Source of the DNA: Candidatus Altiarchaeales archaeon
GTDB taxonomy: Archaea; Altiarchaeota; Altiarchaeia; IMC4; SCGC-AAA252-I15
Length of the DNA stretch: 64,000 bases
Direction of reading: 5' to 3'
NCBI GenBank assembly: GCA_014727915.1
Contig: WJMO01000006.1
Location: 472,762 to 536,761, forward strand
In this document: positions 1 through 64,000 of the stretch, one piece after another
Position numbering within the stretch: the stretch's first letter is position 1
Layout of the letters: each line of letters opens with the position of its first letter
Translations under genes and position numbers: made by a program
Notes under the pieces: generated by a model
What the model saw: only the letters and a program-made list of their open reading frames with translations
What the model was told of the DNA's origin: nothing
Databases searched by the model: none

Positions 1-122
1 GCCATGTTGTAGGTTTTAGATTAAGAAGAAGGGGTAAATAAGGACGGGGATGAGGTGGTTGAACGGCCCTTTTATTCATTGCAGGGATGTTTAATTTTAG
101 GGCAGTCTAATATGTTGGATGT

Positions 123-1472
123 ATGGTTTGCGGGTTTTTTCATGATCGGCGACGGACCATATTCCTCTTCTCCATTTCAACCGCATTCTTCCTCTACCAG
201 CACATGATCGGTTTATCATGGGATTTCTCCGTTTACGTGTTGAACGCACGTTACATGTTCGGGGGCGGTCATTATATGGAGTGGTTGAGGGCGCCGCTCA
301 TGCCGTTCCTCCTTTTCACATTGAGCTTTGCAGGATACAGGTTAGGGGAGTATCTGTACATAGTGTTGGCTTCCATGTTGTTCGCTGTGGCTTCGGTGAA
401 GTTCGCCGGAAAGGCGGGGTTGGACGGGAACATTTTCTATGCGCTGATGTTAAGCCCGTATGTGTTGAATTGGGGGCTGCTAGCAGGCACGGAGCTGCTG
501 ACCCTGTCCTTGCTCATGCTGGCCTTAACGTATCTGAAGACGTGGAGGTCGTGTGTTTTCTTCGGTTTGGGAGTTCTCGCGAGATACACGACGGTGTCGT
601 ATCTTGTCCTGCTAGCGTACAAGAGGAACGTGAAGGACGTTATACTCTGCCTTGCCGTATTGGTATTGGTTTTCACGCCGTGGATGGCGTACAACAAGGC
701 CCTGAAAGGCCATCCACTGTACTCGGTGGGGGATTCGATGTTCTTCAACATGGTATACCGGAGACAATACGCCACCGAATTCAGCCTATGGCATGTGGCA
801 GGCGTCATAGGAGCGTATCTGCCGTTCATGGCCTATGGTTTGTGTGCGTGTTTAAGGCGGAGGCTGCCAGGCTATGAGGGGCTGGTGCTCGCCTTCATGA
901 TACTGGCACTGATCTCATACTGGAGGATCCCTGTGAAGGAGATAAGACACCTGTTCAACCTCTCCCTGCCGGCGGCATATTTCACCGCCGTCGCATTGAA
1001 GAGGCTTGAGCCAAGTGTCGGGAGGGAACTGGTGCTCGCCTCCATTGTTCTGCTGAACTTCTCGATGGGTACTCTGACCTTTGAGAGCATCGGACTGTGG
1101 CCAGGCTTCTATGAAGGGGCAGAGGCTGTTCGCGGCGATTGCATGGTAATGTCCAACATGTGGCCGCAGCTGAACTACCTGGGAGTCAGGGCGGAGACCT
1201 ACCCGGAACGTGTTGAAGTGCGGGCTGAGATAGGGGAGGGCAAGAGGATAATACTGTACAAGTACGGGCCAGAGAGCGAGCCAGAGTACATGCACGACGT
1301 GGATTTCATGGGCGGCCTGCCTACGATCGATGAGACGTACTCCTATGTCATCTTGGGGGAAATCGGCAGGTGCGCCCCACAAGAGGATGTTGACGGTTCG
1401 ATGATGGAATTGCTCGACAATAGGGGATACGACGCCGAGCTGTGCCCGCTCCTTCCTTTGATGTGCGGTTAG
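123..1472 (+). CDS. Polytopic membrane protein, possibly a GT-C-fold glycosyltransferase (PMT/ArnT-like)
   Basis: 449-aa ORF with about 10 hydrophobic segments and short loops. An in-frame TAA lies just upstream of the ATG at 123. It sits next to the GT2 operon. No catalytic motif was recognised with confidence. Confidence 0.35.
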   Translation: MVCGFFHDRRRTIFLFSISTAFFLYQHMIGLSWDFSVYVLNARYMFGGGHYMEWLRAPLMPFLLFTLSFAGYRLGEYLYIVLASMLFAVASVKFAGKAGLDGNIFYALMLSPYVLNWGLLAGTELLTLSLLMLALTYLKTWRSCVFFGLGVLARYTTVSYLVLLAYKRNVKDVILCLAVLVLVFTPWMAYNKALKGHPLYSVGDSMFFNMVYRRQYATEFSLWHVAGVIGAYLPFMAYGLCACLRRRLPGYEGLVLAFMILALISYWRIPVKEIRHLFNLSLPAAYFTAVALKRLEPSVGRELVLASIVLLNFSMGTLTFESIGLWPGFYEGAEAVRGDCMVMSNMWPQLNYLGVRAETYPERVEVRAEIGEGKRIILYKYGPESEPEYMHDVDFMGGLPTIDETYSYVILGEIGRCAPQEDVDGSMMELLDNRGYDAELCPLLPLMCG

Positions 1473-1473
1473 G

Positions 1474-2748
1474 TCAGCGGTTCTTCTCCCAGATGTTTAT
1501 GTGCCCGCCCATCCGAGTCCATGGTAGCACCTCCAACAGGAAGGGTAAGACGAAGTAGACGAGTGTTAGTAGGTAGTAGGGGAAGAGGAAGAATATCACC
1601 AATAGTATGCGCAGGTTCAACCGTCCGATCCTCTCAACCGAGAGGAAGTTGTAGAGCATGTTAAGTATGTAGGATACAATGAAATAGGGGAATATGGGTG
1701 TCATCGGCCACACCCCAGATAACGTGTTGTATATGAACTGCAGGGTTCCGTACATGGAGAAGGACGCGAAAAAGTACTGTAACACGGTGAGCGACAGGTA
1801 GTTGCCGTGGGCCACGTACCACCTCATGTACCCCCCAAATATCTGATAGAAGGTTATGGGAAGTATGAAGAAGGATTGGACGAAGAAGTATATCTGGTTG
1901 GGAAGGCCGTACAATCCTATGAACCCGTATCGTGGGTTCAAAACCATATCCCAGTGCTTTCTTATGACCTGGACTGTGCCCCGCCCCCACCTGAACCTCT
2001 GCCTTGCGAGACCGCCGACTGTCTGGGGCACGTTGGTATACATTACCGCCTTGGACATGACAAGCCTCCACCCTGCCTTGTGCAGCTTCAAACCGATGTC
2101 GAAGTCCTCCGACAGCGTATCAGTGCAGAAGAGCCCTACATTCACCAGAGCCTCCCGCCTGAACGCGGCGAACCCCGGCAGGACATAAGTGCATCCGAGC
2201 TTGTCGAATATGTACCTCCACATGGAGCTGAGTATGTACTCGAAGTCCTGGAACCATACAAGTGGGTTGCGGTTTATCACCACCCTTATTATCCCCGAGA
2301 CCGCTCCTACCTTGGGGTCTGAGAAGGGAGCGGCCAGGTTCGACAGCGCGTCCCCCGCCAGCTGGGAGTCGGCATCGAGGAAAGCCACTATCTCGCCGGA
2401 ACACTCCTCAACTCCGCGGTTGACGGCCAATGCCTTCCCCAGATGGTCTGTTTCGATCAGGCGCAGCCTCTCATCCTCGGAGGCCATCTTGGACACTATA
2501 TCGCCTGTGCGATCCTTTGAGCCGTCATCGACGACCACCACCTCCACCCTGCCAGGGTAGTCTGAGTCCAATATGCTCCTGACCGTTTCCTCGATAACGC
2601 TCTCCTCGTCGTGTGCGGGAACAACAACAGATATGTGGGGGTGATTTTTCAGCTTGTGCCTGCGCTCTGGCATGAAGCCGAGGACGGTCCAGAACACGAA
2701 GGTGAAGATGGAGATTACGAAGGTCGCGAGGAGTATCTCGTCTATCAT
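1474..2748 (-). CDS. Family-2 glycosyltransferase, processive beta-glycan synthase type (cellulose/chitin/hyaluronan-synthase-like)
   Basis: N-terminal TM, GT-A core motifs VVVVDDGSKDRT and LDADS, QRFRWGRG (QxxRW), and a multi-TM C-terminus. Confidence 0.7.
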   Translation of the reverse strand: MIDEILLATFVISIFTFVFWTVLGFMPERRHKLKNHPHISVVVPAHDEESVIEETVRSILDSDYPGRVEVVVVDDGSKDRTGDIVSKMASEDERLRLIETDHLGKALAVNRGVEECSGEIVAFLDADSQLAGDALSNLAAPFSDPKVGAVSGIIRVVINRNPLVWFQDFEYILSSMWRYIFDKLGCTYVLPGFAAFRREALVNVGLFCTDTLSEDFDIGLKLHKAGWRLVMSKAVMYTNVPQTVGGLARQRFRWGRGTVQVIRKHWDMVLNPRYGFIGLYGLPNQIYFFVQSFFILPITFYQIFGGYMRWYVAHGNYLSLTVLQYFFASFSMYGTLQFIYNTLSGVWPMTPIFPYFIVSYILNMLYNFLSVERIGRLNLRILLVIFFLFPYYLLTLVYFVLPFLLEVLPWTRMGGHINIWEKNR

Positions 2749-2755
2749 TTTTTAG

Positions 2756-3439
2756 TCAGTTGCATATGGAGACGTTGGGAGAGTTCTCGCACAATAGCCG
2801 CTCTATCTCGTCCTTGTCCCTGAGGCCGCAGTAGGTGTTCCCCTCTATCACCGTGCACGGGTGCTCGCCCACGCCGTACACTTCAGCCAGAACGTTTACC
2901 GAGGACACGTTCAAGTCCGAGTCGAAGCTGAATATGGCAAGCTCCTCGTCTATCCTCTTGTTCAGGTGGTCTAGGACGTAGGCCTGGTCGTCGCATTGCT
3001 TGCAGTCCTCGCCGCGCCGGTAGAAGTAGAGTATGACCGTCTGGTCTATGTCGCATTTGTCCCGTACCTGGGTGAGAAGCGACAGGTACAGCACTTCCTG
3101 GCGGTTGAACCTCCTCTTCTGCTTCAGGTAGTAGGGGTCTGTCATGTACTCTTCCGTCAGCCGCTTGTAGAGCTCGATCTTGTCGCCTAGCCTCCAGATG
3201 TTCTGGTCCAACAACTCAAGCTGGGACTTCAAAGTGACGCAGGTGGCGTTCTCTCCGAACATGCGCATAAGCTGCGTCAACGCCTCCATCTCCTCCAGCG
3301 TGTCGATGGTGGCCTCCATCCTCGACTCCAGGTTGGCCTCCCGCTTCTCGTTGATGTAGACGTTGATCGAGTATATCACCACAAGGACAAAGACCGTCAA
3401 GACAAGGGCTTTGGCGAATATCCACCTGCTCACCTCCAT
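2756..3439 (-). CDS. Membrane-anchored thioredoxin-like protein with a CKQC motif, between the two GT2 genes
   Basis: N-terminal TM helix, a coiled-coil stretch, then the beta-strand VILYFY followed by CKQC, a thioredoxin-like CxxC context, plus further Cys pairs. Its start overlaps the stop of the upstream GT2 gene (3430-3439). Confidence 0.4.
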   Translation of the reverse strand: MEVSRWIFAKALVLTVFVLVVIYSINVYINEKREANLESRMEATIDTLEEMEALTQLMRMFGENATCVTLKSQLELLDQNIWRLGDKIELYKRLTEEYMTDPYYLKQKRRFNRQEVLYLSLLTQVRDKCDIDQTVILYFYRRGEDCKQCDDQAYVLDHLNKRIDEELAIFSFDSDLNVSSVNVLAEVYGVGEHPCTVIEGNTYCGLRDKDEIERLLCENSPNVSICN

Positions 3440-4677
3440 TTTACCTTCCTCCCCGCGAGGACAGAGTAAAAGGAGCTGAGCCAGAAGAACTGGTAGAGTA
3501 GGAAGAAGAAGATGAACCCTATGAAGCCCGATATGTTCTCCCTGAGCCTCCTGTGCATCACGCTCATGCTGGCCTTGGTCATCAAAGCGATTGACAGCAT
3601 GGAAGACAGCATGAGAAAGTGGAATATGCTAACCGTCAACAGGTCGAAGTCCAATATGTCAAATGGGAGCAGCTCGAAGTTCGTCAGGATCAGGTGTTTC
3701 ACATGCTGGAATATGTTGTTGGCCAATAGCCCGGCCGAGTATACGCCCATCAGCAGGCCCAATGTTATGGTCAGGTAGTTGAGGGGCAGGAAGAAGACGC
3801 CGAAGCAGCCGAGAGCCCGGTTGAACATGGTGTCCTTATGCTGCAGCAGGGTTATGAGGGATCCGCTGTACCACCTCTTCCTCTGCCTGTACAAACCGTT
3901 CAAGGTGGAAGGCACGATTGTGTAGACGCCTGTGTGGAGGGTGTTCTCTATCCTGTAGCCTGCCTTGTGTATCCTAAAGGCTATCTCCATGTCCTCCACT
4001 ATGTTGTGCTCGTCGAAGCCGCCAATCTCCAAGAGCATGGACTTCCGGTAGATGCTGAACGGCCCGGGGGTTACATGCATGGCATTCAGGTAGGAGAGTA
4101 TCTTGAGCGAGAGCGAGAGGCCGACCACGTATTCTATGTCGACTATCCTCTCCAAAAGGTTCCTGGGCTCGCTAACGTGAACGCGGACCGTCACAGCCCC
4201 GACGCCCTCGTCCCGGAACATGCCAACGGTCTTCTTCAATATGTCACTTTTGACCACGCTGTCAGAGTCCATCGTAGCAACATAATCCCCCTTGGCTGCT
4301 TCAATGCCCTCGTTCAGGGAGAACGCCTTCCCATGGTTTTCGCTCCGGTCTATGAAAACCGCCCGCATTTCTTTGTGGGAGGAGATGAAGTCTCTTATGA
4401 AATCAGAAGTCCGATCGGTGCTTCCGTCGTTAACGACTATAACCTCATACCTGCCCCATGGATAGTCCATGTCATAAAGCGACTGAAGGGCCGGTAGAAC
4501 CCCTTTTTCCTCGTTTAGAGCCGGAACTACAACGCTTACAAAGGGCAGGCTATCATCTGGTTCCCCATATGATTTCAGGTCCTCACGCTTCTCAAGCATG
4601 ATCAACAACACCAATGCTATGAAGTAAGTGGACAGGAACCATACGGTCAACGTTAATATGGAATACATCAAATCCAT
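3430..4677 (-). CDS. Family-2 glycosyltransferase, processive synthase type (paralog of 1474-2748)
   Basis: Motifs VVNDGSTDRT, MDSDS and QRKRWYSG (QxxRW), with N- and C-terminal TM segments. First gene of a three-gene minus-strand operon. Confidence 0.7.
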   Translation of the reverse strand: MDLMYSILTLTVWFLSTYFIALVLLIMLEKREDLKSYGEPDDSLPFVSVVVPALNEEKGVLPALQSLYDMDYPWGRYEVIVVNDGSTDRTSDFIRDFISSHKEMRAVFIDRSENHGKAFSLNEGIEAAKGDYVATMDSDSVVKSDILKKTVGMFRDEGVGAVTVRVHVSEPRNLLERIVDIEYVVGLSLSLKILSYLNAMHVTPGPFSIYRKSMLLEIGGFDEHNIVEDMEIAFRIHKAGYRIENTLHTGVYTIVPSTLNGLYRQRKRWYSGSLITLLQHKDTMFNRALGCFGVFFLPLNYLTITLGLLMGVYSAGLLANNIFQHVKHLILTNFELLPFDILDFDLLTVSIFHFLMLSSMLSIALMTKASMSVMHRRLRENISGFIGFIFFFLLYQFFWLSSFYSVLAGRKVKWR

Positions 4678-4756
4678 GGTCTAAAACACTCCCCCGCAAC
4701 CAGCCCACTATATGATTAGCTGATATTATAATAAATAAAGTCTATATATTGGTCTG
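4678..4756. promoter_or_regulatory. Bidirectional AT-rich promoter region (TATA-like elements)
   Basis: 79-bp divergent intergenic region containing ttataataaataaag and tatatatt, between the GT2 operon (-) and the 4757 gene (+). Confidence 0.35.
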
Positions 4757-5329
4757 GTGTCGTCTATGGATGAGGACAGGCTAGAATTTAAGCGGCAGAT
4801 GGTCCATCTATTCAACGGATCGGTCATTGGAGGCCTCGTATACGCCCTAAAGCCCGTATACGGGCTTTGGATACTTGTGCCGCTGGTATTATCGCTTTTC
4901 ATATTGCACGCGGTCCCAAAGCTAACACCGGATTTGAAGGTGGCAAACCACTTATTATACCATTTTGAGCGTCGGAAGGACATAGACAACTTCCCCTTCA
5001 AAGGCGCCATATTCTACGGATACGGGATAATATTCCCAATAGTCCTCTTGGAGACAGAGTATGCGGTCGCAACCATACTCGTTTTGAGCGTTGGAGACGC
5101 CTTCAGCAACCTCGTAGGGAGGAAATATGGGAGGATAAGGATATTAGACAAGAGCATGGAGGGCACGCTGGGTTTCTTCTTCAGCGCATGGCTGGCAGCA
5201 TCCCTGCTAGTTGACCCAACCCACGCGCTCATAATGGCAGCAGTAGCTTCCGTAATAGAACTGTTCAGCTTCTGGGATGACAATATCACAATACCCTTAG
5301 GCCTCTCCCTGCTTGTTCAACTCCTCTGA
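4757..5329 (+). CDS. CTP-transferase-family membrane protein (CDP-archaeol synthase CarS-like or polyprenol/dolichol kinase-like)
   Basis: 190 aa, about 5 TM helices. Motif VLSVGDAFSNLVGRKYGR resembles the CdsA/CarS/dolichol-kinase cytidylyltransferase signature. Confidence 0.4.
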   Translation: MSSMDEDRLEFKRQMVHLFNGSVIGGLVYALKPVYGLWILVPLVLSLFILHAVPKLTPDLKVANHLLYHFERRKDIDNFPFKGAIFYGYGIIFPIVLLETEYAVATILVLSVGDAFSNLVGRKYGRIRILDKSMEGTLGFFFSAWLAASLLVDPTHALIMAAVASVIELFSFWDDNITIPLGLSLLVQLL

Positions 5330-5927
5330 CCCGGACCCTCCGGCCTTCAACGGTTAGCCTGCCCTCAACGTACCATTTCACCGCCTGGGGGTAGATGAGA
5401 TGCTCCTGCTCCAATATCCTGCCGGCAAGACTGTTGACGTCGTCGCCTTCGAGCACGGGAACAGCCGCCTGTACGATTATGGGACCGTGGTCGACTTCCT
5501 CGTCGACGAAGTGTACGGTGCAGCCTGAGACCTTGACACCGTAGTCGAATGCCTGCTGCTGGCCATGCACCCCCGGAAAAGACGGCAACAGCGCGGGATG
5601 GATGTTCATAAGCCTGTCCTTGAAAGCCCTTACAAAATAGGGGGTTATTATCCGCATGTAACCAGCTAGGAGAACCAGGTCAACATCGCGCTTCCCCAGC
5701 TCTTTCACAACTTCCTTGTCGTAGTCCTCCCGCGAAACATATCCGCTGGGGTCCAGGTGAAGGGATTCAATTCCGTGGCTCTCAGCCCGCTCCAACGCGT
5801 AGGCGTCCTTCTTGTCGGATACTACGACGACCACCTGGGAGTCGGGTATCCACCCAGACTCCACATTGTCTATGATGGACTGCAGGTTGCTACCCCCGCC
5901 GGAGGCCAGGACGCCGATTAGGGCCAT
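5286..5927 (-). CDS. purN: Phosphoribosylglycinamide formyltransferase (folate-dependent)
   Basis: N-terminal GVLASGGGSNLQ, a formyl-transferase core, and HPALLPSF-type motifs typical of PurN. Confidence 0.75.
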   Translation of the reverse strand: MALIGVLASGGGSNLQSIIDNVESGWIPDSQVVVVVSDKKDAYALERAESHGIESLHLDPSGYVSREDYDKEVVKELGKRDVDLVLLAGYMRIITPYFVRAFKDRLMNIHPALLPSFPGVHGQQQAFDYGVKVSGCTVHFVDEEVDHGPIIVQAAVPVLEGDDVNSLAGRILEQEHLIYPQAVKWYVEGRLTVEGRRVRVRGVEQAGRGLRVL

Positions 5928-5965
5928 ACGAGAATATTATATGTTGAGTTTTATAATGTGTATGT

Positions 5966-6457
5966 ATGAGGTTACTGGCCGTCCTGGCGCTCGCCCTGCT
6001 GGCCTGCGGGTGCATGACAGGAGCTTCAGAAGAGCCTGTGAAGGTCGTGGACGTGGGCTCTGACCAGGGGAGAGTCGTGGAATCGGTGGTCGAGACTACC
6101 ACAACAACTGTAGAGGTGGCGGAGACGGTCGATACGGCGGAACCCCAGGAAGGCGATGTCATCGAGGTCGGAGACGACGTGGTCATAGAGATAAGACAGA
6201 CCACAACATCAACCACCGCAACTTCAACTACCACAACATCCTCCACTACAACAACCACTACGGATTCCACGACCACAACAACTTCCACGACCACGTCGAG
6301 CACATCTTCGACCACGCTTCCGTGCACCATAGAATGCTATGAGATAGAATACCCCAACCCCAGCAGCTGCGAACGGGGATGCTGCATAAGCGAGAACACC
6401 AGATGCCAGTACATAACCGGCGGACTGAGCCAGGGCGGACGGTGCAGGTGCCGTTAG
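5966..6457 (+). CDS. Secreted Thr-rich (mucin-like) lipoprotein with a Cys-rich C-terminal module
   Basis: Signal peptide ending LLACGC (lipobox-like), a long T/S tract (TTTSTTATSTTTTSSTTTTTT...), and a C-terminal 8-Cys module. Confidence 0.5.
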   Translation: MRLLAVLALALLACGCMTGASEEPVKVVDVGSDQGRVVESVVETTTTTVEVAETVDTAEPQEGDVIEVGDDVVIEIRQTTTSTTATSTTTTSSTTTTTTDSTTTTTSTTTSSTSSTTLPCTIECYEIEYPNPSSCERGCCISENTRCQYITGGLSQGGRCRCR

Positions 6458-7699
6458 AGGTCGATCCTGTCCCTCCACTTCCTTATGGCCTCTCCAGCAA
6501 CGTAGATGGAGCCAGTGATGAGCACTAGGTCGTCCTCGGATGCAATGGACAATGCGTGGTCGACCGCGTCGGACACGCGCTCAACCGGGACGCCGTCCGC
6601 GTGCTTGAGGATTTCGCACGCCCCAAGAGCCCTCTTCAAATCGGCTCTGGTGGCGATGAGCACGTCAGCCTCTGAAAGAAGCCCTATCATGGGCTTGTAT
6701 TCCTTGTCGGACATGAAACCCGCCACCACGACCAGCCTATCGTAATCCAGGGACCTTATGAAAGCCAGGGACTCACGCATACCCGCCGCGTTATGTGCTG
6801 AGTCAACTATTACCCTCGGGTTTTCCCGGACCAGGTCCAGCCTGCCGGGCCAATAGGCCTTCGGGACCGCTGACAGAATGTCACCACGCGTAGTGCCTAA
6901 CTCTTCTGCTGCTGAGACCGCGCAGGCAATATTCAACGCCTGGAAGCCTCCGCGCATGGGAGACCTCAGCACATAGGATTCCCGGCCGGTCTTCATCTTG
7001 AACGAAACACCATCAAGGGAGGACTCGACATCACATAGGACTACATCCCCCCCGACCTTAACAACCCTTGAACCCCGCTCAGCCGCCGCGGAAGATATTA
7101 TGTCCAATGCCTCCCCGGACGCAGCGGTCACAACCACCGACCCGCCGTGGATTATCCCTGCTTTCTCGACGGCGATCTCGCCGACTGTCGAGCCTAGATA
7201 GCTGGTGTGGTCGATCTCGACGTTCGTTATCACCTGGAGCTTCGACTCCACCGCATTGGTCGAGTCCAACCTGCCGCCCATCCCAACCTCCAAGATAATG
7301 ACATCCACGCGCTCGTCGGCGAAATGCTTCAACGCCAACGCTGTGGTGGCCTCGAAGAAAGTGGGCTTGGAGCCCATAGAATCAATATGTGGCTTCAACC
7401 GCCCTGCCAATTCCGCGAACCTCTCCCTGTCGATCTGCACACCATCCACGCGAACACGCTCCGTGAAGTCGATCAACTCGGGTGAAGTGTAGAACCCAAC
7501 CTTCCTGCCCGACATGCGGAGTATGGAATCCAACACACAGGCACAGCTACCCTTCCCATTGGTGCCCGCTATATGGACTATCTCACCGTCGAAACCGAAC
7601 CCCAAAGAATCCAAGAGATCGCGGGTGTTCTCCAATCTGAAACGGTAGCCAAGCCGCTCAAAACCGCGAAGATAAGACAACGCACCCGAGTAGTCCATC
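6454..7699 (-). CDS. folC: Folylpolyglutamate synthase / dihydrofolate synthase
   Basis: P-loop HIAGTNGKGS and a Mur-ligase fold. Start reassigned to the internal ATG at 7699-7697 ([10 protein letters not shown]), which forms an ATGA overlap with the fhs stop. Confidence 0.75.
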
Positions 7700-9356
7700 A
7701 GAACAAACCGCTTATCACACCGTCGTCGTCGATGTCTATCACTTCGGCCGCAGGCCTCCTGGGCAACCCGGGCATGGTCATAACCTTCCCAGTCAACACC
7801 ACGATGAAACCGGCGCCAGCCGACAAATGTATCTTCTTGACCGTTATCTTGAAGCCGTCCGGCCTCCCCAGCAATGTTGAGTCGTCGCTGAGGCTCTTCT
7901 GGGTCTTGCTCATGCAAACCGGGAGCTTGTCCAGGCCCTGGGCCTCCAGCTCCCGGATCTCATTCAACGCCCTCTCAGTGTATGTCACGCCGTCAGCCCC
8001 GTATATCTCCCGGGATATGGCCTCGATCTTCTCCCTAATGGGCTTGCCAGGATCATAGAGGAACCTGAAATCTGACTTTGACTTGGACGCCTTAAGCACT
8101 GCCTCAGCCAGCTCCAAACCGCCGTCGCCCCCCATGGAATGCACCTCCGACAGCGCGCAGTCGACCTTCTTGTCCCTGCACCTCCCCAGCACAAAGTCGA
8201 CCTCAGCGTCCGTGTCAGTGGCAAACCGGTTGACTGCAACAACCAAGGGCACATTGAACTTCAACACGTTCTCTATCTGCTTCTCCAGGTTAGGCCATCC
8301 CTTCTCCAACGCCAGCAAATCCTCCATTTCATATTCGCTGCATCCGCCATGGTGCTTCAACGCCCTCACCGTCGCCACCAGGACGACCGCGTCAGGCTTC
8401 AAACCCGCCTGCCGGCACTTGATGTCGAAGAACTTCTCAGCGCCCAGGTCCGCGCCGAACCCGGCCTCGGTCACGACAACATCCGCCAGCTTCAACGCCA
8501 TCTTCGTCGCCACCACGCTGTTGCACCCGTGGGCGATGTTAGCGAACGGACCGCCATGGATTATGGCAGGCCCGCCCTCCATGGTCTGCACCAGGTTGGG
8601 GTTGAACGCGTCACGCAAAAGGGCGGCCATGGCACCCTGGACCTTCAACTGCTCGACGGTGACAGGGTCGCCGAAGAACGTATAACCAACGACCATCCTG
8701 GCAAGCCGCTCCCTCAGGTCATGGTAGCTCTCAGACAGGCACAACACGGCCATGACCTCGCTGGCGGCGGTGATGTCATACCTGTCCTCCCGAGCCAGGC
8801 CAGAAGAGTCGGCCAAACCGACGAATATGCGGCGGAGGCTCCGGTCGTTCATGTCCGTGACTCGATGCCATCTGACACGGTTGGGGTTGATGTTGAGCTC
8901 GTTACCCTGGAATATGTGATTGTCCACGACCGCGGACAACAGGTTGTTGGCCGCGGAAACCGCGGGTATGTCGCCTGTGAAGTACAGGTTGATGTCCTCC
9001 ATGGGAAGCACCTGACTGTACCCGCCGCCGGCCGCACCGCCCTTGATGCCCATAACAGGGCCGAGGGACGGCTCCCTTATGCACAAAACCGCGTTAACGT
9101 CCTTCTTCCGAAGCGCCTGGGTCAAGCCGACGGTTGTGGTTGTCTTCCCCTCACCCGGGGGTGTGGGAGTCATCGAAGTAACTAGCACCAGCTTACCGTC
9201 CCTGTTCTTCTTCAGCCGCTCCAAGAGCTTAACAGGCAGCTTGGCCTTGAACTTGCCATATGCCATGAGATCATCGGGTTCCAGGCCCAAATCTCCCGCA
9301 ACCTCCTCGACAGGCCTCAGATCAACCGAATGCGCTATCTCAATATCAGATTTCAT
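7698..9356 (-). CDS. fhs: Formate--tetrahydrofolate ligase
   Basis: 552 aa. MKSDIEIA N-terminus and [15 protein letters not shown]-loop, with FTHFS family length and layout. Confidence 0.85.
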
Positions 9357-9427
9357 ATTTGAATAAGAAACAAGGGATGAACGCTTAAAAAGAAAACATA
9401 ATAACTATGCTTTCCATTAGATAGTAT

Positions 9428-11197
9428 ATGGCTGCTACGAGGAGGGTTGAGAGAATAGGATTTGACGGGGATCTGCCCAGGATCATAGCACACCCCGTGG
9501 ACGAGCAGATAGTCGTATTAAGGAACCCCGACGTGCCCTTCAGGAGGGATGGGAAACATGTTGAAGGCCCGGTGGTCATGACCCGCGGGGGCATAGGCTA
9601 CGTCGTCGGCAGCAACAGATTAGACGCCAGGGACGAAAGCCCTGAAAGAGCAGCCGAACTAGTCCGGATGAAGGATAGCATGGACCGGGGGGAGATCACC
9701 ATAACAACACCATATGATATCTACACCGGCGGACTTTTCGGGGACAAGAGCAAACTGGCGATCGTGTTCACAAGCGGGGGGGAAGGGTCGAGCATCGGAG
9801 TCAACAACGCGGAGGTCACACGGGAACTGAGCAGCACACACGTCGTCCTAGGAGCATGGCAGGGCTTCCAGGCAGGGGTGAAGACAACAGAGGAGTTCGC
9901 AAGACAGCTTACCGTGTTAAACGACCCGGCAACCACCGAGAGGATGAGCCGCACGGGAGGCTCCACCCTTGGAATGTCACGCACAAAGGTCAGATTCGAC
10001 TCCGAAAATCCAGAGGACATAGAGGCTGCTGAAAACCTCTTCACCAACGTGCGATACGTGGGCGTAGTATTCGGGAACGGGGGCGGAGACCACACACAGA
10101 ACTTCATGAACTTGTACCTGAAGGCGCAGGCAGAGGGGGCAAGCCAGATTGTCATAGGAGTGACGCCGAAGAGCATGGACAACGACCTGGCAATAAATTT
10201 AAACGACGGGACAATCGCCAACTCACTGATGCTGGGATTCCCAACAACCGCGTATGTTATGCGCCGGCACTTCCTGGACGAGATGCAGAGCGCAGCCGGA
10301 GCAGGACGCGGCACGGTGGGGTTCTTCTTCGGACGCGGAGCGGGATGGACCGTCCTGGGAGCCATAAGGAACGACATGGAATACAGGGAGAATATGCGGG
10401 AGGACGGCATATTGACGGCGGACATGGAGAACAAGATGGACAGCCTCGGACCGCGGACGATAGGATTGGTGCCCGAGTATCCGGTGTCAATACCCTACTT
10501 CGCAGCCTCGATTAACAAAATCTACAACGAGGGTAGCATAGACGGGCAGGGAGGGGAAGTCAGGGACAAGTTCGTCGGAGTCGCAGTATCCGAAGGCTTC
10601 ATGTTCACGGAACTGATCTCCGAATTCGAAAGGCTCACCAGGGAGAGGGAGGAGGGAAGGCTCACTGAAGAAATCGTCATCGAAAAGGTGTCCAGAAACG
10701 ATTTGGAAGACCTGATAGAGGACGAGAACGTCAAGAGGATAATGGGTGAAAACCCGGAGATGGCCAAGAAATTCTTCGAACAAGTGATGAAGCCCAAACT
10801 GGACGTCTGGGAACACCCCAAAGTTGACTTCGGACCCCAGTTCGTGCACGCGGTGATGAACAGCAGCCTAACGGACGTGCCGAAAAACAATTATGCAGAG
10901 ATAAAATACGAGGCGCGCACCGGAGAGACCGTACCCGCCGACCGGGCCCTGGGAGAGGTCACCGGCAGGGTGGAAGCCGAGACTATAAGAGCCGGCAGGT
11001 CGGGGGTGACCACTGTGACTTATGAGGCGGGCGAAGACCCGTTACTGATAGACCCCCGCAAGCGGGGGGCAAGCTTCATACCCTTCGAGGACATAGCCGG
11101 GATGAGCGAAGACCAGAACAACCTAAGGACTTTGGACCCCAACTACCTCAGAAAGCTGGGGATACTCATCGAACCCCATTTTGAGATGCCAGCCTAA
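9428..11197 (+). CDS. Phosphofructokinase-A family protein, divergent long form (possibly PPi-dependent), substrate uncertain
   Basis: PFK motifs recognisable but altered: FTSGGEGSSIGVNNA (for TSGGDAPGMNAA), GNGGGDHT (for GGDGS), PKSMDNDL (for PGTIDNDI), RTGGSTLG, VMRRH (for MGR). Extra roughly 90-aa N-terminal and 200-aa C-terminal extensions. Confidence 0.55.
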   Translation: MAATRRVERIGFDGDLPRIIAHPVDEQIVVLRNPDVPFRRDGKHVEGPVVMTRGGIGYVVGSNRLDARDESPERAAELVRMKDSMDRGEITITTPYDIYTGGLFGDKSKLAIVFTSGGEGSSIGVNNAEVTRELSSTHVVLGAWQGFQAGVKTTEEFARQLTVLNDPATTERMSRTGGSTLGMSRTKVRFDSENPEDIEAAENLFTNVRYVGVVFGNGGGDHTQNFMNLYLKAQAEGASQIVIGVTPKSMDNDLAINLNDGTIANSLMLGFPTTAYVMRRHFLDEMQSAAGAGRGTVGFFFGRGAGWTVLGAIRNDMEYRENMREDGILTADMENKMDSLGPRTIGLVPEYPVSIPYFAASINKIYNEGSIDGQGGEVRDKFVGVAVSEGFMFTELISEFERLTREREEGRLTEEIVIEKVSRNDLEDLIEDENVKRIMGENPEMAKKFFEQVMKPKLDVWEHPKVDFGPQFVHAVMNSSLTDVPKNNYAEIKYEARTGETVPADRALGEVTGRVEAETIRAGRSGVTTVTYEAGEDPLLIDPRKRGASFIPFEDIAGMSEDQNNLRTLDPNYLRKLGILIEPHFEMPA

Positions 11198-11386
11198 CAA
11201 GATTGTCAGGTTAGGTTGTTGGGGTTCCCCTGGCAGTTGACGCCGTTTTTCATGTGTCAAAGCACACTATTTTTTTATTATCACATCACCAACCACAGAA
11301 TTACCCGCGAGCCCACCGTGTGGGCGCGCATCCATCACACTTTAGAGAACCCCAGAATAGCTATGGGAATACAACGATAAAAAGAC

Positions 11387-12931
11387 TTAGTGGAGGAAGC
11401 AGCGCACGCCGGTGAAGACCATGGCCATCCCATGCTCGTCCGCGGCCTTGATGACCTCCTCGTCCCGTATGCTGCCCCCCGGCTGTATGACCGCGGTGAC
11501 GCCGGCTTTCGCAGCCTCGTCGATGCCGTCACGGAAGGGGAAGAAGGCGTCCGACGCCATCACCGAGCCCTTGGCCAAATCCCCCGCCTTCATTGCGGCG
11601 ATCTTCACCGCGTCAACCCGGCTCATCTGGCCGGCCCCCACGCCAACGGTCCGGTCACTGTTTGAGAGGATTATGGAATTGGACTTGGTGTGCTTGCACA
11701 CCTTCCAAGCGAACAGCATGGCCTCTACCTCGTCGTCTGTGGGCTTTCGCTTGCCGACGGCCTTAAGGTCTGATTTCACTAAATCCTTCAAGTCGGTCGT
11801 CTGCAGCAGTAATCCGCCAACGACCCTGCGGACGTCCAATGCGTTCTTGTTGGCCTTCCTTATCTGCCCCACCTCCAACACGCGCATGTTCTTCTTCCTT
11901 TTCAATGTCTCCAACACCTCCTCAGAGTATGCGGGAGCGGCAACCAGCTCGACGAACGTGGAGGTGATGTCCTCAGCGGTCTTCGCATCCGGCTGGCGGT
12001 TCAACGCCACGATGCACCCGAACGCGCTAGTGGGGTCCGCGCTGTGAGCGAGCTCGTATGCTTTGGAGATGTTATCAGCCACACCCACACCAGAGGGGTT
12101 CAAATGCTTCACGATAACGGCTGCAGGGCGGTCGAACTCCTTCACCAGCTCCAATGCGCTGTTGACGTCTATGAGGTTGTTGAATGATAGGTGCTTGCCC
12201 CCCGCGACGAGGCGGGTCTTGGAGACTATTCCTTCCCCGGCGTTGTCATAGTAGTACGCGGCCATCTGATGGGGGTTCTCCCCATAGCGGAGGTCGTATG
12301 CTTTCTCAAGGTTTATGCTGAAATGCTGTGGGAAACTGCCGGGCTCGTACTCCTGACTCAAGTACCTGCTTATCGTCGAATCGTATCTTGCGGTGTGGCT
12401 GAACGCCTTGACAGCCAACGCATTCCTCGTCTCCCCCGAGACGCCCCCGGACTTTCGCATCTCCTCCAATACGAGCCCGTAGTCGGAGGGGTCGGTGACG
12501 ACTGTCACATGCTTGTGGTTCTTGGCAGCTGCGCGGACGAGAGTCGGGCCACCTACGTCTATCATCTCCAACGCATCATCCAAGGTTACATCCTCCTTTA
12601 GAATGGTCTGCTCGAAGGGGTATAGGTTCACCACCACCAGGTCTATGGGCTCGATGACCTGCTCCTTCAACTGGCGCATGTGCTCCCCGCTATCCCTCCG
12701 CGCCAGGATGCCCGCGTGGATCTTAGGATGCAAGGTCTTGACCCGCCCGTCCAGCATCTCAGGGGACTCGGTGACATCAGACACCCTTACGACAGGCAGG
12801 CCAGCATCAGACAACACCTTAGCCGTGCCACCGGACGATATCAGCTTCACCCCGAGCTCATGAAGGCCCCTGGCAAAATCCACAACACCGTCCTTGTCAT
12901 ACACGCTGAACAACGCAGTCGCAGCCTTCAA
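11387..12931 (-). CDS. purH: Bifunctional AICAR formyltransferase / IMP cyclohydrolase
   Basis: 514 aa. MGS-like N-domain (SVYDKDG..LISSGGTAK) followed by an AICARFT domain. Confidence 0.85.
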   Translation of the reverse strand: MKAATALFSVYDKDGVVDFARGLHELGVKLISSGGTAKVLSDAGLPVVRVSDVTESPEMLDGRVKTLHPKIHAGILARRDSGEHMRQLKEQVIEPIDLVVVNLYPFEQTILKEDVTLDDALEMIDVGGPTLVRAAAKNHKHVTVVTDPSDYGLVLEEMRKSGGVSGETRNALAVKAFSHTARYDSTISRYLSQEYEPGSFPQHFSINLEKAYDLRYGENPHQMAAYYYDNAGEGIVSKTRLVAGGKHLSFNNLIDVNSALELVKEFDRPAAVIVKHLNPSGVGVADNISKAYELAHSADPTSAFGCIVALNRQPDAKTAEDITSTFVELVAAPAYSEEVLETLKRKKNMRVLEVGQIRKANKNALDVRRVVGGLLLQTTDLKDLVKSDLKAVGKRKPTDDEVEAMLFAWKVCKHTKSNSIILSNSDRTVGVGAGQMSRVDAVKIAAMKAGDLAKGSVMASDAFFPFRDGIDEAAKAGVTAVIQPGGSIRDEEVIKAADEHGMAMVFTGVRCFLH

Positions 12932-12973
12932 CCTAAAACACCAGTAAAAAACTAAGGACTAACCAGTATAAAA

Positions 12974-13807
12974 CTACTCGACCGCTTGCGCAGCCTTTAA
13001 TGTGTTCTCCAAAAGCATGGCTATGGTCATCGGGCCCGCGCCGCCTGGGACGGGGCTTATGTACGAGCATTTGTCTTTGACTTTCTCAAAATCCACGTCG
13101 CCGACGGTTTCGCTATCTTTTTTCGCCACCCCCACGTCAACGACGACCGCGCCCTCCTTCACCATGTCCTCCTTGATCAGGTGCGGGACTCCCGTCGCAG
13201 GCACGAGTATGTCAGCACGCCTCGTGTGAAACCCTAGGTCTTCTGTCTTCACATGGCAGACTGTCACGGTAGCGAACCGGTTGAGGAACAGCATGGCCAA
13301 CGGCTTCCCCACCACAGTACTATGGTTGACTATCACAACCTCCCTGCCCTCAACAGGAATCTCATACTCGTCCAATAATCTTATCACGCCCTTTGGGGTG
13401 GCTGCTACCATGCGCTCATCACCGGCCATAAGCTCCCCCATGCTCCGGGGGTGGAAGCCGTCAACGTCCTTCGAGTGCGACACCGCGGCTAACACACGGT
13501 TTACGTTGATGTTGTCAGGTAGCGGGAGCTGCACGAGGATGCCATGGACTTCCTTGTCTTTGTTCAACCCATCAATCACAGACAACAGCTCTTCCTCGGA
13601 CACATCCTCGGATAGGTCTCTGCGGACAGAATGAAAACCAGCTTCCCGGCAGGCCCGGTCCTTCATGCCGACATACATCCTAGAAGCAGGGTCACCGCCG
13701 ACGAGGACAGTTGCAAGACCTGGTTTAACGCCAAGTTTAGAGGCTTTCTCCTTCAGCTCGGCCCTTACCCTGGCCGAGACCGCCTTGCCATCCAAGATTA
13801 CAGTCAT
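12974..13807 (-). CDS. folD: Methylene-THF dehydrogenase / methenyl-THF cyclohydrolase
   Basis: 277 aa, [12 protein letters not shown]-terminus and PGGVGPMT motif. Its start ATG overlaps the glyA stop as ATGA (13804-13807). Confidence 0.85.
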
Positions 13808-15051
13808 TTGTAGACCGGAAACTTACTGCAGAGGCTGCCAACCTCCGCCTTCACCTTATCCCTTACCTTCTCGCTCGAGGGGTCCGATAACACTTCGCTT
13901 ATCCAGGAGCCGATCAAGTTCATCTCAGACTCGCCCATACCCCTGACAGTGACCGAAGGGGTGCCAACCCTTATCCCAGAGGTGACGAACGGCTTCTCAT
14001 TGTCGTAGGGTACGGTGTTCTTGTTCAAGGTTATGCCTGCCGCGCCCAACGACTCCTCAGCCAGCTTCCCAGTGAGTCCCTTGTTCGAAAGGTCCGCCAG
14101 AATGAGATGGTTGTCCGTCCCGCCCGACACCAAGTCGAAACCATTATCAGAGAGTGTTGAGGCCATTGCCTTGCTGTTCTTCACCACCTGCTCCATCACC
14201 TTCTTCCTCTCACTTGTCATGTTCTCCTTGAAGCAAACGGCCTTCGCAGCGATTATGTGCATGAACGGCCCGCCCTGACACCCGGGGAAAACCGCACGGT
14301 CAACGTCCTTCGCATGCTCTTCCCGGCACATTATCATCGCGCCCCGGGGGCCCATCAGCGTCTTATGGGTTGTGGTAGTGATATAGTCCGCATATCTCAC
14401 AGGCGACGGATGAACTCCCGCAGCAACCAATCCTGCGATGTGAGCGATGTCCGCCAACAGCAACGCGCCGACGTCGTCGGCAATCTCCCGGAACTCCTTG
14501 AAAGGCACAGTCCTCGGGTAGGCGCTGTATCCGCAGACGATGATCTGGGGCTTCACCTCCCGGGCCCGGGCGAGCACCTCATCATATTCTATCACACCCG
14601 TCTCCTTGCTGACGGTGTAGAACTCCCCCTTGTAGATTTTCCCGGACTCGTTTATTTTGTAGCCGTGACTGAGGTGGCCGCCGTGGCTCAGCTCCATGGA
14701 CAGTATCTTGTCCCCTGGCTTCAACGCCGCAAGATACACGGCAAGGTTGGCCTGGGTGCCGCTGTGGGGCTGCACGTTAACATGATCAGCGCCGAATACC
14801 TTCTTGGCCCTTTCTATGGCCAGGTCCTCAACCAAATCGACGTTCTCACAACCCCCATAGTATCGCTTATGAGGATAACCTTCAGCGTACTTGTTGGTCA
14901 TCACGGAAGAGCATGCCTCGCGCACCGCCTGCGATGTGAGGCTCTCCGAGGCTATGAGGTTTATGCCCTCCTGCCGCCTCTCCTCCGCCCCTATAGCCTC
15001 CAAAACCCGGGGGTCAACCTCCGCCAAACTCCTGTAAAACGAAACGTCCAT
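13804..15051 (-). CDS. glyA: Serine hydroxymethyltransferase
   Basis: PLP-fold SHMT motifs ([27 protein letters not shown]). Start placed at the internal Met (MDVSFYRS); the ORF as given begins 15 codons earlier, at 15096. Confidence 0.8.
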
Positions 15052-15212
15052 GAGGATACAATATATGGGACCCATATTATAATAAAAACAGGACAAAACC
15101 GGATTTCACAATAGTTTAAACAATTATATGAACTATTAAAAGGAAAACAGGTATAATTCAAACAAAGACAAGCCTTATATTGCCATCCTCCCTACTACTA
15201 TAAGCTGTTTCT

Positions 15213-15293
15213 GGGCCTGTAGCCTAGCGGATGCTGCTCACATGCGTTCGCGCAGACGAAACTGCAACAGCAGTCTAGCCTAAGGCGACAGCC
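15213..15293 (+). repeat. Partial direct copy of the tRNA-Arg 5' half (positions 1-20 and 21-32) interrupted by a 49-nt insertion carrying a UUCG hairpin
   Basis: GGGCCTGTAGCCTAGCGGAT ... AAGGCGACAGCC matches nt 1-32 of the downstream tRNA. The insert (15233-15281) contains TGCG-TTCG-CGCA and a GCTGCT/AGCAGT stem. A TATA-like cttatatt lies about 35 nt upstream. Confidence 0.5.
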
Positions 15294-15326
15294 CAAAATA
15301 GAAAACATAGAAGGAAGCACATTCAC

Positions 15327-15478
15327 GGGCCTGTAGCCTAGCGGATAAGGCGACAGCCTTCTACGAGCCCCTTTCTTTTAAAAAAAGAAAGGTGCTTCAC
15401 CCCCAAAGAAAAAAATAGGGTGGTGAGGAAGGGTTCGGGGATAGCTGTAGATCATGGGTTCGAATCCCATCAGGCCCA
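15327..15478 (+). tRNA. tRNA-Arg (anticodon TCT) with a 79-nt intron at the canonical 37/38 position (intron 15364-15442)
   Basis: Hand-folded cloverleaf: acceptor GGGCCTG/CAGGCCC, D-arm GCCT-AGCGGATA-AGGC, anticodon stem ACAGC/GCTGT with loop CTTCTA|A, 5-nt variable loop, T-arm ATGGG-TTCGAAT-CCCAT, discriminator A, no encoded CCA. The intron holds a perfect 9-bp hairpin CTTTCTTTT-aaa-AAAAGAAAG. Confidence 0.7.
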
Positions 15479-15490
15479 CAAGAATTTTTT

Positions 15491-16966
15491 ATGTTGGGGT
15501 TAAGGGGTTTTATTTCCATCATTTTAATCCCTAATATGCGCTTATGTTGTCTGATAGTCCTTATCCTCATTTTCTCAGGCTGTATGGGAGGATATGACAA
15601 AACAGAAGAATCAAAGCCAGACAATTATTGTGAAACCGATCGAGATTGCAGCCCTCTCGGATGTTGTTGTCCTAAAAAATGTACGGGTTCAGTATATGCC
15701 AGCCAGTACTATTATGAAAACTGTAAAGGGAAACCCTGTCCAGAAGTAGTATGTAACCCTGTTGTGACATGCACTTGTGAAAATAACATGTGTAAAACAC
15801 ACAAAGATAGTGTATTCAAAAAAACCACTTCATCAACTCAATCCACCACGACAACTTTGAAGATTGGGACTGATTATTCTGAACTAATCCACATGTATAC
15901 TGACAAATTCGACTCAAACAGTTCTATAATCAAATGCCAAAATGATGATGACTGTATCTTAGTCCCAAATATTGGTAGTTGTAATGCTGGTGGCATAAAT
16001 ATAGCCATCAATAAGGATTTCCAAGAGGGGTGGAACAAGCAACTAAATGAAGAACGTAGAGGGATGGTGTTTGCAGGAGTCATGTCGCAGCATTCATCAT
16101 GTTTCTCAAATCCAGTTTGTAACGATAATAAATGCACGACTGAGATTAACAATACAATGATTTGCAGTCAACAGGATATTCGTGGAAACTGTGAAAATCC
16201 TGCATATGCGAATAACTGGAAAAAGGAACTGGGTATACGATGTGAAGATCTTAATGCAATATGTCAGTGGGGGATAGGGAATATCAATGCATCAGACTTC
16301 ATAAATTGGGATGAGAACTTCGGGTCGTGGGGGGATGAATACGGGACATTCATCCAACTTAGAGATTTTAGCGGATATGAGTACGACCTAAACTCCTCGG
16401 TGGACGAAAAATTAAAGGTCTACGCATTACGTCGTGAGAAAAGCAGGAATATATCAAAGGAGTTCATAGCTTTCCTGAAGCAGTTGGATGTGAGTATAGA
16501 TGAGGATAGGAGTTTCGGGAAGATAATGGTTGTCGGAGGACGAAAAGATGACATGCAAAAGGTCATCTTCCACCCCTATGTCGAGTCATATTCCAGAGAT
16601 AACCCGGGATTCCCGGAGGATATTTTCACAGAAACTGAGCTGAAATATTGCATGACTGATGATGACTGCATAAGTATTGAAGCATATAGGAATGGATGTA
16701 CGGCCGGTGGGACATCAATACCCATGAATAAAAAATTCAAGGAGTATTGGACCGATAAGAGATTGTCAGATACTCTTTTTACAGGAACTACTGGGGTGCT
16801 ATCCTTCCATTGGTCCTGTTTTGCAATCCCAAAATGTCTGAACCATAGGTGTGCATTAGTCAATACAACGTGTTCAAGTCCTGAGGATTGTGACGGAGGA
16901 TACTACTACGAAAAGTTCAGTGAAGGAATAATATGCAAAGACAATAAATGTTATGGGGATATTTAG
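15491..16966 (+). CDS. Cys-rich secreted (lipo)protein with two internal roughly 70-aa repeats (CxxDDDC...AGG...NK.F.E.W...SCF..P.C module)
   Basis: Signal peptide with an FSGC lipobox-like motif. Paired segments CQNDDDCILVPNIGSCNAGGINIAINKDFQEGW... and CMTDDDCISIEAYRNGCTAGGTSIPMNKKFKEYW.... N- and C-terminal Cys knots. Low-GC codon usage. Confidence 0.5.
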   Translation: MLGLRGFISIILIPNMRLCCLIVLILIFSGCMGGYDKTEESKPDNYCETDRDCSPLGCCCPKKCTGSVYASQYYYENCKGKPCPEVVCNPVVTCTCENNMCKTHKDSVFKKTTSSTQSTTTTLKIGTDYSELIHMYTDKFDSNSSIIKCQNDDDCILVPNIGSCNAGGINIAINKDFQEGWNKQLNEERRGMVFAGVMSQHSSCFSNPVCNDNKCTTEINNTMICSQQDIRGNCENPAYANNWKKELGIRCEDLNAICQWGIGNINASDFINWDENFGSWGDEYGTFIQLRDFSGYEYDLNSSVDEKLKVYALRREKSRNISKEFIAFLKQLDVSIDEDRSFGKIMVVGGRKDDMQKVIFHPYVESYSRDNPGFPEDIFTETELKYCMTDDDCISIEAYRNGCTAGGTSIPMNKKFKEYWTDKRLSDTLFTGTTGVLSFHWSCFAIPKCLNHRCALVNTTCSSPEDCDGGYYYEKFSEGIICKDNKCYGDI

Positions 16967-17086
16967 GCTTCAAAAAAGGTTCTATTTTTGTCTAATAGTT
17001 GTTCCAGACTAACTTATAGTGACTATATATTGCAATAATCTATATTATAGATATCGAGAAAAATTATATATTGTAAAAGATATATT

Positions 17087-18256
17087 ATGAAAAGGAGTGA
17101 TTTTCCAGCCCCAAATGGCAGGTTTTCAAAGAATTCCGATGGAGACCTTACATTCATCCCAAACAGGATAATCCGGGATATTGAGGGACTATACTCTTCG
17201 GAGATAGTGAGCCTTCTTTCAAAGGCTGACAGGATGCTTGGTTCCCTGGACCGGTGTAGTCAAAGCGACCCGAACATTGACTTCCTCGTCGCGCCCTACA
17301 TACGGCTCGAGGCTGTCGCGAGCTCAAGAATCGAGGGGACTCAGACAACTTTAACGGACTACTACAAGCTGGAGGCAGAAAAGAAAGGGGAACACGACCC
17401 GGACTATATCGAGGTCAACAACTACATCAAAACGATGATGGCAGGCTTTGAGAGGGTCATTGGCGGACAAAAAATCGACCTCCCCTTCGTCAAATCACTT
17501 CATAAGACCCTTGTAGCGGGAAGCGAGCGCACAAAGGGGGTTCCCGGCCATGTCAGGACGAAACAGAACTGGATAGCCCCCATGAACTCGCCGATAGAGC
17601 TTGCGACATATGTCCCACCAGATCCAATTAAACTGGAGCCCCTGCTAAAGGATATGCAAGGATTCATCCTGAAAGACGATGACATCCCGCCGCTCATAAA
17701 GACGGCATTGATACACTATCAGTTCGAGGCGATACACCCGTTCGAAGACGGAAATGGGAGGGTCGGGAGAATCATCAACTCCCTCTACCTCGGCCAGGCA
17801 GGATGCCTCCACAGCCCGATCCTGTTTTTGAGCTTCTATTTCCAAAAGCACAGGGACGAATACTGGGCGAGGTTGTTGAGGACCAGCCAGCAAAGCGACT
17901 TCGACGGATGGCTTAGATTCTTTTTGAAGGGCATTATAGAGCAATCGCAAAGGTCTATAGAGCTTTCAAACAAGATAGAAGGGTTGCATACCAGCTATCA
18001 GGAACGTCTTGAGAAAAAGAGGGTCACAGCGACCACATTAAAGGCTTTGAGGCTGCTTTTCACAGGCAACCCATTCGTGTATATGACCGAGCTTGCAAGG
18101 GAGCTGGACGTCCATCTTCCGACGGCAAAGAAGGCGATAACACAGCTTGAGAAAGAAGGCATCCTGAAGCAATCAAAGGTCAAAAAGCCAGCAATCTACT
18201 TCGCCCCCGAGATAATAGATACATTACGGAAGGCTGAAAAGGAAATGCTCAAATAA
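17087..18256 (+). CDS. Fic/DOC family protein (probable AMPylator) with a C-terminal winged helix
   Basis: Canonical Fic motif HPFEDGNGRVGR (HxFx[DE]GNGRxxR). 389 aa. Confidence 0.8.
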   Translation: MKRSDFPAPNGRFSKNSDGDLTFIPNRIIRDIEGLYSSEIVSLLSKADRMLGSLDRCSQSDPNIDFLVAPYIRLEAVASSRIEGTQTTLTDYYKLEAEKKGEHDPDYIEVNNYIKTMMAGFERVIGGQKIDLPFVKSLHKTLVAGSERTKGVPGHVRTKQNWIAPMNSPIELATYVPPDPIKLEPLLKDMQGFILKDDDIPPLIKTALIHYQFEAIHPFEDGNGRVGRIINSLYLGQAGCLHSPILFLSFYFQKHRDEYWARLLRTSQQSDFDGWLRFFLKGIIEQSQRSIELSNKIEGLHTSYQERLEKKRVTATTLKALRLLFTGNPFVYMTELARELDVHLPTAKKAITQLEKEGILKQSKVKKPAIYFAPEIIDTLRKAEKEMLK

Positions 18257-18522
18257 CGCTCACAAGGACGCAAAAAAGGGAGTACGTACTGGTGGGGTGG
18301 TCAGGCATCAGGCCCGCATCAAATTAGATTAGACCAGGGGTTCGAACGCTCGGAAACCGAAGGTTTCCGGCGCGCCAAAATCCGCAGGCTTTTGAGCGTC
18401 CCATCAGGCCCGATACAGGATAATAATTGGGTGAGTGTTTGCTTGAGGCCGAAACACACTTTTTTTCCGTTGGAAAAAACCGACCCAGCTGGCGCAGGGA
18501 ATAAAGACCCGAGTCAGGTGTG

Positions 18523-19128
18523 CTAGAATGCTCTTGCCACAATAACCGAGGCAGCTGACAACAGAAGAGTTAGCACTGGCATGCAAACACACGCAGTATC
18601 GGCTGGTCTATCGGGAGAGGGAACAGTTGATGATGGTTTTCGGGCGGGGTATTTCGCTTCGTTTATGATTTCAAATGCTGCGGTTTTTGTCTCGTCCTTT
18701 TCCGGGTTTAATATGCTCACATCAAGTGTGTAGTAGACGCCATCAGAGTAGAAGTCGAAAAAACACTGTTCCTCGTCGGAGCCCGCCATTTCACATATGT
18801 AATATAGAGTGTGGCCAGAGTATGTGGCCTTTCCCACATTTCCCTGTTCATAGCCTTTTTTTAGGTCAGTCCATTCCGAGCTGCTCATATGTTGTTTCTC
18901 GAAGATGGCGACGATCCTATCGTCTGTTGAAGCATAGGATCTGCTGTTCAGGCTTTCCTCAACCATGGTCAGGTCTAATGCTGGCACATGGTCAGGGAAG
19001 GTTAGTTCGGCGACCGCCGGTGGTGAAAGGATGAGGAGTGCGAGGATGGCGAGATTGGAATGTTTCAGCATATAGAATGATTTGAGGAAGTGAATAAAAA
19101 ACCCAGATTCTGCCATCAACACCCACAA
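18523..19128 (-). CDS. Secreted protein with a C-terminal hydrophobic anchor
   Basis: Signal peptide (probable start at 19071, MLKHSNLAIL...), a C-terminal TM segment, and a basic tail. Confidence 0.35.
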   Translation of the reverse strand: MWVLMAESGFFIHFLKSFYMLKHSNLAILALLILSPPAVAELTFPDHVPALDLTMVEESLNSRSYASTDDRIVAIFEKQHMSSSEWTDLKKGYEQGNVGKATYSGHTLYYICEMAGSDEEQCFFDFYSDGVYYTLDVSILNPEKDETKTAAFEIINEAKYPARKPSSTVPSPDRPADTACVCMPVLTLLLSAASVIVARAF

Positions 19129-19182
19129 TACAGAAATCCCATTAAATATTTTTTTATATTGAATATTGCATTAGATAATGTC

Positions 19183-19620
19183 ATGAAAATAGGTTTAATC
19201 CTGGGTTTGGTGATGTTAGCCTCTGGGTGTCTCTGCTGCTGCAGTGGGGGATCTGACTATGGAGACTATGACTATGATGATTGGGATGCACCAACGGATT
19301 ATGCGGCAGCTACGGTAGCCTCTCCCAGTGGGGGCCCCAGGTTGGACTGCCTAGACGGGCATACACTCAATGACATCATGTGCTACAAGGCAGGGGGTGG
19401 GATTTCAACGGATGCCAGCCTCTGCAAGCAGATAGATGATCCGATTGGAGTTGCCGCATGCCTTGGTGGTGTGGCAGCAGTTAAAGACGATCCTAGCCTA
19501 TGCAGTCAAAGCAGGGGGGACTTGCATGATTTCTGCGTTGACGTATCCAATAGCAACTTCGCAGGAGAAACGGCAGGTAGCTTGGAGGAGAAATATCCCT
19601 TCCTGAAGCGGTGGGAGTAG
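19183..19620 (+). CDS. Cys-rich secreted lipoprotein with D-x-x-x-C repeats
   Basis: Start moved to MKIGLILGLVMLASGC (lipobox-like). A TATA-like tttttatatt sits about 30 nt upstream. Repeats of the form C..IDDP...AC / C.QSRGDLHDFC. Confidence 0.45.
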   Translation: MKIGLILGLVMLASGCLCCCSGGSDYGDYDYDDWDAPTDYAAATVASPSGGPRLDCLDGHTLNDIMCYKAGGGISTDASLCKQIDDPIGVAACLGGVAAVKDDPSLCSQSRGDLHDFCVDVSNSNFAGETAGSLEEKYPFLKRWE

Positions 19621-19903
19621 GGCGTTCATGGATATCCTGTCACCGGTATTTAACCTTTGTTTGCCTAAGTTCTTGTCATAATGGCGGATAGGATGTGGAC
19701 CTACCCTGAGTTGAGGTTTGTCTTCGTCAACCAGTTGAAGTACACACCCCAGGAGTTGGCCCTGCATGTCAATCGGGAGTTCCACGATGGGGATGACGTG
19801 AGGAGCGCCGTTGACATAGAGAATATCAAGAGGGGCAGGAACATATTCAACAAAGACCAGGGCTTCTGACCGCTTTTAATTCTGTTGTTTCTTATGAGTT
19901 ACG

Positions 19904-22261
19904 ATGAAATCCGCTGACTTGAAGTCTTCAGCCGCCGCTGTCTTCGCAGTGTCGATGATGGGCTATCTGATGACCTTGGCTCCCACCGTGTATGGGGGGG
20001 ACAGCGGGGACATGATAACAGCCTCGTATAATCTTGGCGTGGCACACCCCACAGGGTACCCCCTTTATATGCTGTTGGGCAAGGTGTTCTCGCTCATCCC
20101 GGTTGGGACGGTGGCCTACAGGTATAATCTGATGAGCGCGGTGTTCAGCGCTTTGGCTGCGGTTTTCATCTGCCTAACCACGATTTCTTTCACTAAGTCC
20201 AGGTTGGCGGGTGTGGGGTCTGGGTTGATGGTGGCCTTCTCCCACGCGATTTGGGACCAGGCCACTGTCGCGGAGGTCTACGCCTTGAACGGTTTCTTCG
20301 TTTCCCTGCTGATCTGGCTGGCCGTAAGGTTCAGGGAGAAGCGGGATAAGACTCTGCTTAGATACATCGCCTTCGCCTTTGGGCTGGGTTTGACAAACCA
20401 CATATCCCTGGTGTTTTACGCGCCCGCATTCGCGTACCTGTTGTATGAGGGCAATAGGAAGGCGTTTATGAAGATAGGAGCGGAGGTCAAGGCCTTCCTT
20501 GTGGCGCCGCTCCTCTTGTATCTATACATTCCATTGCGGGCTGGCAACAGGGTTTACAGCTGGGGTGACCCCAGGGGCGCGGCGGGTTTCATAAGGCATG
20601 TCACGGGGAGCATACACCGGCAGACCTACACTCTAACATTGAGCAAAGAGGGTGTTTTCGAGCGTTTCTTCGGTTTGTTGTATCATTATTTCAGGCAGTT
20701 CTCCCTTGCGGGTGCGCTTGTGTTGGCTGGCCTATACAACCACGGCGGCAAGAACAGGACATACCTCCGGTTCACTGGCCTTATGGTTGGCGCCGACCTC
20801 ATCTACGCCCTCTTCATAAACGATGTTTCGCTTCGGATCACCACATTCTGCATCCCCAGCATAATGGCCTTGGGCGTCTGGTCAGGTTATGGATTCCGGG
20901 ACGTCTTCAAAAGTTTCAAGAGGGGAAAGGACAATGCCTTTGAGGCGGTCGCGGTGGCGGTTGTAGTCCTGATAGTGTTCGCCTCCAACCATTACATAAG
21001 CGACCGGTCCGATAATCTCATAGCATACGATTATGCGATGAACATATTGAGGTCCGTGGACGAAGGGGGTGTTGTCTTCGCGGAGGGTGATAATACCGTG
21101 CTGCCTTTGAATTATCTTCTGCTTGTCGAGGGAGTTAGGCCGGATGTGACCTTGTACGAGCGCACGGGTTTCCTAAGCCACAGACTATACGGGAAAGACT
21201 TCATATTCCTAGATGAGGATGAGCACGGGGAAGCCCGGGACAGGGTCGAGTATGAGGTGGTCCAGGAGGGCAGGCCGGTATATTATACGACCAAATCCGA
21301 TGTTGACCTTCCAGGGTACGATCTGGAGCAGGCGGGTTTAGTGTATAAGGTCGTGGCAGAGGGTGAAGAAGGCCCCTCAGAGGATTATTGGAACCTATAC
21401 GACTACCGGGGAGTTTGGAACCAGACCACCTACGAGGACTTCATGACCAGGTACATAAAGGCGGCCTATTACCTTCGCCTTGCGGAATACCGTATGGGAG
21501 AGGACAAAGACGCCGCTTTGGAGTTGCTCAACGACGCCAAGAGGCTCCTCCCAGACAATGTGGAACTCCACTATGACATAGGCAACATACTACTGAGCAA
21601 AGGCGACTATAAGGGCGCGGTGGAGGAGTTCGGGAAGGTTTTAAAGGAAGACGCCGAGAATGTGAAGGCCTTGAACAACAGGGGCTATGCATATGCGATG
21701 ATGGGATACGGTGAAAGCGCCAAGGAGGATTATATCAAGGCTCTGAAGTTGGAGCCAGGATATCTTAAGGCGCGTTTCAACCTGGCGGGGGCGCTGATGG
21801 CAGAGGAGAGGTTCGGAGAGGCCAGCCAACAGTACAAGCTCATAGTCGCCGCTGACCCCGAGTACGCTAACGCTTACTTCAACATGGGAGTGAGCCTGTA
21901 CAGGACCGGCGACCACCAGGGCGCAGTGGATGCGTGGACCAGGTATCTGGATTTGAGCCCTGACAGCCCCAGGGCCGGGGAGATACTCGAGCAGATTGAG
22001 ATAATAGAGGACCAGTATGCTATGGAGCAGAACCTGCTAGAATGCTCCAACGACAGCGACTGCACAGTAACAGAATATCCGATAAACGCGTGCTGCATGC
22101 AAAGGAAGTGCAGGTGGAGGGCTATAAACAAGGAAGGGCTTGAGCTCCAGGAGAGATGGAGGGAAGATGAGTGCGGAGAGGAAATCAAGTGCATGGTGGA
22201 TGACTGCGGGGAGCCGGACCGGGAGGTACAGTGCGTCAAGTTCAAGTGCAAGCTAATATAG
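19904..22261 (+). CDS. GT-C-fold membrane glycosyltransferase-like domain (DUF2723/TMEM260-like) fused to TPR repeats and a C-terminal Cys-rich CxxDxDC module
   Basis: About 11 TM helices with first-loop motifs GGDSGD and HPTGYPLY. Residues about 520-690 are TPR-like (repeated AxxYxxxG, A.EL..A, alternating hydrophobics). The C-tail CSNDSDCTVTEYPINACCMQRKC...C..C matches the module seen in 15491-16966. Confidence 0.5.
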   Translation: MKSADLKSSAAAVFAVSMMGYLMTLAPTVYGGDSGDMITASYNLGVAHPTGYPLYMLLGKVFSLIPVGTVAYRYNLMSAVFSALAAVFICLTTISFTKSRLAGVGSGLMVAFSHAIWDQATVAEVYALNGFFVSLLIWLAVRFREKRDKTLLRYIAFAFGLGLTNHISLVFYAPAFAYLLYEGNRKAFMKIGAEVKAFLVAPLLLYLYIPLRAGNRVYSWGDPRGAAGFIRHVTGSIHRQTYTLTLSKEGVFERFFGLLYHYFRQFSLAGALVLAGLYNHGGKNRTYLRFTGLMVGADLIYALFINDVSLRITTFCIPSIMALGVWSGYGFRDVFKSFKRGKDNAFEAVAVAVVVLIVFASNHYISDRSDNLIAYDYAMNILRSVDEGGVVFAEGDNTVLPLNYLLLVEGVRPDVTLYERTGFLSHRLYGKDFIFLDEDEHGEARDRVEYEVVQEGRPVYYTTKSDVDLPGYDLEQAGLVYKVVAEGEEGPSEDYWNLYDYRGVWNQTTYEDFMTRYIKAAYYLRLAEYRMGEDKDAALELLNDAKRLLPDNVELHYDIGNILLSKGDYKGAVEEFGKVLKEDAENVKALNNRGYAYAMMGYGESAKEDYIKALKLEPGYLKARFNLAGALMAEERFGEASQQYKLIVAADPEYANAYFNMGVSLYRTGDHQGAVDAWTRYLDLSPDSPRAGEILEQIEIIEDQYAMEQNLLECSNDSDCTVTEYPINACCMQRKCRWRAINKEGLELQERWREDECGEEIKCMVDDCGEPDREVQCVKFKCKLI

Positions 22262-22283
22262 AAGCGAGGCGATTGATTAAACG

Positions 22284-23444
22284 ATGATCGGGAGGAAGAG
22301 CATTGAAGAGGTTGTTGGAGGATACGACGGGGAAGATGTTAAGGTCGGGGTTCTAGCATCCCACAGCGCGTTGGATGTGGCTGAGGGCGCGGTAGCTGAG
22401 GGGTTCCGGACGGTGCTCTACTGCCAGAAGGGACGGGAGAAGACCTACGCAGAATACTTCAAAGCCCGGCGTGACGGCGAGGGTAACCTGGTGCGTGGAG
22501 TGGTCGACGAGGCCAGGGTCTACGGCAAGTTCAGGGAGATGGTATCCGAAAAGGAGCAGGAGAGGATGAAGGAGGATAACGTGCTTTTCATACCCAACCG
22601 TTCCTTCACGTCATACATTGACCTCAAGACCATCGAGGATGACTTCAGGGTGCCCATGGTGGGTTCGAGGAACATGCTGAGGAGCGAGGAACGGGGTGAG
22701 CAGCAGGACTACTATTGGCTTCTCGAAAAGGCGGGGCTGCCGTTCCCGGAGAAGATTGACAACCCAGAGGCCATTGACGACCTTTGCATTGTTAAACTAC
22801 ATCACAAACAAAAAAGGTTGGAGAGGGGTTTCTTCACCTGCAAGAGCCAAGAGGAATACGAAGAAAAATCCGCCCAGCTGATAAAAGACGGGGTTATAAC
22901 AGCTGATGCGCTGGAGCATGCGCGAATCGAGCGGTACATCATCGGCCCCGTCTTCAACCTGGACTTCTTCTACAACCCCTTGGAGGATGAGTTGCCTAAG
23001 ATCGAGCTCTTGGGCGTTGATTGGAGGTTCGAGTCCTCACTGGACGGGCATGTGCGGCTGCCCGCAGCCCAGCAGATGGAGCTGGTGGGCACGAAGCAGG
23101 AGATACCTGAGATGACCGTCTGCGGCCACAACAGCGCAACACTGCGAGAGTCGCTCTTAGAAAATGCCTTTGACCTGGCTGAGAAGTTCGTGGAAGCCAG
23201 CAAGGAACACTACAAGCCAGGTATCATAGGGGCTTTCTGCCTGCAGACCTGCGTGGACAAGGACCTCAACTACTACATCTACGATGTCGCCCCGAGAATC
23301 GGAGGGGGGACGAACGTTCACGTGGCGGTCGGCCACCCCTACGGGAACGCGCTGTGGAGGAAGGAGATGAGCACCGGCCGACGCACCGCCCAACTCATAA
23401 GGGAGGCTGTGGAGCAGGACCGGGTGAATGAGATAGTAACCTGA
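22284..23444 (+). CDS. purP: 5-formaminoimidazole-4-carboxamide ribotide synthetase-like (PurP family, ATP-grasp), paralog 1
   Basis: N-terminus VGVLASHSALDVAEGA..GFRTVLYCQKGREKTY and C-terminus YIIGPVFNLDFFYNP...LLGVDWRFESSLDG match my recollection of the archaeal PurP (DUF1246+DUF1297) layout. Paralogous to 24875-25957. Confidence 0.55.
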   Translation: MIGRKSIEEVVGGYDGEDVKVGVLASHSALDVAEGAVAEGFRTVLYCQKGREKTYAEYFKARRDGEGNLVRGVVDEARVYGKFREMVSEKEQERMKEDNVLFIPNRSFTSYIDLKTIEDDFRVPMVGSRNMLRSEERGEQQDYYWLLEKAGLPFPEKIDNPEAIDDLCIVKLHHKQKRLERGFFTCKSQEEYEEKSAQLIKDGVITADALEHARIERYIIGPVFNLDFFYNPLEDELPKIELLGVDWRFESSLDGHVRLPAAQQMELVGTKQEIPEMTVCGHNSATLRESLLENAFDLAEKFVEASKEHYKPGIIGAFCLQTCVDKDLNYYIYDVAPRIGGGTNVHVAVGHPYGNALWRKEMSTGRRTAQLIREAVEQDRVNEIVT

Positions 23445-23473
23445 CCTTAACCGACTAGCTCGGATTTAAGGTT

Positions 23474-24334
23474 TTGATTCGAAAGAATAACAGTATGGGC
23501 AGCATCAGGTTCTCCGCTTTCCAGAAGAGAAACGAGTCGGTCCCGGCAGAGCTTGTGCCAGATATAGAGGGGATGTGGAGTTACTGGGCCGGTACCGTAT
23601 GGCCGCCGCAGATGGTGCTTCAACCGCTTGACCTCCGAGACACCGATGTTTTCATGGACGTTGGTTGCGCTATTGGAGAGCACGCGATATACGCGGGCTG
23701 CAGGGGAGGGACGTCTGGGGCAGGGGTCAGGGAATCTTATGGCCTGGACAATCCTAAGAAGATGATACGTCTGGCGAACATGCTGTCAAGGGCCGTGAAA
23801 ATGGGGCATCCACTGGCTGATAAGGTATGGGACTATCACCGATACGGACAAGACGCCCTAGGAGGCATGAGGATGCACGTTGAAAGATGCCAGGATGAGA
23901 TAACTGATAATGCGCCGCTGCTGGATAACGTGAGATTCGCCTGTGTCAACCCCTATTATCTGCCAATAAGGTCGGACTCTGTGGACAAGCTGCAGAGCCT
24001 GTCAACGATCTCATACGAGCCTGACCCGTTGAAGAGGAGGAACATGATCAAGGAACAATTGAGGGTCGTCAGGGCGGGAGAGGGGAGGATACATGTTTTG
24101 GGCCACGACTACCACCCCACAAAAATGCCCAGGAACATGTTTGACGACCAGCCACTCCACCTGCAAAACGAGTATATCACGCTGCCTCATGAGTTCGAGG
24201 AAGTAGCAGGATTACTGGGTGTGAAGCTAAGGAGGGTCCAGGATTCGCCCGTATATGATCCTGGAAGGCACGGTGCAGTATATTTGGTGGAGGAGAAGGC
24301 CAAACCCCTGCCGAAAGGAATATTCAGGTTTTGA
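23474..24334 (+). CDS. Hypothetical protein (weak Rossmann/SAM-methyltransferase-like motif VFMDVGCAIGEHA)
   Basis: 286-aa ORF between the PurP paralogs. A motif-I-like D-V-G-C-A-x-G is present. No confident family assignment. Confidence 0.3.
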   Translation: MIRKNNSMGSIRFSAFQKRNESVPAELVPDIEGMWSYWAGTVWPPQMVLQPLDLRDTDVFMDVGCAIGEHAIYAGCRGGTSGAGVRESYGLDNPKKMIRLANMLSRAVKMGHPLADKVWDYHRYGQDALGGMRMHVERCQDEITDNAPLLDNVRFACVNPYYLPIRSDSVDKLQSLSTISYEPDPLKRRNMIKEQLRVVRAGEGRIHVLGHDYHPTKMPRNMFDDQPLHLQNEYITLPHEFEEVAGLLGVKLRRVQDSPVYDPGRHGAVYLVEEKAKPLPKGIFRF

Positions 24335-24369
24335 ATTATTATATTTGTCTGATTCCTAAATTTTATATT

Positions 24370-24840
24370 ATGAGCATAGCAACCGCGGATCCTGCAACCG
24401 TAGAGGGGGCTAATATTCCTGTGGAACTGGCAGAGGACCCTGCAGAGCACATGATCACCCGGAAGGAGTATGACGCCTATTTGAAGGCTGCCCGTGAGCG
24501 GGCCAGGATACCGCCGGGAAGCCAGAACAGTAAGGGCTACGAGGACATTGAAGGCAGGCTATCTGGTATGGAGGGCATGAGCAGGCGAGAAGCCAGGACC
24601 CTGGTGAAAAGAGTATGTCATGATCCTAACCGGCAGGGGGCGGACTGCGACCTCGGGGGAACGTGGCAGCCCATGTTCTTCGCATACCTATACTACAGGA
24701 TCAGCAAGGACGCGGGTTTGAAATATGACCCGATAGTGCCGTATATCACAGTGGACAAACTCGACGGAGACCTGCACGCGAGGATGGCTGAGGCGCGGAG
24801 AAAGAGGTTCTCGCCGCGCAGGTTACTGGATGGGGACTGA
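24370..24840 (+). CDS. Hypothetical protein
   Basis: Start moved to the ATG at 24370, preceded by an AT-rich ttttatatt element. No recognisable domain. Confidence 0.3.
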   Translation: MSIATADPATVEGANIPVELAEDPAEHMITRKEYDAYLKAARERARIPPGSQNSKGYEDIEGRLSGMEGMSRREARTLVKRVCHDPNRQGADCDLGGTWQPMFFAYLYYRISKDAGLKYDPIVPYITVDKLDGDLHARMAEARRKRFSPRRLLDGD

Positions 24841-24874
24841 AAGGCTTTTATAGCTCGTTTTCTATAATGCTTTA

Positions 24875-25957
24875 ATGGTTGCTGTAGCTGAAGTACACCG
24901 GATTCTCGACGATTACGATCACAGCAGCGTCTCCGTAGCCACCATCGGCAGCCATAGCGCATTGAACATCTTCAAGGGAGCGAGGGAGGAGGGTTTCAAG
25001 ACCGTGTGCATCTGCAAGAAAGGAAGGGAGAAGACATACAACCGGTTCGGGCTGGTGGACGATTACATCATGATAGACGACATGAACGACACCGCCTCCG
25101 AGGAAGTGCAGGAGAAGCTCAGGGAATTGAACAGCATCGTAATACCCCACGGTTCCTTCAACGCCTACATAGACCAGGCTAGGATGGACGAGTTCAGAGT
25201 GCCCATAATGGGCAACCGCACGCTGTTGGAGGTGGAGACCTCACGGGTCAAACAGCACGATTGGATGAGGTCCGCGGGTTTGAAGGTCCCGAAGATATTC
25301 GAGTCCGCCAAGGACATCGAGGAACTGGCTTTCGTCAAATTTCCAGGGGCGAAAGGTGGGAAGGGCTACTTTGTGGTGGACAGCGAGGCAGCCTTCAAGA
25401 AGAAGATGAAGCTTATGCTCAAGAAGAATCTCATAACCAAGGAGGAGGCCAAGAACCCCTATATACAAGAGTACATAATCGGCGTGAACGCCTACCCCCA
25501 CTACTTCCACAGCCCGTTGAGGGATGAGACTGAGTTCCTCGGCGTGGATAAGAGGTATGAGTCGAGTGTGGACGGCGTCTTCAGGATACCGGTGCCAGAG
25601 CAGATAGGGCAGGAGATAAGCCCAACATTCAGCATCGTGGGCAACTTCCCCATGGTGCTGAGAGAATCGCTTTTGGATGAGATATTCGACATCGGCGAGA
25701 AGATCGTGAAGGAAAGCGAGAAACTCGCCCCTCCAGGGCTTATAGGCGCCTTCTGCCTTGAAGCCATCATAAAGGAGGATCTGGAGATAATAGCCTTCGA
25801 GATATCCTCTAGGATCGTGGCCGGCTGCAACGCCCTGATAGGGAGCAGCCCATACACATACCTGATGTACAATGAACCGATGTACATGGGCAAGAGGATA
25901 GCCAGGGAGATAAAAGAAGCAGTCAAAGAAGACAAACTCAAAGAACTGGTAACCTGA
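24875..25957 (+). CDS. purP: PurP-family FAICAR synthetase-like protein, paralog 2
   Basis: VATIGSHSALNIFKGAREEGFKTVCICKKGREKTY ... YIIGVNAYPHYFHSP...FLGVDKRYESSVDG. Collinear with 22284-23444 over its full length. Confidence 0.55.
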   Translation: MVAVAEVHRILDDYDHSSVSVATIGSHSALNIFKGAREEGFKTVCICKKGREKTYNRFGLVDDYIMIDDMNDTASEEVQEKLRELNSIVIPHGSFNAYIDQARMDEFRVPIMGNRTLLEVETSRVKQHDWMRSAGLKVPKIFESAKDIEELAFVKFPGAKGGKGYFVVDSEAAFKKKMKLMLKKNLITKEEAKNPYIQEYIIGVNAYPHYFHSPLRDETEFLGVDKRYESSVDGVFRIPVPEQIGQEISPTFSIVGNFPMVLRESLLDEIFDIGEKIVKESEKLAPPGLIGAFCLEAIIKEDLEIIAFEISSRIVAGCNALIGSSPYTYLMYNEPMYMGKRIAREIKEAVKEDKLKELVT

Positions 25958-26087
25958 ACCGGGTGCTTGAGGGGCGTAAGCCCCGAAACACACCTTTGTC
26001 GTCGGCTAACTCCGACATGGGCAAGAGGATAGCCAGGGAGATAAAAGAAGCAGTCAAAGAAGACAAACTCAAAGAACTGGTAACCTG
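25884..26087 (+). repeat. 73-bp direct repeat: the 3' end of PurP-2 (25884-25956) duplicated at 26015-26087
   Basis: Identical run ACATGGGCAAGAGGATAGCCAGGGAGATAAAAGAAGCAGTCAAAGAAGACAAACTCAAAGAACTGGTAACCTG in both copies. The copies diverge at the stop codon: TGA in copy 1, TGG in copy 2. Confidence 0.75.
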
Positions 26088-26185
26088 GTATTTGGGGGGT
26101 GTTTTATTTCATTTTTAATAGGTGTGGTCTCAATATATTGTATCTCTTATTCAGAGTCGAAAAAAAAAATTTGAGGTGAAAAAAC

Positions 26186-26452
26186 ATGGGTGAAGGACAG
26201 CAGCCTCCCGCGGGTGTGAACCCGGACAGGGTGGGGATATTCATGGATGTGTTGGACAACATAATTAGTGACTTGAACGATAACGCTGAATTACAGAAGG
26301 TCTTTGGCGTGCCTGTTTCCCGCGCGCTGGTGGTCGTTGCAGACAACAATGACCTGCGCATCGAGGAAGGAGGCAGGGTGCCCTTGAACGAGGAACAGCA
26401 GCAGCTATTCCTGAGGGTGTTGGACGAGGTCATAAGGGCCAACTCAGTGTAA
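26186..26452 (+). CDS. Small hypothetical protein (88 aa), co-oriented with the DUF167 gene
   Basis: ORF ending 1 nt before the next gene's start. Acidic, helical composition. Confidence 0.3.
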   Translation: MGEGQQPPAGVNPDRVGIFMDVLDNIISDLNDNAELQKVFGVPVSRALVVVADNNDLRIEEGGRVPLNEEQQQLFLRVLDEVIRANSV

Positions 26453-26453
26453 G

Positions 26454-26753
26454 GTGAAGAAGCCTTCGCTGAGGATCTCAGACTCCGGCGTCATATTCGA
26501 GGTCAGGGTCACGCCGTCAGCAAGGGAAGAGGGTGTTTCCCTTGAGGAGGGTGTGATAAGGGTCAGGACACGCGCGCCGGCGGATAAGGGCAAGGCTAAC
26601 AAGGCCGTCGTCCAGCTTTTGAAGGAGTTCTTCGGCCCCTGCGAAATCGTGGGCGGGCAAAGGTCAAGGAAGAAGACGGTAAAAACTGGAAAACGCGATG
26701 AAGACGGCTTTTACGCCTGTTTAGAGGCTCTTGGACGGGGGCAGACGGTGTGA
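26454..26753 (+). CDS. DUF167 (YggU/UPF0235) family protein
   Basis: 99 aa. The pattern RV.P.A......E.G.I.V...AP...GKAN.A...L.K.F resembles the DUF167 profile. Confidence 0.45.
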   Translation: MKKPSLRISDSGVIFEVRVTPSAREEGVSLEEGVIRVRTRAPADKGKANKAVVQLLKEFFGPCEIVGGQRSRKKTVKTGKRDEDGFYACLEALGRGQTV

Positions 26754-26911
26754 TTGGCTTTTATAAGCCATGAATGCGTAAAAATAGGCAATTGAATTCG
26801 CAAGTCAGGAATTCAAATTCACAAACATCACTTTCATAATCTGCACGCAGGTTAAATCAGACGTTTGTTGTAACGCTTTTTCTGGCTTGTAGGAGTTGAG
26901 AAACTTTAGAG

Positions 26912-28054
26912 GTGATAAGTATGGCTAAAGCACCAGCTGATACGGTAAAATACAACATATACGCAGACATAACCATCGACGGCGTCGTGGAGAAGCCGGA
27001 CGTGGTAGGAGCATTATTCGGGCAGTCCGAGGGTCTACTCGGGGAAGAATTGGAGCTGAGGGACCTGCAGAAGACGGGTAGGATAGGAAGGATAGAAGTC
27101 GACATAAAGACGAAGTCTGGGAAGAGCCAAGGCAAGATTCTAGTGCCCTCCAGCCTGGACATGGTCGAGACCTCGATCATAGCCGCCACTATAGAGATGG
27201 TGGACAGGGTCGGACCCTGCAATGCGAACATCAAGGTGACTAACGTCGTTGACGCGCGGACCAGCAAGAGGAAGTCCATGGTCGACAGGGCCAAGATAAT
27301 CCTTAAGAAGCTTATGCAGGATGAGATACCCGAGAGCATGGAGTTGGTGGATGAGGTCCGGAAGTCGGTGCAGTTATCGGAGATAACGACCTACAGGGGC
27401 TTGTCGGCTGGGCCGGCAGTGGAGGACAGTGACTCTGTGATATTGGTCGAGGGCCGGGCTGACGTCCTGAACCTGCTCAAATGCGGGATCAAGAACGCTG
27501 TGGCAATAGGCGGGACGAACATCCCCCGGGCGATCTCGGAGCTGAGCAAGAGCAAGACAAGCATAGCCTTCGTCGACGGGGACCGTGGCGGGGACATAAT
27601 ATTGAACGAGCTGCGGCAGGTGGCGGACATAGACTTCGTCGCCAAAGCACCGTCCGGGAAGGAAGTGGAGGACCTGGGCAAGAAGGAGGTCATCATGGCC
27701 TTGAGGAAGAAGGTCACCACAGACCAGGCCAAAAACGGCAGGGGCCGGAAGAACGGAGCGGCCGCGGACGGGGAGAGCCTTTTGCCCGAGCTGTCGAAGG
27801 TGAAGGGAAAGCTAAGCGCTCGACTCTACGGTGCGGATAAGAAGATGATAACCGAGATAGAGATCAAGGACCTGATAAGCACCCTGGGGAAGGTGCAGCC
27901 GGCGTATGTCGTGTTGGATGGGATAATAACCCAGCGTCTTGTGGACAGCGCACATGGCAGCGGGGTCAAGGTCTTGATCGGCGTGAACACTGCAGCCGAC
28001 ATAAAGAACAAGCATAACATAAGCTTGCTTACTGAGAAGGCTGCAGCCGGTTAG
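26912..28054 (+). CDS. dnaG: Archaeal DnaG-type primase (Toprim)
   Basis: Toprim motifs VILVEGRADVLNL and AFVDGDRGGD. SD-like GAGGTGAT upstream of the ATG. 380 aa. Confidence 0.8.
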   Translation: MISMAKAPADTVKYNIYADITIDGVVEKPDVVGALFGQSEGLLGEELELRDLQKTGRIGRIEVDIKTKSGKSQGKILVPSSLDMVETSIIAATIEMVDRVGPCNANIKVTNVVDARTSKRKSMVDRAKIILKKLMQDEIPESMELVDEVRKSVQLSEITTYRGLSAGPAVEDSDSVILVEGRADVLNLLKCGIKNAVAIGGTNIPRAISELSKSKTSIAFVDGDRGGDIILNELRQVADIDFVAKAPSGKEVEDLGKKEVIMALRKKVTTDQAKNGRGRKNGAAADGESLLPELSKVKGKLSARLYGADKKMITEIEIKDLISTLGKVQPAYVVLDGIITQRLVDSAHGSGVKVLIGVNTAADIKNKHNISLLTEKAAAG

Positions 28055-28148
28055 AGGAAAATCTGCTCCTAATGCGGTGTGCGCGGTTTTTAAGCGCACG
28101 CCCATCCTCGCTTATTTTAACCCGTGGCCGTATTGTCTATACGGTAAC

Positions 28149-29615
28149 ATGATATTGGATGATATAGAGTCTACTGCTGACGTGGTTGTGCCCAGCGACC
28201 CGATAGCCCGGGTCATAGGCCAGGATAACGCCATCGAGAAGATACATGTTGCCATACGGCAGAGGAGGAACCTGTTGCTCGTAGGGCCGCCGGGTGTGGG
28301 AAAGAGCATGCTCGCTCAGGCGTTGGCCAAGCATCTGACCCCTCCCCAGCAGCAGATAAGCGTATTGCACAATCCCAAGGCCCCAAACAGGCCTGTCGTC
28401 GAGGTCATGCGGAAGGACGAGATAAGCAGCAGGAGCCAGAAGGAGGGGTTGGCTACGGGGCGTGTCGTAAGCCCCATGGAAGTCCCTTCCTTCGTTGCTG
28501 AACGGCTTGGGTTCAGGTGTGGGAGCTGCGGCTCATTGAGCGGGGTGGAGTTCCTAACCTGCCCCCGCTGCGGGTCCAACAAGTACAGCAGGATGGTCAA
28601 GAGCAGGCAGGAGAACCCTGTGAACAAGATGCTCACTGACGTGTTCGAAGTCGGCCCTGTTAAGCCTGAGAAGGAGGTGCAGACGTCTAGGATAGGATAC
28701 GGGGGTTCGGAAGAGGTCGTGGTATACCAGAGGACCAGCGAGGGGAAGGTGCGGGTCCTGGACCAGAAGGCTTTGGAGGAGATAAGGCAGTTGAACGAGA
28801 GGGATAAGCGCCATGTCATAGTCCCGTTGGAGCGGAAGAACTTCGTGCACATGAGCGGGGCTACTGAGACGGAGCTGTTGGGGGATGTCCGCCACGACCC
28901 CTACGGCAGCCACCCGGAGATCGGAACACCCGCATATCTAAGGGTCGTGGCGGGCGCTATACACGAAGCCCATGAGGGGGTCCTGTTCATAGATGAACTG
29001 CCCCACCTGGAGCACCTGCAGAACTTCATCTTGACCGCCATGCAGGAGAAGAAGTTCCCAATAACGGGCAGGAACCCCCAGAGCGCGGGGGCTTCCGTGA
29101 AAGTCAAGGACGTGCCCTGCGACTTCCTTTTCGTCGGAGCCTGCAACATAGTGGACGTGTCCAAGATCCTTCCGCCGCTGAGGTCGCGCATCATAGGTAA
29201 CGGTTATGAGATTCTCTTGGAGACTACCATGCCTGACACACCAGAGAACAGGGATAGGATACTGCAGTTTGTGGCGCAGGAGATAGCCACTGACGGCAGG
29301 ATACCTCACGCTTCCCCGGAGGTTGTTAAAGCCATCATCGAGGAGGCTAAGGTTCGCGCTCAGGGGGTTGACAACGCTAAGAACTCGCTGACCTTGAGGC
29401 TCAGGGACCTGGGGGGTGTCGTCCGGATGGCGGGGGACCTGGCGGTGTTGGAGGATAGCGAGTACATTGAGTATCGGCATGTTGAGCGGAGCCTTAAGGA
29501 GTCCAAGTCAATCGAACACCAGCTTCAGGAGAGGTATGGGAGCGTCTGGAGCGGTTTGGAGAAGGACAAGTCCATAGTCTTGGACCATGATTCCGCGGAC
29601 AGGAGCTACGGGTGA
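28149..29615 (+). CDS. Lon-family AAA+ ATPase lacking a recognisable S16 protease domain, with a Zn-ribbon insertion
   Basis: LonB-like N-terminus VIGQDNAIEKIHVAIRQRRNLLLVGPPGVGKSML, then CGSCGS...CPRCGS (4 Cys) where LonB carries its TM insert, then Walker B/sensor (GVLFIDEL). The C-terminal 150 aa has no Ser-Lys dyad motif. Start placed at MILDDIES. Confidence 0.55.
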   Translation: MILDDIESTADVVVPSDPIARVIGQDNAIEKIHVAIRQRRNLLLVGPPGVGKSMLAQALAKHLTPPQQQISVLHNPKAPNRPVVEVMRKDEISSRSQKEGLATGRVVSPMEVPSFVAERLGFRCGSCGSLSGVEFLTCPRCGSNKYSRMVKSRQENPVNKMLTDVFEVGPVKPEKEVQTSRIGYGGSEEVVVYQRTSEGKVRVLDQKALEEIRQLNERDKRHVIVPLERKNFVHMSGATETELLGDVRHDPYGSHPEIGTPAYLRVVAGAIHEAHEGVLFIDELPHLEHLQNFILTAMQEKKFPITGRNPQSAGASVKVKDVPCDFLFVGACNIVDVSKILPPLRSRIIGNGYEILLETTMPDTPENRDRILQFVAQEIATDGRIPHASPEVVKAIIEEAKVRAQGVDNAKNSLTLRLRDLGGVVRMAGDLAVLEDSEYIEYRHVERSLKESKSIEHQLQERYGSVWSGLEKDKSIVLDHDSADRSYG

Positions 29616-30976
29616 CTTACGTGAGCGCTGAGGGCAACCGCAGAATATTGCTCGTATACCCCCCGTATGAGAAGCCATTGATGCGGCAGGGACTCCATTA
29701 CACCTCCATACCCTTGGGCGTGGGGTATTTAGCATCTGTGTTGGAGGCGTCAGGGTTTGAAGTATCGGTGGTAGACTGCAACATCAGAGAATCCTCCCCG
29801 GAGGGGATGGCAGAGTCCATAGGCGAATTAAAGCCGGATATCGTCGGTTTGACCATTACGAGCCCGGGTCTGAGATACGCCTATAAGCTAATATCCGAAC
29901 TCAGGGAGGGGGGGCTCACTTCCACTATTCGCGTGGCTGCTGGTGGCCCGCATGTAACGGCAGATCCCGGGGCTTCGACCTGCCTTGGGGCTGACTTGTA
30001 CTTCACGGGAGAGTCGGAATACGCGTTCAGAGACTACTGTGTTAGCAGGAGGGAAAACGCAGGGAGAAACAACATCATAGAGTCTGGTTTGATAGGGGAC
30101 TTGGACTGTCTCCCATACCCCGCCCGGCACCTCTTCAACGGGGGGAGTTACAGGTTCACTCCGGTGGCCGCCTCAAGGGGCTGCCCCTTCAACTGCGGCT
30201 ACTGCGGCATATCAGGGACACAGTACCGGAAGAGGAGTATTGCGAATGTCAGGGGCGAGATCGAGCATCTCGCCTCCTTCAATACGAGGTCTGTTGACTT
30301 CACAGACGACATATTCACATTGGACCGGCCCTACGCGAGGGGGGTTGCGGAGGTGATGGGCGAGTATGGGATGGGATGGTCATGCACTACCCGGGCCGAC
30401 CTAGTGGACGGCGGGATACTGGAGCATCTGGCGGATAATGAATGCCGGCATATAAGCTTCGGTGTTGAAACAGGAGTCGAGCGGATAAGGTATAGGATGG
30501 GGAAGAAAGTGCCGGACAGCAGGTACCAGAATGCGTTCAAATCCTGCAGGGATGCGGGGATCAGAACAAGGGCTTATGCTATGCTAGGCTTTCCGGGCGA
30601 AACATTGGAGGACGTTCATAGAACCTTCGATTTCGTGAACGGTTTGGGGGCTGATGAGGTCCTGTATTCGCCCACGATAATCTACCCAAACACGTGGTTG
30701 ATGAAAGCGGCTGTTGAAGAGGGAAAGACAGGTTCGGACGCTTGGGTTAGGTACATGCGAGGGGAGGGTGGAATACCATACTATCTCCCGGAAGGCTTGA
30801 GTCTCGAAGAAGTTAACGCGTTAATCTACGAGGAGGGCAAGCGGTTCTACCTGAATCCAAAGCGGATATTGGCCAGGATGAGGGATGCGCAATCATTGGA
30901 TGACATCGCAGACTCGTTCAAGGCCCTGGCAGTATGGATGGTGGGGGCCATTAATAAACAAACCAGGACAAAATAG
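29612..30976 (+). CDS. B12-binding-domain radical SAM protein (class B)
   Basis: N-terminal Rossmann-like B12-binding region (ILLVYPPYE...VSVVDCN) and a CPFNCGYC CxxxCxxC cluster. Its ATG overlaps the upstream gene's stop. Confidence 0.7.
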   Translation: MTYVSAEGNRRILLVYPPYEKPLMRQGLHYTSIPLGVGYLASVLEASGFEVSVVDCNIRESSPEGMAESIGELKPDIVGLTITSPGLRYAYKLISELREGGLTSTIRVAAGGPHVTADPGASTCLGADLYFTGESEYAFRDYCVSRRENAGRNNIIESGLIGDLDCLPYPARHLFNGGSYRFTPVAASRGCPFNCGYCGISGTQYRKRSIANVRGEIEHLASFNTRSVDFTDDIFTLDRPYARGVAEVMGEYGMGWSCTTRADLVDGGILEHLADNECRHISFGVETGVERIRYRMGKKVPDSRYQNAFKSCRDAGIRTRAYAMLGFPGETLEDVHRTFDFVNGLGADEVLYSPTIIYPNTWLMKAAVEEGKTGSDAWVRYMRGEGGIPYYLPEGLSLEEVNALIYEEGKRFYLNPKRILARMRDAQSLDDIADSFKALAVWMVGAINKQTRTK

Positions 30977-31095
30977 AAGATAGAGGCGGGTAGCGGACCA
31001 CCACAGGCTCCGGTCGTTAGGGCATGAAAGGCGATAACGCCCCCGGGTCCGGGAGCTTGGAAAAAGAGAAAATCCAGACCGTCGGAGTGCAGACA

Positions 31096-31905
31096 ATGAC
31101 AAGATTCGGGTTGTTGGGGTGCGGCGCTATGGGTTCGGCCGTCGCCCAGGCCTTCGTTTCCGGGGAGATACCAAGGACACTGTCCTGCGTGTACGACGTA
31201 AGGGCAGAAGCTGCTGAAGAGCTCGCCCAGCGGTTCAAGGACCCGCCGAGGATATGCGAGTCCATCGGAGAGCTTATTGAAAACAGTGACTTCATAATAG
31301 AGGCCGCCAGCCAGGAAGCGGTCAGAGAGCATATGCCCGCGGCGTTGAAGGCGGAGAGGGACGTTCTGATAATGAGCGTCGGGGCCCTGCTGGACGATGA
31401 TGTGAGGGATAAGGTATACTCAGCTTCTAAGGAGAGCTCAGCCAGCATATACCTTCCAAGCGGAGCCCTCGCAGGCGTCGACGGTATGCTGTCTGGCGCG
31501 GTTGTGGGTGTTGATGCAGTGACACTGACAACCACCAAACCACCAGGGGGTTTGAGGGGAGTTGCATATCTAAAGCAGAGAGGAGTGGATGTCGAGCGAC
31601 TGGCAGAGCCTACTGTTGTCTTCGAGGGGTCGGCTGTGGAGGCGGCGCGCCTGTTCCCGAAGAACATAAACGTGTCTGCTGTAGCGTCGCTCGCGTCGGG
31701 GAGAACAGCAAATGTGAGGATAGTATGCGACCCAGACGCCGAGCGGAACACCCATGAGATATGTGCAACTGGGCCGTTCGGGGAGGTCACCGCCAAAACG
31801 ACAAACCTCCCTTCGCCTGACAACCCGAAGACATCATACCTGGCAGCATTGTCCGTCATAGCAACTCTCAAGAAGATTACAGGGAACATAAAGATAGGAA
31901 ACTAA
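31096..31905 (+). CDS. nadX: L-aspartate dehydrogenase (NAD biosynthesis)
   Basis: N-terminus FGLLGCGAMGSAVA (NAD(P)-binding) and an aspartate-dehydrogenase-like core. Start chosen at MTRFGLLG. Confidence 0.55.
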   Translation: MTRFGLLGCGAMGSAVAQAFVSGEIPRTLSCVYDVRAEAAEELAQRFKDPPRICESIGELIENSDFIIEAASQEAVREHMPAALKAERDVLIMSVGALLDDDVRDKVYSASKESSASIYLPSGALAGVDGMLSGAVVGVDAVTLTTTKPPGGLRGVAYLKQRGVDVERLAEPTVVFEGSAVEAARLFPKNINVSAVASLASGRTANVRIVCDPDAERNTHEICATGPFGEVTAKTTNLPSPDNPKTSYLAALSVIATLKKITGNIKIGN

Positions 31906-31927
31906 AGAAAACACCGCAGTATTCAAA

Positions 31928-32716
31928 ATGTCCATTAGGGAGCGTGTTAGGTTCTGGTTCGAGGATTTGGAGACGCCCATGGGCAAGGCCGTCGACATAG
32001 TGGTGTTGACTCTCATATTCCTTGCCTGCGCCGTCTACGCAGCCCAGAACTACCCATTGGATGCGGATACGCTCTCCATGCTCTCGACGGTAGAGGTCAT
32101 CATCGGCCTGGCGTTCACCGCAGAGTACCTGCTCAGACTCTGGTCTGCTGAAGACCGGGTCCGTCATTCGTTGAACGTATACTCCATCATCGACTTGGTG
32201 GCGATAATGCCCGTGTTCCTGGCGTTCACCAGCCTACAGTTCCTCCGCGTATTCCGGGCCTTCAGGATATTCCGGCTGCTGAGGTTCCTCGAGAACCGAC
32301 ACTTCTTCTTCGGGAGCATAACGGAAACCGGGCTAATCGCGGCAAGGATACTCTTCACATTCTCCACTATCGTGTTCGTGAGCGCCAGCCTCATACTGAT
32401 AGCTGAGGTCGAAGTTAACAGCGAGTTGAACACTTTCACTGACGCGGTTTACTTCTCGGTGGTCACATTGACAACCGTGGGGTTCGGGGACATCGTTCCC
32501 CTCACAGAGGGAGGGCGGTTGATCACCCTGTTCATAATAGTCTCGGGCATCATATTCATACCCTGGCAGCTCGGCAGCCTCATACGGCAGCTAATCGCGG
32601 CCGGCGGGAAGAGGAACATAATCTGCCGGAACTGCGGGCTCACCCGCCACGACCCAGATGCAGTGCACTGCAAACACTGCGGTGCAACCATATACCAGGA
32701 GACAAGAGGAGCCTGA
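31928..32716 (+). CDS. Potassium channel (2TM pore type) with a C-terminal zinc ribbon
   Basis: Selectivity filter TTVGFGD between TM helices. C-terminal CRNCG...HCKHCG. Confidence 0.65.
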   Translation: MSIRERVRFWFEDLETPMGKAVDIVVLTLIFLACAVYAAQNYPLDADTLSMLSTVEVIIGLAFTAEYLLRLWSAEDRVRHSLNVYSIIDLVAIMPVFLAFTSLQFLRVFRAFRIFRLLRFLENRHFFFGSITETGLIAARILFTFSTIVFVSASLILIAEVEVNSELNTFTDAVYFSVVTLTTVGFGDIVPLTEGGRLITLFIIVSGIIFIPWQLGSLIRQLIAAGGKRNIICRNCGLTRHDPDAVHCKHCGATIYQETRGA

Positions 32717-32781
32717 AAAGCACGGTTAGGCACTACAGGTTTTGTTGTATTCTTTAACAGGCAAGGGACAATCATAATCTG

Positions 32782-33684
32782 ATGGAAAGGATAGAGGACC
32801 TGAAGGTCGAAAGGGGCGAGACCGCCAAGTCACTAACGAGAAAGTTAGGCACTACAGGTTTTCAGGGTAGTTGGGTGTCAGACGCCGCGGAGCTGATAAA
32901 GAAGATGCGTAAGGAGAAGTGCACGGTATTCCTGACGTTCACCGCCAACATGATGGCCTCCGGACTCCGGGGCATATTCACCCAGATGATAGAGGAGGGA
33001 CTAGTGGATGCTGTAATAACAACCGGAGGAAGCATAGACCACGACATAATCAAGAGCCACAAACCATACCTGCTCGGCGACTACTACCTCGACGACGTTA
33101 AACTCCACAAGAAAGGAGTGAACCGAATAGGCAACATACTGGTCCCGAACAACAGATACCTGCTATTGGAGAGGAAGATTGGGGGGTACTTCAAGGCATT
33201 CAACAGGATGCAGGACGTGTTCGCGCCATCCGAGCTCAACGAATTCATGGGCTCCCAGCTGCCGAAAGGCAGCTTCCTGAACGCGTGCAACCGTAAGGCA
33301 GTTCCTGTATTCTGCCCAGGGATGGTAGACTCCGCAATCGGAATGCACCTCTACTTCTACCGCCAAGACCACAAAGACTTCATAATGAACCCGGCAGCAG
33401 ACCTCGAAAGACTGGGGGACATTGTGTTCAATGCAAAGAAGACTGGGGGGATAGTCCTTGGAGGGGGGATCAGCAAACACCACCTCATCGGCGCCAACCT
33501 AATGCGCGGCGGCCTGGACTATGCAGTGTACGTCACAACCGCTGCCGAGTATGACGGCAGCCTAAGCGGCGCACAACCACGAGAGGCGAAAAGCTGGGGC
33601 AAGATAAAAGAGACGGGCAGCACAGTCACAGTCCACTGCGACGCCACCCTCGCGCTGCCCCTGATAACGGCCGCGATCAGATGA
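32782..33684 (+). CDS. dys: Deoxyhypusine synthase
   Basis: 300 aa. Matches the archaeal DHS length and motifs, including GGGISKHH-type NAD-binding and FLTFTANMMASGLR. Confidence 0.75.
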   Translation: MERIEDLKVERGETAKSLTRKLGTTGFQGSWVSDAAELIKKMRKEKCTVFLTFTANMMASGLRGIFTQMIEEGLVDAVITTGGSIDHDIIKSHKPYLLGDYYLDDVKLHKKGVNRIGNILVPNNRYLLLERKIGGYFKAFNRMQDVFAPSELNEFMGSQLPKGSFLNACNRKAVPVFCPGMVDSAIGMHLYFYRQDHKDFIMNPAADLERLGDIVFNAKKTGGIVLGGGISKHHLIGANLMRGGLDYAVYVTTAAEYDGSLSGAQPREAKSWGKIKETGSTVTVHCDATLALPLITAAIR

Positions 33685-33733
33685 ACGGCCATAGTGCACA
33701 GGTAATAACCAATAAACCCCCAATAGAGCTAAC

Positions 33734-34666
33734 ATGGGGGTCGAGAGGGAGGGCGCGCACCCTCCAAGCCAGGAGCAACCGATGTTCTCAGAGCTTATGG
33801 GCTTGGGACCTGTCGAGAAGCAGATGGCCGTCTATCTAATGTCTGTCATATTCCGAGACGCTAACACCCCAGATTTCGACGCTAGGCTAGGGAGGATGAT
33901 GTCACGGCTAGGGTTCAGCCCCGAGGAGATAAGGGACAGCTATTTTGTGCCCCCATTGGAGGAAGTCCTTGCGGTCGAGGTAGGTGAACGCGACTTACCC
34001 CACTCTGGAGGAACAGTTAAGCTGCCTGTCATGGACAGGAACCTGAGCACGTCGAAGGGCCCTGTCGAATGCCGGATCGTGGGCACATCCCATGGAAAAA
34101 GGCATTTCGTGACTGAACAGGTCACCGACGCCAGTCGGAGGGTTCTAATGGATGCTGACGGCCACGAACATGGCTTCCCCCTATTCTATGGGGTGGAGGG
34201 GAGAACGGCGCCGCTGGACATGTCCAAGGAGATTATGCCCTTATTGAGCCCGGAGATGACAGCACAGTTCGGGCTCAAGCTGATCGGCGCCACAATCATG
34301 GATTTCGCAGCGGAGACGGGCCACCCTCTGGCGGAGACATTCACCCGAGGGGGTAGGTACGGCGGCAGACGGAACCTCCAAGAGGGAATGTGGAATTCAG
34401 TCAGCCGGTTCTACGAAACACGGGAGGCCATGAGCGGCAACCAGCTGAGATATGAGTGGAACGACCTCATAGCAAGAAGCGCGGAACAGGCACACAGCAT
34501 AGCATCGATAGCGGAGGCAAAGACCGGCCGTGAGAACATCGCCTGCTCGTTCATAGTTGGAGCAGGACACCTACCATTCATAGGCTGGTTCCTCGACCAT
34601 CCAAGAGAGAGGAACATGACCCTATTGCAGATGAGCAATCTGGCAGGGCCCGGAACACAACAGTAA
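33734..34666 (+). CDS. Hypothetical protein (310 aa), no recognised domain
   Basis: Clean ORF at coding GC. No motifs recognised. Confidence 0.3.
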   Translation: MGVEREGAHPPSQEQPMFSELMGLGPVEKQMAVYLMSVIFRDANTPDFDARLGRMMSRLGFSPEEIRDSYFVPPLEEVLAVEVGERDLPHSGGTVKLPVMDRNLSTSKGPVECRIVGTSHGKRHFVTEQVTDASRRVLMDADGHEHGFPLFYGVEGRTAPLDMSKEIMPLLSPEMTAQFGLKLIGATIMDFAAETGHPLAETFTRGGRYGGRRNLQEGMWNSVSRFYETREAMSGNQLRYEWNDLIARSAEQAHSIASIAEAKTGRENIACSFIVGAGHLPFIGWFLDHPRERNMTLLQMSNLAGPGTQQ

Positions 34667-34747
34667 AGGCAGACGCGACACCAGACCACCACGAGGTAAC
34701 CAGGCACCTTAAATAAGCCTATGACATATTGATAAGGATAATCCAAG

Positions 34748-34972
34748 ATGGAAGACGAGGTTAAGAAGGCTTTGGAGAAGGTCAGGCCCATGCTGCAGGC
34801 AGACGGGGGGGACGTGGAGTTCGTGTCAGTGGACGACGAGGGCGTCGTTAAGGTCCGGCTCAAGGGAGCCTGCCACGGGTGCCCGATGAGCCAGATGACG
34901 CTCCAGCACGGGATAGAACAGGTACTGAAGAAGGAAGTCGAAGGCGTGAAGAAGGTCGAGCCCGCCGACTAG
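34748..34972 (+). CDS. NifU-like (Nfu-type) Fe-S cluster scaffold domain protein
   Basis: 74 aa. LQADGGDVEFVSVDDEGVVKVRLKGACHGCPMS is the classic NifU C-terminal-domain CxxC pattern. Confidence 0.65.
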   Translation: MEDEVKKALEKVRPMLQADGGDVEFVSVDDEGVVKVRLKGACHGCPMSQMTLQHGIEQVLKKEVEGVKKVEPAD

Positions 34973-35028
34973 GCCGGGCCCGTTATTTATTCTAGTATTC
35001 AGATACCTAAACCCAGACTCTGTGAGGT

Positions 35029-37170
35029 GTGGTTGGGATGGTTTCTAAGGTCAAAAAGAGAGACGGGCGGACAGTCAAGTTCAACAAGCAGAAGATAGTA
35101 GACGCGATAGAGAAGGCCATAGAGGCCGTTGAAGACAATGACGGAGAGGAAGCCAGGAAGCTCGCGGCCAAGGTCGTCAAATACCTGAACAGGAAGTATC
35201 GGGGCAAGACGCCCACGGTCGAGGAGGTCCAGGACGCTGTGGAGAACGTTCTCATAGACGAGGCTGACCCGGAAGTAGCTAAAGCATACATACGTTACAG
35301 GGACGAGCGAAAGAGGATACGGGAGGCCAAGTCGATGATGGGCGTTGACGACGACATCAAACTCTCATTGAACGCTGTCAAGGTTCTGGAGAAGAGGTAT
35401 CTGATAAAGGACGACAACGGCGTCGTGGAGGAGACTCCTAAGCAGATGTTCCACCGGGTCGCCAACAACATAGCCGAGGCTGACAAGGTTTACGACAAGA
35501 AAGCGGACGTGAGGAAGACCGCGCGGGAGTTCTACAACGTCATGGCCTCATTGGAGTTCGTCCCTAACAGCCCCACGATGATGAACGCGGGCCGCCAGCT
35601 GCAGCAGCTTTCAGCATGCTTCGTCCTGCCAGTCGAGGACACCATGGACAGCATATTCGAAGCCATAAAGAACACCGCCCTCATACACCAAAGCGGCGGG
35701 GGGACCGGCTTCAGCTTCTCCAGGCTCAGGCCCAAAGGCGACATAGTCGCGTCTACCAGCGGGGTTGCCAGCGGCCCCCTGTCCTTCATGAACGTCTTCA
35801 ATGCAGCCACCGAAGTCATCAAACAGGGAGGAACGAGGAGGGGGGCTAACATGGCCATACTGAGGGTGGACCACCCGGACATACTGGACTTCATAACAGC
35901 GAAGGAGAAGGAGGAGGTCCTCAACAACTTCAACATATCCGTGGGCCTGACAGGCGAATTCATGAAGGCGGTAGAGCACAACCAAGAGTACGAGCTCATA
36001 AACCCCAGGACAAAGGAGGTCGTGAACAAGATAAGCGCGCGCACCGTCTTCGACCTCATAGTCACGATGGCCTGGAAGAACGGGGAGCCGGGCATAATCT
36101 TCCTTGACCGGATAAACCGGGACAATCCCACCCCTTCTATAGGGGAGATGGAATCAACCAACCCCTGCGGGGAACAGCCGCTCCTGCCCTATGAGGCGTG
36201 CAATCTGGGAAGCGTTAACCTGGCCAAGATGGTCGACAACGGGAAGATCAACTACCGGCGATTGAGGAGGGTTGTTCACACGGCCGTCCACTTCCTGGAC
36301 AATGTCATTGACATGAGCAAGTTCCCACTGGATAAGATAACAAAGATGGTGAAGTCAAACCGGAAGATCGGATTGGGCGTGATGGGCTTCGCGGACATGC
36401 TGCTTGAGATGGGAATAGCCTATAACAGCGGGGAGGGCGTTGAGGCGGCACGGGAAGTCATGAAGTTCATAGACGAGGAGTCGAAGAAGGCTTCCGTTGC
36501 GTTGGCTGAGAAGAGGGGCAGCTTCCCGAACTTCAAGAAGAGCACCTGGAAGGAGAGGGGCTATAAGATGCTCAGGAACGCCACCACCACGACCATCGCC
36601 CCGACAGGAACCATCAGTATCATAGCCAACAGCTCAGGGGGCATAGAGCCGTTGTTCGCCATATCTTTCATACGGAACATACTGGACAACACCGAGATGA
36701 TAGAGGTGAACCCAATATTCGAGAGGGTGGCCCGTGAGAGGGGATTCTACAACGACGACCTTATGCGAAAGATCGCGAAGAGGGGCACCATACAGGACAT
36801 AGACGAGATACCAGATGATGTGCGGAGGGTTTTCGTCACGGCCCATGACATCACGCCCGAATGGCATGCCAGGATGCAGGCTGCTTTCCAGGAGCACACG
36901 GACAACGCAGTATCCAAGACTGTGAACTTCCCGAATCACGCCACCACAAGCGACGTCGAGGAAGTGTACATGCTCGCATACCGTCTCGGGTGCAAGGGAG
37001 TCACCATATACCGAGACGGAAGCAGGAGCAACCAGGTCTTGAACATAGAGTCCGTTAAGAAATCCCCCGGTGGAGTGGAGAGCGCATGCCCCGAGTGCGG
37101 GGGCAAACTCTCCTTTGAGGAAGGATGCAGCAAATGCCACGGCTGCGGTTACTCTGTCTGCAGCGTCTGA
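35029..37170 (+). CDS. nrdJ: Adenosylcobalamin-dependent (class II) ribonucleotide reductase
   Basis: N-terminal ATP-cone ([21 protein letters not shown]), catalytic core ([15 protein letters not shown]) and a C-terminal Zn ribbon CPECG...CSKCHGCG. 713 aa. Confidence 0.85.
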
Positions 37171-37177
37171 GATCAAG

Positions 37178-37759
37178 ATGAGAAAGCGCAAGAGGAAAGG
37201 ACTGGTTCACGTGTACACAGGTGAGGGTAAGGGAAAGACCAGCGCGTCCGTTGGTTTGGCCACCCGCGCACTGGGGCATGGGCTGAAGGTGTACATGATA
37301 CAGTTCCTCAAGGGCGGAGGGCATTCCGGGGAATACCTCGCCTCAAAGGAGTTCCTACCGAACTTCACCATCAAACAGTTCGGGAAACCATGTCCCTACA
37401 GCGAGGAGATGAAAAAGGGGACGATGGAGTGCGGCAACTGCAAGGACTGCTTCCTAAGCCGGCGTGAAGAGCGGGAGAAAGTCAGCGAGGGGTTGGAGCT
37501 GGCTGAGAAGATAGTGAAGTCTGGGAAATACGATGTTGTGATATTGGACGAGATAAACAACGCGGTAAGCAGGAAGCTAACTTCGGTTTCGAAGGTGGTG
37601 AAGCTGATAAGGGGGCGTAAGTCCAATGTCGAGCTCATACTAACTGGCCGGCACGCCCCCAAGGACGTCATAGACGATGCGGACTACGTCACAGAGATGA
37701 AGCGAATAAAACACCCTTTCATGAAGGGTGTTAGGGTGCGGCATGGGATAGACTACTGA
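37178..37759 (+). CDS. Cob(I)alamin adenosyltransferase (CobA/CobO/BtuR family)
   Basis: P-loop VYTGEGKGKTSASVGLATRALGHG...QFLKGG, with a CGNCKDC insertion. Start moved to the internal ATG at 37178, just after the nrdJ stop. Confidence 0.7.
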   Translation: MRKRKRKGLVHVYTGEGKGKTSASVGLATRALGHGLKVYMIQFLKGGGHSGEYLASKEFLPNFTIKQFGKPCPYSEEMKKGTMECGNCKDCFLSRREEREKVSEGLELAEKIVKSGKYDVVILDEINNAVSRKLTSVSKVVKLIRGRKSNVELILTGRHAPKDVIDDADYVTEMKRIKHPFMKGVRVRHGIDY

Positions 37760-37826
37760 CACACCCCTGCCTGCTAGGCGTTTCTCCCGCCATTTATATG
37801 CCTTCCCTCAGCTATCATATACTCAG

Positions 37827-38621
37827 ATGGACCTTTTCAGCATATTAGCGGGGTTGGCGTTGGTTTTGGGGGCTTTCATGCTTTTTGCCGGAGTGATGGG
37901 TATTTTGTTAACTGTTGTTGGGGTCGCTTCAGCCCTCATATTCCTGAAGACGCGACAGATAATCGTCCCGCGCGTAACCTTGTTCATATTGAACATACTG
38001 GAGGCTCCCGTCCGCTACATGCTATGGATGTTCGGTATAGAGGAGGATGTGGTGAGCAACCTGGTGATAGAGGTCCGGAACCTGCTTTACACCCGGTCCT
38101 ACAACAAGACGCCCTACAAGGACCGGGCCATATTCCTGCCCCAGTGCCTTAGAAACCCCAAATGCCCTGCTCCATTGACTCCTGAGGGCATAAAGTGCAT
38201 GGGGTGCGGGCGATGCGGGATTGGAGCCATAAAGGATGAGGCTGAGCGGCTTGGCACTAGGGTTTTCATAGCCCCGGGCAGTTCGCTTATAAAGCGGATG
38301 GTCAAGAAATACCGTCCCAAGGCTATATTGGGGGTCGGGTGCCACATGGAAGTGAACGAGGGAACCGCCAAGATGGCCTCCTACGGGCTTCCAGTCCAAG
38401 GTGTTGTGTTGGACCGTGATGGCTGCGTTGACACCCGAGTCAACGTCCTTGAACTGTTGGAGAGGATAAAATCCCACAGCGCCTACGGCAGATACCACAT
38501 CGAAGAAGACCTGGAATTCCAGGAGAAAGCCGTTGAAATATCCAAGCTTTGGGGCGCGGGCTCAGCCACCGAAGTCGAGATAATCGAAGCGGTCAAAAAG
38601 AGCGAAAAAGGCAAGTGGTAG
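37827..38621 (+). CDS. Membrane protein with a Cys cluster (DUF116-like)
   Basis: Two N-terminal TM helices, then LPQCLRNPKCPAPLTPEGIKCMGCGRCGIG. Confidence 0.4.
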   Translation: MDLFSILAGLALVLGAFMLFAGVMGILLTVVGVASALIFLKTRQIIVPRVTLFILNILEAPVRYMLWMFGIEEDVVSNLVIEVRNLLYTRSYNKTPYKDRAIFLPQCLRNPKCPAPLTPEGIKCMGCGRCGIGAIKDEAERLGTRVFIAPGSSLIKRMVKKYRPKAILGVGCHMEVNEGTAKMASYGLPVQGVVLDRDGCVDTRVNVLELLERIKSHSAYGRYHIEEDLEFQEKAVEISKLWGAGSATEVEIIEAVKKSEKGKW

Positions 38622-38639
38622 AACACGCGTCAACACCAC

Positions 38640-39060
38640 AAACAACATCCAATACTAACAGGAGGACAACACACAACCACCACTAACCACCCAATAAACC
38701 ACTAACACTAACTGATATTACCACTAACATCTAAAAAATAGCACCACTACTAACCACTTACTACTACCCAACTATTACTACCACTTACTACTACCTATTC
38801 CTTACTACCGCCACTACTACTACACACCACTAACTTTCACTACTATCTACCCCCAACTACTAGCCATCACTATCTATCACTACTATCTATTATTATTATT
38901 ATCTATTACTACTATCTATCTGTCAATAGCTACCACTACTACCTATCATTATCTGCCACTTACTACTATCTGCCACCAACCACCACTTACTAACAACTAA
39001 GACCACCCGCAACTGTCACTAACACCACCACAAGATAGCGGACAACAAACGTCATCCGCG
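38640..39060. repeat. About 420-bp G-free (plus-strand) low-complexity tract built from degenerate ACT/CCA/CTAT repeats
   Basis: The plus strand is almost exclusively C/A/T across 38640-39040 (ccactact, ctatct, tattatt repeats). It lies between convergent 3' ends. No ORFs are possible in it, since TAA/CTA/TCA/TTA are frequent. Confidence 0.8.
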
Positions 39061-40215
39061 TCATCCGACAAAGGGGCTCATCCACCTTAACCTTTCCACC
39101 ACTTCACCAACAGACACGATTACATAGTCTATCTCCTCCCATGTGTTATCCCGGCCGAGGGTGAACCTAATGCTGCCATGGGAATCCTCCGGCCTCCGGC
39201 CTATAGCAGCCAGCACATGGCTGGGTGTCAGGCTCTTGCTGCTGCAAGCGGAACCCGTGGACACGGAAATGCCCTTCGCATCCAACCCCAACAGTATCGA
39301 CTCTCCCTCAATGTGCTTGAACGAAACGTTCACGTTATTGCACAGCCTACGATCACCACGCGGCCCGTTCAACATAGTGTCAGGCAGCTCCAACAGGGAG
39401 TCGGCTAGCTTGTTCCGCAACCTTACCATATGCTTTACGTGGCTCTTTCTCGCGAGAGAAACGGCCTTACCGTAGCCTACTACGCCCGGCACATTCTCTG
39501 TCCCGGCCCGCAGATGATACTCATGGCCGCCGCCGTCAATTTGCCGCCTCAAAGAACCCTTCAGGTCCTCCCGCACATAAAGAGCGCCCACACCCTTGGG
39601 CCCGTGTATCTTATGGGCTGAGAACGAAGCAAGGCCCAACCCCTGCTTGACCACGTCAACTTCTGTCTTAGTGTGGGATTGCACCGCGTCACTGTGAAAA
39701 ACGACATCCTGATCGCCGCATACCTCCCCCAACGCCCGCAGGTCCTGTATGGTGCCTATCTCGTTGTTCCCGTGTATTATGGACACGAGGATAGTGTCGT
39801 CCTTTATGGATTCGGATAGCACATTTGGGTCTGTAAAACCTTCCTCGTCAACGGGGAGATACGTTACATTGAAACCCTCCCTCTCCAGCCCTCTGCAGGT
39901 CTCCAAAACCGCAGGATGCTCTATCCCCGTCGTTATGATGTGTCTTCCACTGTCCCTCAGCCCGTATGCGACCCCCTTGACCGCGAGATTGTCCGATTCG
40001 CTCCCGCCCGAGGTGAATACTATCTCCTCCGCCTTCGCGTTTATGGAATCCGCGAGCGTCTTCCTGCTTTCCGCCAGTGCGTTCGCGGCCTCCGCCCCCC
40101 CGCTATGCAGGCTAGAAGCGTTCGCATAGTATTCCGTGAAATAAGGCCTCATAGCGTCCAAAACCCGGCGGTCCACTGGCGTGCTCGCCCCATGGTCCAA
40201 GTAGACGTCCATCAC
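39061..40215 (-). CDS. Cysteine desulfurase (NifS/IscS)
   Basis: 384 aa. Class V aminotransferase motifs, with a PLP-Lys context (SAHKIHGPKG) and an active-site Cys region (SSGSACSS). Confidence 0.8.
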   Translation of the reverse strand: MMDVYLDHGASTPVDRRVLDAMRPYFTEYYANASSLHSGGAEAANALAESRKTLADSINAKAEEIVFTSGGSESDNLAVKGVAYGLRDSGRHIITTGIEHPAVLETCRGLEREGFNVTYLPVDEEGFTDPNVLSESIKDDTILVSIIHGNNEIGTIQDLRALGEVCGDQDVVFHSDAVQSHTKTEVDVVKQGLGLASFSAHKIHGPKGVGALYVREDLKGSLRRQIDGGGHEYHLRAGTENVPGVVGYGKAVSLARKSHVKHMVRLRNKLADSLLELPDTMLNGPRGDRRLCNNVNVSFKHIEGESILLGLDAKGISVSTGSACSSKSLTPSHVLAAIGRRPEDSHGSIRFTLGRDNTWEEIDYVIVSVGEVVERLRWMSPFVG

Positions 40216-40270
40216 AGCTTTTTTATATTATCGTGTATTTATTTAAACTAGTTTCGACGAGGTAGCTAAG

Positions 40271-40474
40271 ATGCCGACAGAAATCGATGCGGAGAAGTGT
40301 ATTGGGTGCGGAGCGTGCGTAAGCGTGTGCCCTGCAAACCCAAACGTGTATGAGATGCAGGACACCGACAAGGGCAAGAAGTCAGTCGTGAAGAACAAGG
40401 ACGCATGCATAGAATGCGGCGCCTGCGTGACATCATGTCCTGTGCAGGCCATTAAGATGGTGCCGAAAGCATAA
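40271..40474 (+). CDS. 2x[4Fe-4S] ferredoxin
   Basis: 67 aa with two CxxCxxCxxxCP motifs (CIGCGACVSVCP, CIECGACVTSCP). Confidence 0.75.
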   Translation: MPTEIDAEKCIGCGACVSVCPANPNVYEMQDTDKGKKSVVKNKDACIECGACVTSCPVQAIKMVPKA

Positions 40475-40559
40475 CTTCGGCACACATCACATCTTTCTTG
40501 CCTTTACTGGCGTAATATTTTGAGCCCTGGTTCGCCATTCCACTACCCGCTCATATCCC

Positions 40560-41202
40560 CCGAATCTCATTTCAAACCGTGCCTTCTGCTTTCCACGAAT
40601 TCCAAGGCCCTCTCCTCGTCCTTGACGAACATGACATTAGGCCCCTGACGGTGTTTCCCATGGTAGGACGGTCTTCCGATAACAATCGCCTCCTTGTCAG
40701 GCAGTAAACCGACCCCCTATCAGCCCCCAGTTCTTTCCCTCTCCGTCATCGGTGTTCCTCAAGTCAGCGACAAACACCTTCTGCGGGCTCGCGTTCACAA
40801 GCTCGGTAGCAAACAATGAACCAGCCAACTCCAGGCCTCGCGTGTCACCCCGGGCATCTGAGGTCTTATCCTGTTCTCCGGTGGCGAGAATGAGTATATG
40901 AACTCCTGCACACCCCTGTTGTCCGTAACCATTCCAAGGTTGGTGATGGTCCTCCTGCAGGTGTTCCGCACCAGGTCGACCTTGCCCGGGTCTGAGACGC
41001 ACTTGCAGACCTCACGTTGCGTTGCCGGCGCGTTGAATATCCCTATGATTGTCTCAGAATCCACACACCCCATCCCGCCCTGGCCCGGTCCCATGAGGTC
41101 CTGGTTCAGAGAGATGTCATTGCTGTGCCTCTCCCTCGGAGCTACCATAGACTCATATACGCAAACAGACAAAATAAAGGAGACAACACCAAAACAATTC
41201 AT
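40560..41202 (-). pseudogene. Probable frameshifted or degraded gene (two overlapping minus-strand frames plus a 3' fragment in a third frame)
   Basis: The ORFs 40795-41202 and 40697-41002 overlap in different frames. The downstream stretch 40560-40700 reads LPDKEAIVIGRPSYHGKHRQGPNVMFVKDEERALEFVESRRHGLK in yet another frame. No intact ORF longer than 135 aa. Confidence 0.3.
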
Positions 41203-41382
41203 AAATAATATTATAAATAATTATGGATAATTTATCAATAATTTATAATTTATCATAAATAATATGTGGTACCTAACCTGTCTTGTTCACCCGGGCCAAA
41301 AAGCATGTAGTGCCTAACTGATGGTAGGTAACCCTCAAAAAAACCAAAAGAAACCGCGGCATATCAAGCCACCCACAGAAAC

Positions 41383-42387
41383 CTACTCCTCCCCAGAGCC
41401 TTCCCCTACCTCTTCAGGGGATTTCTTCTTTCCCTTCTTACCGCCCTCCCCGAGCATTCCTGGTATCCCCCCCTCTCCTTTGAGCATCTCCCCCAAAGCG
41501 GCCGCTCCGCTCAACACCCCACTCGTCTCCACGGGCATGAATATCTTGGTGGCCTTCCCGTCCGCCATCTTCTCCAAAGCCTCCAGATACTTTATCATGA
41601 GTATGTCCTTCGTAGCCCGGCCCTTGTGTATAGCGTCGAACACCTTGCTTATGGCCCTGGCCTCCCCCTCGCTTATCAGGACCTTCTTCTTCTTCTCCGC
41701 GTCAGCGACGGTAGCGATGGCAGTGGCTTCCCCCTCTGCTGCGAGTATCTCCGAGAACTTCTTACCCTCCGCCTTCAATATCTCGCTCTCCTTTATGCCC
41801 TCCGCCTCCAATATGGCCGCCCTCTTGGTGCGCTCAGCCTTCATCTGCCTGCTCATCGCGTCCACGATATCCCTGGGCGGCTCGATGTCCTGTATCTCAA
41901 CTCGGGTGACCCGGACACCCCACCGGTCCGTGATCTCATCCAAGGTCTTCCTCAATTCGGTGTTTATCTTCTCCCTGCTGGCCAAGGTCGAATCCAGGTT
42001 GAGGTCGCCGATGATGTTCCTCAGGTTTGTCTGGGCCAATTTGCTGATGGCATCCTCGAACATGGCCACATTATACATGACCCTGAACGGGTCCGTGACC
42101 TTGAAGTAGATGACAGCGTCCACGGAGATGTTGACGTTGTCCTTGGTGATCACATCCTGCGATGGCACGTCTATCAGCGCTTCCCGCATGTCCACCCTGT
42201 ACACGACCTCAATGAAAGGGAGTATGATGCTCAAACCAGCCCCTAACGTGCGGTTATATCTGCCGAAACGCTCCACAACACCCCGCTCGAACGGCCGGAT
42301 TATGACGATGGACTTGATGGAGAAAACCACCATTACAGCAGCCACCAACATGAAAAAAACCGTTTCAGGGTCCAAAGGCGCAGCCAT
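41383..42387 (-). CDS. SPFH/band-7 (stomatin/prohibitin-like) protein with a Gly/Lys/Glu-rich C-tail
   Basis: N-terminal TM and a band-7 core (IVIIRPFERGVVERFGRY..., RDIVDAM..QMKAER). Confidence 0.8.
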   Translation of the reverse strand: MAAPLDPETVFFMLVAAVMVVFSIKSIVIIRPFERGVVERFGRYNRTLGAGLSIILPFIEVVYRVDMREALIDVPSQDVITKDNVNISVDAVIYFKVTDPFRVMYNVAMFEDAISKLAQTNLRNIIGDLNLDSTLASREKINTELRKTLDEITDRWGVRVTRVEIQDIEPPRDIVDAMSRQMKAERTKRAAILEAEGIKESEILKAEGKKFSEILAAEGEATAIATVADAEKKKKVLISEGEARAISKVFDAIHKGRATKDILMIKYLEALEKMADGKATKIFMPVETSGVLSGAAALGEMLKGEGGIPGMLGEGGKKGKKKSPEEVGEGSGEE

Positions 42388-42587
42388 ATAAGTAAAACTA
42401 TGTATCCTCCTCTATAAAATCAAAAAACTGACGGCCCTAAAACCCCCTGGAATACAACCCCCAAACCTACCATCTCCCAAGCACCTCCCCATAACTGCAG
42501 AAAACCCACAATACCCGAACTGACCCCCCTCCCCCCGTCTTCTAACAGCATTTTTAAGCCCCGCATCATATTAATACCTAAACCTCC

Positions 42588-42857
42588 GTGGTTACGATGA
42601 GTAAGCGACTTTCAGAATTATATGGGATGGACATCTACACCACCAAAGCCCAGTACATAGGCGAGGTGAAGGATGTCATTTTGAACCTTGACAAGGGAGA
42701 GGTCATGCAACTGTGTTTGTCGTCCCTCAGGGGCGGTGAAGTGATGGGCGAAGACGTTAGGCGGATCATCCAGGAGGAGAGCATCAGCTATGATGAAGTC
42801 GCTGAAGTGGGCGACATAGTCCTAGTGCAAAAGGCGCCGCCTGTCCAAAAAAAATAA
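42588..42857 (+). CDS. PRC-barrel domain protein
   Basis: 89 aa. LSELYGMDIYTTKAQYIGEVKDVILNLDKGEV matches the PRC-barrel pattern. Confidence 0.45.
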   Translation: MVTMSKRLSELYGMDIYTTKAQYIGEVKDVILNLDKGEVMQLCLSSLRGGEVMGEDVRRIIQEESISYDEVAEVGDIVLVQKAPPVQKK

Positions 42858-42875
42858 CAGGATCCTCCCTAAACA

Positions 42876-43721
42876 ATGGACGATAGGGTTTTGACTTCTG
42901 TGCTTGAGAGATTCCTACGCGAGGATGTGGGCTCCGGGGACGTTACATCGGATTTCACACCCAACCAGGAAGTGGATGCAATTATCAAGTCCCACAACTC
43001 AGGATACGTTTCCGGCATACGCGAGCTTGAGCTTCTATTCAGAAATCATGGTGTGAATGTGAGGTCACACGTCCGCGATGGCGGGCGCATACGGAGGCGC
43101 CAGAAGATAATGACACTCAAAGGCAGGTCGAGGGACATACTGACCACCGAGCGCACGGCCTTGAACGTACTCTCGCGGATGAGCGGCGTTACGACATTGA
43201 CCCGCCAGTACGTAGAATCGTTGAAGAAGTCAGGCTCCAAGGCAAAGGTCGTCGCAACCAGGAAGACAACCCCCGGAATGCGGTACTTCGAAAAGACCGC
43301 GGTCGTGTTGGGGGGCGGCCTGCCCCATCGGATGGGCTTGTACGACATGATACTGATAAAGGACAACCACCTAAGGCTCTTCGGCAACGATGTCAAAGCC
43401 GCGCTTGCAGCGGCTCGCAAATCCAGGGGAAAGGCCAAAGTAGAGGTTGAAGTCTCGTCGCTCAGGGATGCTGTCACTGCCGCCGAGAACGGCGCGGACA
43501 TCATAATGCTGGATAACATGACCCCCAGGAACATAAGGAAGGTAGTGGCCCGCCTTAAAAAAAATGGCCTGCGTGGCAAGGTGGTGATTGAGGCATCCGG
43601 CGGCGTTAGCCTACGGAACATAAGGCACTACGGCCGGGCGGGGGTGGACTGGATATCGGTCGGTAGGCTGACTCACTCAGTACCTTCCATAGACTTCAGC
43701 CTTGACGTGCTAAGGTTATAA
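42876..43721 (+). CDS. nadC: Nicotinate-nucleotide pyrophosphorylase (carboxylating)
   Basis: 281 aa. QPRTase motifs (TRKTTPGMR, MLDNM, IEASGGV). Confidence 0.8.
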   Translation: MDDRVLTSVLERFLREDVGSGDVTSDFTPNQEVDAIIKSHNSGYVSGIRELELLFRNHGVNVRSHVRDGGRIRRRQKIMTLKGRSRDILTTERTALNVLSRMSGVTTLTRQYVESLKKSGSKAKVVATRKTTPGMRYFEKTAVVLGGGLPHRMGLYDMILIKDNHLRLFGNDVKAALAAARKSRGKAKVEVEVSSLRDAVTAAENGADIIMLDNMTPRNIRKVVARLKKNGLRGKVVIEASGGVSLRNIRHYGRAGVDWISVGRLTHSVPSIDFSLDVLRL

Positions 43722-43827
43722 CCGCCACAGCACATATAATTATGATAATGAAGTGCAAACTAGACCCTAAGAGGGAATGCGACTCATCCTGCATAGCATA
43801 TGACATACAGACCGGAACCTGCAAGGC

Positions 43828-44403
43828 CTAGTCTCTGACGACCCTCCCGCACTCTGTCAGGTCGATTATCTTGGACGGCCTCCCTATCCTGCATCTTCCC
43901 CCGTCCAGCACAAGCTCAACCCCTTCGATCAATGATCTGTCTATCTCCTCGACCGAGGCGGGCGCCGGGCTGCCGCTGGGGTTCGCGCTGGTCGAAACAA
44001 TAGGTCCAGCCCTTGAGGCGATCATCCGGCATAACCTGCTCTCCGGCACTCTGACCGCGACGGTCCTCAACCCGGCAGTAACATAGTCGGGGATGCCTCT
44101 CTTCTCCAGTATGTAACTCATAGCAGACCATCCGCCCTTCAATATCTCCCCCTCCGAAACACCATCCAGAACAGTGTAGTGCCTAACTTGCTCAATGTCG
44201 GAGAAGGCGACACTCAACGGGTTCTTGAAGTCTCTGCCTTTGAGCTCATAGACTCGCCTGACAGATTCCTCGTTCAGCAGGCATCCAACACCATATACGG
44301 TGTCTGTTGGGTATATGATAACTCCTGACTTCTCCAGAGCATTGACGGCCGCGTCCACAACCTCCTCATCCGGATCTGATGGGTCTGTTCTGAGGGCCCT
44401 CAT
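43828..44403 (-). CDS. tsaC: L-threonylcarbamoyladenylate synthase (YrdC/Sua5-type, single domain)
   Basis: YPTDTVYGVG motif, SANPSG, 192 aa. Start reassigned to the ATG at 44403; the longer ORF runs into the upstream small gene. Confidence 0.7.
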   Translation of the reverse strand: MRALRTDPSDPDEEVVDAAVNALEKSGVIIYPTDTVYGVGCLLNEESVRRVYELKGRDFKNPLSVAFSDIEQVRHYTVLDGVSEGEILKGGWSAMSYILEKRGIPDYVTAGLRTVAVRVPESRLCRMIASRAGPIVSTSANPSGSPAPASVEEIDRSLIEGVELVLDGGRCRIGRPSKIIDLTECGRVVRD

Positions 44404-44405
44404 CT

Positions 44406-44564
44406 TCAAGGACCTTTGAATCCGCATTTGCTGCAGCTGTAGTTGCTTGCCAGAGACCTGCAACTCTCGCATCTGACGATCTTCTCGCCGCTGCACTGTG
44501 GGCACGAGAATTCGGCGTATTTGAACATGACCTCCTTTCCGCAGCTGCTGCATTTCTTAACCAT
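44406..44564 (-). CDS. Small 4xCxxC zinc-ribbon protein (52 aa, COG2888-like), missed by the ORF track
   Basis: Minus-strand translation is MVKKCSSCGKEVMFKYAEFSCPQCSGEKIVRCESCRSLASNYSCSKCGFKGP. Its stop lies 2 nt before the tsaC start. Confidence 0.55.
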   Translation of the reverse strand: MVKKCSSCGKEVMFKYAEFSCPQCSGEKIVRCESCRSLASNYSCSKCGFKGP

Positions 44565-44602
44565 GGTCTAATAATAAGCAAATCACCTATAAGAATAATA
44601 TA

Positions 44603-45109
44603 ATGGCTGAAATAGTGGTTGAGAAGGGCGATATCACGCTCAAGGAGGCTGGTGCCATAGTCAACCCAGCCAACTCCGGAGGGTGGATGGGCGGTGGCGT
44701 GGCGTATGCCATAAAAAAGGCAGGGGGAGACATCATAGAGGCGGAGGCTGTGGCTTCAGCCCCCATACCTGTCGGTTCCGCGGTTGAGACGTCCGCCGGC
44801 AAACTGCCATGCAAGCATGTCATACATGCTCCCACCATGGAATTGCCGGGGGAGATCATAGGCCCTGAGAACGTGAATTCAGCGACCGATGCCGCTCTGA
44901 GGAAGGCCTCCGAGCTTGGCGTGGAATCGGTTGCCTTTCCTGGCATGGGATGCGGCGTCGGGGGTTTGTCCAAGTCTGTGGCGTCCAGGGCGATGGTCGA
45001 GTCAATACTCGATTTCGGACCGGAGTTCACTGTGTATTTAATCGGTTTTGACGATGAATTAACCGAGGAGTTCAGAGGATGGTTGCGGCAGAACCAGGGG
45101 ACAGGGTAG
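44603..45109 (+). CDS. Macro-domain protein (ADP-ribose binding / O-acetyl-ADP-ribose deacetylase-like)
   Basis: GDITLKEAGAIVNPANSGGWMGGGVA and GMGCGVGGL motifs. Confidence 0.75.
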   Translation: MAEIVVEKGDITLKEAGAIVNPANSGGWMGGGVAYAIKKAGGDIIEAEAVASAPIPVGSAVETSAGKLPCKHVIHAPTMELPGEIIGPENVNSATDAALRKASELGVESVAFPGMGCGVGGLSKSVASRAMVESILDFGPEFTVYLIGFDDELTEEFRGWLRQNQGTG

Positions 45110-46377
45110 AGGTCAAAACAGGCGTCAAAACATATGTCGGCACACTTATGCCGCGCCCCGAGATCTCCGAGGCAGGCAATGTGACGTTGAAGTTGGACAG
45201 CGGCTATAATATCGGCATACCCGAATCTGGGATAGAATCCGTAAAATTGCTGGAGAAAAGGCCTCCTAAGCAGAATGGCAAAAAGGCGAAAATAGCAACT
45301 GACGCGTCAAAGCCGACCGTTTCCATCCTGTCGACTGGTGGGACTATAGCCTCGAAGGTGGACTACCATACCGGAGGTGTCTACGCGTCCTTCACGGCGG
45401 AGGACCTCATGGAGTCCATGCCTGAGTTGACGGGGTTGGCGAATCTCCGAACTGCTTCGGTTATGAATGTGATGAGTGAGGACATGAATCCCAAACTATG
45501 GGTTGAGATGGCCAAGGCAGTTGCGAAGGAATTGAACAGGGGTTCGGATGGTGTTGTCGTCACTCACGGCACTGATACAATGCACTACTCTACCGCTGCC
45601 ATGTCATTCCTTCTCAGTGGCCTTTCTAAGCCGGTCGTCTTCACAGGTTCTCAGAGGTCCACGGACCGTGGTTCTGCGGACTCTTTCCTGAACCTGCTCT
45701 GCTCGGTTTCATATGCGGCTTCTGACGTGTCTGGGGTTTATCTTGTGATGCACGGCAGCATGTCAGACAACTATTGCATCGCCCACCAAGGGGTCAAGGT
45801 TAGGAAGATGCACACCACCCGGAGGGACGCGTTCAAGTCGGTCAACGCACAGCCTGCAGCGAGGATATCAGCAGGCGGAGGGGTGGAGTTCATATCAGCT
45901 GGCTTGCCGGGGAGGTCAGAGTCTAAGGTGAAGGCGGATTCAAAGCTTGAGGAGAGGGTCGCGCTAGTCAAAGCCTATCCTGGCATGGACCCCGATATAC
46001 TCCGATTCCACCTTGAAAAGGGCGTTAAAGGGGTTGTGATAGAGGGAACCGCGCTGGGTCATGTTCCGACTACCCTGGAAGGTACGTCCCTGATACCTGG
46101 TATAGAGGAACTAGTGGGTTCGGGGGTTCTTGTCGCGATGACAACCCAGTGCCTTTTCGGCCGGGTTAACCCCTACGTTTACAGCAACCTGCGCGAGGTT
46201 TCGTCCCGGGGTGTCATATACTGTGAGGACATGCTCCCCGAGGTCGCCTATGTGAAGATGATGTGGGTGTTGGCCAGGTCCAAGAGCCTGGACGAGGCGG
46301 GCCTGCTAATGTTGGAGAATGTGGCCGGTGAGATAACCCGGCGATCTGAGCCCTCGGAGGAATTCCTTGACTTATAA
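45079..46377 (+). CDS. gatD: Glutamyl-tRNA(Gln) amidotransferase subunit D
   Basis: Asparaginase-type motifs (ILSTGGTIAS, VVTHGTDTM) behind a GatD-specific N-domain. Archaea-specific. Confidence 0.8.
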   Translation: MVAAEPGDRVEVKTGVKTYVGTLMPRPEISEAGNVTLKLDSGYNIGIPESGIESVKLLEKRPPKQNGKKAKIATDASKPTVSILSTGGTIASKVDYHTGGVYASFTAEDLMESMPELTGLANLRTASVMNVMSEDMNPKLWVEMAKAVAKELNRGSDGVVVTHGTDTMHYSTAAMSFLLSGLSKPVVFTGSQRSTDRGSADSFLNLLCSVSYAASDVSGVYLVMHGSMSDNYCIAHQGVKVRKMHTTRRDAFKSVNAQPAARISAGGGVEFISAGLPGRSESKVKADSKLEERVALVKAYPGMDPDILRFHLEKGVKGVVIEGTALGHVPTTLEGTSLIPGIEELVGSGVLVAMTTQCLFGRVNPYVYSNLREVSSRGVIYCEDMLPEVAYVKMMWVLARSKSLDEAGLLMLENVAGEITRRSEPSEEFLDL

Positions 46378-46384
46378 TCGTGAC

Positions 46385-46546
46385 TTACTCTCTAAGCTTC
46401 TTTATGACCTCTAATAGGTCTTTAAGGTTGTCATATATGAGGAATGCGTTTCTCAGTTTCTCTGCGTCCGTCTCTCCTAGTGCTGTTGATTTTTTCAGGT
46501 TCTCATACTGTTCGTCCGTCAGCGTAACCAAAACCTTCTTAGCCAA
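46385..46546 (-). CDS. Ribbon-helix-helix (CopG-like) small DNA-binding protein, TTG start, missed by the ORF track
   Basis: Minus-strand frame gives (L/M)AKKVLVTLTDEQYENLKKSTALGETDAEKLRNAFLIYDNLKDLLEVIKKLRE: an RHH beta-strand followed by two helices. Stop at 46385-46387. Two in-frame TGA codons lie immediately upstream of the TTG. Confidence 0.4.
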   Translation of the reverse strand: MAKKVLVTLTDEQYENLKKSTALGETDAEKLRNAFLIYDNLKDLLEVIKKLRE

Positions 46547-46672
46547 AACTCATCACCAGATAATCTCAGGATATATTATATATCTCTTCAGAAATATAAA
46601 TAAGATATAAATTTGTCGGGCATGTGAGAGTTGGCTGCAGGACGTTTTCACTACCTATCCTGATGGAATGGC

Positions 46673-47803
46673 TCATCTGCTGCCAAGCAATCGCCTTGAA
46701 TTGTCGGAAAGGCTGAAAACGTACTGCAAACGCCCTAAACGCACCTCTTTGCCTTTTCTGACCACCACGGGATATGGTATGTTCGGCTTGCGTTCTACCT
46801 CTTTCTTGTTCAATCCCCTTAGCTTCCTTATGAGTGAGCCCACGCTCCGTATGTCCTTGTTTAATTGCTCGCTTATCTCTGCTATGCTGAGCGATTCGTG
46901 GTCCAACAGCATCTGTACTATCTCCTGCTGTGTTGGTGAGAGGTCCTGCATGAATCCGCCCCTTTCCACTGGGGCCTCCACAACCCTATCCTCTTCTGCC
47001 TCCATCTTCTCAACAGTCTCTGGCTTTATCCTTCCGAGTGTGCTCTCCACGAATTCCTCGTCTATCTCTTCCACATCCTCACGCGCGGACTCTTCTATCA
47101 ACCTCTGGCCGTTCTCCAGCAGCTGTCTTGGCACATGCTTGCATGACTCGCACAGACGCACAAGGCCCAGCTCGGTGAATGGCTTGATTGTCTTTCCCCC
47201 AGCCCATGCTATCCTCTGTCTTATCATCTCTACAAGGTCTTCAGTCTCGAAGGCCCTTAGGCCGATGGATTTTGACTTCCTATCCCTAAAACTCGTTTCA
47301 GCAGTTATTCTGTCTTCAAGCCCCCTTAAACCCAAAAATATCATAAATATATTGTCTGTTCTGTCGTTTAGTATCCGGAGCCATTTGAACAGATCGTTCT
47401 CGTAGTCTTGGGCTTCATCAAACACGAGCAACATCTTGTCATCGCCTAGCTTGGACTGCAGCATCTCGCCGAATCCTGTTCGGTCGGTCTTTGAAAAGAT
47501 CCTCTTAACAAATGGTAGTTCTGCCCTTACCTTCTCCATAACTTCTTCGACAGGCTCGTAGGCGTTGAAGGGCACGACATACTTTACTCCCCGCGGCTTC
47601 TTTATGGAGAGCTGGTTCATGAATGTTGTTTTTCCGTATCCTATCGGGGCGGTGACTACCATTATCCTGTCCCATCCACCGATGCACTCGCACACTTCTT
47701 CGTATTCTTCTATGCGTTCTATTATTGGTATGTCAAGCGAGGTCGATTTGATGAACGGGCTCTTTCTCCAACCGAACTTTTTATAGTATTCTTCACGTTC
47801 CAT
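46673..47803 (-). CDS. AAA+ ATPase with a C-terminal winged-helix domain (Orc1/Cdc6-like or AAA_22/ExeA-like)
   Basis: Walker A APIGYGKTT, Walker B LLVFDEAQ. C-terminal wHTH (SPTQQEIVQMLLDHESLSIAEISEQLNKDIRSVGSLIRKL). Confidence 0.5.
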   Translation of the reverse strand: MEREEYYKKFGWRKSPFIKSTSLDIPIIERIEEYEEVCECIGGWDRIMVVTAPIGYGKTTFMNQLSIKKPRGVKYVVPFNAYEPVEEVMEKVRAELPFVKRIFSKTDRTGFGEMLQSKLGDDKMLLVFDEAQDYENDLFKWLRILNDRTDNIFMIFLGLRGLEDRITAETSFRDRKSKSIGLRAFETEDLVEMIRQRIAWAGGKTIKPFTELGLVRLCESCKHVPRQLLENGQRLIEESAREDVEEIDEEFVESTLGRIKPETVEKMEAEEDRVVEAPVERGGFMQDLSPTQQEIVQMLLDHESLSIAEISEQLNKDIRSVGSLIRKLRGLNKKEVERKPNIPYPVVVRKGKEVRLGRLQYVFSLSDNSRRLLGSR

Positions 47804-47804
47804 A

Positions 47805-48015
47805 TTGCAATCTAAGTCATATGACTTAACTTTTGGGCTAGGCTTAAAACTACTTTGACTTAAACCAATAAAAACCTTTCGACACTAAAAACACACCATA
47901 AAATAAGTCATAAGAATAAGTCATGAAAATAAATATGACTTACTTCTATGACATACTTCTGCTATGGTTTTTTCATGTCTTCTGACTTCCCAATACCCTC
48001 TAATACCTGCCTTTT
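47805..48015. promoter_or_regulatory. Divergent promoter region with an AAGTCAT/ATGACTT operator-like array, including a perfect 16-bp palindrome
   Basis: TAAGTCATATGACTTA at 47813-47828, 10 nt upstream of the ATPase start. Further half-sites at 47903-47911, 47917-47924, 47935-47942 and (degenerate) 47947-47955. Confidence 0.45.
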
Positions 48016-48019
48016 TTAG

Positions 48020-49261
48020 GTGTATCTCACCTATTCTAACAACATGTACGTTGCATTCGACGATACCGACTCCCGGAAAGGAATGTGCACAACATACCTG
48101 GCAGCGCGCATATGCCACAGGATAAACATCATAGGGCTTCCACGGCTGGTTAGGCTTAACCCTAACATACCCTACAAGACCCGGGGCAACGGGGCGGTCG
48201 CCTTCCGCACGGACGACCCAGATGCTGAAGACATAGTACTCTCTGAAATCAAGAAACACGCGATGATGTCAGATCCCATGACCAACCCCGGAGCGGTATT
48301 CCTGGACTGTGAGGAAGTCCCGGCAGAAATAAGAAGGTTCTATGATCGCGCGGTTTCAGAGATAGTGTCCGTGGAGGATGCTGAAAAGACCGCGGAAAAA
48401 TCGGGCGCCACAGTCCACAAGTTCAAGAACGGCAGGGGAGTCATCGGTGCCATGGCGGCAATAGGCTTCACCGGCGGCCACACATATGAGCTCATAGCCT
48501 ACCGAAACAGACTCAACTACGGCAAACCCAAGAAGATAAAGAAAGAGTCTGTCATAAAAATGCATGATACACTTTATCCCCGGGTATTCGACTCCCTGGA
48601 CCAAAAAAGAGAGAAGGTCATCATAACCCCCAGGGGGCAAGATCCAGTCTTCTGTGGCATAAGGGGCCTGACTTCTGAGGATGTGCTTTCAGGATGGGAC
48701 ATGGTACATGCGGGTGAGCCCCTAGAGCGCATACAGGTATTTGAGACCAACCAGGCCACAGACGCCCACATAAGAAAGAAGAAGATAGCAGACGTAAAAC
48801 CCTACGATTGTGTTATGGTCTCCGGGGAAGTGTCATCAAAACCTAAGTCACACCCGGGCGGCCATGTCGTATTCACGCTCACAGACGATACGGGATCCAT
48901 CGATTGCGCCGCCTACAAGCCCACAGGACCCTTCCGGAAGATTGTAAGTCACCTGACTCCCGGTGACTTACTTGACGTATATGGTGGTATCGGACGCTAT
49001 CTGAAGACCGTCAACATGGAAAAGATTGAAATAAGGCGTTTGAAAGATGTTTTTTCTGGTGACTCTCCCTCCTGCTGTGGTAAAAAGATGACCTCTGCTG
49101 GAAGGGGCGACCAGGTCAAGTGCAGGTTGTGCGGTTCAAAGTCAACTAAAAAGCGCCTGATAAGGGCCCGAGATATTTCAACAGGATTCTATGACGTGCC
49201 TCCAGAGTCCAGACGCCATCTTAGCCGGCCTGTTTTCCTGGACCTAGCTGCTGGTATTTAA
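48020..49261 (+). CDS. tiaS: tRNA(Ile2) 2-agmatinylcytidine synthetase
   Basis: N-terminal VAFDDTDS motif characteristic of TiaS, about 400 aa, C-terminal Zn ribbon (CCGKK...CRLCGS). The start may instead be the second Met, at 48044. Confidence 0.7.
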   Translation: MYLTYSNNMYVAFDDTDSRKGMCTTYLAARICHRINIIGLPRLVRLNPNIPYKTRGNGAVAFRTDDPDAEDIVLSEIKKHAMMSDPMTNPGAVFLDCEEVPAEIRRFYDRAVSEIVSVEDAEKTAEKSGATVHKFKNGRGVIGAMAAIGFTGGHTYELIAYRNRLNYGKPKKIKKESVIKMHDTLYPRVFDSLDQKREKVIITPRGQDPVFCGIRGLTSEDVLSGWDMVHAGEPLERIQVFETNQATDAHIRKKKIADVKPYDCVMVSGEVSSKPKSHPGGHVVFTLTDDTGSIDCAAYKPTGPFRKIVSHLTPGDLLDVYGGIGRYLKTVNMEKIEIRRLKDVFSGDSPSCCGKKMTSAGRGDQVKCRLCGSKSTKKRLIRARDISTGFYDVPPESRRHLSRPVFLDLAAGI

Positions 49262-49496
49262 GCATATAAGCCGATTTTCTTTCTGATGAGGATTGGTTTC
49301 GACCAGCACTGTCCTGACTGCATCTACGCAGGTTATACTAATATGCTCTATGGTAAATGCTATTGCAAGAAATTCAGGATGATGGTCTCAAGGAAGCGAT
49401 TCCCACCACCATCCGTAAGACCTCAAAAAAAGGATGTTTGCGAGTATTTCAGCAGCAAGTCCCGGCTTTGACTTACTTTTGACTCACTTCCGGGAC

Positions 49497-50702
49497 TTAT
49501 ATTCCTAGGAAATACATGGCTGTTGGAACTATTAAAACCCCCATCAGATGTGTTCTGCTGACTCCTGCTAGTATGGGCAGAAGCCCTATTGCGGTTGATG
49601 CCATCGCCACCAATAATCCCATGATGCCTGTGAAGGTGTACACCAGTGCCAGCACGAATACGAGCACCGCGGATGAGAGCAGCCGGTAGTTCAAGACGTT
49701 GAATCCCCTGGCTGCTCTTCTTCCTATTGCAATGTGCATGACTGTTGCTATGGAACCTGAAAGCGCGAACACGCCGGTGAACAGGATAAGGGTGTTCATG
49801 TCCAATTCTATTATCCTGTCAAGCATGACAGCAACCCCGCTTCTCGGGTTCTGTATTGTGTAAAGTGATACGAGTGAGTATATTGCGTCGCTGGTGTTTA
49901 TCGCGCTGACTGACACTAGGAAGTTTTGCGTGTTGGTTCCGAAGATGCTGGACATTATCACCCCAACCTGTGACGGGCTCATGGCTGGGAGCACTCCCAC
50001 TACTGCTCCTCCTATTGCACCTAAAAGTCCGCTGCCCAATATGTTCCGGTCAATCTTTGCTCTTGAGTGTTCCTGCTGGGGTATCGTCTGAGGCTCGTTT
50101 TTTATGGAGTAGATCAGCCCGCTCAATCCGAACAGCCCTGCGAACACCGGGAAAAGAACATAAGTCGATGATATGCTGTCCATGTTCAATGCAATGACCC
50201 CCAACACACCAGACATTGCCATAATGATTACCGCCCATATCTTGCCCCTCGTTTTTCTCTCTCTGAGTATTAGATATGCTGCGGCTGCCATCACAATGTA
50301 TATGACGAATCCCCTTATGCTGTTGTAAACTATGGGTATGATGTAAAGCGCCGGCACCAGCATTGCCAGGCCGAAGACCAGGCCTAATATGCTTCCGTAT
50401 GCTGTCAGCTTCACCGCATCCATCGCCCTCCCCTTAAGCACAAGCTTGTGTGCTGGGAGCACGCTCAGCGCAGTCTCTTCCTCCGGGACTCCGAGGAAAA
50501 TGGAGGGTATAAAGTCAAGGAACGTGTGGGTGAGGCTCATAGCTACCATTGCCGTGCCGAACCCTATCGCGTCCAACCCCATAGAGGAGTACATTCCCAA
50601 CCCGATCAGGCAGACGGTGTTGACGTGCAGTCCAGGCGTCAATCCTGTCACCACCCCCAGCAGGCATCCTATCAACGCCAGCAGAACGTACTCCAGCATC
50701 AA
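49497..50702 (-). CDS. Polytopic membrane transporter, TctA/DUF112-like
   Basis: 401 aa with at least 10 TM helices and Gly-rich TM motifs (GLTPGLH, GAIGGAVVG). Confidence 0.4.
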   Translation of the reverse strand: MMLEYVLLALIGCLLGVVTGLTPGLHVNTVCLIGLGMYSSMGLDAIGFGTAMVAMSLTHTFLDFIPSIFLGVPEEETALSVLPAHKLVLKGRAMDAVKLTAYGSILGLVFGLAMLVPALYIIPIVYNSIRGFVIYIVMAAAAYLILRERKTRGKIWAVIIMAMSGVLGVIALNMDSISSTYVLFPVFAGLFGLSGLIYSIKNEPQTIPQQEHSRAKIDRNILGSGLLGAIGGAVVGVLPAMSPSQVGVIMSSIFGTNTQNFLVSVSAINTSDAIYSLVSLYTIQNPRSGVAVMLDRIIELDMNTLILFTGVFALSGSIATVMHIAIGRRAARGFNVLNYRLLSSAVLVFVLALVYTFTGIMGLLVAMASTAIGLLPILAGVSRTHLMGVLIVPTAMYFLGI

Positions 50703-50727
50703 TGAGAATATTCTGTATTATCCTATT

Positions 50728-51735
50728 TTAAGCGCAGAGCCTCTTCAATATGGGGTCTTCTATACGCTCGCATAGGCTTGTGTCCCTTGTCGTCTTCACG
50801 AGGCACATGTTCCTGTGGTCCGAGTTCACGACCTTCTCGCACAGGCTTGAAAGCCCCAGCCTCACCGCCAGCTTCTCACGGCAGTCGTCTGCAAGCCCGA
50901 TGTCCTCTATCCGGTCGCATAAGCTGGTTTCGTTCGTAATAAGCGCGTATGACCTGTAGCATTCGTCCGTCACGTTCTGCCTTAATGCTGCGCCGCACCT
51001 GCTCGAGTCGTTGAAGGTCAATGCGAACCACCTGAAGCAGCTCATTGCAGTATCCTCGGCTTCAACGTCCCTGCACCCGCTTATGTCGTATGTTATCTTG
51101 CTGGCCCCCGAATTGCAGGCGCTCACGTATGTCTTGTTGGATATGGCATTGCATAGTCCCGACTGGTTTGTTCTTTTCACTATCCTCCAGACGCAGACGT
51201 ACTCCTGGTAGTCGTCAACCACATGACTGCATACTTCCGCGTCAACCCTTATCTCGGCGACCTGCCTGTAACACAGGTCTCTCAGTTCACCGTCATTGAC
51301 TTCCTTGCATCCGGCAGGGTCGTGGGAGCTCTCCGAGACCTTCATCAGGCACTGGTCCTTCTGCTTCACGTCTTCCATGCTGTTGCAGATTATGGAGTCG
51401 TTCAATGCTCCTGCGAGCTCACGGTAGCACTTTTCCCTCATCCACTCTATGTTAACTCCCTCGCAGGCTGTGCTGTCTCCTAGTGCGCCGGCCATGTGGA
51501 TGTTGCACTCGCTCCTCTTGTCCTCGTCAAGGATTCTACCGCATAATGACGATATGTTGGCGGTTTTCGCAACCTCCAGCATGCAGTCGTCCCTCCGGTA
51601 GTCAAGTTTGATGTTCTCGCATATGCCAGCGTCCATCTCCTCGACTGCCCTATCATAGTGTCTCTTGTCCACGTCGAGGCAACCACATGCGAGCAACATC
51701 AAAAAAACGACCATCAGCGAGCGCATGATAACCAT
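50728..51735 (-). CDS. Secreted lipoprotein made of about 12 tandem 25-aa two-Cys repeats
   Basis: Signal peptide with an LLACGC lipobox. Repeating unit of the form C-x3-[DE]-x5-[DE]-C-x8-10-[SA]-x-C, for example CDRIEDIGLADDCREKLAVRLGLSSLCEKVV. Confidence 0.5.
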   Translation of the reverse strand: MVIMRSLMVVFLMLLACGCLDVDKRHYDRAVEEMDAGICENIKLDYRRDDCMLEVAKTANISSLCGRILDEDKRSECNIHMAGALGDSTACEGVNIEWMREKCYRELAGALNDSIICNSMEDVKQKDQCLMKVSESSHDPAGCKEVNDGELRDLCYRQVAEIRVDAEVCSHVVDDYQEYVCVWRIVKRTNQSGLCNAISNKTYVSACNSGASKITYDISGCRDVEAEDTAMSCFRWFALTFNDSSRCGAALRQNVTDECYRSYALITNETSLCDRIEDIGLADDCREKLAVRLGLSSLCEKVVNSDHRNMCLVKTTRDTSLCERIEDPILKRLCA

Positions 51736-51921
51736 TTGGCACCTATCGAATAAAACTAATTTCCCTTACGAAACCGTGGGCTTTATATACTATGTTTGCA
51801 TTGTATTAGGAAAACACCTCATCTGTTTCCTGAGAGAGGTTGGCTGATTACCATATCAGCCTAAAAAAAGATGTGAACCACCTATGGGGGGGTTGGGGTG
51901 ATCCGATCCCCCCACCTTACC

Positions 51922-52608
51922 CTAACCCGAGATCATCTGTTCTATCAGCGCCCTGTACTCTTCCTCTTCTTTTTCTTTGTCGTCACGTACCTGGTAACCA
52001 TTACCCACACGTGTGAACCTGCATCCGAAGCTGAAGTATGGCACGGTCCTTATTTCATTCCCCTCATAGAACACCTCGTATTCACCGTCAGGCATGCTCC
52101 TCTCCATGCGCTCTGTCAGGGTGTCGTCCTCGACGTCAAAAACCCAGTGATGGGCCTTGATGAGCCCTTTTTCCATGTATTCGCTGGCTACCCTGTCGAA
52201 TATGGGCGCGCTCCATTCGCAGTTGTGGCAGGAGTTCTTGCTGTACATCCTTATGATAGGCTTACCATCAACCCTGCACACACTGCCCCCCCGGTCTTCG
52301 AAGGTCTTGATCCGGGAGTCCAAAGTGGTTGAAGTGGGTGCAGAAGTCGCAGGGGTTTGACTCGCGCCCTCAGACCCAAAATTCATGTTTAAACCATCTA
52401 CAGACCCATCCACACCATGACTTACTTCTCCGTGACTTATTTTTCCCTGGTTATTTGTGCTGTTTTGGACTTTTATCCTCCAAACATAGTCCTCATTCAA
52501 TACTCTTAATGTGGTTGTGGTCGAAGACTCATCTACTCTGGCGGGTTTGCTGACGCAGCCGCAGACTAGTATTGTGGTCAGAACCACAACTGCATACGTA
52601 ACCCTCAT
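51922..52608 (-). CDS. Extracytoplasmic thioredoxin-like lipoprotein (CHNC motif)
   Basis: Signal peptide with an LVCGC lipobox-like motif and a T-rich linker, then beta-strand IIRMYS followed by CHNC (thioredoxin-like CxxC). Confidence 0.45.
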   Translation of the reverse strand: MRVTYAVVVLTTILVCGCVSKPARVDESSTTTTLRVLNEDYVWRIKVQNSTNNQGKISHGEVSHGVDGSVDGLNMNFGSEGASQTPATSAPTSTTLDSRIKTFEDRGGSVCRVDGKPIIRMYSKNSCHNCEWSAPIFDRVASEYMEKGLIKAHHWVFDVEDDTLTERMERSMPDGEYEVFYEGNEIRTVPYFSFGCRFTRVGNGYQVRDDKEKEEEEYRALIEQMISG

Positions 52609-52723
52609 CTTGAAGAAGATTTACCATTCCAGCACATAAATAGCAGATATTTTTACAAGACTACAGACTACATTTTTACGCCTCTAATTCAATACTATTC
52701 CACTCGACTTCTTGGGATGATGT

Positions 52724-54928
52724 ATGAAGGTTCTTAAGAGCAATAATAAGCTGGTTCGCTACGACCGCAACAAGGTGATACAAACAGCCATGGCAGCGGG
52801 GGCTCCGCTAAAGCTCGCGACACAGATTGCATCCGAGGTCAGGGGCGAAGGCTACGATGGAATGACAACCGACGAGATACGGATGCGCGTCTACATAAAA
52901 CTCAAGAAGATCAACCCCGACTTTGCCGAGCGATACGTCTACCGTTCCAACATGCAGGTCCGCACTTCCAGCACTTCACTGGACAACTTCGAGATAGAGA
53001 AGATAATAAACTCCCTTTCTGAGGAGACACGTGTCGACCAGAGCTTTGCGAAGAAGATCGCGAAGCAGGTCGAGAAGGAGCTTGGCCGCATGCGGCTTAA
53101 CTATGTGACGGCTCCCCTGATAAGGGAGATAGTCAATGTCAAGCTTTTGGAGCATGGGATGGAGTCCGTGCGGGCAAGGTACACCCGTTTGGGGATGCCG
53201 GTCTACGATGTTAAGCGTCTTTTGGAGTCCGGGTCGAGGGACATCGCCCAGTACAGCCCCGAGGCGGTTCACAAGCTGATGAGCGACCAGATAGCTCGCG
53301 AGTACGCTCTCATAAACGTTCTACCCGTTGACTTGGCTGACGCTCACATATGCGGCCAGATCCACATACACGACCTCAACTACTATCCTCTGAGACCGAC
53401 GATATTCTCCCATGACTTGAGGTTCTTCCTGCGCCGAGGTTTGAAGGCTGACGGTACTGGAGAGTATACTGCGGTCGCGGGGCCCGCGAAGCACCCGACA
53501 TCTGCTTTGATGCATGCGTTGAAGGTTTTGATAGCCGGTCAGACGGAGTGCAGCAGGGAACAGTACATCGAGGACTTCAACAATGTCATGGCACCCTACG
53601 TGTCGGGGCTGCCCTACAAAGACGTCAAGCAGCTTGTGCAGATGCTCTTCTATGAGATCTCGCAGACATCGGTCGGAAAGGGAGGCCAGGCAATATACGC
53701 TGCCCTGTCCTTCAACACCTCAGTCCCCCGGTACTTGAGGGATGTGCTGGCCGTGCAGCCTGGTGGCCGAACGAAGAAGGGCCTCACATACGGGGACTAC
53801 GAGGACGAGGCGGAGATGATATTCAAGGCCGCGTTGGATGTGAGCCTGGAAGGTGACGCCCTGGGGAAGCCTTTCATATACCCGAAGGTGAAGGTTAATG
53901 TTGTGGGCAAGCCTGGTGATGACATGATGCACAAGGCTGCCGAGCTGACAGCCAAGTTCGGACTGCCCTATTTCCTGAACTCTGGCAGGCAGTTCTTCGG
54001 CAACCGCAGGGGCACAATCCAGCATGTGACTTTGAACCTTCCCCAGGCCGCGTATGTCCCGCGGGATCCCATGACCGTCATCGACAACAGGATGAAGAAG
54101 GCCTTTGAAGTCCTGTTGTTGAAGAAGAAGGTTGTGTCGAGGAACCTCCAGCATAACCTGCTACCTTTCCTAAAGCAGAAGGCTGCGGGGTTGAGGTACT
54201 ACAACCCGCAGAAGCAGCTTTACGTGATCTCATACTCCGGCCTCTCAGAGTTTGTGAAGAACGAGACCAACGAGGACATAAAGTCAAAGGCGGGATCCTC
54301 ATATGCATCCTCTGTGCTTAAGTCGATGATGCGGTCGGTAGACACCTTCAGGGAGGAGAGCGAACTCGATTTCATACTTACCGGCGCGCCGAAGGGCATA
54401 TGCTACACCCGCTTCGCCGAACTGGACCTTGGCAGGTACGGTGACAGGGCGCTGGTAAGGGCTGAGAGGAACCCTTACTATTCGAAGACCCATTATGTGA
54501 GCAGTCGCAGGCTTTCGGAGAAGCTTAGGGTTGAGGGCAGGATGAACTGCATAGTGAATGGCAGGACCCTCACTCACATAAGGCTTTGCGATGGTGAATT
54601 GCATGCTGATGACGTTCTGAAGATGGTCAATAAGACGCTTTCCAGGAAGGATGTCAAGTACTTCACGTTCTCCCGTGACCTTACGGTCTGCAGCAAATGC
54701 GGTCACGTACAGGCCGCGATAACCGGCAAGTGCGGCAGCTGCAAGAGCCCGAGGGTGGCTGTTTGGAGCCGGGACACTGGGCACCTGCAGAACACTCGCA
54801 CGTGGAATCGCTCCCAACGCCAGGCTTACGTTGACGAATACCGATATGACACCCGGGGAAGGGGGGTTGAGGTCTCGGCGAGGCAGAAGAAGACCATAAT
54901 GAGATATGGAGATGGCAAAACCGCCTAG
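52724..54928 (+). CDS. nrdD: Anaerobic (class III) ribonucleoside-triphosphate reductase
   Basis: N-terminal ATP-cone, a glycyl-radical enzyme fold of 734 aa, and a C-terminal Zn ribbon (CSKCGH...CGSCKS). Confidence 0.8.
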   Translation: MKVLKSNNKLVRYDRNKVIQTAMAAGAPLKLATQIASEVRGEGYDGMTTDEIRMRVYIKLKKINPDFAERYVYRSNMQVRTSSTSLDNFEIEKIINSLSEETRVDQSFAKKIAKQVEKELGRMRLNYVTAPLIREIVNVKLLEHGMESVRARYTRLGMPVYDVKRLLESGSRDIAQYSPEAVHKLMSDQIAREYALINVLPVDLADAHICGQIHIHDLNYYPLRPTIFSHDLRFFLRRGLKADGTGEYTAVAGPAKHPTSALMHALKVLIAGQTECSREQYIEDFNNVMAPYVSGLPYKDVKQLVQMLFYEISQTSVGKGGQAIYAALSFNTSVPRYLRDVLAVQPGGRTKKGLTYGDYEDEAEMIFKAALDVSLEGDALGKPFIYPKVKVNVVGKPGDDMMHKAAELTAKFGLPYFLNSGRQFFGNRRGTIQHVTLNLPQAAYVPRDPMTVIDNRMKKAFEVLLLKKKVVSRNLQHNLLPFLKQKAAGLRYYNPQKQLYVISYSGLSEFVKNETNEDIKSKAGSSYASSVLKSMMRSVDTFREESELDFILTGAPKGICYTRFAELDLGRYGDRALVRAERNPYYSKTHYVSSRRLSEKLRVEGRMNCIVNGRTLTHIRLCDGELHADDVLKMVNKTLSRKDVKYFTFSRDLTVCSKCGHVQAAITGKCGSCKSPRVAVWSRDTGHLQNTRTWNRSQRQAYVDEYRYDTRGRGVEVSARQKKTIMRYGDGKTA

Positions 54929-56186
54929 ACACCAGAGCTGGGAGAACCCTAGATGCGGGGTGTTCAAGAGCATGGGAGAATCCCGGCCGATGAGCAGGGA
55001 GATGTGCTTGAAGTGCAAGGGGGGCAGGCTTCTCTGCGGCCACGACCACTGCCCGCTACTTCGGAAGATGGACCTTCAGAACCCAGTCCAAGACCGGCTC
55101 AAGGAGGAGATGTTCGGGCCTTCACCCTCAGTGTTCGTGGGTTGGAAGGACTACCCCAACGTATATGTGGGCCCTATGACCTCCTTGGATGAGGAGGCTG
55201 AGCGCCTCGACAATCCAGGGTCGTGGTACGGTTTGGGATTCGACGATATAATACGGATGCGTTCGCTGATGGTCAGGGGCAAGCAGAAGCGGCCGGTCTC
55301 GGACAGAACCCGCTTCACTGAGAAGATGAGGGAGCTCGCATTATCTGTCCGGCCCGTTGACGTTGAAACCCACTATAAGAGAAAGCCCCATTTCAGCATG
55401 TCATTCTCTCCGGTTAGCCAGCCTATGGGCGCGTCAGGCGATGTCCGCAGGTTCCATGTAACGGAGAACCCGGTGATCCCCCGGAAGGTTGACTATGTCG
55501 TCTCTGATGAGCTGAGGTCTGTGGACCAGGTCAGAAATCTTTTCGACAAGAACTTTGACGTATACTATCTCACAAACGTCCTCGCCTCGGGCTCCCTAGG
55601 CATCGAAGACGACCGTAAGATGGTCCCGACACGGTGGAGCATAACAGCCGTAGATGACATGCTGGGGAAGGAGCTGATGAAGCGCATACGCGACTACCCG
55701 TGCGTGAACGATTTCCAGGTTTACGAGAACACCTACCTGGAGAACCACTTCGAGATACTGTTGATCCCCGGAGCATGGGAGTTCGAGCAGTTCGAGGCAT
55801 GGTCTCCCCAGACCCTCTGGACGATCGGCCAGTCGGAGCACACGATAGTCCAGGAACATGAGGGTCACGGTGGAAGGTGGGAATACGCCTACAACGAGGG
55901 CGGAGGATACTATGCCGGCAGGTTCGCAGTATTGGAGGCGCTCCATGCGATGCGCCGGCAGGCCCGTGCGATCGTATTCAGGGAGATATACGACAGCTAC
56001 ATAATGCCGGTTGGCGTCTGGGAGGTCCGGGAGAACGTGCGGAAGGCTATGGAGTCCAGGCCGACAAATCATGCGACATTACACCAGGCCCTGGAGGACA
56101 TCAACACCCGCCTGACAATCCCAGTGGGCAAGTACGCGGAAAAGAGCGAGATACTTAAACAGCGCAGGATAACCGAATACACCTGA
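54906..56186 (+). CDS. NreA-like protein (archaeal DUF650/DUF651-type) with an N-terminal Zn finger and a C-terminal PIP-like motif
   Basis: N-terminus CLKCKGGRLLCGHDHCP. 426 aa. The extreme C-terminus QRRITEYT approximates a PIP box, Qxx[ILM]xx[FY][FY]. Overlaps the nrdD 3' end by 23 nt. The family call is tentative. Confidence 0.35.
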   Translation: MEMAKPPRHQSWENPRCGVFKSMGESRPMSREMCLKCKGGRLLCGHDHCPLLRKMDLQNPVQDRLKEEMFGPSPSVFVGWKDYPNVYVGPMTSLDEEAERLDNPGSWYGLGFDDIIRMRSLMVRGKQKRPVSDRTRFTEKMRELALSVRPVDVETHYKRKPHFSMSFSPVSQPMGASGDVRRFHVTENPVIPRKVDYVVSDELRSVDQVRNLFDKNFDVYYLTNVLASGSLGIEDDRKMVPTRWSITAVDDMLGKELMKRIRDYPCVNDFQVYENTYLENHFEILLIPGAWEFEQFEAWSPQTLWTIGQSEHTIVQEHEGHGGRWEYAYNEGGGYYAGRFAVLEALHAMRRQARAIVFREIYDSYIMPVGVWEVRENVRKAMESRPTNHATLHQALEDINTRLTIPVGKYAEKSEILKQRRITEYT

Positions 56187-56205
56187 CATAGAACAACCCA
56201 GAAAC

Positions 56206-56481
56206 TCAGATCTCGGTCTTTACGAGCGGCTGGAACTCCGTCTCCGGAAGGAGATACTCGATTACGTACTCCGTTATCTGGTAGAAGCTGTGGGCTATCA
56301 CAGCCAATCCGATGAACATGCTGAATAGCATGAATATCTGGACGGTGTCTGGGAGGCTCTTCATCATGTCCCAGAACATCACGGATTCGAAGGTGTCGCT
56401 GAACATCTGCATCAATAGCGGCACGTAGACTGTGAGCGCCCCGGTCAGGAACACTAGCAGCACCACCCTCGCAAAGTTCAT
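56206..56481 (-). CDS. Small membrane protein (91 aa)
   Basis: Two or three hydrophobic helices. No known domain recognised. Confidence 0.25.
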   Translation of the reverse strand: MNFARVVLLVFLTGALTVYVPLLMQMFSDTFESVMFWDMMKSLPDTVQIFMLFSMFIGLAVIAHSFYQITEYVIEYLLPETEFQPLVKTEI

Positions 56482-56524
56482 AGATAACTCTTGTCCTTGG
56501 ATGTTAAAAAATGTCCTCTTTTTT

Positions 56525-56725
56525 TCAGAACCACCAGAGTTCTGTGTCCTCTGCCCTCCCCCCTTCGCAGTCGCAGTCCGGGCATATGTACCGCTCTATG
56601 CTGTACTCCCATTCTCCCATAGTGTATACTTCACTGTACATGTAAACCCACCCTAGATCTGGCTTAAGGACCAGGGGCAGGGGGGTCCCGCACCTTGGGC
56701 ACCTCATGGCATCATTAACCTCCAT
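56525..56725 (-). CDS. Small zinc-ribbon protein (66 aa)
   Basis: CPRCG ... CPDCDC, four Cys in ribbon spacing. Confidence 0.3.
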   Translation of the reverse strand: MEVNDAMRCPRCGTPLPLVLKPDLGWVYMYSEVYTMGEWEYSIERYICPDCDCEGGRAEDTELWWF

Positions 56726-56896
56726 CCGTTAGGCTTCGGCGGCTGGGTTATGTAATAGTATAGTAGGTTCAGCGCCGCAGCCGGGTTTATAACAGCCTCC
56801 ATCACCAACACCGATTTAATTTCTACATTGACATATTAACTGTCCCCAACCATAAGGAACAGGCTAAAACAGTGTTAAAAAAGGGATTAGACGAGG

Positions 56897-58399
56897 TTAA
56901 TCCTCTTTTTTCGGCTTTCCGCTCTTGTTGTAGAGCGGGGCTAGCAGCATCAGTATGGGGAATATCTCCAGTCTACCGATCCACATGAGAAGGGCTATGA
57001 CGACCTTGCCGAAGTCGTGCATGTCATACCATCTGCTACCCTGGATATAGACTATGCCCACGTTTCCCATGGCGCTCAGACTGGTAGATATGCTCTCATA
57101 TCCCGTGTAACCCAAGGCCATTATCAATATCGCCCCCACTATTGCAACTACCAGGTAGACCATCGACAGCCCCAGGACGTATAGGAGCTCCGTCTGGGAT
57201 ACTGTTTTCCCTCCCATCCTGAGCGATACGATGGCGTGCCGTGGCAGGAGCATCCTCTTGACCGTGAAAATCACCGCCTTTATTATCACCGCGAACCTAA
57301 GGAGCTTTATCCCTCCCGCAGTGGACCCGTAGAAACCTCCTATGTACATCAGTATCATTATCAGGGTCTGGGGCAGCTCAGGCCAGTCGCCAACGTTAGA
57401 TGTTCCGAATCCGGTGCAGGATATTGCCGATACAGTCTGGAAAACGCTCTTCCGAAGGACATCCGACGGCGATAGGGTGTCGACTCCGACGGTGTCCGTC
57501 CCTATGAGGCTCCAGAAGCATATGAACGCAACTATCACTACTAGGATGAGCATGTACTTGGCCTCCACGTTCCTGAAGAAGGCTTTAACATCCCCGTTGA
57601 ATATCTTATAGTGGACTAGGAAGCTTATGGCTCCCGCCAGCATGAGGAACATTATCACCACTTCTATGAAGACGCTGTCGTAGTATCCGATGCTGTCCGT
57701 GTGGGTTGAGAATCCTCCGGTCGCTATGGCCGCGAACGCATGGTTGACGGCGTCGAAGGGCGTCATACCGAAAATGTAGAGCAGTACTATCCCTGCCAGT
57801 GTGTAAAGCAGGTATATCTTCCACGTCTCCAAAACGGTGCTCTTTATCCCTGGCTTTATCTTCTGACCGCCTACTTCGCTGCTGTAGTAGTCCATGGCGA
57901 CGTTCCCCGACTGTATCAGGACTATAAGGCCCAGGGCGATTATGCCGACGCCGCCTATCTCATGGGTCCAGCTCCTGTAGAATATTATGTCACGGTCTAT
58001 GACCTCGGGGTGCTCAATCATGGTCATCCCGGTGGTTGCCCATCCGCTCATCGATTCGAAGAAGCTGTCAACCGGGTCGAGAACGCCCCTTATCATGAAC
58101 GGCAGCGCCCCAACCAACGCTATTATCATCCAAACCAGCACGACTGTCAGCATCGCATGTTTGGTCCTGGTGTCCTGTTTCGTCTTGACATAAGCTCTTA
58201 TGGCCTTGTGCATCAGGTACAGTATTATGCTGGGTATGATGAACGCGGACGCATCCTCCAGTATCCCGAATGGATCGGCTGATGGGGTGTATATGAGGGT
58301 GGCTATCACCGGCACCAGCATCACGATCGCCAGAACCTGGAGTATCCCTGAAAGGTCCTTCAAGGCTACTTTTATGTCTTCCCAGTCGAGGTATATCAT
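56897..58399 (-). CDS. trkH: TrkH/KtrB-family K+ transporter membrane subunit
   Basis: 500 aa with repeated M-P-M pore segments (GGFSTH, CTGFGTSNVGD motifs). Confidence 0.8.
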   Translation of the reverse strand: MIYLDWEDIKVALKDLSGILQVLAIVMLVPVIATLIYTPSADPFGILEDASAFIIPSIILYLMHKAIRAYVKTKQDTRTKHAMLTVVLVWMIIALVGALPFMIRGVLDPVDSFFESMSGWATTGMTMIEHPEVIDRDIIFYRSWTHEIGGVGIIALGLIVLIQSGNVAMDYYSSEVGGQKIKPGIKSTVLETWKIYLLYTLAGIVLLYIFGMTPFDAVNHAFAAIATGGFSTHTDSIGYYDSVFIEVVIMFLMLAGAISFLVHYKIFNGDVKAFFRNVEAKYMLILVVIVAFICFWSLIGTDTVGVDTLSPSDVLRKSVFQTVSAISCTGFGTSNVGDWPELPQTLIMILMYIGGFYGSTAGGIKLLRFAVIIKAVIFTVKRMLLPRHAIVSLRMGGKTVSQTELLYVLGLSMVYLVVAIVGAILIMALGYTGYESISTSLSAMGNVGIVYIQGSRWYDMHDFGKVVIALLMWIGRLEIFPILMLLAPLYNKSGKPKKED

Positions 58400-58430
58400 G
58401 TTAAAAACCGGCGTCCTAATCCCTTAGTTC

Positions 58431-58823
58431 CTACTCCCAAACTAGCTTCTTGGCTATGTCCATCGCGGCCCTCTGCTCCGGGGACACTATGTTCTCGATG
58501 CCCAGCTCGTTGAATATGGGTATGTACTCTGGCTCGTGGACCCGCGCAACCGCCTGTTTGCCTCGCTTAATCGCCAGCAGGCTTATGAACAGGTTCACGT
58601 CGTCGTTGTTCGTGACTGCCATAACCGCGTCCGCGCTGTCGAAGTTCGCCTTCTTCAGTATGTAAAGCTTGCTCGCGTCGCCGTTCACGACGTTGATGTT
58701 GAGCTCTCCCATTATCCTGTCGCATTTGTCCTGGTTCTTCTCTATAAGTGTGATCTCATGCTCTGGCAGCGCAGCTGCGATGCACCTTCCCATCGTGCCT
58801 CCTCCAACGATCAAAATATGCAT
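58431..58823 (-). CDS. trkA: TrkA-N (KTN/RCK) NAD-binding regulatory subunit, short form
   Basis: MHILIVGGGTMGRCIA Rossmann motif. 130 aa. Confidence 0.7.
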   Translation of the reverse strand: MHILIVGGGTMGRCIAAALPEHEITLIEKNQDKCDRIMGELNINVVNGDASKLYILKKANFDSADAVMAVTNNDDVNLFISLLAIKRGKQAVARVHEPEYIPIFNELGIENIVSPEQRAAMDIAKKLVWE

Positions 58824-58897
58824 TTATACCCCTCCATCGTTTATTTTAAGAATTAACAATCGGTCTTAAAATAGGCCTGGGTGAATAGATATAGGCA

Positions 58898-59692
58898 ATG
58901 CCGTCTGTGGAATTCGACATGGGTGACCTCTCCCACCTCATGGGTTGCCCATACGACTTGGAAGAGCTCAGGGAGAGGATCCCCATGCTAGGAGTCGACA
59001 TGGAGAGATTGGACGAGGAGAAGATAGTGTTAGAGGTCTTCCCCAACCGCCCGGACCTTCTCAGCGTGGAAGGATTCGCCCGGGCCCTTAGGGGATTCTT
59101 GGGAGCAGAGCCGGGAATGCCGGAATATTCAGCAGTCGACTCGGATGTAACATTGTACGTCGACCCTTCAGTGGATGCCGTCCGCCCGGCAGTGTCCACT
59201 GGGCTGGTGTTGGGCGTCGACCTCGACGATTACACGGTAAAGTCTGTCATGGACATGCAGGAGAAGCTTCACCTAACCCACGGCCGGAACCGCTTGAAGG
59301 TCGCCATCGGAGTGCACGACCTGGACAAGGTGGAACCCCCGTTCACCTACAAGGCAGTCGACCCGGACTCTGTTTCCTTCGTGGCCCTGGACATGGACGA
59401 GGAGATGACCTTGTCGGAGATACTAGAGAAGCACCCGAAGGGCAGGGACTATGCGTGGACATTGGAGGGCAAGAGCAAATACCCCCTGTTCGTCGACAGC
59501 AGGGATAACGTCCTCTCATTCCCCCCCATAATAAACGGGGAGCTCACCCGCTTGACACCTAACACCCGCAACCTGTTCCTGGACTTGACAGGCAACGACC
59601 AGCATGCCGTGGACGTGGCCTGCAACATAATCTCAACATCATTGGCAGACCGCGGCGGGAAAATAGAGAGGGTGAGGGTGGAACGGGTCTAG
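58898..59692 (+). CDS. Stand-alone B3/4-B5-like domain protein resembling the N-terminal part of archaeal PheRS beta subunit
   Basis: The N-terminus is collinear with the archaeal PheT N-terminal region (...EVFPNRPDLLSVEGFARALRGFLG). Only 264 aa, with no catalytic-like C-terminal half. Confidence 0.45.
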   Translation: MPSVEFDMGDLSHLMGCPYDLEELRERIPMLGVDMERLDEEKIVLEVFPNRPDLLSVEGFARALRGFLGAEPGMPEYSAVDSDVTLYVDPSVDAVRPAVSTGLVLGVDLDDYTVKSVMDMQEKLHLTHGRNRLKVAIGVHDLDKVEPPFTYKAVDPDSVSFVALDMDEEMTLSEILEKHPKGRDYAWTLEGKSKYPLFVDSRDNVLSFPPIINGELTRLTPNTRNLFLDLTGNDQHAVDVACNIISTSLADRGGKIERVRVERV

Positions 59693-60189
59693 CAGTTCTT
59701 CTCCACCATATCCCCCACATAGGGGTATCTGAAGTCCTCCCCCTGGAATGTCTTGTATGCTCCGTATAGCCCGTACACTACAGCCGCGAAGTAAACTACC
59801 AGTATCACTGGTATTATTATCAACCCGATCAGCACGAACGACAGTATAACGGCGATGAACCAGAGCACCACAAACGCGATGTTGACTAGGGCCTGATATA
59901 CGAGCGCCTGCATCGACTGGAATCTGATGTACCTGCTCCTGTCCTTGTAGACCAGCCATATGATGAACGGCGCTATCACGGGAAGGACTATCACTAGCCC
60001 GTGTGCTAGGGCCGCTATTATGTTATCATCCTTTGAATCTTTAGTCTTGGGGGTTTCAACATTCACAGCCCCCATCTCATCGTTTACAGGAGCCTCAACA
60101 TTCGTTACCTCCTTCCCGTCTGTTTTAGTATTTCTGTCCTCCTCTTTCATATCCTGTTTCTCGGTTTCTGCGTCACCCATATTTACCAC
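59689..60189 (-). CDS. Small membrane protein (DUF4870-like) with an acidic N-terminal tail
   Basis: Two TM helices around LVYKDRSRYIRFQSMQALVYQAL. Acidic and Lys-rich N-terminus. Confidence 0.35.
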   Translation of the reverse strand: MVNMGDAETEKQDMKEEDRNTKTDGKEVTNVEAPVNDEMGAVNVETPKTKDSKDDNIIAALAHGLVIVLPVIAPFIIWLVYKDRSRYIRFQSMQALVYQALVNIAFVVLWFIAVILSFVLIGLIIIPVILVVYFAAVVYGLYGAYKTFQGEDFRYPYVGDMVEKNC

Positions 60190-60210
60190 CTCACTGGCCT
60201 AAATCTATAA

Positions 60211-60756
60211 TCAACGCCTGTTAATAAAACCCTTAAAACCCTTCAGTAACGGTTCCAAGGCGGGAATTATGTAGTATGGGATTATAGCGCCGAATATGAG
60301 GCCCGTACCCAGCCTCAACAGGTTGTTGCTCTCCCTCAGCCCTGTCAGCTGTGTTATGCCGTCCAACGCCAGCGGCGCCAGCGCAGCAAGCAATAGCCTA
60401 CTGTCTGGAACGCCCTCACGCCCACAAACTGGATAAAGCAGTGTGCCTGTGAACAACCCCGCGTAGATGCCGAAGCACCTGGCGCACACGGGCATCTTCT
60501 CACCGTATACGAAGAAACTCCGTTCCGGCAGCTGATGGCATGACTCCCCGAACATGACATGTATCAACTCTGAGATGTTCTCATGTCCCGTGATTGCCAG
60601 GTACGGAGCCGCGAAAATTAGCAATAGGACGAAAGCGCACGCGGTCAGGAAAAGAAAGTAGAAAGCTCTCATAATAAAAAAAATTTTGGGAGGGGAAGGC
60701 TCACTTCTTCCCCATGGCGGCCGCGTATACTGCCCCGCCCACGGCGCCGAAGACAA
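60211..60756 (-). CDS. DUF2085-like membrane protein with a CxxC pair
   Basis: CHQLPERSFFVYGEKMPVCARCFGIY between TM helices. Confidence 0.4.
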   Translation of the reverse strand: MSSAPWAGQYTRPPWGRSEPSPPKIFFIMRAFYFLFLTACAFVLLLIFAAPYLAITGHENISELIHVMFGESCHQLPERSFFVYGEKMPVCARCFGIYAGLFTGTLLYPVCGREGVPDSRLLLAALAPLALDGITQLTGLRESNNLLRLGTGLIFGAIIPYYIIPALEPLLKGFKGFINRR

Positions 60757-61159
60757 CGCCTATGAACAGGTTCAGGAAGAATCCTATTATCGCCCCTATT
60801 ATCCCGCCTGCCACTCCGATCCCGAGCGATGCCATCGCATTGCCTGCCCCGCTTCCCTGGGCCATTGCCATCCCGGTCCCTAACATGTTGAAGGCCATCG
60901 TGGTCAGGAAGTTCATCACAGTGTACACGATGCTGTATCCAACCCCGAATATTGCTCCCACTACTGCGCCTTCTGCCGGCTCAACGCTCATGGCTTTCCT
61001 GCCGTAGATGTAGGCTGCGAGGAATCCTCCGCATGCAGTCCAAAGGCAACATAGTATGTTGCAGAATCCGAGTATGGGTATTGCACCCACGACACCCATG
61101 ATAAAACCCACTGCAACGCCAACCCCAAGTCCGGGAACGATCATGTTCTTTACTTCCAT
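60701..61159 (-). CDS. Gly/Ala-rich small membrane protein (paralog A)
   Basis: 152 aa, four TM helices with GxxxG-type packing motifs. Paralogous to 61220-61714. Confidence 0.35.
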   Translation of the reverse strand: MEVKNMIVPGLGVGVAVGFIMGVVGAIPILGFCNILCCLWTACGGFLAAYIYGRKAMSVEPAEGAVVGAIFGVGYSIVYTVMNFLTTMAFNMLGTGMAMAQGSGAGNAMASLGIGVAGGIIGAIIGFFLNLFIGVVFGAVGGAVYAAAMGKK

Positions 61160-61219
61160 AAAAACACACCTCTACTTGCTATCTATTCAACTCCCTGTTA
61201 TAAATAATGAAAACAACCC

Positions 61220-61714
61220 TCATCTGCCGAGTTTGGGGGCTTTGGCTTCAACAGGTTTGGCCGTTTTCTGGAAGCTGGTCGCCGCGTACACGACCGAACC
61301 GGAAGCCCCCAGGACTATCCCCAAGAAGACCCGGATTATCGCTTTAAGGGCGGAGCCCGCCAAACCGAAGCTCCCCGACCCTATATGGCTCAGGTTCAGC
61401 GCGTCTAGGATCAAACCCACAACCAACAGGGAGGAGTTGGAAACGACTCCATACGTCAGCCCGAAGACGACACCTACTGCCGCGCAGTCAACGTACTCGA
61501 CGGCCCTTCCCCGCCCGTAGACGTAGGCTGCGAGGAATCCCCCGAAAAATATCCAAAGGCAGCAGACGTTGCAAAGCCTTATAACAGGGACTGCCGCTAT
61601 GACCCCCACCGCCAAACCGACCAAAAAGCCCGAAAATACGATGTTCTTAGCTTCCATGTCAAAAGGTATGCTAGCTATTGACCCACTCCCGTTAAATATC
61701 GCGGTCGAGGGCAT
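61220..61714 (-). CDS. Gly/Ala-rich small membrane protein (paralog B)
   Basis: 164 aa. Shared motifs with paralog A: AIPILGFCNILCCLW / AVPVIRLCNVCCLWIFFGGFLAAY(I/V)YGR. Confidence 0.35.
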   Translation of the reverse strand: MPSTAIFNGSGSIASIPFDMEAKNIVFSGFLVGLAVGVIAAVPVIRLCNVCCLWIFFGGFLAAYVYGRGRAVEYVDCAAVGVVFGLTYGVVSNSSLLVVGLILDALNLSHIGSGSFGLAGSALKAIIRVFLGIVLGASGSVVYAATSFQKTAKPVEAKAPKLGR

Positions 61715-61749
61715 TTAACTGATTAACGCAAATTGTTAAATGGTTTTAG

Positions 61750-64000
61750 ATGAGGATAAACAGGATAGAGACCAAGGCCTACCTGATATCTAGGGAGGGC
61801 GAGGACGCGGCGTTGGCCAGGTTCAAAGCCAGGGCAAGAGAGCTTGAGAGGCAGCACGGCTCGAAGGTGAAGATCAATGTCGAGCACAAGTACGCACCCC
61901 TGGTCATACTATACGCCATCAAGAGGGACATGGACGGGAAGGGCACCCTCGTCCACGGCATGGAGAACCACTTTCACATAGGCTTGAAGGACGCGTGCAT
62001 ATACGTATTCGGCAGCAAGGGTGTCGGGGACATGGCTAAGTCGACGTTCGTAAAGCCGCATGAGGCGGAGATCGAGCGAATAGACCTTCTTTTGGACGTT
62101 GCCACGCTATCCCCTCTCGCGCTACAGACCCTGGGCTACCTCGTGGACCATGGCACCGTCAACTTCCTGCAGTTGGACGTTCCGAAGCAGAACGGCGCCA
62201 AGGAGCTTCAGGGCAGGAAATGGGCGGACATCTACAGGCCAGAGGACAGGGAATCCGACTTCAAGTCGGTTCTCAAGGACATCTTCGAAATGCAACGGGT
62301 CACCCCGCTCTATAAGGTGAAGGCGACCCTGCCCACTCCCCGTTTCGTGAAGAGCAGCTACGACCTATCCGCCCGGCTTCAGATGTCGGACGTGGTCGAG
62401 GACGAGGTCGAGCTGGAGAAGATCGCCCACGCCCCCGAGAAGCTCATGTACATCCTGGGCACCATGTTCAACTGCAGCCTGGGTGTCGAGCGTATAGTCT
62501 ACCTCCCATACATCGAATGCTTCTACCAGTGGGAGGGCAAGCAGACCTCCGAGATACGCTACATACCCTGTTTGACGGGCATGCAACCCAAGAAGTACGT
62601 CGCGCCCAAGAAGCTTAAGACCGTGATGTTGGGCACGAAAGGCCATGGGCTCAACGCCATCCCCATCGAGGACGTTGTGATAAACTTCTCGAATGTCGCG
62701 GGCATGGAGGAAGTCAAGGAGAAGATAAAGGAGGCCATCATCTACCCCATCGCCCACCCAGAGCTTTCCAAGGACTTCGGCACCAAAGGAGGGGGCGGAG
62801 TCCTCTTCTACGGCCCCCCGGGCTGCGGTAAAACGTACATCATGCGGGCAACTGTTGGGGAGGCGGGTGTTAACTTCTTCAGCGCCAGCGTCCAGGACAT
62901 CATAGGAGACGACCCCGAGGCGGGAGCCAAGAAGCTCGACGATTCCTTCAACGAGGCCCGGGCCGGCTCCCCGGCCATACTGTTCTTCGACGAGATAGAC
63001 GCTTTGGCGGGCAGCCGCAAGTCTTCCAAGACGGGCGCGGACAGGCGGCTGGTCAACCAGTTCCTCACAAACATGGAGGGCGTCGGCACCACCAACGAGA
63101 ACGTCCTGATAGTGGGCTCCACCAACGCCCCCTGGGACATGGACCCCGCCCTCCGTAGGGCTGGCAGGTTCACCACCCAGATATTCATACCCCCGCCCGA
63201 CGCGGAGGCGAGGATGGTGCTGTTCAAGATACACACCAAGGGCAGGCCGTTGGATGATAGCGTGGACTTTGAGCGCCTGGTGGAGCTCACGGAGAACTAC
63301 TCATCCTCTGACATAACCGCGATCTGCGATGAGGCCGCGAAGATACCGTGGAGCGAGTCGGTGCACGGAGCCGAGAAGCGGGCCATTTCGATGATGGACT
63401 TCATGAGCATATTGAACTCGCGGGAGTCCACGCTGGTGCCATGGCTTAGGCTCGCCGAGAAGCAGATGCGGGAGAGCGGAGAGTCCGAGCTCTTCCCCGA
63501 GCTCTCAGACTACGTGTTCAAGAGGGCAGGGGGCATAGAGATGGTACAGTCCCCCGACCTGAAGTTCGAGAACGTGGGGGGATTGACTGAAGTTAAGGAG
63601 GAGATCAAGAACAAGATCGTCTACCCGTTGAAGCACCCCGAGCTCTCCAACGAGTACGGCCGCACCCTCGGAGGCGGGCTCATGCTATACGGCCCCCCGG
63701 GCTGCGGCAAGACGTACATCGCCCGCGCCACCGCCGGCGAGTGCGAGGCCTCGTTCTTCAACGTCAAGATGACCGACCTGCTCTCCCCCGAGGAGGGCGT
63801 GACTGAGAAGAGGCTGCACAGCATATTCGAGCGGGCGTCCCGGAACGTGCCGGCCGTCATATTCTTCGACGAGGTTGATGCGGTTGCTGGTCAGCGCAGT
63901 TCTAGTCAGGGTGGTGCGGAGCGTCGTTTGATCAACCAGTTCCTGACGGAGATGGATGGTTTCGAGCGGCGTGAAGGCGTTGTTGTGCTTGCTGCGACGA
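61750..64000 (+). CDS. CDC48/VCP-like double AAA+ ATPase with a non-canonical roughly 330-aa N-terminal region (3'-truncated by the window edge)
   Basis: Hand translation from the ATG at 61750 (in-frame TAG just upstream) runs open to the window end. D1 has GPPGCGKTY...ILFFDEIDAL, D2 has LYGPPGCGKTY...VIFFDEVDAV. Absent from the supplied ORF track, presumably because it has no stop. Confidence 0.8.
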   Translation, partial: MRINRIETKAYLISREGEDAALARFKARARELERQHGSKVKINVEHKYAPLVILYAIKRDMDGKGTLVHGMENHFHIGLKDACIYVFGSKGVGDMAKSTFVKPHEAEIERIDLLLDVATLSPLALQTLGYLVDHGTVNFLQLDVPKQNGAKELQGRKWADIYRPEDRESDFKSVLKDIFEMQRVTPLYKVKATLPTPRFVKSSYDLSARLQMSDVVEDEVELEKIAHAPEKLMYILGTMFNCSLGVERIVYLPYIECFYQWEGKQTSEIRYIPCLTGMQPKKYVAPKKLKTVMLGTKGHGLNAIPIEDVVINFSNVAGMEEVKEKIKEAIIYPIAHPELSKDFGTKGGGGVLFYGPPGCGKTYIMRATVGEAGVNFFSASVQDIIGDDPEAGAKKLDDSFNEARAGSPAILFFDEIDALAGSRKSSKTGADRRLVNQFLTNMEGVGTTNENVLIVGSTNAPWDMDPALRRAGRFTTQIFIPPPDAEARMVLFKIHTKGRPLDDSVDFERLVELTENYSSSDITAICDEAAKIPWSESVHGAEKRAISMMDFMSILNSRESTLVPWLRLAEKQMRESGESELFPELSDYVFKRAGGIEMVQSPDLKFENVGGLTEVKEEIKNKIVYPLKHPELSNEYGRTLGGGLMLYGPPGCGKTYIARATAGECEASFFNVKMTDLLSPEEGVTEKRLHSIFERASRNVPAVIFFDEVDAVAGQRSSSQGGAERRLINQFLTEMDGFERREGVVVLAAT

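Follow-up and report, generated by a model that had tools for sequence, protein, structure and literature searches.

In the window, by which we mean the whole analysed stretch of 64,000 nt, a functional tRNA-Arg(UCU) gene occupies positions 15327-15478 on the + strand (Rfam RF00005, 59.6 bits). Its exons, 15327-15363 and 15443-15478 (both +), are separated by a 79-nt intron in the canonical 37/38 position (15364-15442, +). Because of this intron, ARAGORN reported no tRNA at 15327-15478; the identity of the tRNA follows from its anticodon loop, CUUCUA. The pre-tRNA folds into a cloverleaf with the intron (z = -5.4). A bulge-helix-bulge can be read from the sequence at 15364-15442, ACAGC-CUUC-[UA^C]-GAGCC ... 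GGUUC-GGGG-[AU^A]-GCUGU, while in the minimum-free-energy fold of the pre-tRNA the bases near the splice sites pair slightly differently from this drawing. The discriminator of this working gene is A73, compared to G73 in both downstream tail copies described below and in the tRNA-Arg(UCU) of 7 out of 10 relatives.

A 5' relic of tRNA-Arg is located upstream of the gene (15213-15293, +; k-mer scan, repeat family D6), a feature absent from the sequence-only reading of this DNA. It is comprised of tRNA positions 1-20, exact (15213-15232), a 48-nt insert (15233-15280) and positions 20-32 (15281-15293), all on the + strand. The relic lies ~39 nt downstream of the TATA-like CCTTATATTGCC; in relatives, promoter and tRNA are usually this far apart. 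It sits 33 nt upstream of the tRNA, the corresponding distance being ~105 nt in the related locus L081. The anticodon arm is missing from relics, and Rfam gave no match to the one in the window, even at E<=1.

Downstream of the tRNA gene lies an inserted segment of 2.83 kb (15479-18305, +; hereafter the islet), bounded by repeats of the tRNA tail and carrying two genes and no recombinase. It starts at 15479, the base after the discriminator, and the tRNA is intact and folds. The tail CATCAGGCCC is present at 15468, 18306 and 18402, in all cases on the + strand. These three copies, compared to 0.26 expected, were reached in 0 of 100 shuffles, so the repeats are not chance matches. The previous claim that DNA had been inserted at the tRNA-Arg 3' tail and bracketed by tail repeats is supported. 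The left, attL-like junction consists of CATCAGGCCC and the discriminator A (15468-15478, +), and the right, attR-like junction of CATCAGGCCCG (18306-18316, +; copy 1), which in our preferred explanation would be the displaced original tail of the tRNA. The exact repeat at the islet junctions is only 10-11 nt long. At both junctions, the likeness continues for about 10 nt beyond the tRNA, with 16 of 20 positions identical between 15468-15487 and 18306-18325 (repeat family D12).

The first gene of the islet encodes a Cys-rich protein (15536-16966, +; longest ORF from 15491, GenBank product 460 aa). It is probably a secreted lipoprotein, judging by a signal peptide and lipobox that were read from the sequence of its N-terminus, MRLCCLIVLILIFSGC. 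The protein contains two copies of a ~110-aa domain, evident as an internal repeat (113 aa, 32% identical, E = 2e-15). Over its full length, the protein matches nothing but its own entry, from a Candidatus Altiarchaeales metagenome-assembled genome. In this way, the islet brings out an uncharacterised Cys-rich extracellular domain with hundreds of remote relatives (244 homologues, 22 of them at E<=1e-10) and no family model, since none of the Pfam models covers it. The AlphaFold model of the repeat has a mean pLDDT of 49. A weak occurrence of this domain was also noted at the C-terminal end of the TMEM260-like gene, a neighbouring core gene.

The second gene (17087-18256, +) encodes a SoFic-like class II Fic AMP-transferase, composed according to Pfam of Fic_N, Fic and a C-terminal winged helix. 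Both the catalytic motif H217-PFEDGNGRVGR-228 and the inhibitory motif S79-SRIEG-84 are intact in its translation. The PADLOC SoFic model matches the protein with E = 9e-99 over profile positions 9-359 of 361, the PDB SoFic entries 3EQX/3ZCN with E ~1e-32 over residues 48-382, and phrog_5978 with E = 4.5e-73. SoFic is known from bacterial members as a single-gene anti-phage defence, for which abortive infection and toxicity have been reported (Millman et al. 2022; Wu et al. 2025, PMC12249575). The Fic protein of the window has the same architecture, catalytic HPFxDGNGRxxR, inhibitory SxxxEG and a full-length profile match, but its host is an archaeon and its identity to the bacterial members is <=43%. 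It can be regarded as a candidate anti-virus gene of SoFic type, and by analogy with its bacterial counterparts it may be active in defence in the archaeon. The suggestion that Fic might act as a toxin gains weight in the same way, the published anti-phage protein of this family being reported as toxic. Downstream of the gene, no obvious small gene for an AS1-like antitoxin was seen. The exact protein sequence has no database record, and its nearest homologues form a small cluster of 53-56% identity with one member labelled Altiarchaeota, all others being at or below 43%, which suggests an Altiarchaeota descent. A SoFic-type gene is thus placed in Altiarchaeota, little-studied subsurface archaea whose mobile elements have hardly been described. 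In relatives, Fic homologues are located beside the 3' end of a tRNA-Asn (L092), with no tail repeat beyond the Fic gene, and between 98-nt direct repeats (L091). The three Fic loci share no common non-coding cassette borders.

The base composition of the locus is patchy. A fall in GC exactly at the tRNA 3' end, as described in the sequence-only reading, is roughly right, but GC is already down at ~14800, in the intergenic region between glyA and the tRNA. The minimum, 35-43%, extends over 15600-17200, while GC is ~50% over the Fic gene. Checked with a sliding window, tetranucleotide deviation likewise agrees with the proposed anomaly over 15.0-17.25 kb (z = 6-7) but is only ~2 over Fic. GC3 is 0.40 in the Cys-rich gene (-4.6 SD) and 0.62 in Fic (-1.1 SD), against a background of 0.688±0.062 (46 ORFs); the codon-usage score of the Cys-rich gene is 6 SD below background, and codon usage of Fic is host-like. 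The description of the segment as uniformly low in GC has to be abandoned accordingly, because Fic resembles the host both in GC3 and in codon usage, and within the islet only the Cys-rich gene is compositionally foreign. The host-like composition of Fic means that the islet is either mosaic or old. The anomaly also reaches past 18412, as GC3 is 0.51 and 0.50 (about -3 SD) in the ORFs 18523-19128 (-) and 19090-19620 (+). These compositionally odd ORFs (18523-19620) are specific to the window and lie outside the repeats, so that one event leaves part of the local novelty unexplained.

Beyond the right junction, a tail module was recognized at 18330-18412 (+), representing a copy of the tRNA 3' half interrupted in the T-loop. 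It includes tRNA positions 44-59 with 2 mismatches (18330-18346, with GGGGTTCGAA at 18337-18346), a 52-nt insert made of two hairpins (18347-18398), and positions 60-73 (18399-18412, TCCCATCAGGCCCG), all on the + strand. Segments 18338-18346 and 18399-18411 are contiguous in the tRNA (gene positions 130-138 and 139-151) and exactly 52 nt apart in the window. Read in this manner, 18330-18412 is one old unit and not two features. The gap between copy 1 and the copy of the tail that ends the module (copy 2) is 82 nt. The module is homologous to 7470-7552 of L089, a related locus whose tRNA has the same 5' exon; their hairpins differ in sequence and are still self-complementary, and GGCGCGCC is common to both. 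In L089, the same split 3'-half module comes 11 nt after the tRNA tail. The alignment shows copy 1 to be collinear with this order of tRNA 3' end, 11-nt spacer and module. The module in the window folds weakly and has a mismatch in the T-stem (z = -1.5), compared to z = -5.3 for that of L089.

In six related lineages, tRNA-Arg(UCU) is followed at 68-80 nt by the start of a perfect tail copy, which is accompanied by homologous stem-loops. Every copy matches the diverged tail of its own lineage. In L088, two modules stand in tandem (+73 and +157 nt; discriminators G and A) without any cargo separating them, and in L083, L090 and L093 no perfect tail copy was found; the number and spacing of modules differ among relatives. 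In an alignment of seven modules from six genomes, from which the structure itself was derived, 80.7% of cells are paired, compared to 66.4% in shuffles and 31-51% in slid controls, and the covariation score is 0.47, compared to 0.23 in shuffles. For both values, 0 of 500 shuffles reached the observed one. Compensatory changes maintain both the inner hairpin and the outer stem, the latter being formed by the left arm of the module and the tail copy. A covariance model built on these modules gives 49.9 bits to the module in the window, which was among its training sequences, and a search with it yielded nothing beyond its training modules and the L094 duplicate of these. Rfam does not match the module in the window. 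The model has no match at copy 1 (18306-18316) either; therefore, no module-type stem-loop precedes this copy. Homology of the tail-bearing stem-loops in six lineages means that the module is old and does not represent a second recent integration. The second repeat and the T-loop-like piece, taken before as scars of serial integration, are parts of this single module with its covarying stem-loop.

We have also addressed the question whether the tRNA pieces surrounding the gene could be spliced or expressed. Similarity with archaeal non-canonical tRNA introns (such as 59/60) and split tRNAs is seen in the 52-nt insert, a self-contained stem-loop positioned exactly between T-loop nucleotides 59 and 60, and in the upstream relic with its D-loop insert. 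In difference to such introns, there is no bulge-helix-bulge at the T-loop insert, and the copy is without positions 1-43, for which reason the module is unable to make a tRNA. A bulge-helix-bulge intron was rejected because stems close the insert, and no 3-4-3 bulge-helix-bulge was present in folds or by sequence reading. Trans-splicing of the 5' relic and the 3' module as a split tRNA was rejected as well, as there is no anticodon arm, no leader-trailer complementarity by eye and no Rfam match; no tRNA was recognized by Rfam in relic and module copies at E<=1, the rest of the tRNA being missing.

The locus is flanked by glyA and the TMEM260-like gene, both of them syntenic core genes, and the content between them differs in every relative. 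In L089, only the tRNA and the module are found there. The same genes as in the islet were looked for at this site, their presence having been named beforehand as an observation that would speak against insertion, and were found in none of the relatives examined (GlyA 74-81% identical; two JGI relatives were compared by gene lists). Loci of relatives match the islet in the Fic coding sequence only, and this is located elsewhere in those genomes. Because the nearest relatives are so distant, there is no true empty site. In a GlyA scan of the genome collection, the best among the matches listed was bacterial and ~60% identical, GlyA being too conserved. A 201-aa ORF 3' of the module was considered as a homologue of a 181-aa gene that follows the tRNA in L081, which would have made L081 a simple empty site; the two show no similarity.

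Neither an integrase nor any other mobility gene was detected in the islet itself or in the ~15 kb flanking it on each side, in accordance with the earlier notion that the integrase is missing. No Pfam recombinase family matched islet proteins or ORFs of >=150 aa over 0.1-33.7 kb, and the non-coding gaps are too short for a recombinase. A search of IMG/VR for the tail, in exact and in degenerate form, as well as for the core of the module and the intron-type motif, disclosed no donor element or attP. Matches left after filtering were unrelated tRNAs and chance matches.

Taken together, we consider with moderate confidence that the small genomic islet at 15479-18305 is what remains, in degraded form, of a mobile element integrated site-specifically at the tail of tRNA-Arg(UCU). 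The element would have entered the last 10-20 bp of the intron-containing tRNA gene of this uncultivated Altiarchaeales archaeon by site-specific recombination. The tRNA would have been rebuilt, its extreme 3' tip with the discriminator A being supplied by the element, and the original tail CATCAGGCCCG, with the discriminator G, would have been shifted 2.8 kb downstream to 18306-18316. The displaced tail would then be followed by the older, lineage-wide module (18330-18412), with the ancestral spacing kept. The recombinase gene may have been lost since, or the segment may have been mobilised in trans. The attP expected of the donor would contain CATCAGGCCC(A)CAAGAATTT. The mobile-element origin of the islet, the recombinase origin of its junctions, the choice of the original copy and the loss of the integrase are what we infer from this arrangement.

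A rather unlikely explanation is that two tandem tail modules are ancestral, as in L088, and that the genes came into the first of the spacers through recombination, either illegitimate or homologous, eroding the first module to CATCAGGCCCG, so that the repeats are not att sites. Tail copies are ubiquitous in the clade, and those in tandem in L088 have no cargo, which means that spacing alone is no proof of copy 1 as a former tRNA tail; the lack of an integrase and the native composition of Fic would suit gene gain of this kind as well. However, the right edge must in that case fall exactly at an 11-nt copy, with removal of the module hairpin and left arm. Moreover, the sequence after copy 1 aligns with the one that follows the real tRNA tail in L089, and flanks after copy 1 and after the tRNA are alike, as expected of att sites.

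Compensatory changes in the seven modules, the agreement of each copy with the tail of its own lineage and the stable fold in L089 (z = -5.3) also fit an explanation in which the tail structures are functional, in pre-tRNA 3' trailer processing or termination or as a folded recombination site, and are kept by selection, the two genes being residents of a fast-evolving intergenic region. As an account of the whole locus, we find this improbable, since the module in the window is decayed and copy 1 is without a stem-loop, three of the relatives have no perfect copy, module number and spacing vary, and the comparison includes seven sequences only; the foreign composition of the Cys-rich gene and its absence from relatives are left unexplained. 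An assembly or binning artefact, in which a low-GC piece of another organism was joined at short repeats, could be thought of in a metagenome-assembled genome with a very deviant gene lacking full-length homologues, but is hardly credible given repeats of 10-14 nt, too short to mislead an assembler, the host codon usage of Fic and its clustering with an Altiarchaeota-labelled protein, the weak occurrence of the Cys-rich domain in the core TMEM260-like gene, and a 536,761-bp contig with syntenic core genes on both sides.

Casposons are self-synthesising transposons that target tRNA 3' ends, produce 14-15-bp target duplications, encode a Cas1 integrase and a family-B polymerase, and have terminal inverted repeats within the duplication. 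In size, tail copies of 14 nt would fit, but a casposon was rejected because neither Cas1 nor a polymerase was found and the islet ends carry no terminal inverted repeats. Tyrosine-integrase elements of SSV, pNOB8, pTN3 and SNJ2 types resemble the proposed remnant in insertion at the tRNA 3' end and in the rebuilt tRNA, and the 5'-half att sites of pTN3-like elements are a precedent for the upstream relic in the window. They differ in that the segment studied here has only 2.8 kb, a repeat of 10-11 nt and no integrase, whole or split, or other element genes, and in that no free or integrated relative of it was found in IMG/VR. In archaea, tRNA-Arg(TCT) ranks among the three tRNA genes that most often serve as integration sites, with 3' ends preferred; an att site may measure no more than 14 nt and may extend beyond the tRNA gene (PMC8371274). 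The cargo fits an integration hot spot in view of the PADLOC SoFic match. The islet is a degraded, tRNA-linked defence islet of a known kind and would be routine if taken alone, being a further case of a rare-codon tRNA that serves as a hot spot for integration, here with genes for defence and for a secreted protein as cargo; moderate interest is added by the covarying modules and by the upstream relics of tRNA plus intron.

The tRNA-Thr locus of Caldiarchaeum is comparable in having a 5' tRNA fragment upstream of the working gene and fragments beside intron-type sequence (Sugahara et al. 2012, PMC3293823). It differs in that a 1.8-kb insert with a recombinase separates fragment and gene, whereas only 33 nt in the window and ~105 nt in L081 do so, without a recombinase. 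It was proposed in the same study that the attP of an element can bring an intron into a tRNA gene (PMC3293823). We can tentatively put forward that the tail stem-loop is a selected element conserved across Altiarchaeota, serving as a landing pad for recombination or as a pre-tRNA trailer structure, and that it forms, together with upstream relics, a record of intron and tRNA-piece exchange. A landing pad would mean a folded or duplex copy of the tRNA att core, used and regenerated by elements. If the stem-loop is selected, upstream relics of tRNA positions 1-18 plus intron and the modules would point to introns and tRNA pieces still passing back and forth between mobile elements and the host tRNA gene, a traffic of which the islet in the window would be one captured instance. 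Intron turnover driven by elements, if true, would provide a second, richer natural data set on the long-standing problem of intron gain and splitting in archaeal tRNA genes.

In the clade, partial tRNA copies joined to intron-type sequence surround not only tRNA-Arg(UCU) but also at least one tRNA-Asn, and the tail copies downstream covary with the tRNA. Comparison of relatives also revealed a relic whose intron type is the functional one in a different lineage. By eye, the 48-nt insert of the relic in the window looks like the core found in introns and relics of L081 type, with an alignment that is not convincing.

The tRNA-Arg(UCU) gene lies among genes of core metabolism: those for glycosyltransferases, PurN, FTHFS, PurH, FolD and GlyA on one side, and those for a TMEM260-like glycosyltransferase, two PurP proteins, a DnaG-like Toprim protein and an AAA ATPase on the other, in an order common to the window and related Altiarchaeota contigs. 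ARAGORN reported no tRNA, and Rfam places one at 15327-15478 (59.6 bits) with a long anticodon-loop insertion. Reading of the sequence gives the anticodon UCU (Arg) and a 79-nt intron at 15364-15442, for which a canonical bulge-helix-bulge can be written out (ACAGC-CUUC-[UA^C]-GAGCC ... GGUUC-GGGG-[AU^A]-GCUGU). The pre-tRNA folds into a cloverleaf (z = -5.4), with local pairing at the splice sites in the minimum-free-energy fold slightly unlike the drawn motif.

Repeats of the tRNA tail, proposed in the sequence-only reading, are borne out. The tail 10-mer CATCAGGCCC is located at 15468, 18306 and 18402, against 0.26 copies expected by chance, and three were reached in 0 of 100 shuffles. In addition, a k-mer scan disclosed that GGGTTCGAA (18338-18346) and TCCCATCAGGCCC (18399-18411) adjoin in the tRNA and are exactly 52 nt apart in the window; therefore, what had been described as a second repeat and a separate T-loop-like piece is one interrupted copy of the tRNA 3' half.

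In six lineages among the compared relatives (loci and contigs designated L081 to L094), the final 13-14 nt of the tRNA, from T-loop position 60, are repeated without mismatch 68-80 nt past the gene. Counted from the tRNA end, the copy starts at +76 in L081, +73 in L084, +68 in L085 and L094, +80 in L089, and at both +73 and +157 in L088. Every copy agrees with the diverged tail of its own lineage, and is preceded immediately by a hairpin and, farther upstream, by a left arm of complementary sequence. The most complete form, in L089, consists of the tRNA, 11 nt and TAAGATCGTGGGTTCGAA[51 nt]TCCCACCAGGCCCG, the T-stem closing two hairpins (fold z = -5.3). The window repeats this architecture at 18330-18412, with a 52-nt insert and the common GGCGCGCC; both hairpins are retained with different sequences, the fold is weak (z = -1.5) and the T-stem has a mismatch. 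The second repeat of the window is assigned to an old, clade-wide tail module.

The two-helix structure was scored on an alignment of seven modules, with 500 shuffles and with the 3' partner slid by 1-3 columns. Standard pairs occupy 80.7% of cells (66.4% in shuffles, 0/500 reaching the observed value; 31-51% when slid), the covariation score is 0.47 (0.23, 0/500; 0.06-0.16), and 11 of the 17 pairs are changed on both sides (7.3, 2/500; 1-6), figures that come from a small sample and from a structure derived from the very alignment scored. Throughout the 506 kb of sequence scanned, a covariance model of the module matches only downstream of tRNA-Arg(UCU); Rfam has no match to it. Two tandem modules follow the tRNA-Arg(UCU) of L088 (7293-7464, - strand), a gene missed by Rfam at the gathering threshold because of its intron of about 145 nt. 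A second gene of L081, tRNA-Arg(CCU) (5779-5901), has no direct tail copy; 12 nt of its tail recur perfectly in inverted orientation at +36 nt (CGGGCTGGGATT), flanked by a 'CACGAA' in common with the tRNA-Arg(UCU) module of that genome.

The remaining repeat (18306-18316) would, in the simplest reading, be the former tail of the tRNA, displaced to this position when 2.83 kb (15479-18305) recombined into the tail of tRNA-Arg. From 18306 the window presents CATCAGGCCCG, a 13-nt spacer and the module; the L089 counterpart in alignment A1 presents the tRNA tail, an 11-nt spacer and the module. The 82-nt gap between the two copies equals the tRNA-to-copy gap of relatives, and the covariance model found no module-type stem-loop ahead of the first copy. 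G73 is present in both copies and in 7 of 10 relatives, with A73 in the working tRNA. The 9 nt past the first copy resemble the 9 nt past the tRNA (16/20 positions identical overall). Displacement also agrees with what is known of archaeal integrases, which prefer tRNA 3' ends, use att sites down to 14 nt that may extend beyond the gene, and have tRNA-Arg(TCT) among their three most used targets (PMC8371274). Alternatively, the first copy could predate the insertion and have been already present at the locus, an explanation kept in play by the two tandem modules of L088. A Pfam scan of the islet and surrounding ORFs found no recombinase, and no donor element was found in IMG/VR. Overall, integration is the moderately favoured account of the islet. 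The "serial integration" suggested earlier holds by half: one repeat stands as the mark of this insertion; the other is part of the clade-wide module. Confirmed as an observation is a small, degraded, tRNA-linked islet with a candidate defence gene, of a known kind.

The low-GC island of the sequence-only reading is upheld for its left half. Tetranucleotide deviation peaks at z = 6-7 at 15.0-17.25 kb and is about 2 across Fic. Compared with a GC3 background of 0.688±0.062 (46 ORFs), the Cys-rich gene (15491-16966) has GC3 0.40 (-4.6 SD; codon usage -6 SD) and the Fic gene (17087-18256) 0.62 (-1.1 SD; codon usage -1.25 SD), so only the left half is clearly foreign. A weaker anomaly runs on beyond 18412: ORFs at 18523-19128 (- strand) and 19090-19620 (+ strand) have GC3 of 0.51 and 0.50 (both about -3 SD; codon usage -3.4 and -3.9 SD). 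These two ORFs are window-specific and secreted- or lipoprotein-like in appearance, with no Pfam, PHROG or PADLOC match and no DNA match in relatives; lying outside the tail repeats, they are not accounted for by a single integration. The other strong tetranucleotide outlier of the window (z about 7) is an intergenic stretch of degenerate short tandem repeats of the CACTACTAC type (38698-38970).

Related loci were obtained via GlyA homologues of 74-81% identity (L081-L083, L088-L090, L093, L094) or via a degenerate 5'-exon pattern (L084-L087). In most of them tRNA-Arg(UCU) is near glyA, with an intron in L081/L086, L088 and L089 and without it in L084, L085, L087 and L093. Each lineage has its own set of genes in the interval from glyA to the TMEM260-like gene, and in L089 this interval is essentially the tRNA alone. 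DNA of window 15100-19900 common with relatives comprises the tRNA, the Fic coding sequence, the module (18368-18413) and a 62-aa gene from 19647. The Fic coding sequence of relatives is at loci other than the tRNA-Arg site, and no close empty site was found among the relatives examined. In L089 (7281-7552), the tRNA and module are inverted relative to glyA in comparison with the window, L081 and L085. L083 (1-1000) has a TrbC/T4SS-pilin-like gene between the tRNA-Arg 3' end and glyA, a further hint of mobile DNA at this tRNA in a relative.

The Fic protein (GF416_06360) comprises Fic_N, Fic and winged-helix domains with both catalytic and inhibitory motifs. It aligns along its full length with SoFic structures and fits the PADLOC SoFic model (E = 9e-99). 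SoFic is a standalone anti-phage protein (bioRxiv 10.1101/2022.05.11.491447), and the window gene is taken here as a candidate defence gene. SoFic is reported to be toxic and countered by AS1, a small protein encoded downstream (PMC12249575), whereas no AS1-like small gene is evident at the window locus. The nearest relatives form a cluster at 53-56% identity, one labelled Altiarchaeota, and the contigs of two members were inspected. In L092, about 80 nt separate the end of the homologue (56% identical) from the 3' end of a tRNA-Asn. In L091, it lies between 98-nt direct repeats (7807-7904 and 9622-9719, 95% identical), followed from 9861 to the contig end by a low-GC, Cys-rich, lipoprotein-like ORF; the window's pairing of Fic and Cys-rich genes may thus recur there.

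A search of 5.8 billion proteins gave the Cys-rich protein (GF416_06355) no full-length match other than itself, in the same Candidatus Altiarchaeales MAG record as Fic (536,761-bp contig). The gene is a real one, with an internal duplication (E = 2e-15) and, as read from the sequence, an N-terminus resembling a lipobox signal. Remote homologues of the repeat number 244, and Pfam has no family for it. In the TMEM260-like neighbour, a Cys-rich C-terminal extension (about 80 aa; 22016-22261), absent from the L081 orthologue, shows weak likeness to the repeat (E = 0.004; 7 Cys among 15 invariant columns). A structure model of the repeat was too poor in quality for use.

Upstream of the working tRNA, the k-mer scan revealed a relic 5' copy (15213-15293) built of tRNA positions 1-20 (exact), a 48-nt insert and positions 20-32; the working gene starts 114 nt beyond the relic start. 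By reading, a TATA-like box is placed some 33-43 nt ahead of the relic, rather than of the working tRNA, in the window as in L081 and L084; therefore, the relic stands where the gene normally would with respect to the promoter. The L084 relic joins tRNA 1-18 to the intron type functional in L081, the L084 tRNA itself being intronless, and the L081 relic joins tRNA 1-16, in the version of the sequence seen in the window, to the start of a window-type intron (14 nt identical: GAGCCCCTTTCTTT). The window insert resembles, by eye, the intron-type sequence of relatives. Such relationships fit the published idea that attP sites of elements deliver fragments of tRNAs, as well as introns, to host genes (PMC3293823; PMC8371274), as a pattern and not a demonstrated mechanism; pTN3-like integrases, which use the tRNA 5' half, are a precedent for 5' relics. 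Together with the module, these relations of relic and intron are the part of the locus worth following up. In L092 (2737-2997 and 1418-2735), the tRNA-Asn(GUU) next to the Fic homologue is preceded by three tandem units of positions 1-16 plus about 60-75 nt of structured sequence, which has a GGCATTCGCT...CGCTCAG motif in common with the L081 Arg intron; a related GCGTTCGC motif is present in the L084 relic and the window relic insert. In L093, where the tRNA-Arg (- strand) has its 3' end at + coordinate 2288, a tail copy with a single mismatch lies about 130-200 nt downstream; after this copy comes GAACCTT...AAGGTTCACGAA, with which the L081 intron opens, so intron-type sequence is also found downstream of a tail copy.

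What the first reader, a model, noticed from the sequence alone, without database searches (positions are those of the whole stretch)
15491..16966. Recurrent, apparently uncharacterised Cys-rich extracellular module (CxxDxDC...GxC.AGG...NK.F.E.W...SCF..P.C), internally duplicated and shared with other proteins in the window
15491-16966 contains two roughly 70-aa repeats with near-identical Cys spacing and conserved non-Cys positions (DDDCI, AGG, NK-F-E-W, SCF-P-C). The N-terminal half of this module reappears as the C-terminal tail of the GT-C/TPR protein (22020-22261, CSNDSDCTVTEYPINACC...). Similar D-x-D-C motifs occur in the lipoprotein at 19183-19620. Together with the 12x two-Cys-repeat protein at 50728-51735, the organism invests heavily in disulfide-rich surface proteins, all carrying L-x-x-G-C lipobox-like signal peptides. 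I could not match the module to a known domain from memory.
Basis: seen in the sequence. Interest (0 to 1): 0.65.

Follow-up and report, generated by a model that had tools for sequence, protein, structure and literature searches.

The report
Uncurated cysteine-rich surface domain family
The gene encodes a membrane-tethered surface protein of an Altiarchaeales archaeon built from copies of a real, widespread cysteine-rich domain that has no entry in the domain or structure libraries searched, so it is a good candidate for a new protein family, although its function is still only inferred.

Summary
The ORF is real. Its likely start is ATG 15536, which gives a signal peptide with a lipobox (MRLCCLIVLILIFSGC). 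It holds two ~76-aa modules (32% identical, BLASTP E 6e-16).

The modules are not private to this genome. An exhaustive profile search found 390 protein clusters (77 at E<=1e-10). A genome scan confirmed the module in 114 loci from DPANN archaea, Altiarchaeota, ANME/Methanosarcinales, Patescibacteria, Myxococcota and Bdellovibrionales.

The canonical form has 10 Cys (y.C..D.DC...CCGC.aGG...AINK.Y...W...C....C..vmS.H.SCF..PkC..NkC.L). Both window copies keep the 6 invariant Cys and have lost the same 4, a pattern unique among 264 domains.

The GT-C/TPR tail (22028-22258) and an N-terminal 12-Cys segment (15623-15799) are probable remote copies. The lipoprotein at 19183-19620 is unrelated.

Function is inferred only: a disulfide-locked binding or recognition module displayed outside the membrane. 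Hints come from fusions to chagasin-type inhibitors and two-Cys repeats, and from a Ser/Thr-kinase operon in Myxococcota. Verdict: a genuine, uncurated domain family of moderate interest.

The parts
15536..16966 (+). Gene for a 476-aa Cys-rich lipobox protein. It is NCBI 'hypothetical protein GF416_06355', Candidatus Altiarchaeales archaeon, annotated there 16 aa shorter.
   Evidence: ORF. 100% identical database entry. GC 0.40 against 0.53 for the window. A TATA-like TTTTATTT lies 23-30 nt upstream of ATG 15536 (sequence; inference).
15536..15583 (+). Signal peptide with a lipobox-like end (MRLCCLIVLILIFSGC); Cys16 is the presumed lipid-attachment site.
   Evidence: Translation. Lipidation is inferred from the motif and was not tested.
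15623..15799 (+). N-terminal short 12-Cys variant (NYCETDRDCSPLGCCCPKKC...CENNMCKT), a probable remote copy of the module that lacks the INK-helix.
   Evidence: hhalign against the family: prob 36%, P 3.7e-4. phmmer against P0034 aa 138-198: E 0.0025. Family and Myxococcota-variant HMMs give 15.3 and 28.2 bits, but only without composition correction.
15818..15859 (+). Ser/Thr-rich linker (KKTTSSTQSTTTTL), a presumed stalk and possible O-glycosylation site.
   Evidence: Translation. Thr-rich linkers occur next to the module in 19 of 150 family representatives. Glycosylation is inference.
15920..16147 (+). Module copy R1, core (76 aa, 6 Cys).
   Evidence: Family HMM built without the window's sequences: 92.7 bits, E 6.6e-28. 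AlphaFold2 pLDDT 93.2.
16148..16270 (+). 4-Cys helical extension of R1 (ICSQQDIRGNC...GIRCEDLNAICQW), shared with Altiarchaeota-type family members.
   Evidence: Aligned with the tails of P0011, P0017, P0056 and others. Extended model pLDDT 88.4.
16271..16633 (+). Cys-free middle region of 121 aa with no detectable relatives.
   Evidence: Pfam gave nothing significant. phmmer against all fetched sequences: best hit E 0.03.
16634..16864 (+). Module copy R2, core (77 aa, 6 Cys).
   Evidence: Family HMM built without the window's sequences: 80.3 bits, E 4.6e-24.
16865..16963 (+). Short 4-Cys C-terminal extension of R2.
   Evidence: Aligned to the R1 extension.
22028..22258 (+). C-terminal 10-Cys tail of the TMEM260-like GT-C/TPR protein (gene 19904-22261), a probable divergent copy of the module.
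   Evidence: Pfam TMEM260-like 5.6e-38 plus TPR for the rest of the protein. Tail against the family: hhalign prob 71%, P 3.6e-5; phmmer against the L070 module E 6.5e-4, end to end. The C..D.DC motif has P 0.005 given the tail's composition.

Best explanation
ORF 15536-16966 encodes a lipid-anchored protein that sits outside the cytoplasmic membrane of a Candidatus Altiarchaeales archaeon.

Layout, in order:
- a Sec-type signal peptide ending in a lipobox;
- a short Cys-rich variant module;
- a Thr/Ser-rich stalk;
- two ~76-aa modules, each with a small 4-Cys extension, separated by a Cys-free region.

The ~76-aa module belongs to a large, so far uncurated domain family of secreted or membrane-tethered proteins. 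The family occurs in DPANN archaea, Altiarchaeota, ANME/Methanosarcinales, Patescibacteria, Myxococcota and Bdellovibrionales.

The canonical domain is a compact alpha/beta unit (strand-strand-long helix-loop-short helix-hairpin) held by five inferred disulfides. The window's two copies are a stripped-down version that keeps three inferred disulfides and all conserved non-Cys positions (D-x-D, GG, INK, W, S-x-H, F, P).

Most likely mechanism (inferred, not shown): the module is a rigid, disulfide-locked binding or recognition head. It is held away from the membrane by an N-terminal anchor and stalk, and its conserved polar positions form the ligand site. In different lineages the same head is attached to other extracytoplasmic functions or paired with a membrane Ser/Thr kinase.

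The gene lies in a low-GC, tRNA-flanked islet beside a SoFic defence gene, so it was probably acquired horizontally.
For: Shown:
- Repeats are real.
- The family exists: 390 clusters at E<=1e-3 and 77 at E<=1e-10 in an exhaustive HMM search of 1.84 billion representatives.
- 114 of 119 genome loci found by a motif scan encode the domain.
- A family HMM built without the window's copies scores R1 at 92.7 bits and R2 at 80.3 bits.
- Consensus and Cys patterns: 165 of 264 domains have all 10 Cys. C3 is lost together with C6 in 24 domains and C4 together with C7 in 2. The window pattern CC..C..CCC is unique.
- AlphaFold2 gives pLDDT 93.2 for the core and 88.4 for the extended unit.
- There is no curated family or solved fold.

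Extracytoplasmic location:
- 129 of 150 representatives have an N-terminal hydrophobic segment.
- 91 of 156 domains end within 8 residues of the C-terminus.
- The target carries a lipobox.

Functional hints:
- Fusion partners are all extracytoplasmic: chagasin I42 in 6 members, Big_14 in 5, PrcB_C in 3, plus S_layer_C and Excalibur.
- In Myxococcota, 23 loci have a Ser/Thr kinase gene immediately downstream on the same strand.
- The module is fused or adjacent to the two-Cys repeat family that is also present in the window.

Islet: gene GC is 0.40 against 0.53 for the window. It is flanked by an intron-bearing tRNA at 15327-15478 and a SoFic gene.
Against: - No experiment and no characterised relative exists, so the binding function is only an inference from architecture.
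- Neighbours of the module genes in archaea and Patescibacteria show nothing conserved.
- The kinase operon is seen only in Myxococcota and could reflect shared ancestry of those genomes.
- Disulfide bonding rests on pairwise Cys co-loss and on secretion signals, not on coordinates or chemistry. Many carriers are strict anaerobes, in which extracellular disulfides are less self-evident.
- AFDB fold libraries were unavailable, so a structural relative among predicted structures cannot be excluded.
Confidence: 0.6

Rival explanations
1. The module is a protease inhibitor, or a protease-associated protective domain. It would be a small, disulfide-rich protein tethered to the surface that blocks the cell's own or foreign secreted peptidases.
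For: - About one third of the representatives are <=160-aa proteins (50 of 150), which typically place a single module behind an N-terminal anchor. This format is typical of inhibitors.
- The commonest fusion partners are the chagasin-type cysteine-peptidase inhibitor I42 (6 of 149) and PrcB_C (3 of 149), which is named for a protease-associated protein.
- Carriers include predatory Myxococcota and Bdellovibrionales, and episymbiotic DPANN and CPR organisms.
Against: - Fusions to I42 and PrcB_C are rare: 9 of 149.
- No peptidase genes are enriched among the neighbours.
- There is no similarity to any inhibitor family in Pfam or the PDB.
Confidence: 0.15
2. The cysteines bind metal (Zn or another ion) rather than forming disulfides, so the domain is an extracytoplasmic metal-binding or redox module.
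For: - Many carriers are anaerobes (Altiarchaeota, ANME, DPANN).
- The family has a CCGC/CxC motif and a very high Cys content.
Against: - Cysteines are lost in pairs (C3 with C6 in 24 domains, C4 with C7 in 2), not in sets of three or four.
- The window copies lack four Cys yet keep every other conserved position, and still model confidently.
- The target's signal peptide has a single Arg and no twin-arginine motif. This points to Sec export of an unfolded, cofactor-free chain (sequence; inference).
Confidence: 0.1
3. The module has no ligand of its own. It is a rigid structural spacer or stabilising cap for surface proteins.
For: - It appears at the C-terminal end of very different proteins and in tandem copies.
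- No conserved genomic partner exists outside Myxococcota.
Against: - Several non-Cys polar positions are nearly invariant across two domains of life: D, GG, INK, S. They are kept even in the reduced window copies. That is more than a spacer needs.
- About one third of the representatives are small proteins of <=160 aa, many of them little more than an anchor plus one module.
Confidence: 0.12
4. The similarity is a compositional artefact of Cys-rich sequence, or the module is a diverged member of a known family such as EGF, LDL-receptor class A, Dickkopf or a carbohydrate-binding module.
For: Weak sub-threshold Pfam hits occur:
- Nodulin_late, 16.2 bits for the GT-C tail;
- Ldl_recept_a, 14.4 bits for P0014;
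- DUF7107, 10.7 to 19.7 bits.
Against: - All those hits are far below the gathering scores and cover only the C..D.DC or C-terminal Cys stretch.
- Family matches are strong (up to 119 bits) and run end to end over 75 columns, including non-Cys positions.
- The predicted fold has a 14-residue helix and no PDB neighbour.
Confidence: 0.03

Closest known systems
LDL-receptor class A and similar small acidic-Cys modules (Pfam PF00057)
   Same: An extracellular, disulfide-rich module with an Asp-x-Asp-Cys type acidic motif next to a Cys. It is used as a repeated binding unit in modular proteins.
   Different: - About 76 aa rather than about 40.
- 6 to 10 Cys with different spacing.
- The predicted alpha/beta fold has a 14-residue helix.
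- Pfam score is at most 14.4 bits against a cut-off of 24.1, and only for one relative. The window protein gives no hit.
Late nodulin / NCR peptides (Pfam PF07127)
   Same: Shares the C-x2-D-x-D-C start followed by further Cys. It was the best Pfam hit of the GT-C tail.
   Different: - 16.2 bits against a cut-off of 30.4.
- These are plant peptides of about 50 aa.
- The match covers only the first 27 residues, so it is motif coincidence.
Chagasin-type inhibitor (I42) lipoproteins of archaea and bacteria
   Same: They have the same cellular location and the same format of a small domain behind an anchor. I42 is physically fused to the module in 6 family members, for example P0004: module, I42, module.
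   Different: I42 is an Ig-like all-beta domain without this Cys pattern. It is a fusion partner, not a homologue.
Extracytoplasmic sensor partners of bacterial Ser/Thr kinases
   Same: In 23 Myxococcota loci a two-module lipoprotein gene sits directly upstream of a Ser/Thr kinase gene on the same strand. This is the arrangement expected of a co-sensor.
   Different: No kinase lies near the window gene. The module shows no similarity to PASTA or other known kinase sensor domains (no Pfam hit). The link was not tested functionally.
TMEM260/TMTC-type GT-C O-mannosyltransferases with lumenal TPR domains
   Same: The neighbouring gene 19904-22261 has the TMEM260-like GT-C core plus TPR repeats. 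Its extra C-terminal tail is the probable module copy.
   Different: Among the 149 family representatives scanned against Pfam, none matched a GT-C or TPR family. The known eukaryotic enzymes, as recalled from the literature, carry no such Cys-rich tail; this was not tested here.

Membership tests
Uncurated 'CxxDxDC-CCGC-AINK' module family (defined here from 155 domains of 150 cluster representatives) | Significant end-to-end match to a family profile built without the window's own copies | tested here: met
   R1 scores 92.7 bits, E 6.6e-28. R2 scores 80.3 bits, E 4.6e-24.
Uncurated 'CxxDxDC-CCGC-AINK' module family | Six invariant Cys (C1, C2, C5, C8, C9, C10) in register | tested here: met
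   The invariant Cys columns (C1, C2, C5, C8, C9, C10) are present in both window copies. The window's Cys pattern is CC..C..CCC.
Uncurated 'CxxDxDC-CCGC-AINK' module family | Four further Cys (C3, C4, C6, C7). These are typical but not universal: all ten Cys are present in 165 of 264 domains. | tested here: not met
   Both window copies lack all four, a combination seen in no other of the 264 domains. The window copies are therefore filed as a reduced variant, not as a typical member.
Uncurated 'CxxDxDC-CCGC-AINK' module family | Conserved non-Cys positions: D-x-D before C2, GG, (I/M)NK, aromatic-x3-W, S-x-H/D before C8, F after C8, P before C9 | tested here: met
   All are present in R1 and R2 (alignments).
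Uncurated 'CxxDxDC-CCGC-AINK' module family | Secreted or membrane-tethered context | tested here: met
   The target has the lipobox MRLCCLIVLILIFSGC. 129 of 150 representatives have an N-terminal hydrophobic segment. Export itself is not testable here.
Uncurated 'CxxDxDC-CCGC-AINK' module family, applied to the GT-C tail 22028-22258 | Significant match to the family profile | tested here: inconclusive
   HMM: 6.7 bits, E 0.27 with composition correction; 19.9 bits, E 2.3e-5 without it. hhalign: prob 71%. phmmer against one member: E 6.5e-4.
Uncurated 'CxxDxDC-CCGC-AINK' module family, applied to lipoprotein 19183-19620 | Motif C..D.DC and a match to the profile | tested here: not met
   No motif. 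E 32 with the repeat HMM. Absent from the family-HMM hit lists.
LDL-receptor class A (PF00057), EGF-like, Dickkopf, late nodulin, carbohydrate-binding modules | Pfam match at or above the gathering score, or structural similarity to a solved member | tested here: not met
Lipobox lipoproteins | Positively charged n-region, hydrophobic h-region, then [LVI][ASTVI][GAS]C | tested here: inconclusive
   The sequence M-R, LCCLIVLILIF, S-G-C fits, except for Phe at position -3. Lipid modification and the archaeal machinery are not testable with these tools.

The most novel reading that the evidence does not exclude
The module represents a new fold family of disulfide-locked extracellular recognition domains. 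It is shared by ultra-small episymbionts (DPANN, Patescibacteria), biofilm- and consortium-forming archaea (Altiarchaeota, ANME) and predatory bacteria (Myxococcota, Bdellovibrionales).

In this reading it serves cell-cell or envelope recognition. It signals through a dedicated Ser/Thr kinase in Myxococcota. In Altiarchaeales it is also borne by a GT-C glycosyltransferase, which would use it to find the Thr-rich stalks of module-bearing surface proteins as substrates.
Probability: 0.2. Interest if true: 0.75.

Novelty: new variant of a known kind. Interest (0 to 1): 0.5.

Why it matters
Small disulfide-rich surface modules are a familiar kind of protein part. This one has no curated family and no solved structure, and no characterised member was found. 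Yet it occurs in at least 390 sequence clusters across both prokaryotic domains.

It is concentrated in lineages whose biology depends on cell-cell contact: DPANN and CPR episymbionts, Altiarchaeota, ANME and predatory Myxococcota.

Defining it would have three uses:
- It would give annotators a name for hundreds of 'hypothetical' surface proteins.
- It offers a tractable, well-predicted 76-aa target for structure and ligand work.
- It provides a natural series (10, 8 and 6 Cys) for studying how disulfides are shed during evolution.

The Myxococcota lipoprotein-kinase operon gives a route to function in a phylum that has cultured representatives.

Tried and rejected
- **Word-index homologue searches.** The full protein found only itself. 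The family alignment gave only 16 hits. The GT-C tail gave no candidates. The exhaustive search was what revealed the family.
- **The search for related loci with the family alignment.** I replaced it with a degenerate DNA motif scan.
- **Metagenome scan with the GT-C protein.** I hoped to collect orthologous tails, but it found no relatives. The tail's homology therefore could not be tested profile against profile.
- **AFDB fold libraries.** They were not available.
- **Viral contigs.** The motif gave 0 matches, so there is no sign of a phage receptor-binding role.
- **Neighbour analysis in archaea and CPR.** Only unrelated housekeeping genes turned up.
- **Middle Cys-free region.** It has no relatives.
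- **Hydropathy count of GT-C membrane segments.** It was too crude to fix the topology. The outside location of the tail rests on what is known of TMEM260/TMTC enzymes and on its 10 Cys.
- **Possible tRNA fragment at 18296-18420.** I looked at it as a second attachment-site half, but it is not a tRNA by Rfam.
- **Literature searches.** Two searches for a description of such a domain found nothing relevant.
- **Recent internal duplication.** Rejected, because each copy scores higher against modules of other proteins than against its partner.

Full report
**Observation**

The ORF 15491-16966 (+) is present. BLASTP of the two halves gives 32% identity over 113 residues, E 6e-16.

The strict motif C..D.DC occurs four times in the six-frame translation of the window, against 0.13 expected from shuffles. 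Three occurrences are in this ORF and one is in the C-terminal tail of the GT-C/TPR protein.

The lipoprotein at 19183-19620 does not contain the motif and does not match any profile of the module.

The two-Cys-repeat protein at 50728-51735 is real and starts with a lipobox.

**Gene model**

An intron-containing tRNA lies at 15327-15478 on the same strand, so ATG 15491 is only 13 nt behind it. ATG 15536 gives MRLCCLIVLILIFSGC, a short charged start, a hydrophobic core and a lipobox-like S-G-C. A TATA-like TTTTATTT sits 23-30 nt upstream (sequence; inference).

The identical public entry is 'hypothetical protein GF416_06355', Candidatus Altiarchaeales archaeon. It is annotated 16 residues shorter and therefore lacks the signal peptide.

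Numbered from 15536, the protein reads as follows:
- signal peptide with lipobox, aa 1-16;
- a 12-Cys segment, aa 30-88;
- a Ser/Thr-rich linker, aa 95-108;
- module R1, aa 129-204, with a 4-Cys extension to aa 245;
- a Cys-free region, aa 246-366;
- module R2, aa 367-443, with a short 4-Cys extension to the end.

**The module belongs to a large family**

A word-indexed search with the whole protein found only itself. An exhaustive HMMER search of 1.84 billion cluster representatives, using a profile of the two repeats, found 390 proteins at E<=1e-3 and 77 at E<=1e-10.

An alignment of 155 domains gives this consensus, with ten cysteines:

y.C..DsDCI.V..gCCGCnaGG.atAINK.Y...W..kL..eC..i.CpAVmS.HwSCFaePKCvnNkC.Lv

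Of these, 114 encode the domain by HMM. By lineage they are:
- 75 Myxococcota or 'Deltaproteobacteria';
- 19 DPANN archaea (Woese-, Nano-, Aenigm-, Parvarchaeota);
- 7 Patescibacteria;
- 2 Altiarchaeota;
- 2 uncultured archaea;
- 1 Methanosarcinales and 1 Methanophagales;
- 2 Bdellovibrionales;
- 4 other Proteobacteria;
- 1 uncultured bacterium.

A family HMM built without the window's copies scores R1 at 92.7 bits and R2 at 80.3 bits.

**A reduced variant**

Of 264 aligned domains, 165 have all ten Cys. Twenty-four lack C3 and C6 together, and two lack C4 and C7 together. The pattern of the two window copies, which lack C3, C4, C6 and C7, occurs nowhere else (see also the alignment).

Loss in pairs argues for the disulfides C3-C6 and C4-C7. 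The six invariant Cys would then form three more. All conserved non-Cys positions are kept in both copies.

**Not a known family or fold**

- Pfam-A gave no family at E<=1 for the protein.
- For single repeats it gave only sub-threshold hits.
- For 149 family representatives it gave no family covering the module.
- For ten genome-derived members it gave none either.
- NCBIfam, PADLOC and PHROGs and PDB sequences gave nothing.

AlphaFold2 with a 37-sequence alignment gives pLDDT 93.2 and pTM 0.76 for R1. The order of elements is strand, strand, 14-residue helix, loop, short helix, hairpin. The unit extended by the 4-Cys tail gives pLDDT 88.4 and adds three short helices.

**Relations among the copies**

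R1 and R2 are not each other's nearest relatives. Each ranks the other 28th to 85th of about 210 family domains.

R1 and its tail are closest to the modules of 480-566-aa type I membrane proteins such as P0011, P0008 and P0056. These proteins share their architecture with the Altiarchaeota proteins in L067 and L073. R2 is closest to a 'HWTCFAEPKC' group that includes Woesearchaeota and Methanophagales proteins.

The protein therefore combines old paralogues or shuffled modules, and the identical loss of four Cys is probably parallel.

The GT-C tail aligns end to end with family members, with all ten Cys, AINK and W in register. Support is moderate:
- hhalign prob 71%, P 3.6e-5;
- phmmer E 6.5e-4 against one member;
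- HMM E 0.27 with composition correction and 2.3e-5 without it.

The N-terminal 12-Cys segment resembles short variants that accompany the module elsewhere, such as P0034 aa 138-198 (E 0.0025) and the first copy in Myxococcota lipoproteins. Here again significance depends on the composition correction.

**Surroundings**

The gene has GC 0.40 against 0.53 for the window. It lies between the tRNA and a Fic/HTH gene that matches the SoFic defence model at 9e-99. This points to a small acquired islet. No attachment-site repeat was found beyond a 20-nt copy of the tRNA 5' end at 15213-15232.

**Function**

No relative is characterised, so the following is inference.

About one third of the representatives are <=160 aa. 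Many of these are little more than an anchor plus one module. Of 150 representatives, 129 have an N-terminal hydrophobic segment. Of 156 domains, 91 end at the C-terminus.

Fusion partners are all extracytoplasmic:
- chagasin-type inhibitor I42 (6 members);
- Big_14 (5 members);
- PrcB_C (3 members);
- PsbP_2, S_layer_C, Excalibur and a GxGYxYP glycosidase-like protein.

In Myxococcota a two-module lipoprotein gene is followed directly, on the same strand, by a Ser/Thr kinase gene in 23 loci.

The window's two-Cys-repeat lipoprotein (50728-51735) is homologous to a gene embedded among four module genes in a Patescibacteria locus (E 9e-17). It is also homologous to the C-terminal part of a Methanosarcinales protein that begins with a module (E 3.5e-8).

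Neighbours in archaea and Patescibacteria show nothing conserved, and the motif is absent from viral contigs.

The reading I commit to is a rigid, disulfide-locked binding or recognition head displayed on a stalk outside the membrane. I am about 85% confident in the anatomy and the family assignment, and about 35% confident in the binding function, which gives 0.6 overall. The rivals are a protease inhibitor, a metal-binding module, a mere spacer, and a diverged known family or compositional artefact, which is largely refuted.

**Novelty**

Disulfide-rich surface modules are a known kind of part. This family, its predicted fold and its 6-Cys variant are not in any library I could search. I rate it a new variant of a known kind, of moderate interest.

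The main caveats are three:
- predicted-structure databases and newer family releases were not searched;
- disulfides and export are inferred;
- the functional hints come from other lineages.

Noticed in passing
window 50728-51735 (-); L110:3705-4850; L075:1294-2466: The 12x two-Cys-repeat lipoprotein has no Pfam match. It is homologous to a gene embedded in a cluster of four module genes in a Patescibacteria MAG (E 9e-17). It is also homologous to repeats fused behind a module in a Methanosarcinales MAG (E 3.5e-8). It looks like a second uncurated Cys-repeat family, functionally linked to the module.
   Followed up: partly
window 17087-18256 (+): The gene directly downstream of the target encodes a Fic_N/Fic protein with a C-terminal winged-helix domain. 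It matches the PADLOC SoFic anti-phage defence model at 9e-99 and sits in the same low-GC stretch.
   Followed up: partly
window 15327-15478 (+) and 15213-15232: This is a tRNA gene with an intron of about 81 nt in the anticodon loop. ARAGORN missed it and Rfam found it at 59.6 bits. An exact 20-nt copy of its 5' end lies 114 nt upstream, within a stretch that does not score as a tRNA.
   Followed up: partly
window 18296-18420 (+): An intergenic stretch contains two copies of CATCAGGCCC and a GGGTTCGAA box reminiscent of a tRNA T-arm, plus a GC-rich hairpin. No Rfam family matches, so it remains unexplained.
   Followed up: partly
window 15000-19500: GC drops to 0.37-0.50 over about 4.5 kb, against about 0.55 on both sides. 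The stretch spans the target gene, the SoFic gene and two small secreted or lipobox proteins (18523-19128 on the minus strand, 19183-19620 on the plus strand). Neither small protein has a family match.
   Followed up: partly
L010, L024, L028, L032, L034, L036 and 17 further Myxococcota loci: A conserved gene pair: a lipoprotein of about 270 aa with a short-variant copy plus a canonical copy of the module, followed within a few tens of nt on the same strand (or slightly overlapping) by a Ser/Thr protein kinase gene; the complete kinase ORFs are about 600-800 aa.
   Followed up: partly
L067:3530-4981, L073:3551-5248; P0008, P0011, P0017: An Altiarchaeota-type family of 480-566-aa type I membrane proteins. 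Each has an uncharacterised N-terminal domain of about 240 aa (W-S-D-Y...YF.D..V..VWG), then the module with its 4-Cys tail, a Thr-rich linker, a transmembrane segment and a charged tail ending in TSLG. No Pfam or NCBIfam match was found.
   Followed up: no
window 15536 vs public annotation: The public protein entry is 460 aa and starts at Met17 (MGGYDK...), which cuts off the signal peptide and lipobox. The start at 15536 is more plausible.
   Followed up: yes

What the first reader, a model, noticed from the sequence alone, without database searches (positions are those of the whole stretch)
28149..30976. Protease-less Lon-like AAA+ ATPase with a Zn-ribbon insertion, translationally coupled to a B12-binding radical SAM enzyme
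The ATPase has an unmistakable Lon N-terminal AAA signature. Where archaeal LonB carries its membrane anchor, this protein carries a 4-Cys ribbon, and no Ser-Lys protease domain follows. Its stop overlaps the start of a class-B (B12-binding) radical SAM gene (ATGA at 29612-29615), which suggests co-expression and possibly a chaperone/maturase-plus-radical-SAM pair. The adenosylcobalamin-related genes nearby (CobA-like 37178-37759, NrdJ) show the organism handles corrinoids.
Basis: partly seen in the sequence, partly recalled or inferred. Interest (0 to 1): 0.6.

Follow-up and report, generated by a model that had tools for sequence, protein, structure and literature searches.

The report
Protease-less Lon ATPase partnered with DnaG
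The ATPase is a real, soluble, protease-less relative of the archaeal Lon protease, but across archaea its steady gene neighbour is DnaG rather than the radical SAM gene, and it ends in a conserved tail resembling the one that docks other ATPases onto the proteasome.

Summary
Both genes exist as described, in a Candidatus Altiarchaeales MAG. The ATPase (28149-29615) is LonB-like, has no protease domain and no membrane helices, and carries an invariant CxxC-x10-CxxC zinc ribbon where LonB has its membrane anchor. The downstream gene is an unclassified B12-binding radical SAM enzyme. The junction reads GTGA, not ATGA, and homologs favour a start 5 nt after the ATPase stop codon.

The proposed ATPase/radical-SAM functional pair is not supported. 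An rSAM gene follows the ATPase in 1 of 64 assessable species-level loci, and only within one Altiarchaeota sub-clade where the whole gene block is syntenic.

The conserved partner is archaeal DnaG, directly upstream on the same strand: Methanobacteria 9/9, Thermoplasmatota 40/41, some Altiarchaeota including this window.

The family is already catalogued but apparently unstudied (Swiss-Prot "Putative lon protease homolog", e.g. T. acidophilum Q9HLX6). It keeps all ATPase catalytic residues. Its disordered C-terminal tail ends in [Gly/Ser]-Tyr-x in 236 of 239 members, which fits the published HbYX proteasome-docking definition.

Best reading: a soluble LonB-derived protein translocase functionally tied to DnaG, possibly docking on the 20S proteasome. 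The proteasome step is inferred, not shown.

The parts
26912..28054 (+). Archaeal DnaG (Toprim protein; exosome-cap subunit / bacterial-type primase homolog), the conserved upstream partner of the ATPase
   Evidence: NF003108 'DNA primase DnaG' scores 470.8 bits against a cutoff of 300. Pfam finds Toprim_4. A DnaG homolog lies directly upstream on the same strand in 51 of the 69 loci that have enough upstream sequence to assess.
28055..28148 (+). DnaG-ATPase intergenic region with two hairpins and a TATA-like TTATTTTAA box
   Evidence: RNA MFE is -35.1 kcal/mol with z = -3.07. Relatives L003 and L091 have a GC hairpin followed by TATTTTAAC about 29 nt before the ATG. An own promoter for the ATPase is an inference.
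28149..29615 (+). Protease-less LonB-like AAA+ ATPase, 488 aa (family of Swiss-Prot 'Putative lon protease homolog' Q9HLX6 / P58275)
   Evidence: Start at ATG 28149 agrees with homolog N-termini and with the NCBI protein P0001 (100% identity and coverage).
28284..28307 (+). Walker A motif GPPGVGKS (aa 46-53)
   Evidence: G46, P48, G49, G51, K52 and S53 are invariant in 45 sequences.
28407..28838 (+). Insertion domain (aa ~87-230) at the site of LonB's membrane anchor; soluble and specific to this family
28518..28571 (+). Four-Cys zinc ribbon, CGSC-x10-CPRC (C124, C127, C138, C141)
   Evidence: All four Cys are invariant in 45 sequences. The motif is present in 237 of 239 family proteins. Only weak, sub-threshold Pfam Zn-ribbon hits are found. 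Metal binding is inferred.
28980..28997 (+). Walker B motif VLFIDE (aa 278-283)
   Evidence: D282 and E283 are invariant.
29553..29612 (+). Disordered C-terminal tail (aa 469-488) ending in S-Y-G, an HbYX-like [Gly/Ser]-Tyr-x motif
   Evidence: pLDDT is below 50 for residues 469-488. Y487 is invariant. The penultimate residue is Y or F in 236 of 239 proteins, and the residue before it is G or S in 216 of 239. HbYX definition from PMC3493965.
29621..30976 (+). Class-B (B12-binding) radical SAM enzyme of no characterised subfamily; start at GTG 29621 (favoured) or GTG 29612
   Evidence: PF02310 and PF04055 hits. The best NCBIfam hit is HpnJ at 114 bits against a cutoff of 578. CPFNCGYC lies at aa 191-198 counted from 29612.
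31024..31905 (+). L-aspartate dehydrogenase (NadX), the gene that stays with the rSAM when the ATPase is absent
   Evidence: NF009830 scores 303 bits (cutoff 267) and TIGR03855 scores 241.6 bits (cutoff 206.55). The rSAM-AspDH pair has a 4-nt overlap in L083 and L085.

Best explanation
The two genes in the finding are neighbours by lineage-specific synteny, not a functional module.

The ATPase belongs to an old, widespread archaeal family of soluble, protease-less paralogs of the membrane protease LonB. It keeps a complete AAA+ motor and the LonB aromatic pore-loop residue. A family-specific zinc-ribbon domain, which would sit on the substrate-entry face of the ring, replaces the membrane anchor. 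Where LonB continues into its protease domain, this protein ends in a ~20-residue flexible tail with a conserved [Gly/Ser]-Tyr-x carboxy terminus.

Its evolutionarily stable partner is DnaG, encoded immediately upstream.

Most likely mechanism (inferred):
- It forms a hexameric ATP-driven protein translocase or remodeller.
- It acts on or with DnaG-containing complexes (the DnaG/Csl4 cap of the RNA exosome, or DnaG as a primase), using the zinc-ribbon collar for recognition.
- It uses its C-terminal tails to dock on a separate partner ring, the best candidate being the 20S proteasome, which would replace the protease domain it lost.

The radical SAM gene is an unrelated, unclassified class-B enzyme. 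It lies between the ATPase and aspartate dehydrogenase genes in one Altiarchaeota sub-clade only.

What is shown: family membership, domain anatomy, motif conservation, DnaG synteny, and lack of rSAM synteny. What is inferred: hexamer formation, protein translocation, zinc binding, a functional link to DnaG, and proteasome docking.
For: LonB relationship and loss of the protease:
- establish the LonB-type AAA+ module and the missing protease domain.
- None of 240 family proteins is longer than 522 aa.

Competent motor:
- K52, D282/E283, N333, R345/R347 and R417/R419 are invariant in 45 sequences.
- GDVRHDP is followed by Y in 212 proteins and F in 8. This aligns with the GDVRHDPF of TonLonB.

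Soluble zinc-ribbon insertion specific to this family.

Tail:
- It is disordered in the AF2 model.
- It ends in Y/F-x in 236 of 239 proteins.
- In GTDB loci the motif is present in Methanobacteria 9/9, Thermoplasmatota 42/43 and Altiarchaeota 3/3, but in Micrarchaeota 0/17.
- It fits the HbYX assignment rule used for archaeal AAA proteins: small or hydrophobic at -3, F/Y at -2 (PMC3493965).
- Only about 0.93% of archaeal proteins carry an HbYX end (PMC11475706).
- Non-hydrophobic -3 residues are tolerated in the GQYL tails of Mpa and Bpa.

DnaG synteny:
- DnaG is directly upstream on the same strand in Methanobacteria 9/9, Thermoplasmatota 40/41, Altiarchaeota 1/3 plus the window, L090 and L091, and Micrarchaeota 1/15.
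- Gaps range from -4 to 214 nt, and seven loci have gaps of 5 nt or less.
- No other neighbour family is shared by more than about 15 loci.

rSAM is incidental.

Precedent for an exosome/proteasome gene linkage in archaea: proteasome subunit genes lie in the exosome neighbourhood (PMC2588523).
Against: - There is no experimental or structural evidence here for any physical interaction with DnaG, the exosome or the proteasome.
- The -3 residue is Gly or Ser rather than a classical hydrophobic residue.
- The family is LonB-type AAA+, not the classical AAA clade to which all proven proteasomal ATPases belong.
- Micrarchaeota members lack both the tail motif and the DnaG adjacency, so neither feature is essential to the core ATPase.
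- In this window and its close relatives a hairpin and a TATA-like box separate DnaG from the ATPase. Co-transcription is therefore not assured here.
- Conserved adjacency can also reflect shared expression needs rather than interaction ('genomic hitchhiking', PMC2588523).
Confidence: 0.5

Rival explanations
1. One reading: the ATPase is a dedicated chaperone or maturase for the adjacent B12-binding radical SAM enzyme, and the two are co-translated as a two-gene module.
For: The two genes are tightly spaced (-4 or +5 nt) on the same strand, with an AGGAG 6 nt before the GTG at 29612. The pair recurs in L003, L083 and L091. Matching contig lengths suggest about 6 more Altiarchaeota contigs carry it.
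Against: The pair occurs in only 1 of 64 assessable species-level loci and is absent from Methanobacteria, Thermoplasmatota, Micrarchaeota and other Altiarchaeota (L004, L005, L089, L090). The rSAM lineage exists without the ATPase (L085, L087), and distant homologs sit in glycosylation clusters. Across the same contigs the ATPase is far more conserved (66-79% identity) than the rSAM (39-57%).
Confidence: 0.04
2. Nucleic-acid motor: the ATPase is a hexameric RNA or DNA translocase/helicase working with DnaG, analogous to the bacterial DnaB-DnaG pair or to a helicase feeding the exosome. The zinc ribbon would bind nucleic acid.
For: The ATPase shows operon-level linkage to DnaG. Zinc ribbons are common nucleic-acid binders. 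After Lon, the next Pfam and fold matches are MCM, RuvB, RuvBL1/2 and ComM helicases and Mg-chelatase-type modules. RuvBL1/2 also carry a domain inserted between Walker A and B (established knowledge). From established knowledge, archaeal DnaG lacks the zinc-binding and helicase-binding domains of bacterial DnaG.
Against: The closest relative by a wide margin is a protein-translocating protease (about 35% identity, E 1e-83, against 1e-7 for helicases). The LonB aromatic pore-loop residue is conserved. A conserved C-terminal docking-type tail is not a feature of helicases. The insertion domain has no detectable OB or helicase-type fold.
Confidence: 0.2
3. Stand-alone remodeller: a soluble AAA+ unfoldase or disaggregase with no peptidase partner. 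The C-terminal Tyr motif would serve another role, such as autoinhibition, inter-subunit contacts or binding DnaG itself.
For: The motor and pore-loop residues are intact. The -3 residue is Gly or Ser, not a classical Hb residue. Micrarchaeota members function without the motif. Tail and DnaG adjacency co-vary across clades, which is compatible with the tail binding DnaG.
Against: The tail emerges exactly where Lon's protease domain is attached, so it faces the exit side of the ring (inference from Lon architecture, 3k1j). Penultimate-Tyr C-termini on AAA+ rings are so far a hallmark of proteasome docking (PMC3493965, PMC8755798).
Confidence: 0.25

Closest known systems
Archaeal LonB protease (e.g. 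Thermococcus onnurineus LonB, PDB 3K1J/4ZPX; MEROPS S16.005)
   Same: The AAA+ module is B-type: about 35% identity, E 1.3e-83, Foldseek E 5e-37. It has the same GDVRHDP-aromatic segment, the same lid, and a large insertion at the same site between Walker A and B.
   Different: It has no Ser-Lys protease domain and no transmembrane fragment. The insertion is a soluble Zn-ribbon domain. The protein ends in a flexible [G/S]-Y-x tail. It scores below the TIGR00764 cutoff (362.7 against 516.6).
LonC (Meiothermus taiwanensis MtaLonC, PDB 4FW9/8K8V)
   Same: It is a Lon relative that has departed from the canonical ATPase-plus-protease design, and it is the second-best structural match (E ~1e-14).
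   Different: The departure runs the opposite way. LonC keeps the protease and has a degenerate AAA-like domain without ATP-powered unfolding (PMC3391209 title). This family keeps an intact ATPase and has lost the protease.
Archaeal proteasomal ATPases PAN, Cdc48/VAT and AMA (HbYX network; Forouzan et al. 2012, PMC3493965)
   Same: It is expected to form a ring-shaped AAA+ unfoldase (inferred). Its disordered C-terminal tail has Tyr/Phe at the penultimate position and a small residue at -3, which meets that paper's HbYX rule. The family is present in Thermoplasmata, which lack PAN.
   Different: It belongs to a different AAA+ clade (LonB-type, not classical AAA). It has a single ATPase ring with a Zn-ribbon insertion instead of an N-terminal OB/coiled-coil or double-psi barrel domain. 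No binding data exist. The family was outside the scope of that survey.
Mycobacterial Mpa/ARC and Bpa (GQYL tail)
   Same: They are a precedent for a proteasome-docking tail with an essential penultimate Tyr and a non-hydrophobic residue at -3 (PMC8755798, PMC4254994).
   Different: They are bacterial and Pup-dependent, with a different fold and domain set.
Characterised class-B radical SAM enzymes (HpnJ, PhpK, BchE, Mmp10/MJ0865, TIGR04072 lipid rSAM)
   Same: The window's rSAM shares their N-terminal B12-binding domain plus CxxxCxxC radical SAM core.
   Different: It scores far below every curated cutoff (best is HpnJ at 114 against 578), so no substrate can be assigned.

Membership tests
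LonB protease (MEROPS S16.005; definition in PMC9569914) | B-type AAA+ ATPase module | tested here: met
   TIGR00764 scores 362.7 bits over profile positions up to 402. 3k1j matches at E 1.3e-83. Foldseek gives E 5e-37.
LonB protease (MEROPS S16.005; definition in PMC9569914) | Membrane-anchoring domain with a transmembrane fragment inserted between Walker A and B | tested here: not met
   An insertion is present at the same site (aa ~87-230), but its Kyte-Doolittle 19-residue maximum is 0.84. It contains a 4-Cys ribbon instead of a TM fragment.
LonB protease (MEROPS S16.005; definition in PMC9569914) | C-terminal B-type protease domain with a Ser-Lys dyad | tested here: not met
   The protein ends about 25 aa after the lid. 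TIGR00764 positions 403-608 are unmatched. No Lon_C hit appears at E<=10. No family member exceeds 522 aa.
LonB protease (MEROPS S16.005; definition in PMC9569914) | Score at or above the curated equivalog cutoff (TIGR00764, 516.6 bits) | tested here: not met
   362.7 bits.
Protease-less LonB paralogs ('Putative lon protease homolog' Q9HLX6/P58275; NCBI 'Lon protease family protein') | Length of about 450-520 aa, LonB-type AAA+ module, no protease domain | tested here: met
   The window protein is 488 aa. It is 48% identical over its full length to the Thermoplasma ortholog locus L053, whose ORF is 98% identical to Q9HLX6.
Protease-less LonB paralogs ('Putative lon protease homolog' Q9HLX6/P58275; NCBI 'Lon protease family protein') | CxxC-x9/10-CxxC in the Walker A/B insertion | tested here: met
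   CGSC-x10-CPRC in the window. Present in 237 of 239 family members.
Protease-less LonB paralogs ('Putative lon protease homolog' Q9HLX6/P58275; NCBI 'Lon protease family protein') | C-terminal [small]-[Y/F]-x tail | tested here: met
   The window protein ends in S-Y-G. The motif is present in 236 of 239 family members.
Protease-less LonB paralogs ('Putative lon protease homolog' Q9HLX6/P58275; NCBI 'Lon protease family protein') | DnaG gene immediately upstream on the same strand | tested here: met
   DnaG occupies 26912-28054 and the ATPase starts at 28149.
HbYX-dependent proteasomal ATPases (PAN/Cdc48/AMA) | C-terminal HbYX motif (small or hydrophobic at -3, Phe/Tyr at -2; PMC3493965) | tested here: met
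   S-Y-G in the window; family statistics; rule quoted.
HbYX-dependent proteasomal ATPases (PAN/Cdc48/AMA) | Classical AAA clade ATPase domain | tested here: not met
   The best matches are LonB, Mg-chelatase and MCM-type modules. PAN (NF003069) scores only 18.9 bits.
HbYX-dependent proteasomal ATPases (PAN/Cdc48/AMA) | Physical binding to the 20S alpha ring with gate opening and stimulated degradation | not testable with these tools
   This needs biochemistry or a multimer structure prediction. The T. acidophilum 20S pull-down list (PMC3493965, supplemental Table 1) is not held.
Class-B (B12-binding) radical SAM enzymes | N-terminal B12-binding domain plus a radical SAM core with CxxxCxxC | tested here: met
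   PF02310 scores 65.7 bits, PF04055 scores 84.5 bits, and CPFNCGYC is present.
Class-B (B12-binding) radical SAM enzymes | Membership of a characterised subfamily (HpnJ, PhpK, BchE, Mmp10, TIGR04072 lipid rSAM and others) | tested here: not met
   All scores are far below the curated cutoffs.
Proposed conserved ATPase + radical SAM two-gene module | Co-localisation of the two families across unrelated genomes | tested here: not met
   Found in 1 of 64 assessable loci, and only in an Altiarchaeota sub-clade with whole-block synteny.

The most novel reading that the evidence does not exclude
A LonB-derived AAA+ ring that lost its own protease domain has become an additional cap of the archaeal 20S proteasome. 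It would dock through six [Gly/Ser]-Tyr-x tails. Its operon partnership with DnaG would physically or functionally couple the RNA exosome cap (or DnaG primase) to proteasomal protein degradation. This would be a second, independent genomic link between RNA decay and proteolysis in archaea. It would also be a second candidate proteasomal ATPase in Thermoplasma, where only Cdc48/VAT is known.
Probability: 0.25. Interest if true: 0.8.

Novelty: new variant of a known kind. Interest (0 to 1): 0.55.

Why it matters
As written, the finding (an ATPase/radical-SAM module) would have sent follow-up work in the wrong direction.

The re-analysis turns up a widespread and apparently uncharacterised archaeal AAA+ family with three sharply conserved features that I found in no paper of the held library:
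- a zinc-ribbon domain replacing LonB's membrane anchor;
- a proteasome-activator-like C-terminal Tyr motif;
- operon linkage to DnaG.

Archaeal DnaG's role (primase or exosome subunit) is a long-standing open question. The full set of proteasomal ATPases in Thermoplasma, the classic 20S model organism, is also unsettled. Orthologs exist in cultured species (T. acidophilum Q9HLX6, T. volcanium P58275, P. torridus Q6L1E9, Methanobacterium and Methanothermobacter). Both questions therefore become directly testable with standard assays.

Tried and rejected
- **rSAM as the conserved partner:** rejected by the 80-locus survey and by contexts read from the rSAM side.
- **Hidden protease domain or TM anchor:** rejected.
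- **A second, canonical LonB in the window:** none found by tblastn with the ATPase. The rest of the genome was not available.
- **The insertion domain in other protein architectures:** phmmer against 1.84 billion representatives found only this family and fragments of it.
- **Other conserved neighbours:** unbiased ORF clustering found none. 'Family 2' was an antisense-ORF artefact over DnaG in high-GC genomes. Micrarchaeota flanks show no pattern.
- **Literature on a DnaG/Lon-like link or on protease-less LonB:** nothing relevant in the held library. PACE12, reported next to DnaG in Picrophilus, is a GPN-loop GTPase and not this ATPase.
- **T. acidophilum 20S pull-down list:** the supplement is not held.
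- **From memory only, unverified:** the T. acidophilum gene may be the 'Lon2' (Ta0098) of the genome paper. A search for that tag gave nothing relevant.


Full report
**1. What is in the sequence**

The window comes from a Candidatus Altiarchaeales MAG: the ATPase is 100% identical to an NCBI protein on a 536-kb contig. The gene content is archaeal, with PurP, archaeal DnaG, deoxyhypusine synthase and an intron-containing tRNA.

Two same-strand ORFs lie at the stated coordinates. The ATPase runs from ATG 28149 to the TGA at 29613-29615 (488 aa). The radical SAM ORF ends at 30976.

The junction reads GGGTGAC. Two in-frame GTG starts are possible:
- The GTG at 29612 overlaps the stop codon by 4 nt and has an AGGAG 6 nt upstream.
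- The GTG at 29621 is the start NCBI calls (451-aa P0121). It is also the position homologous to the starts in relatives L003 and L083, where the rSAM begins 5-6 nt after the ATPase stop, behind a GAGGGG(G) Shine-Dalgarno.

The genes are tightly packed either way, but overlap-type translational coupling is not established.

**2. The ATPase: anatomy**

It is LonB-like:
- NCBIfam TIGR00764 (LonB) scores 362.7 bits. The match covers only profile positions up to 402 of 608, and the score is below the 516.6-bit cutoff.
- The best solved relatives are T. onnurineus LonB 3k1j and 4zpx (E 1.3e-83). They align to residues 7-86 and 208-463.
- The AF2 model has mean pLDDT 79.6. Its top Foldseek matches are TonLonB (E 5e-37), then LonC, then MCM, RuvB(L) and ComM.

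It has no protease domain:
- The chain ends about 25 residues after the lid.
- A permissive Pfam scan (E<=10) of the last 138 residues finds only weak lid-domain hits, MCM_lid and LonB_AAA-LID.
- None of 240 family proteins exceeds 522 aa.

It has no transmembrane helix: the Kyte-Doolittle 19-residue maximum is 1.45, in a core beta strand, and 0.84 within the insertion.

The motor is intact. Walker A K52, Walker B D282/E283, N333, R345/R347 and R417/R419 are invariant across 45 sequences. The segment GDVRHDP-Y/F is conserved (Y in 212, F in 8) and aligns with GDVRHDPF of TonLonB.

A ~140-residue insertion lies between Walker A and B. This is the site where true LonB carries its membrane-anchoring domain of more than 100 aa (definition in PMC9569914). 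Here the insertion contains CGSC-x10-CPRC:
- All four Cys are invariant, and the motif is present in 237 of 239 family proteins.
- Modelled alone, the insertion has pLDDT 76.4. It consists of a zinc ribbon, a three-stranded sheet and helices.
- A full phmmer scan of 1.84 billion representatives finds it only in this family. There were 28 hits, all 539 aa or shorter, with the domain at residues ~90-230.

**3.

After the last lid helix comes a ~20-residue segment of variable length and sequence. It is disordered in the model (pLDDT below 50 for residues 469-488).

The last three residues are nevertheless conserved:
- The penultimate residue is Tyr in 235 and Phe in 1 of 239 proteins.
- The residue before it is Gly in 112 and Ser in 104.
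- The last residue is free.

In the GTDB loci the motif (small or hydrophobic, then Y/F, then any residue) is present in Methanobacteria 9/9, Thermoplasmatota 42/43 (Methanomassiliicoccales use Met-Phe-x) and Altiarchaeota 3/3. It is present in 0 of 17 Micrarchaeota, which end in Glu-[Thr/Ile/Val]-[Ala/Gly].

This matches the rule used by Forouzan et al. [quoted passage not shown] That survey covered classical AAA proteins only. It concluded that Thermoplasmata have a single proteasomal ATPase, Cdc48.

HbYX ends occur in about 0.93% of archaeal proteins (PMC11475706). A non-hydrophobic -3 residue has precedent in the GQYL tails of Mpa and Bpa.

In Lon the protease domain follows the lid directly. 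A tail at this point would therefore leave the exit face of the ring, which is the geometry needed to dock on a separate peptidase. This last point is an inference from the 3k1j architecture.

**4. Which neighbour is conserved?**

I fetched 80 species-level loci of the family from GTDB genomes. They span Altiarchaeota, Methanobacteria, Thermoplasmatota (including Thermoplasma, Methanomassiliicoccales and Methanomethylophilaceae) and Micrarchaeota. I then searched them with the window's neighbouring proteins.

*The rSAM.* A homolog lies downstream in 1 of 64 assessable loci. That locus is L003, the nearest relative (ATPase 72% identical), and its whole gene block is syntenic with the window.

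Metagenome contigs show the same picture:
- L083 and L091 (ATPase 67-72% identical) keep the order ATPase-rSAM-AspDH-(DHS)-NifU-NrdJ.
- L090 (59%) keeps YggU-DnaG-ATPase but has no rSAM.
- L089 (63%) has neither DnaG nor the rSAM adjacent.

From the rSAM side:
- L085 has rSAM-AspDH without the ATPase.
- L087 has the rSAM beside isoprenoid genes.
- Homologs at about 30% identity in Nanoarchaeia and Bathyarchaeia sit among glycosyltransferases, methyltransferases and further class-B rSAMs.

*DnaG.* By contrast, the upstream gene 26912-28054 is archaeal DnaG (NF003108, 470.8 bits against a cutoff of 300). A DnaG homolog lies immediately upstream on the same strand as follows:

| Lineage | DnaG directly upstream |
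|---|---|
| Methanobacteria | 9/9 |
| Thermoplasmatota | 40/41 |
| Altiarchaeota (GTDB loci) | 1/3, plus the window, L090 and L091 |
| Unplaced archaeon (L020) | 0/1 |
| Micrarchaeota | 1/15 |

Intergenic distances run from -4 to 214 nt, and seven loci have gaps of 5 nt or less. Unbiased clustering of all flanking ORFs found no other family shared by more than about 15 loci.

The stable partner of this ATPase is therefore DnaG, across at least three phylum-level lineages. The two clade-level features (DnaG adjacency and the Tyr tail) are both missing from Micrarchaeota.

**5. Is it known?**

The family is catalogued:
- T. acidophilum Q9HLX6 and T. volcanium P58275 are Swiss-Prot 'Putative lon protease homolog'.
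- P. torridus Q6L1E9 is 'Protease La homolog type 2'.
- NCBI uses 'Lon protease family protein', 'ATP-binding protein' or 'peptidase'.

The window's gene is thus a new member of an existing, mis-named family. It cannot be a peptidase.

In the held library I found no paper that characterises the family or mentions the zinc ribbon, the tail or the DnaG linkage. Two archaeal replication-gene context studies list other DnaG neighbours (PolB3, RPA, PACE12, which is a GPN-loop GTPase) but not this ATPase. This is absence from the library, not proof of absence. Subscription papers such as the Thermoplasma genome and chaperone papers are not held.

**6. How it most likely works**

Shown:
- It is a soluble LonB paralog with a complete motor.
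- It has a family-specific Zn-ribbon insertion.
- It has a conserved C-terminal Tyr motif.
- It has conserved DnaG synteny.

Inferred:
- It forms a LonB-like hexamer that threads polypeptides.
- The six insertion domains form a collar on the entry face and select clients or an adaptor.
- DnaG, or a DnaG-containing complex, is the client or partner. DnaG is the archaea-specific cap subunit of the RNA exosome, bound via Csl4 (PMC3672285 and PMC4227792, listed).
- The tails dock the ring on a partner, most plausibly the 20S proteasome.

A genomic exosome-proteasome connection already exists: proteasome subunit genes lie in the archaeal exosome neighbourhood (PMC2588523). An AAA ATPase-nuclease association has also been reported in an exosome-less archaeon (PMC10470531, abstract).

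My confidence by step:
- Family assignment and the 'rSAM incidental, DnaG conserved' conclusion: about 0.9.
- Some functional link to DnaG: about 0.6.
- Protein rather than nucleic-acid translocation: about 0.7.
- Proteasome docking: about 0.25-0.3.

They are listed separately with their tests.

**7. The radical SAM gene**

It is a bona fide class-B enzyme (PF02310, PF04055 and CPFNCGYC). It lies far below every curated subfamily cutoff: HpnJ 114 against 578, PhpK 99 against 600, TIGR04072 89 against 360, Mmp10-type 64 against 360. No substrate can be assigned.

Its most persistent neighbour is aspartate dehydrogenase, NadX. However, NadX also occurs near the ATPase without the rSAM, so even that link is weak.

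**8. Verdict**

The anatomy is right, but the ATGA overlap is wrong.
The domain reading is right, but the functional pairing is not.
- The interesting object is the ATPase family itself together with DnaG. It is a variant of Lon with a plausible, testable and apparently unreported connection to the proteasome and the exosome.

Noticed in passing
window 29621-31905; L083 1663-3899; L085 5001-7108; L091 5470-7634: The class-B rSAM is followed by aspartate dehydrogenase (NadX) in every locus of its Altiarchaeota lineage that I read, with a 4-nt overlap in L083 and L085. In L085 this holds without the ATPase, and NadC (QRPTase) lies about 400 nt upstream on the opposite strand. This could hint at a link to NAD/quinolinate metabolism. 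However, NadX also occurs without the rSAM in L089 and L090.
   Followed up: partly
window 28055-28148; L003 ~6886-7000; L091 ~3930-4000: The DnaG-ATPase spacer folds into two hairpins (MFE -35.1 kcal/mol, z -3.07) and carries a TATA-like TTATTTTAA. Relatives have a GC hairpin followed by TATTTTAAC about 29 nt before the ATG. In Altiarchaeota the ATPase may therefore have its own promoter despite the conserved adjacency.
   Followed up: partly
L030-L082 (Micrarchaeota loci, e.g. L052, L056, L058, L066, L082): Micrarchaeota members of the ATPase family keep the zinc ribbon but replace the [G/S]-Y-x end with Glu-[Thr/Ile/Val]-[Ala/Gly]. They also lack DnaG adjacency (1 of 15). The two features co-vary across clades.
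   Followed up: partly
window 15327-15478 (+): Rfam finds a tRNA (59.6 bits) spanning 152 nt, whereas ARAGORN reports no tRNA in the window. This is presumably an intron-containing archaeal tRNA.
   Followed up: no
window ~14000-20000: G+C drops to 0.44-0.49 here, against 0.52-0.57 in the flanks. The tRNA lies in this stretch. It could be an integrated element or an island.
   Followed up: no
window 26454-26753 with 26912-28054; L003, L090, L091: A YggU/DUF167 gene sits directly upstream of DnaG in all four Altiarchaeota loci that keep DnaG-ATPase. The local conserved string is therefore YggU-DnaG-ATPase.
   Followed up: no
L086 and L088 (Nanoarchaeia, Bathyarchaeia): Distant homologs of the rSAM (about 30% identity) occur in clusters with two or three class-B rSAM genes plus glycosyltransferases, an epimerase and SAM methyltransferases. 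This suggests sugar or polysaccharide modification for that branch.
   Followed up: no
cluster of P0113 (Methanobacterium petrolearium, contig of 2,515,507 bp): In one complete-genome assembly the ATPase ortholog is annotated as three fragments (130, 126 and 335 aa, one of them named 'sigma 54-interacting transcriptional regulator'). Another assembly of the same species has an intact 503-aa gene. This is probably an assembly frameshift or a pseudogene.
   Followed up: no
window 37178-37759 (+): The CobA-like ORF scores just below the curated cutoffs (TIGR00708 160.3 against 167.75; NF004637 168.6 against 185). The longest ORF starts earlier, at 37070, and overlaps the end of NrdJ.
   Followed up: partly

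Follow-up and report, generated by a model that had tools for sequence, protein, structure and literature searches.

Why should one base be almost wholly excluded over about 400 bp in a compact archaeal genome of 53% GC, and is the DNA concerned a functional element or a filler? The spacer between two convergent genes of Candidatus Altiarchaeales archaeon raises this question. We analysed it within a window of 64,000 nucleotides (the whole stretch of DNA considered here) and compared it with the corresponding loci of other Altiarchaeota.

Position and base composition of the DUF116/NifS spacer

The tract fills the convergent intergenic spacer at positions 38622-39060 (439 nt, 5% G). Its left border is the stop codon of the DUF116 gene (37827-38621, plus strand, 264 aa), the product of which is 100% identical to MBD3388694.1 and MBD3416759.1 of Candidatus Altiarchaeales archaeon. 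On its right lies a minus-strand gene (39061-40215, 384 aa, MBD3388695.1) encoding a class-V aminotransferase (Aminotran_5), a NifS-like cysteine desulfurase. The convergent orientation of the flanking genes, as given in a preliminary description of this DNA made from its sequence, was confirmed, and that description was also correct in stating that the tract is not a promoter region, as it is a 3'-3' spacer directly downstream of both stop codons. The GenBank accessions of the DUF116 and NifS proteins are consecutive (MBD3388694.1 and MBD3388695.1), and the tract therefore contains no annotated feature. Exact matches to deposited proteins were found for DUF116, NifS, Fer4, and QRPTase. Identical proteins occur in two GenBank series (MBD33886xx and MBD34167xx), and this points to the deposition of two assemblies with one gene order. 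In the 90% protein clustering, the cluster of MBD3388695.1 has an unrelated JGI peptide of 43 aa as its representative, a database artefact without biological meaning, and because of this representative the homology search with NifS did not return the identical protein.

The base counts of the spacer are 159 A (36%), 153 C (35%), 103 T, and 24 G (5%). Its nearly G-free core (38666-38921, plus strand) has 3 G among its 256 nt. Its runs without G measure 48, 68, 52, and 58 nt, and they are the longest four in the window. The GC skew in the tract is between -0.8 and -0.95, and its GC content is 33-39% versus 53% for the window. The tract alone, within the 64 kb, yields 200-nt windows with less than 7% G, while no comparably C-poor 200-nt windows occur in the same 64 kb. 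The archaeal loci used for comparison, about 0.9 Mb in all, contained no equivalent G-depleted tract, bar one locus of 30% GC where the depletion is trivial. The tract is real and statistically exceptional, and the first observations, of a plus strand nearly devoid of G over some 400 nt and of its unusual character in a dense prokaryotic genome, were accurate. The interpretation of this bias as an extreme segregation of purines and pyrimidines was not, since pyrimidines make up 58% of the plus strand and A makes up 36%, and no pyrimidine run on it exceeds 6 nt. The asymmetry of the tract is a depletion of G.

A tandem repeat with periods of 15, 24, and 30 is located in coding sequence at 6200-6261. 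It is composed of ACC, ACA, ACT, and TCA codons and encodes a Thr/Ser-rich linker of a likely secreted protein. Positions 6219-6261 of this repeat form a G-free stretch of 43 nt, superficially similar to the tract but in frame and open.

Repeat structure, coding potential and RNA structure

Decomposition of positions 38743-39000 (plus strand) showed a cryptically simple repeat mosaic of CTA (24 copies), CCA (14 copies), CTAT (12 copies), and TAT (5 copies), and these four tokens cover 69% of that interval. The numbers of distinct 5- to 9-mers in the tract gave z scores of -8.7 to -13.5 against dinucleotide-preserving shuffles, so that the tract is repetitive beyond its dinucleotide composition. 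TRF detected overlapping degenerate arrays with periods of 3, 13/14, 17, 23, and 27 and matches of 64-80%, and the repeat search detected two families, D1 and D2, with 4-5 copies of 39 and 44 nt and an identity of 62-82%. The repetitiveness noted at first sight was confirmed. CTA is found 42 times in 361 nt, at irregular spacings of mostly 3-10 nt. The longest exact internal repeat is 16 nt, which makes the length of the tract unambiguous for an assembler at any usual k-mer size.

The autocorrelation of the tract has peaks at 3, 7, 10, 13, 17, 20, 23, and 27 nt and onward, and its Fourier spectrum has one strong component, at 3.3 nt. This period is that of a mix of tri- and tetranucleotide units, unlike the period of 3.0 of coding sequence. 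A 10-nt helical periodicity, which the autocorrelation peaks at 10, 20, and 30 might have indicated, was rejected because the Fourier spectrum has no 10-nt fundamental.

Comparison of the aligned repeat copies showed that 44 of their 102 differences are to T and 8 are to G. This deficit of G is significant even when G is allotted a 20% share (P = 6e-4). GC-to-AT mutational bias is universal, and the deficit, which lies beyond a simple neutral expectation, could be due to this bias or to constraint.

The preliminary description stated that stops are frequent in every frame. This was the case for the minus strand, with 20-23 stops per frame or a stop about every 7 codons, but not for the plus strand, with 5-6 stops per frame. 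The stops of the plus frames are all TAA, and two of these frames are open over about 92 and 80 codons; few stops and long open stretches are expected on this strand because G-free DNA can form only TAA. The open plus frames encode residues of the T/Y/L/H/I/P type and no charged residues, and no ATG, GTG, or TTG start codon is present on the plus strand of the 439 nt. Since the ORF listing requires a start codon, these open stretches were invisible to it. The tract is non-coding, as had been concluded on the count of stops, and it is so by the lack of a start codon on the plus strand, the lack of charged residues in the open frames, and the period of 3.3 nt rather than 3.0. The lack of a plus-strand start codon and the stop roughly every 7 codons on the minus strand make the composition of the tract translationally inert.

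Folding of the plus-strand RNA gave an MFE of -15.3 kcal/mol over 439 nt (z +0.92), and this RNA is essentially unfolded, while the minus-strand RNA is no more stable than its shuffles (z -1.0). No Rfam family was found in the tract, either at the gathering threshold or with E values up to 10. The proposal of a structured C/U-rich RNA is not supported by these results. Elsewhere in the window, Rfam identified a tRNA of 152 nt at 15327-15478 (59.6 bits) which was missed by ARAGORN; from this length, an intron of about 80 nt can be deduced, and such tRNA introns are typical of archaea.

The longest pyrimidine run of the tract is 6 nt and its longest purine run is 7 nt, which argues against the H-DNA or triplex-forming region that had been envisaged. 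Motifs with four runs of at least three C or G, as for an i-motif or a G-quadruplex, are absent; the tract has three runs of at least three C in 361 nt and four weak two-tetrad candidates. The repeat search revealed no inverted or ORB-like repeats in the tract. Archaeal origins consist of ORB or inverted repeats flanking an AT-rich unwinding element and usually lie beside orc1/cdc6, whereas the tract is without inverted repeats and has DUF116 and nifS as its flanks. The cumulative GC skew of the window reaches its maximum near 38 kb because a run of plus-strand genes is followed there by minus-strand genes. The maximum tracks gene orientation, and the tract is missing from relatives that share this gene order; no evidence was found for the suggested replication or recombination feature.

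A nine-pair hairpin, GCGGATGACGTTTGTTGTCCGC, is located directly after the nifS stop (39038-39059, minus strand) and is the sole stable local structure in the spacer. It is the only result kept from a sigma-70 promoter scan, which was set aside as inapplicable to an archaeon. The hairpin is overlapped on the nifS strand by a perfect 9-nt tandem duplication, two copies of CGTCATCCG at 39050-39067, which spans the nifS stop codon. The duplication of CGTCATCCG creates a second in-frame TGA (Val-Gly-stop-Arg-Gly-stop), with the stops three codons apart. This duplication at the edge of the tract is a slippage footprint. The sole A or T homopolymer of at least four in the spacer is an A6 on the plus strand at 38733-38738, which is a T6 on the minus strand about 325 nt downstream of the nifS stop. 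No run of at least four T is present on the plus strand of the 439-nt spacer. U-tracts function in archaeal termination (PMC8716108, PMC11616081), and the T6 is a candidate oligo-U terminator for nifS.

Lineage-specific gain and origin of the tract

Comparison with five Altiarchaeota loci that have the same convergent pair showed that the DUF116/NifS spacer is 1, 31, 0, 6, and 0 nt long, versus 439 nt here. The order DUF116 (plus), NifS (minus), and then Fer4 is common to all five. With spacers of 0-31 nt in 5/5 relatives, the tract was therefore gained in this lineage and is dispensable at this locus. It is a lineage-specific gain placed exactly between two stop codons and not a conserved part of the locus. 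A normal short spacer in related genomes had been named beforehand as a finding that would speak against the tract; it was found, and since these relatives are distant (53-66% protein identity), it shows a lineage-specific gain and not that the tract is unreal. The tract is cryptically simple DNA, with over-represented motifs, degenerate arrays, and a lineage-specific gain.

The genes flanking the tract belong to a conserved Altiarchaeota block (35029-43721) which comprises NifU, RNR, CobA, DUF116 (plus), NifS (minus), Fer4 (plus), a variable slot, Band_7 (minus), PRC, and QRPTase, and which is also present at loci L081, L083, L084, and L085 with 53-67% protein identity. NifS is missing in some lineages (L001, L081), where Fer4 directly follows DUF116. 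DUF116 and NifS are full length in comparison with their relatives, and no gene is found at the position of the tract in these relatives. After the identical protein, the next closest DUF116 was 67% identical in the protein search and 64% identical in the scans of genome and metagenome contigs, and no close relative of the source genome was found in the collections searched by DUF116.

The slot between Fer4 and Band_7 (40486-41202) contains ORFs of 135 and 101 aa in different minus frames, neither with a Pfam match, which by eye look like one gene broken by frameshifts. The same slot is occupied by a KaiC-like ATPase in L085, an acetyltransferase in L081, and a small protein in L001, and by nothing in L083; the KaiC-like gene is absent from the 64-kb window. 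Downstream of Band_7 lies an AT-rich degenerate tandem array (41192-41263) of about 6.6 copies of an 11-mer, AAATAATTTAT, and the spacer at 41203-41382 is 180 nt long here versus 23 nt in L085. The difference in length makes the array another low-complexity expansion specific to this lineage, lying less than 2.5 kb from the main tract. Between the divergent Band_7 (minus) and PRC-barrel (plus) genes, the spacer at 42388-42587 is likewise poor in G on the plus strand, with 34% A, 38% C, 8% G, and 20% T, and contains C-runs such as CCCCCCTCCCCCC; this spacer is 132-161 nt long in relatives.

BLAST searches of the window and of 165 loci gave no similarity to the tract better than that of the reversed-sequence control, with 55 versus 52 bits in the normal alphabet and 28 versus 27 bits in the G-to-A-collapsed alphabet. 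A scan of viral contigs (viral_contigs) for three copies of ACTACTA matched only viral contigs rich in AT, of which many are giant-virus MAGs. The base-depleted windows of viral contigs were rejected as candidates, being either trivial at 15-35% GC or fully open Thr/Ser-rich coding sequence.

We regard the tract as most likely a filler produced by slippage, rather than a functional element that has been conserved. Our preferred reading, to which we assign a probability of roughly 0.6, is that replication slippage expanded repeat DNA in a 3'-3' spacer that tolerates it, and that this DNA is probably transcribed, passively, into the 3' tail of nifS as far as the T6. Repeated slipped-strand mispairing or unequal exchange would have expanded and shuffled a short G-free seed of the CCA-CTA-CTA or CTAT type, and in part degraded it, in the 3'-3' DUF116/nifS spacer where extra DNA breaks no promoter or reading frame. 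The scarcity of G would be inherited from the seed motifs, and it would persist because the later changes, mostly slippage of the motifs and replacement of C by T, introduce no G. The tract would have no sequence-specific function. Passive transcription would give the nifS mRNA a C-poor 3' tail of about 325 nt, up to the T6 at 38738-38733, and read-through of DUF116 transcription across the tract is probable because the plus strand has no run of at least four T in the spacer.

We infer the slippage origin, the neutrality, and this pattern of transcription from several observations: the gain of the spacer relative to five relatives, the z scores, the 69% token coverage, the 3.3-nt period, the TRF arrays, the duplication at the edge, the second expansion 2 kb away, and the copy differences, which are mostly to T. 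The lack of RNA structure, Rfam match, inverted repeats, usable ORF, and annotated gene was counted in the same sense. Among the explanations offered in the preliminary description, that of a hypervariable satellite came closest, in that the tract is a slippage-type simple-repeat mosaic gained in the lineage. Two observations weigh against neutral slippage. The avoidance of G (8/102) is above that of a naive neutral model and could indicate constraint besides mutational bias. Such tracts are also very rare in compact archaeal genomes, and since no equivalent was found in about 0.9 Mb of ordinary-GC loci, the persistence of 440 bp of filler is itself unusual.

A functional termination or insulator zone between the convergent units is unlikely: archaea have, to our knowledge, no Rho, the same convergent pair has spacers of 0-31 nt in five relatives, the G depletion is absent from the other convergent spacers in the window, and 440 nt far exceeds the size needed. 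Such a zone would work through a rut-like RNA on the DUF116 side, open to binding by a termination factor such as FttA/aCPSF1, and through the G-rich non-template strand of nifS (35% G, 5% C), which would favour R-loops and pausing before the T6. The excess of C over G (35% versus 5% over 439 nt), the essentially unfolded plus-strand RNA, the position directly downstream of both stop codons, and the single T6 on the minus strand are consistent with it. Rut sites are described as C-rich and G-poor over 70-80 nt, and FttA is reported to cleave at CA/CC dinucleotides downstream of U-rich RNA (PMC8501993). The action of FttA is analogous to that of Rho (PMC11616081). However, FttA favours U-rich and not C-rich RNA (PMC11616081), and the plus strand has no run of at least four T. 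A selected strand-specific element that would separate the convergent units, with an RNA of C, A, and U that cannot fold when read one way and a non-template strand rich in G and prone to R-loops when read the other way, appears somewhat less probable still; the one hint of it is the excess of G avoidance among the repeat variants. It is distinctly improbable that the tract is an assembly or sequencing artefact, that is, low-complexity junk between truly adjacent genes. The tract comes from one MAG and no independent contig carries it, the relatives have nearly no spacer here, and low-complexity tri- and tetranucleotide strings are a known type of long-read noise. Both flanks are nonetheless the correct syntenic neighbours, which excludes a chimeric join; a tract with exact repeats of at most 16 nt assembles unambiguously; the neighbouring genes checked are intact, with DUF116, NifS, Fer4, and QRPTase matching deposited proteins exactly; and the two accession series suggest two assemblies with the same gene order.

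The density of CTA (42 in 361 nt, mostly 3-10 nt apart) could also make the tract a non-coding RNA sponge or platform, offering about 40 CUA triplets in the plus-strand RNA, or UAG triplets in the minus-strand RNA, to a repeat-reading RNA-binding protein, by analogy with the (U/G)AG sites of TRAP or HutP and with decoys of the CsrB/CrcZ type. The RNA would be single-stranded and accessible, and the avoidance of G in the copy differences hints at constraint. We consider this very unlikely, as the spacing of the motif is irregular, a promoter of its own is not evident, Rfam gave no match, the tract is conserved in no relative, and TRAP and HutP are bacterial. Still lower in probability is a decayed or hypermutated coding remnant, either a Thr/Tyr-rich linker like that at 6200-6261 or a gene copy that underwent G-to-A hypermutation. 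It would account for the two plus frames open over 80-92 codons and rich in T/Y/L/H/P, for the likeness to the Thr-rich coding repeat of ACC/ACA/ACT codons at 6200-6261, and for a plus strand that is A-rich and G-poor as such hypermutation would leave it. This reading is already largely refuted: no start codon is present on the plus strand, long open frames are to be expected where only TAA can be a stop, the period is 3.3 nt and not 3.0, DUF116 and NifS are full length while relatives have no gene at this position, and the similarity to the 165 loci and the window was not above that of the reversed control in either the normal or the G-to-A-collapsed alphabet. The strong strand asymmetry and the peak of the cumulative GC skew near 38 kb would suit non-B DNA (H-DNA or triplex, G-quadruplex, i-motif) or a replication origin, terminus, or recombination site. 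Neither is at all probable with pyrimidine and purine runs of at most 6 and 7 nt, no motif of four C3+ or G3+ runs and only four weak two-tetrad candidates, no inverted or ORB-like repeats, a skew maximum that coincides with the change of gene orientation, and the same gene order in relatives without the tract.

Comparison with known systems

If the tract is slippage filler, as we prefer, it is a curiosity which would indicate that compact archaeal chromosomes occasionally gain and tolerate several hundred strand-biased bases at 3'-3' junctions, and it could be used to mark strains of this Altiarchaeales population. If the avoidance of G is selected, a composition-only signal would add a new type to the termination or insulation signals of archaea. 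The selected element, if true, would be analogous in composition to rut sites or to the GC-skewed terminators of eukaryotes, in a lineage without Rho or a known equivalent. No finding presented here requires the reading of the tract as a selected signal.

GC-skewed, R-loop-prone terminator regions occur at the 3' ends of eukaryotic genes. The tract resembles them by the G-rich non-template strand downstream of nifS, which is followed by the T6. It differs from them by its lack of conservation among relatives. The tract also resembles bacterial rut regions, which are C-rich, G-poor, unstructured RNA immediately downstream of a gene. Its composition is that of a rut region (35% C and 5% G over 439 nt, MFE -15.3 kcal/mol), but we know of no Rho in archaea, the tract is about five times as long as a rut site, and the resemblance is one of composition only. 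Archaeal factor-dependent termination uses FttA (PMC11616081).

The tandem repeats of Borgs, elements of Methanoperedens, are enriched in A, with G apparently converted to A, and slippage has been proposed for them; the units of their intergenic repeats have lengths that are mostly not multiples of three (PMC9879509). Like these repeats, the tract is archaeal, intergenic, recent, absent from close relatives, and biased in composition (PMC9879509). Borg repeats are perfect head-to-tail copies of one unit and pervade the element (PMC9879509), whereas the tract is chromosomal, is the sole G-depleted tract in 64 kb, and is composed of several motifs. Its copies are 62-82% identical and its longest exact repeat is 16 nt, so that the perfect unit copies typical of Borg repeats are not found in it.

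Cryptically simple sequence, a concept of the Tautz type, and degenerate micro- and minisatellite DNA are made by replication slippage, and length polymorphism is a hallmark of cryptically simple and satellite loci. Models of slippage have been reviewed (PMC7430839). The tract differs from other cryptically simple DNA in that about 400 bp of it are rare in compact prokaryotic genomes and in that one base is almost fully excluded. It resembles such DNA in being a scrambled mosaic of a few motifs of 3-4 nt with overlapping degenerate higher-order periods, over-repetitive for its composition, non-coding, and lineage-specific, with a short perfect tandem duplication at its edge.
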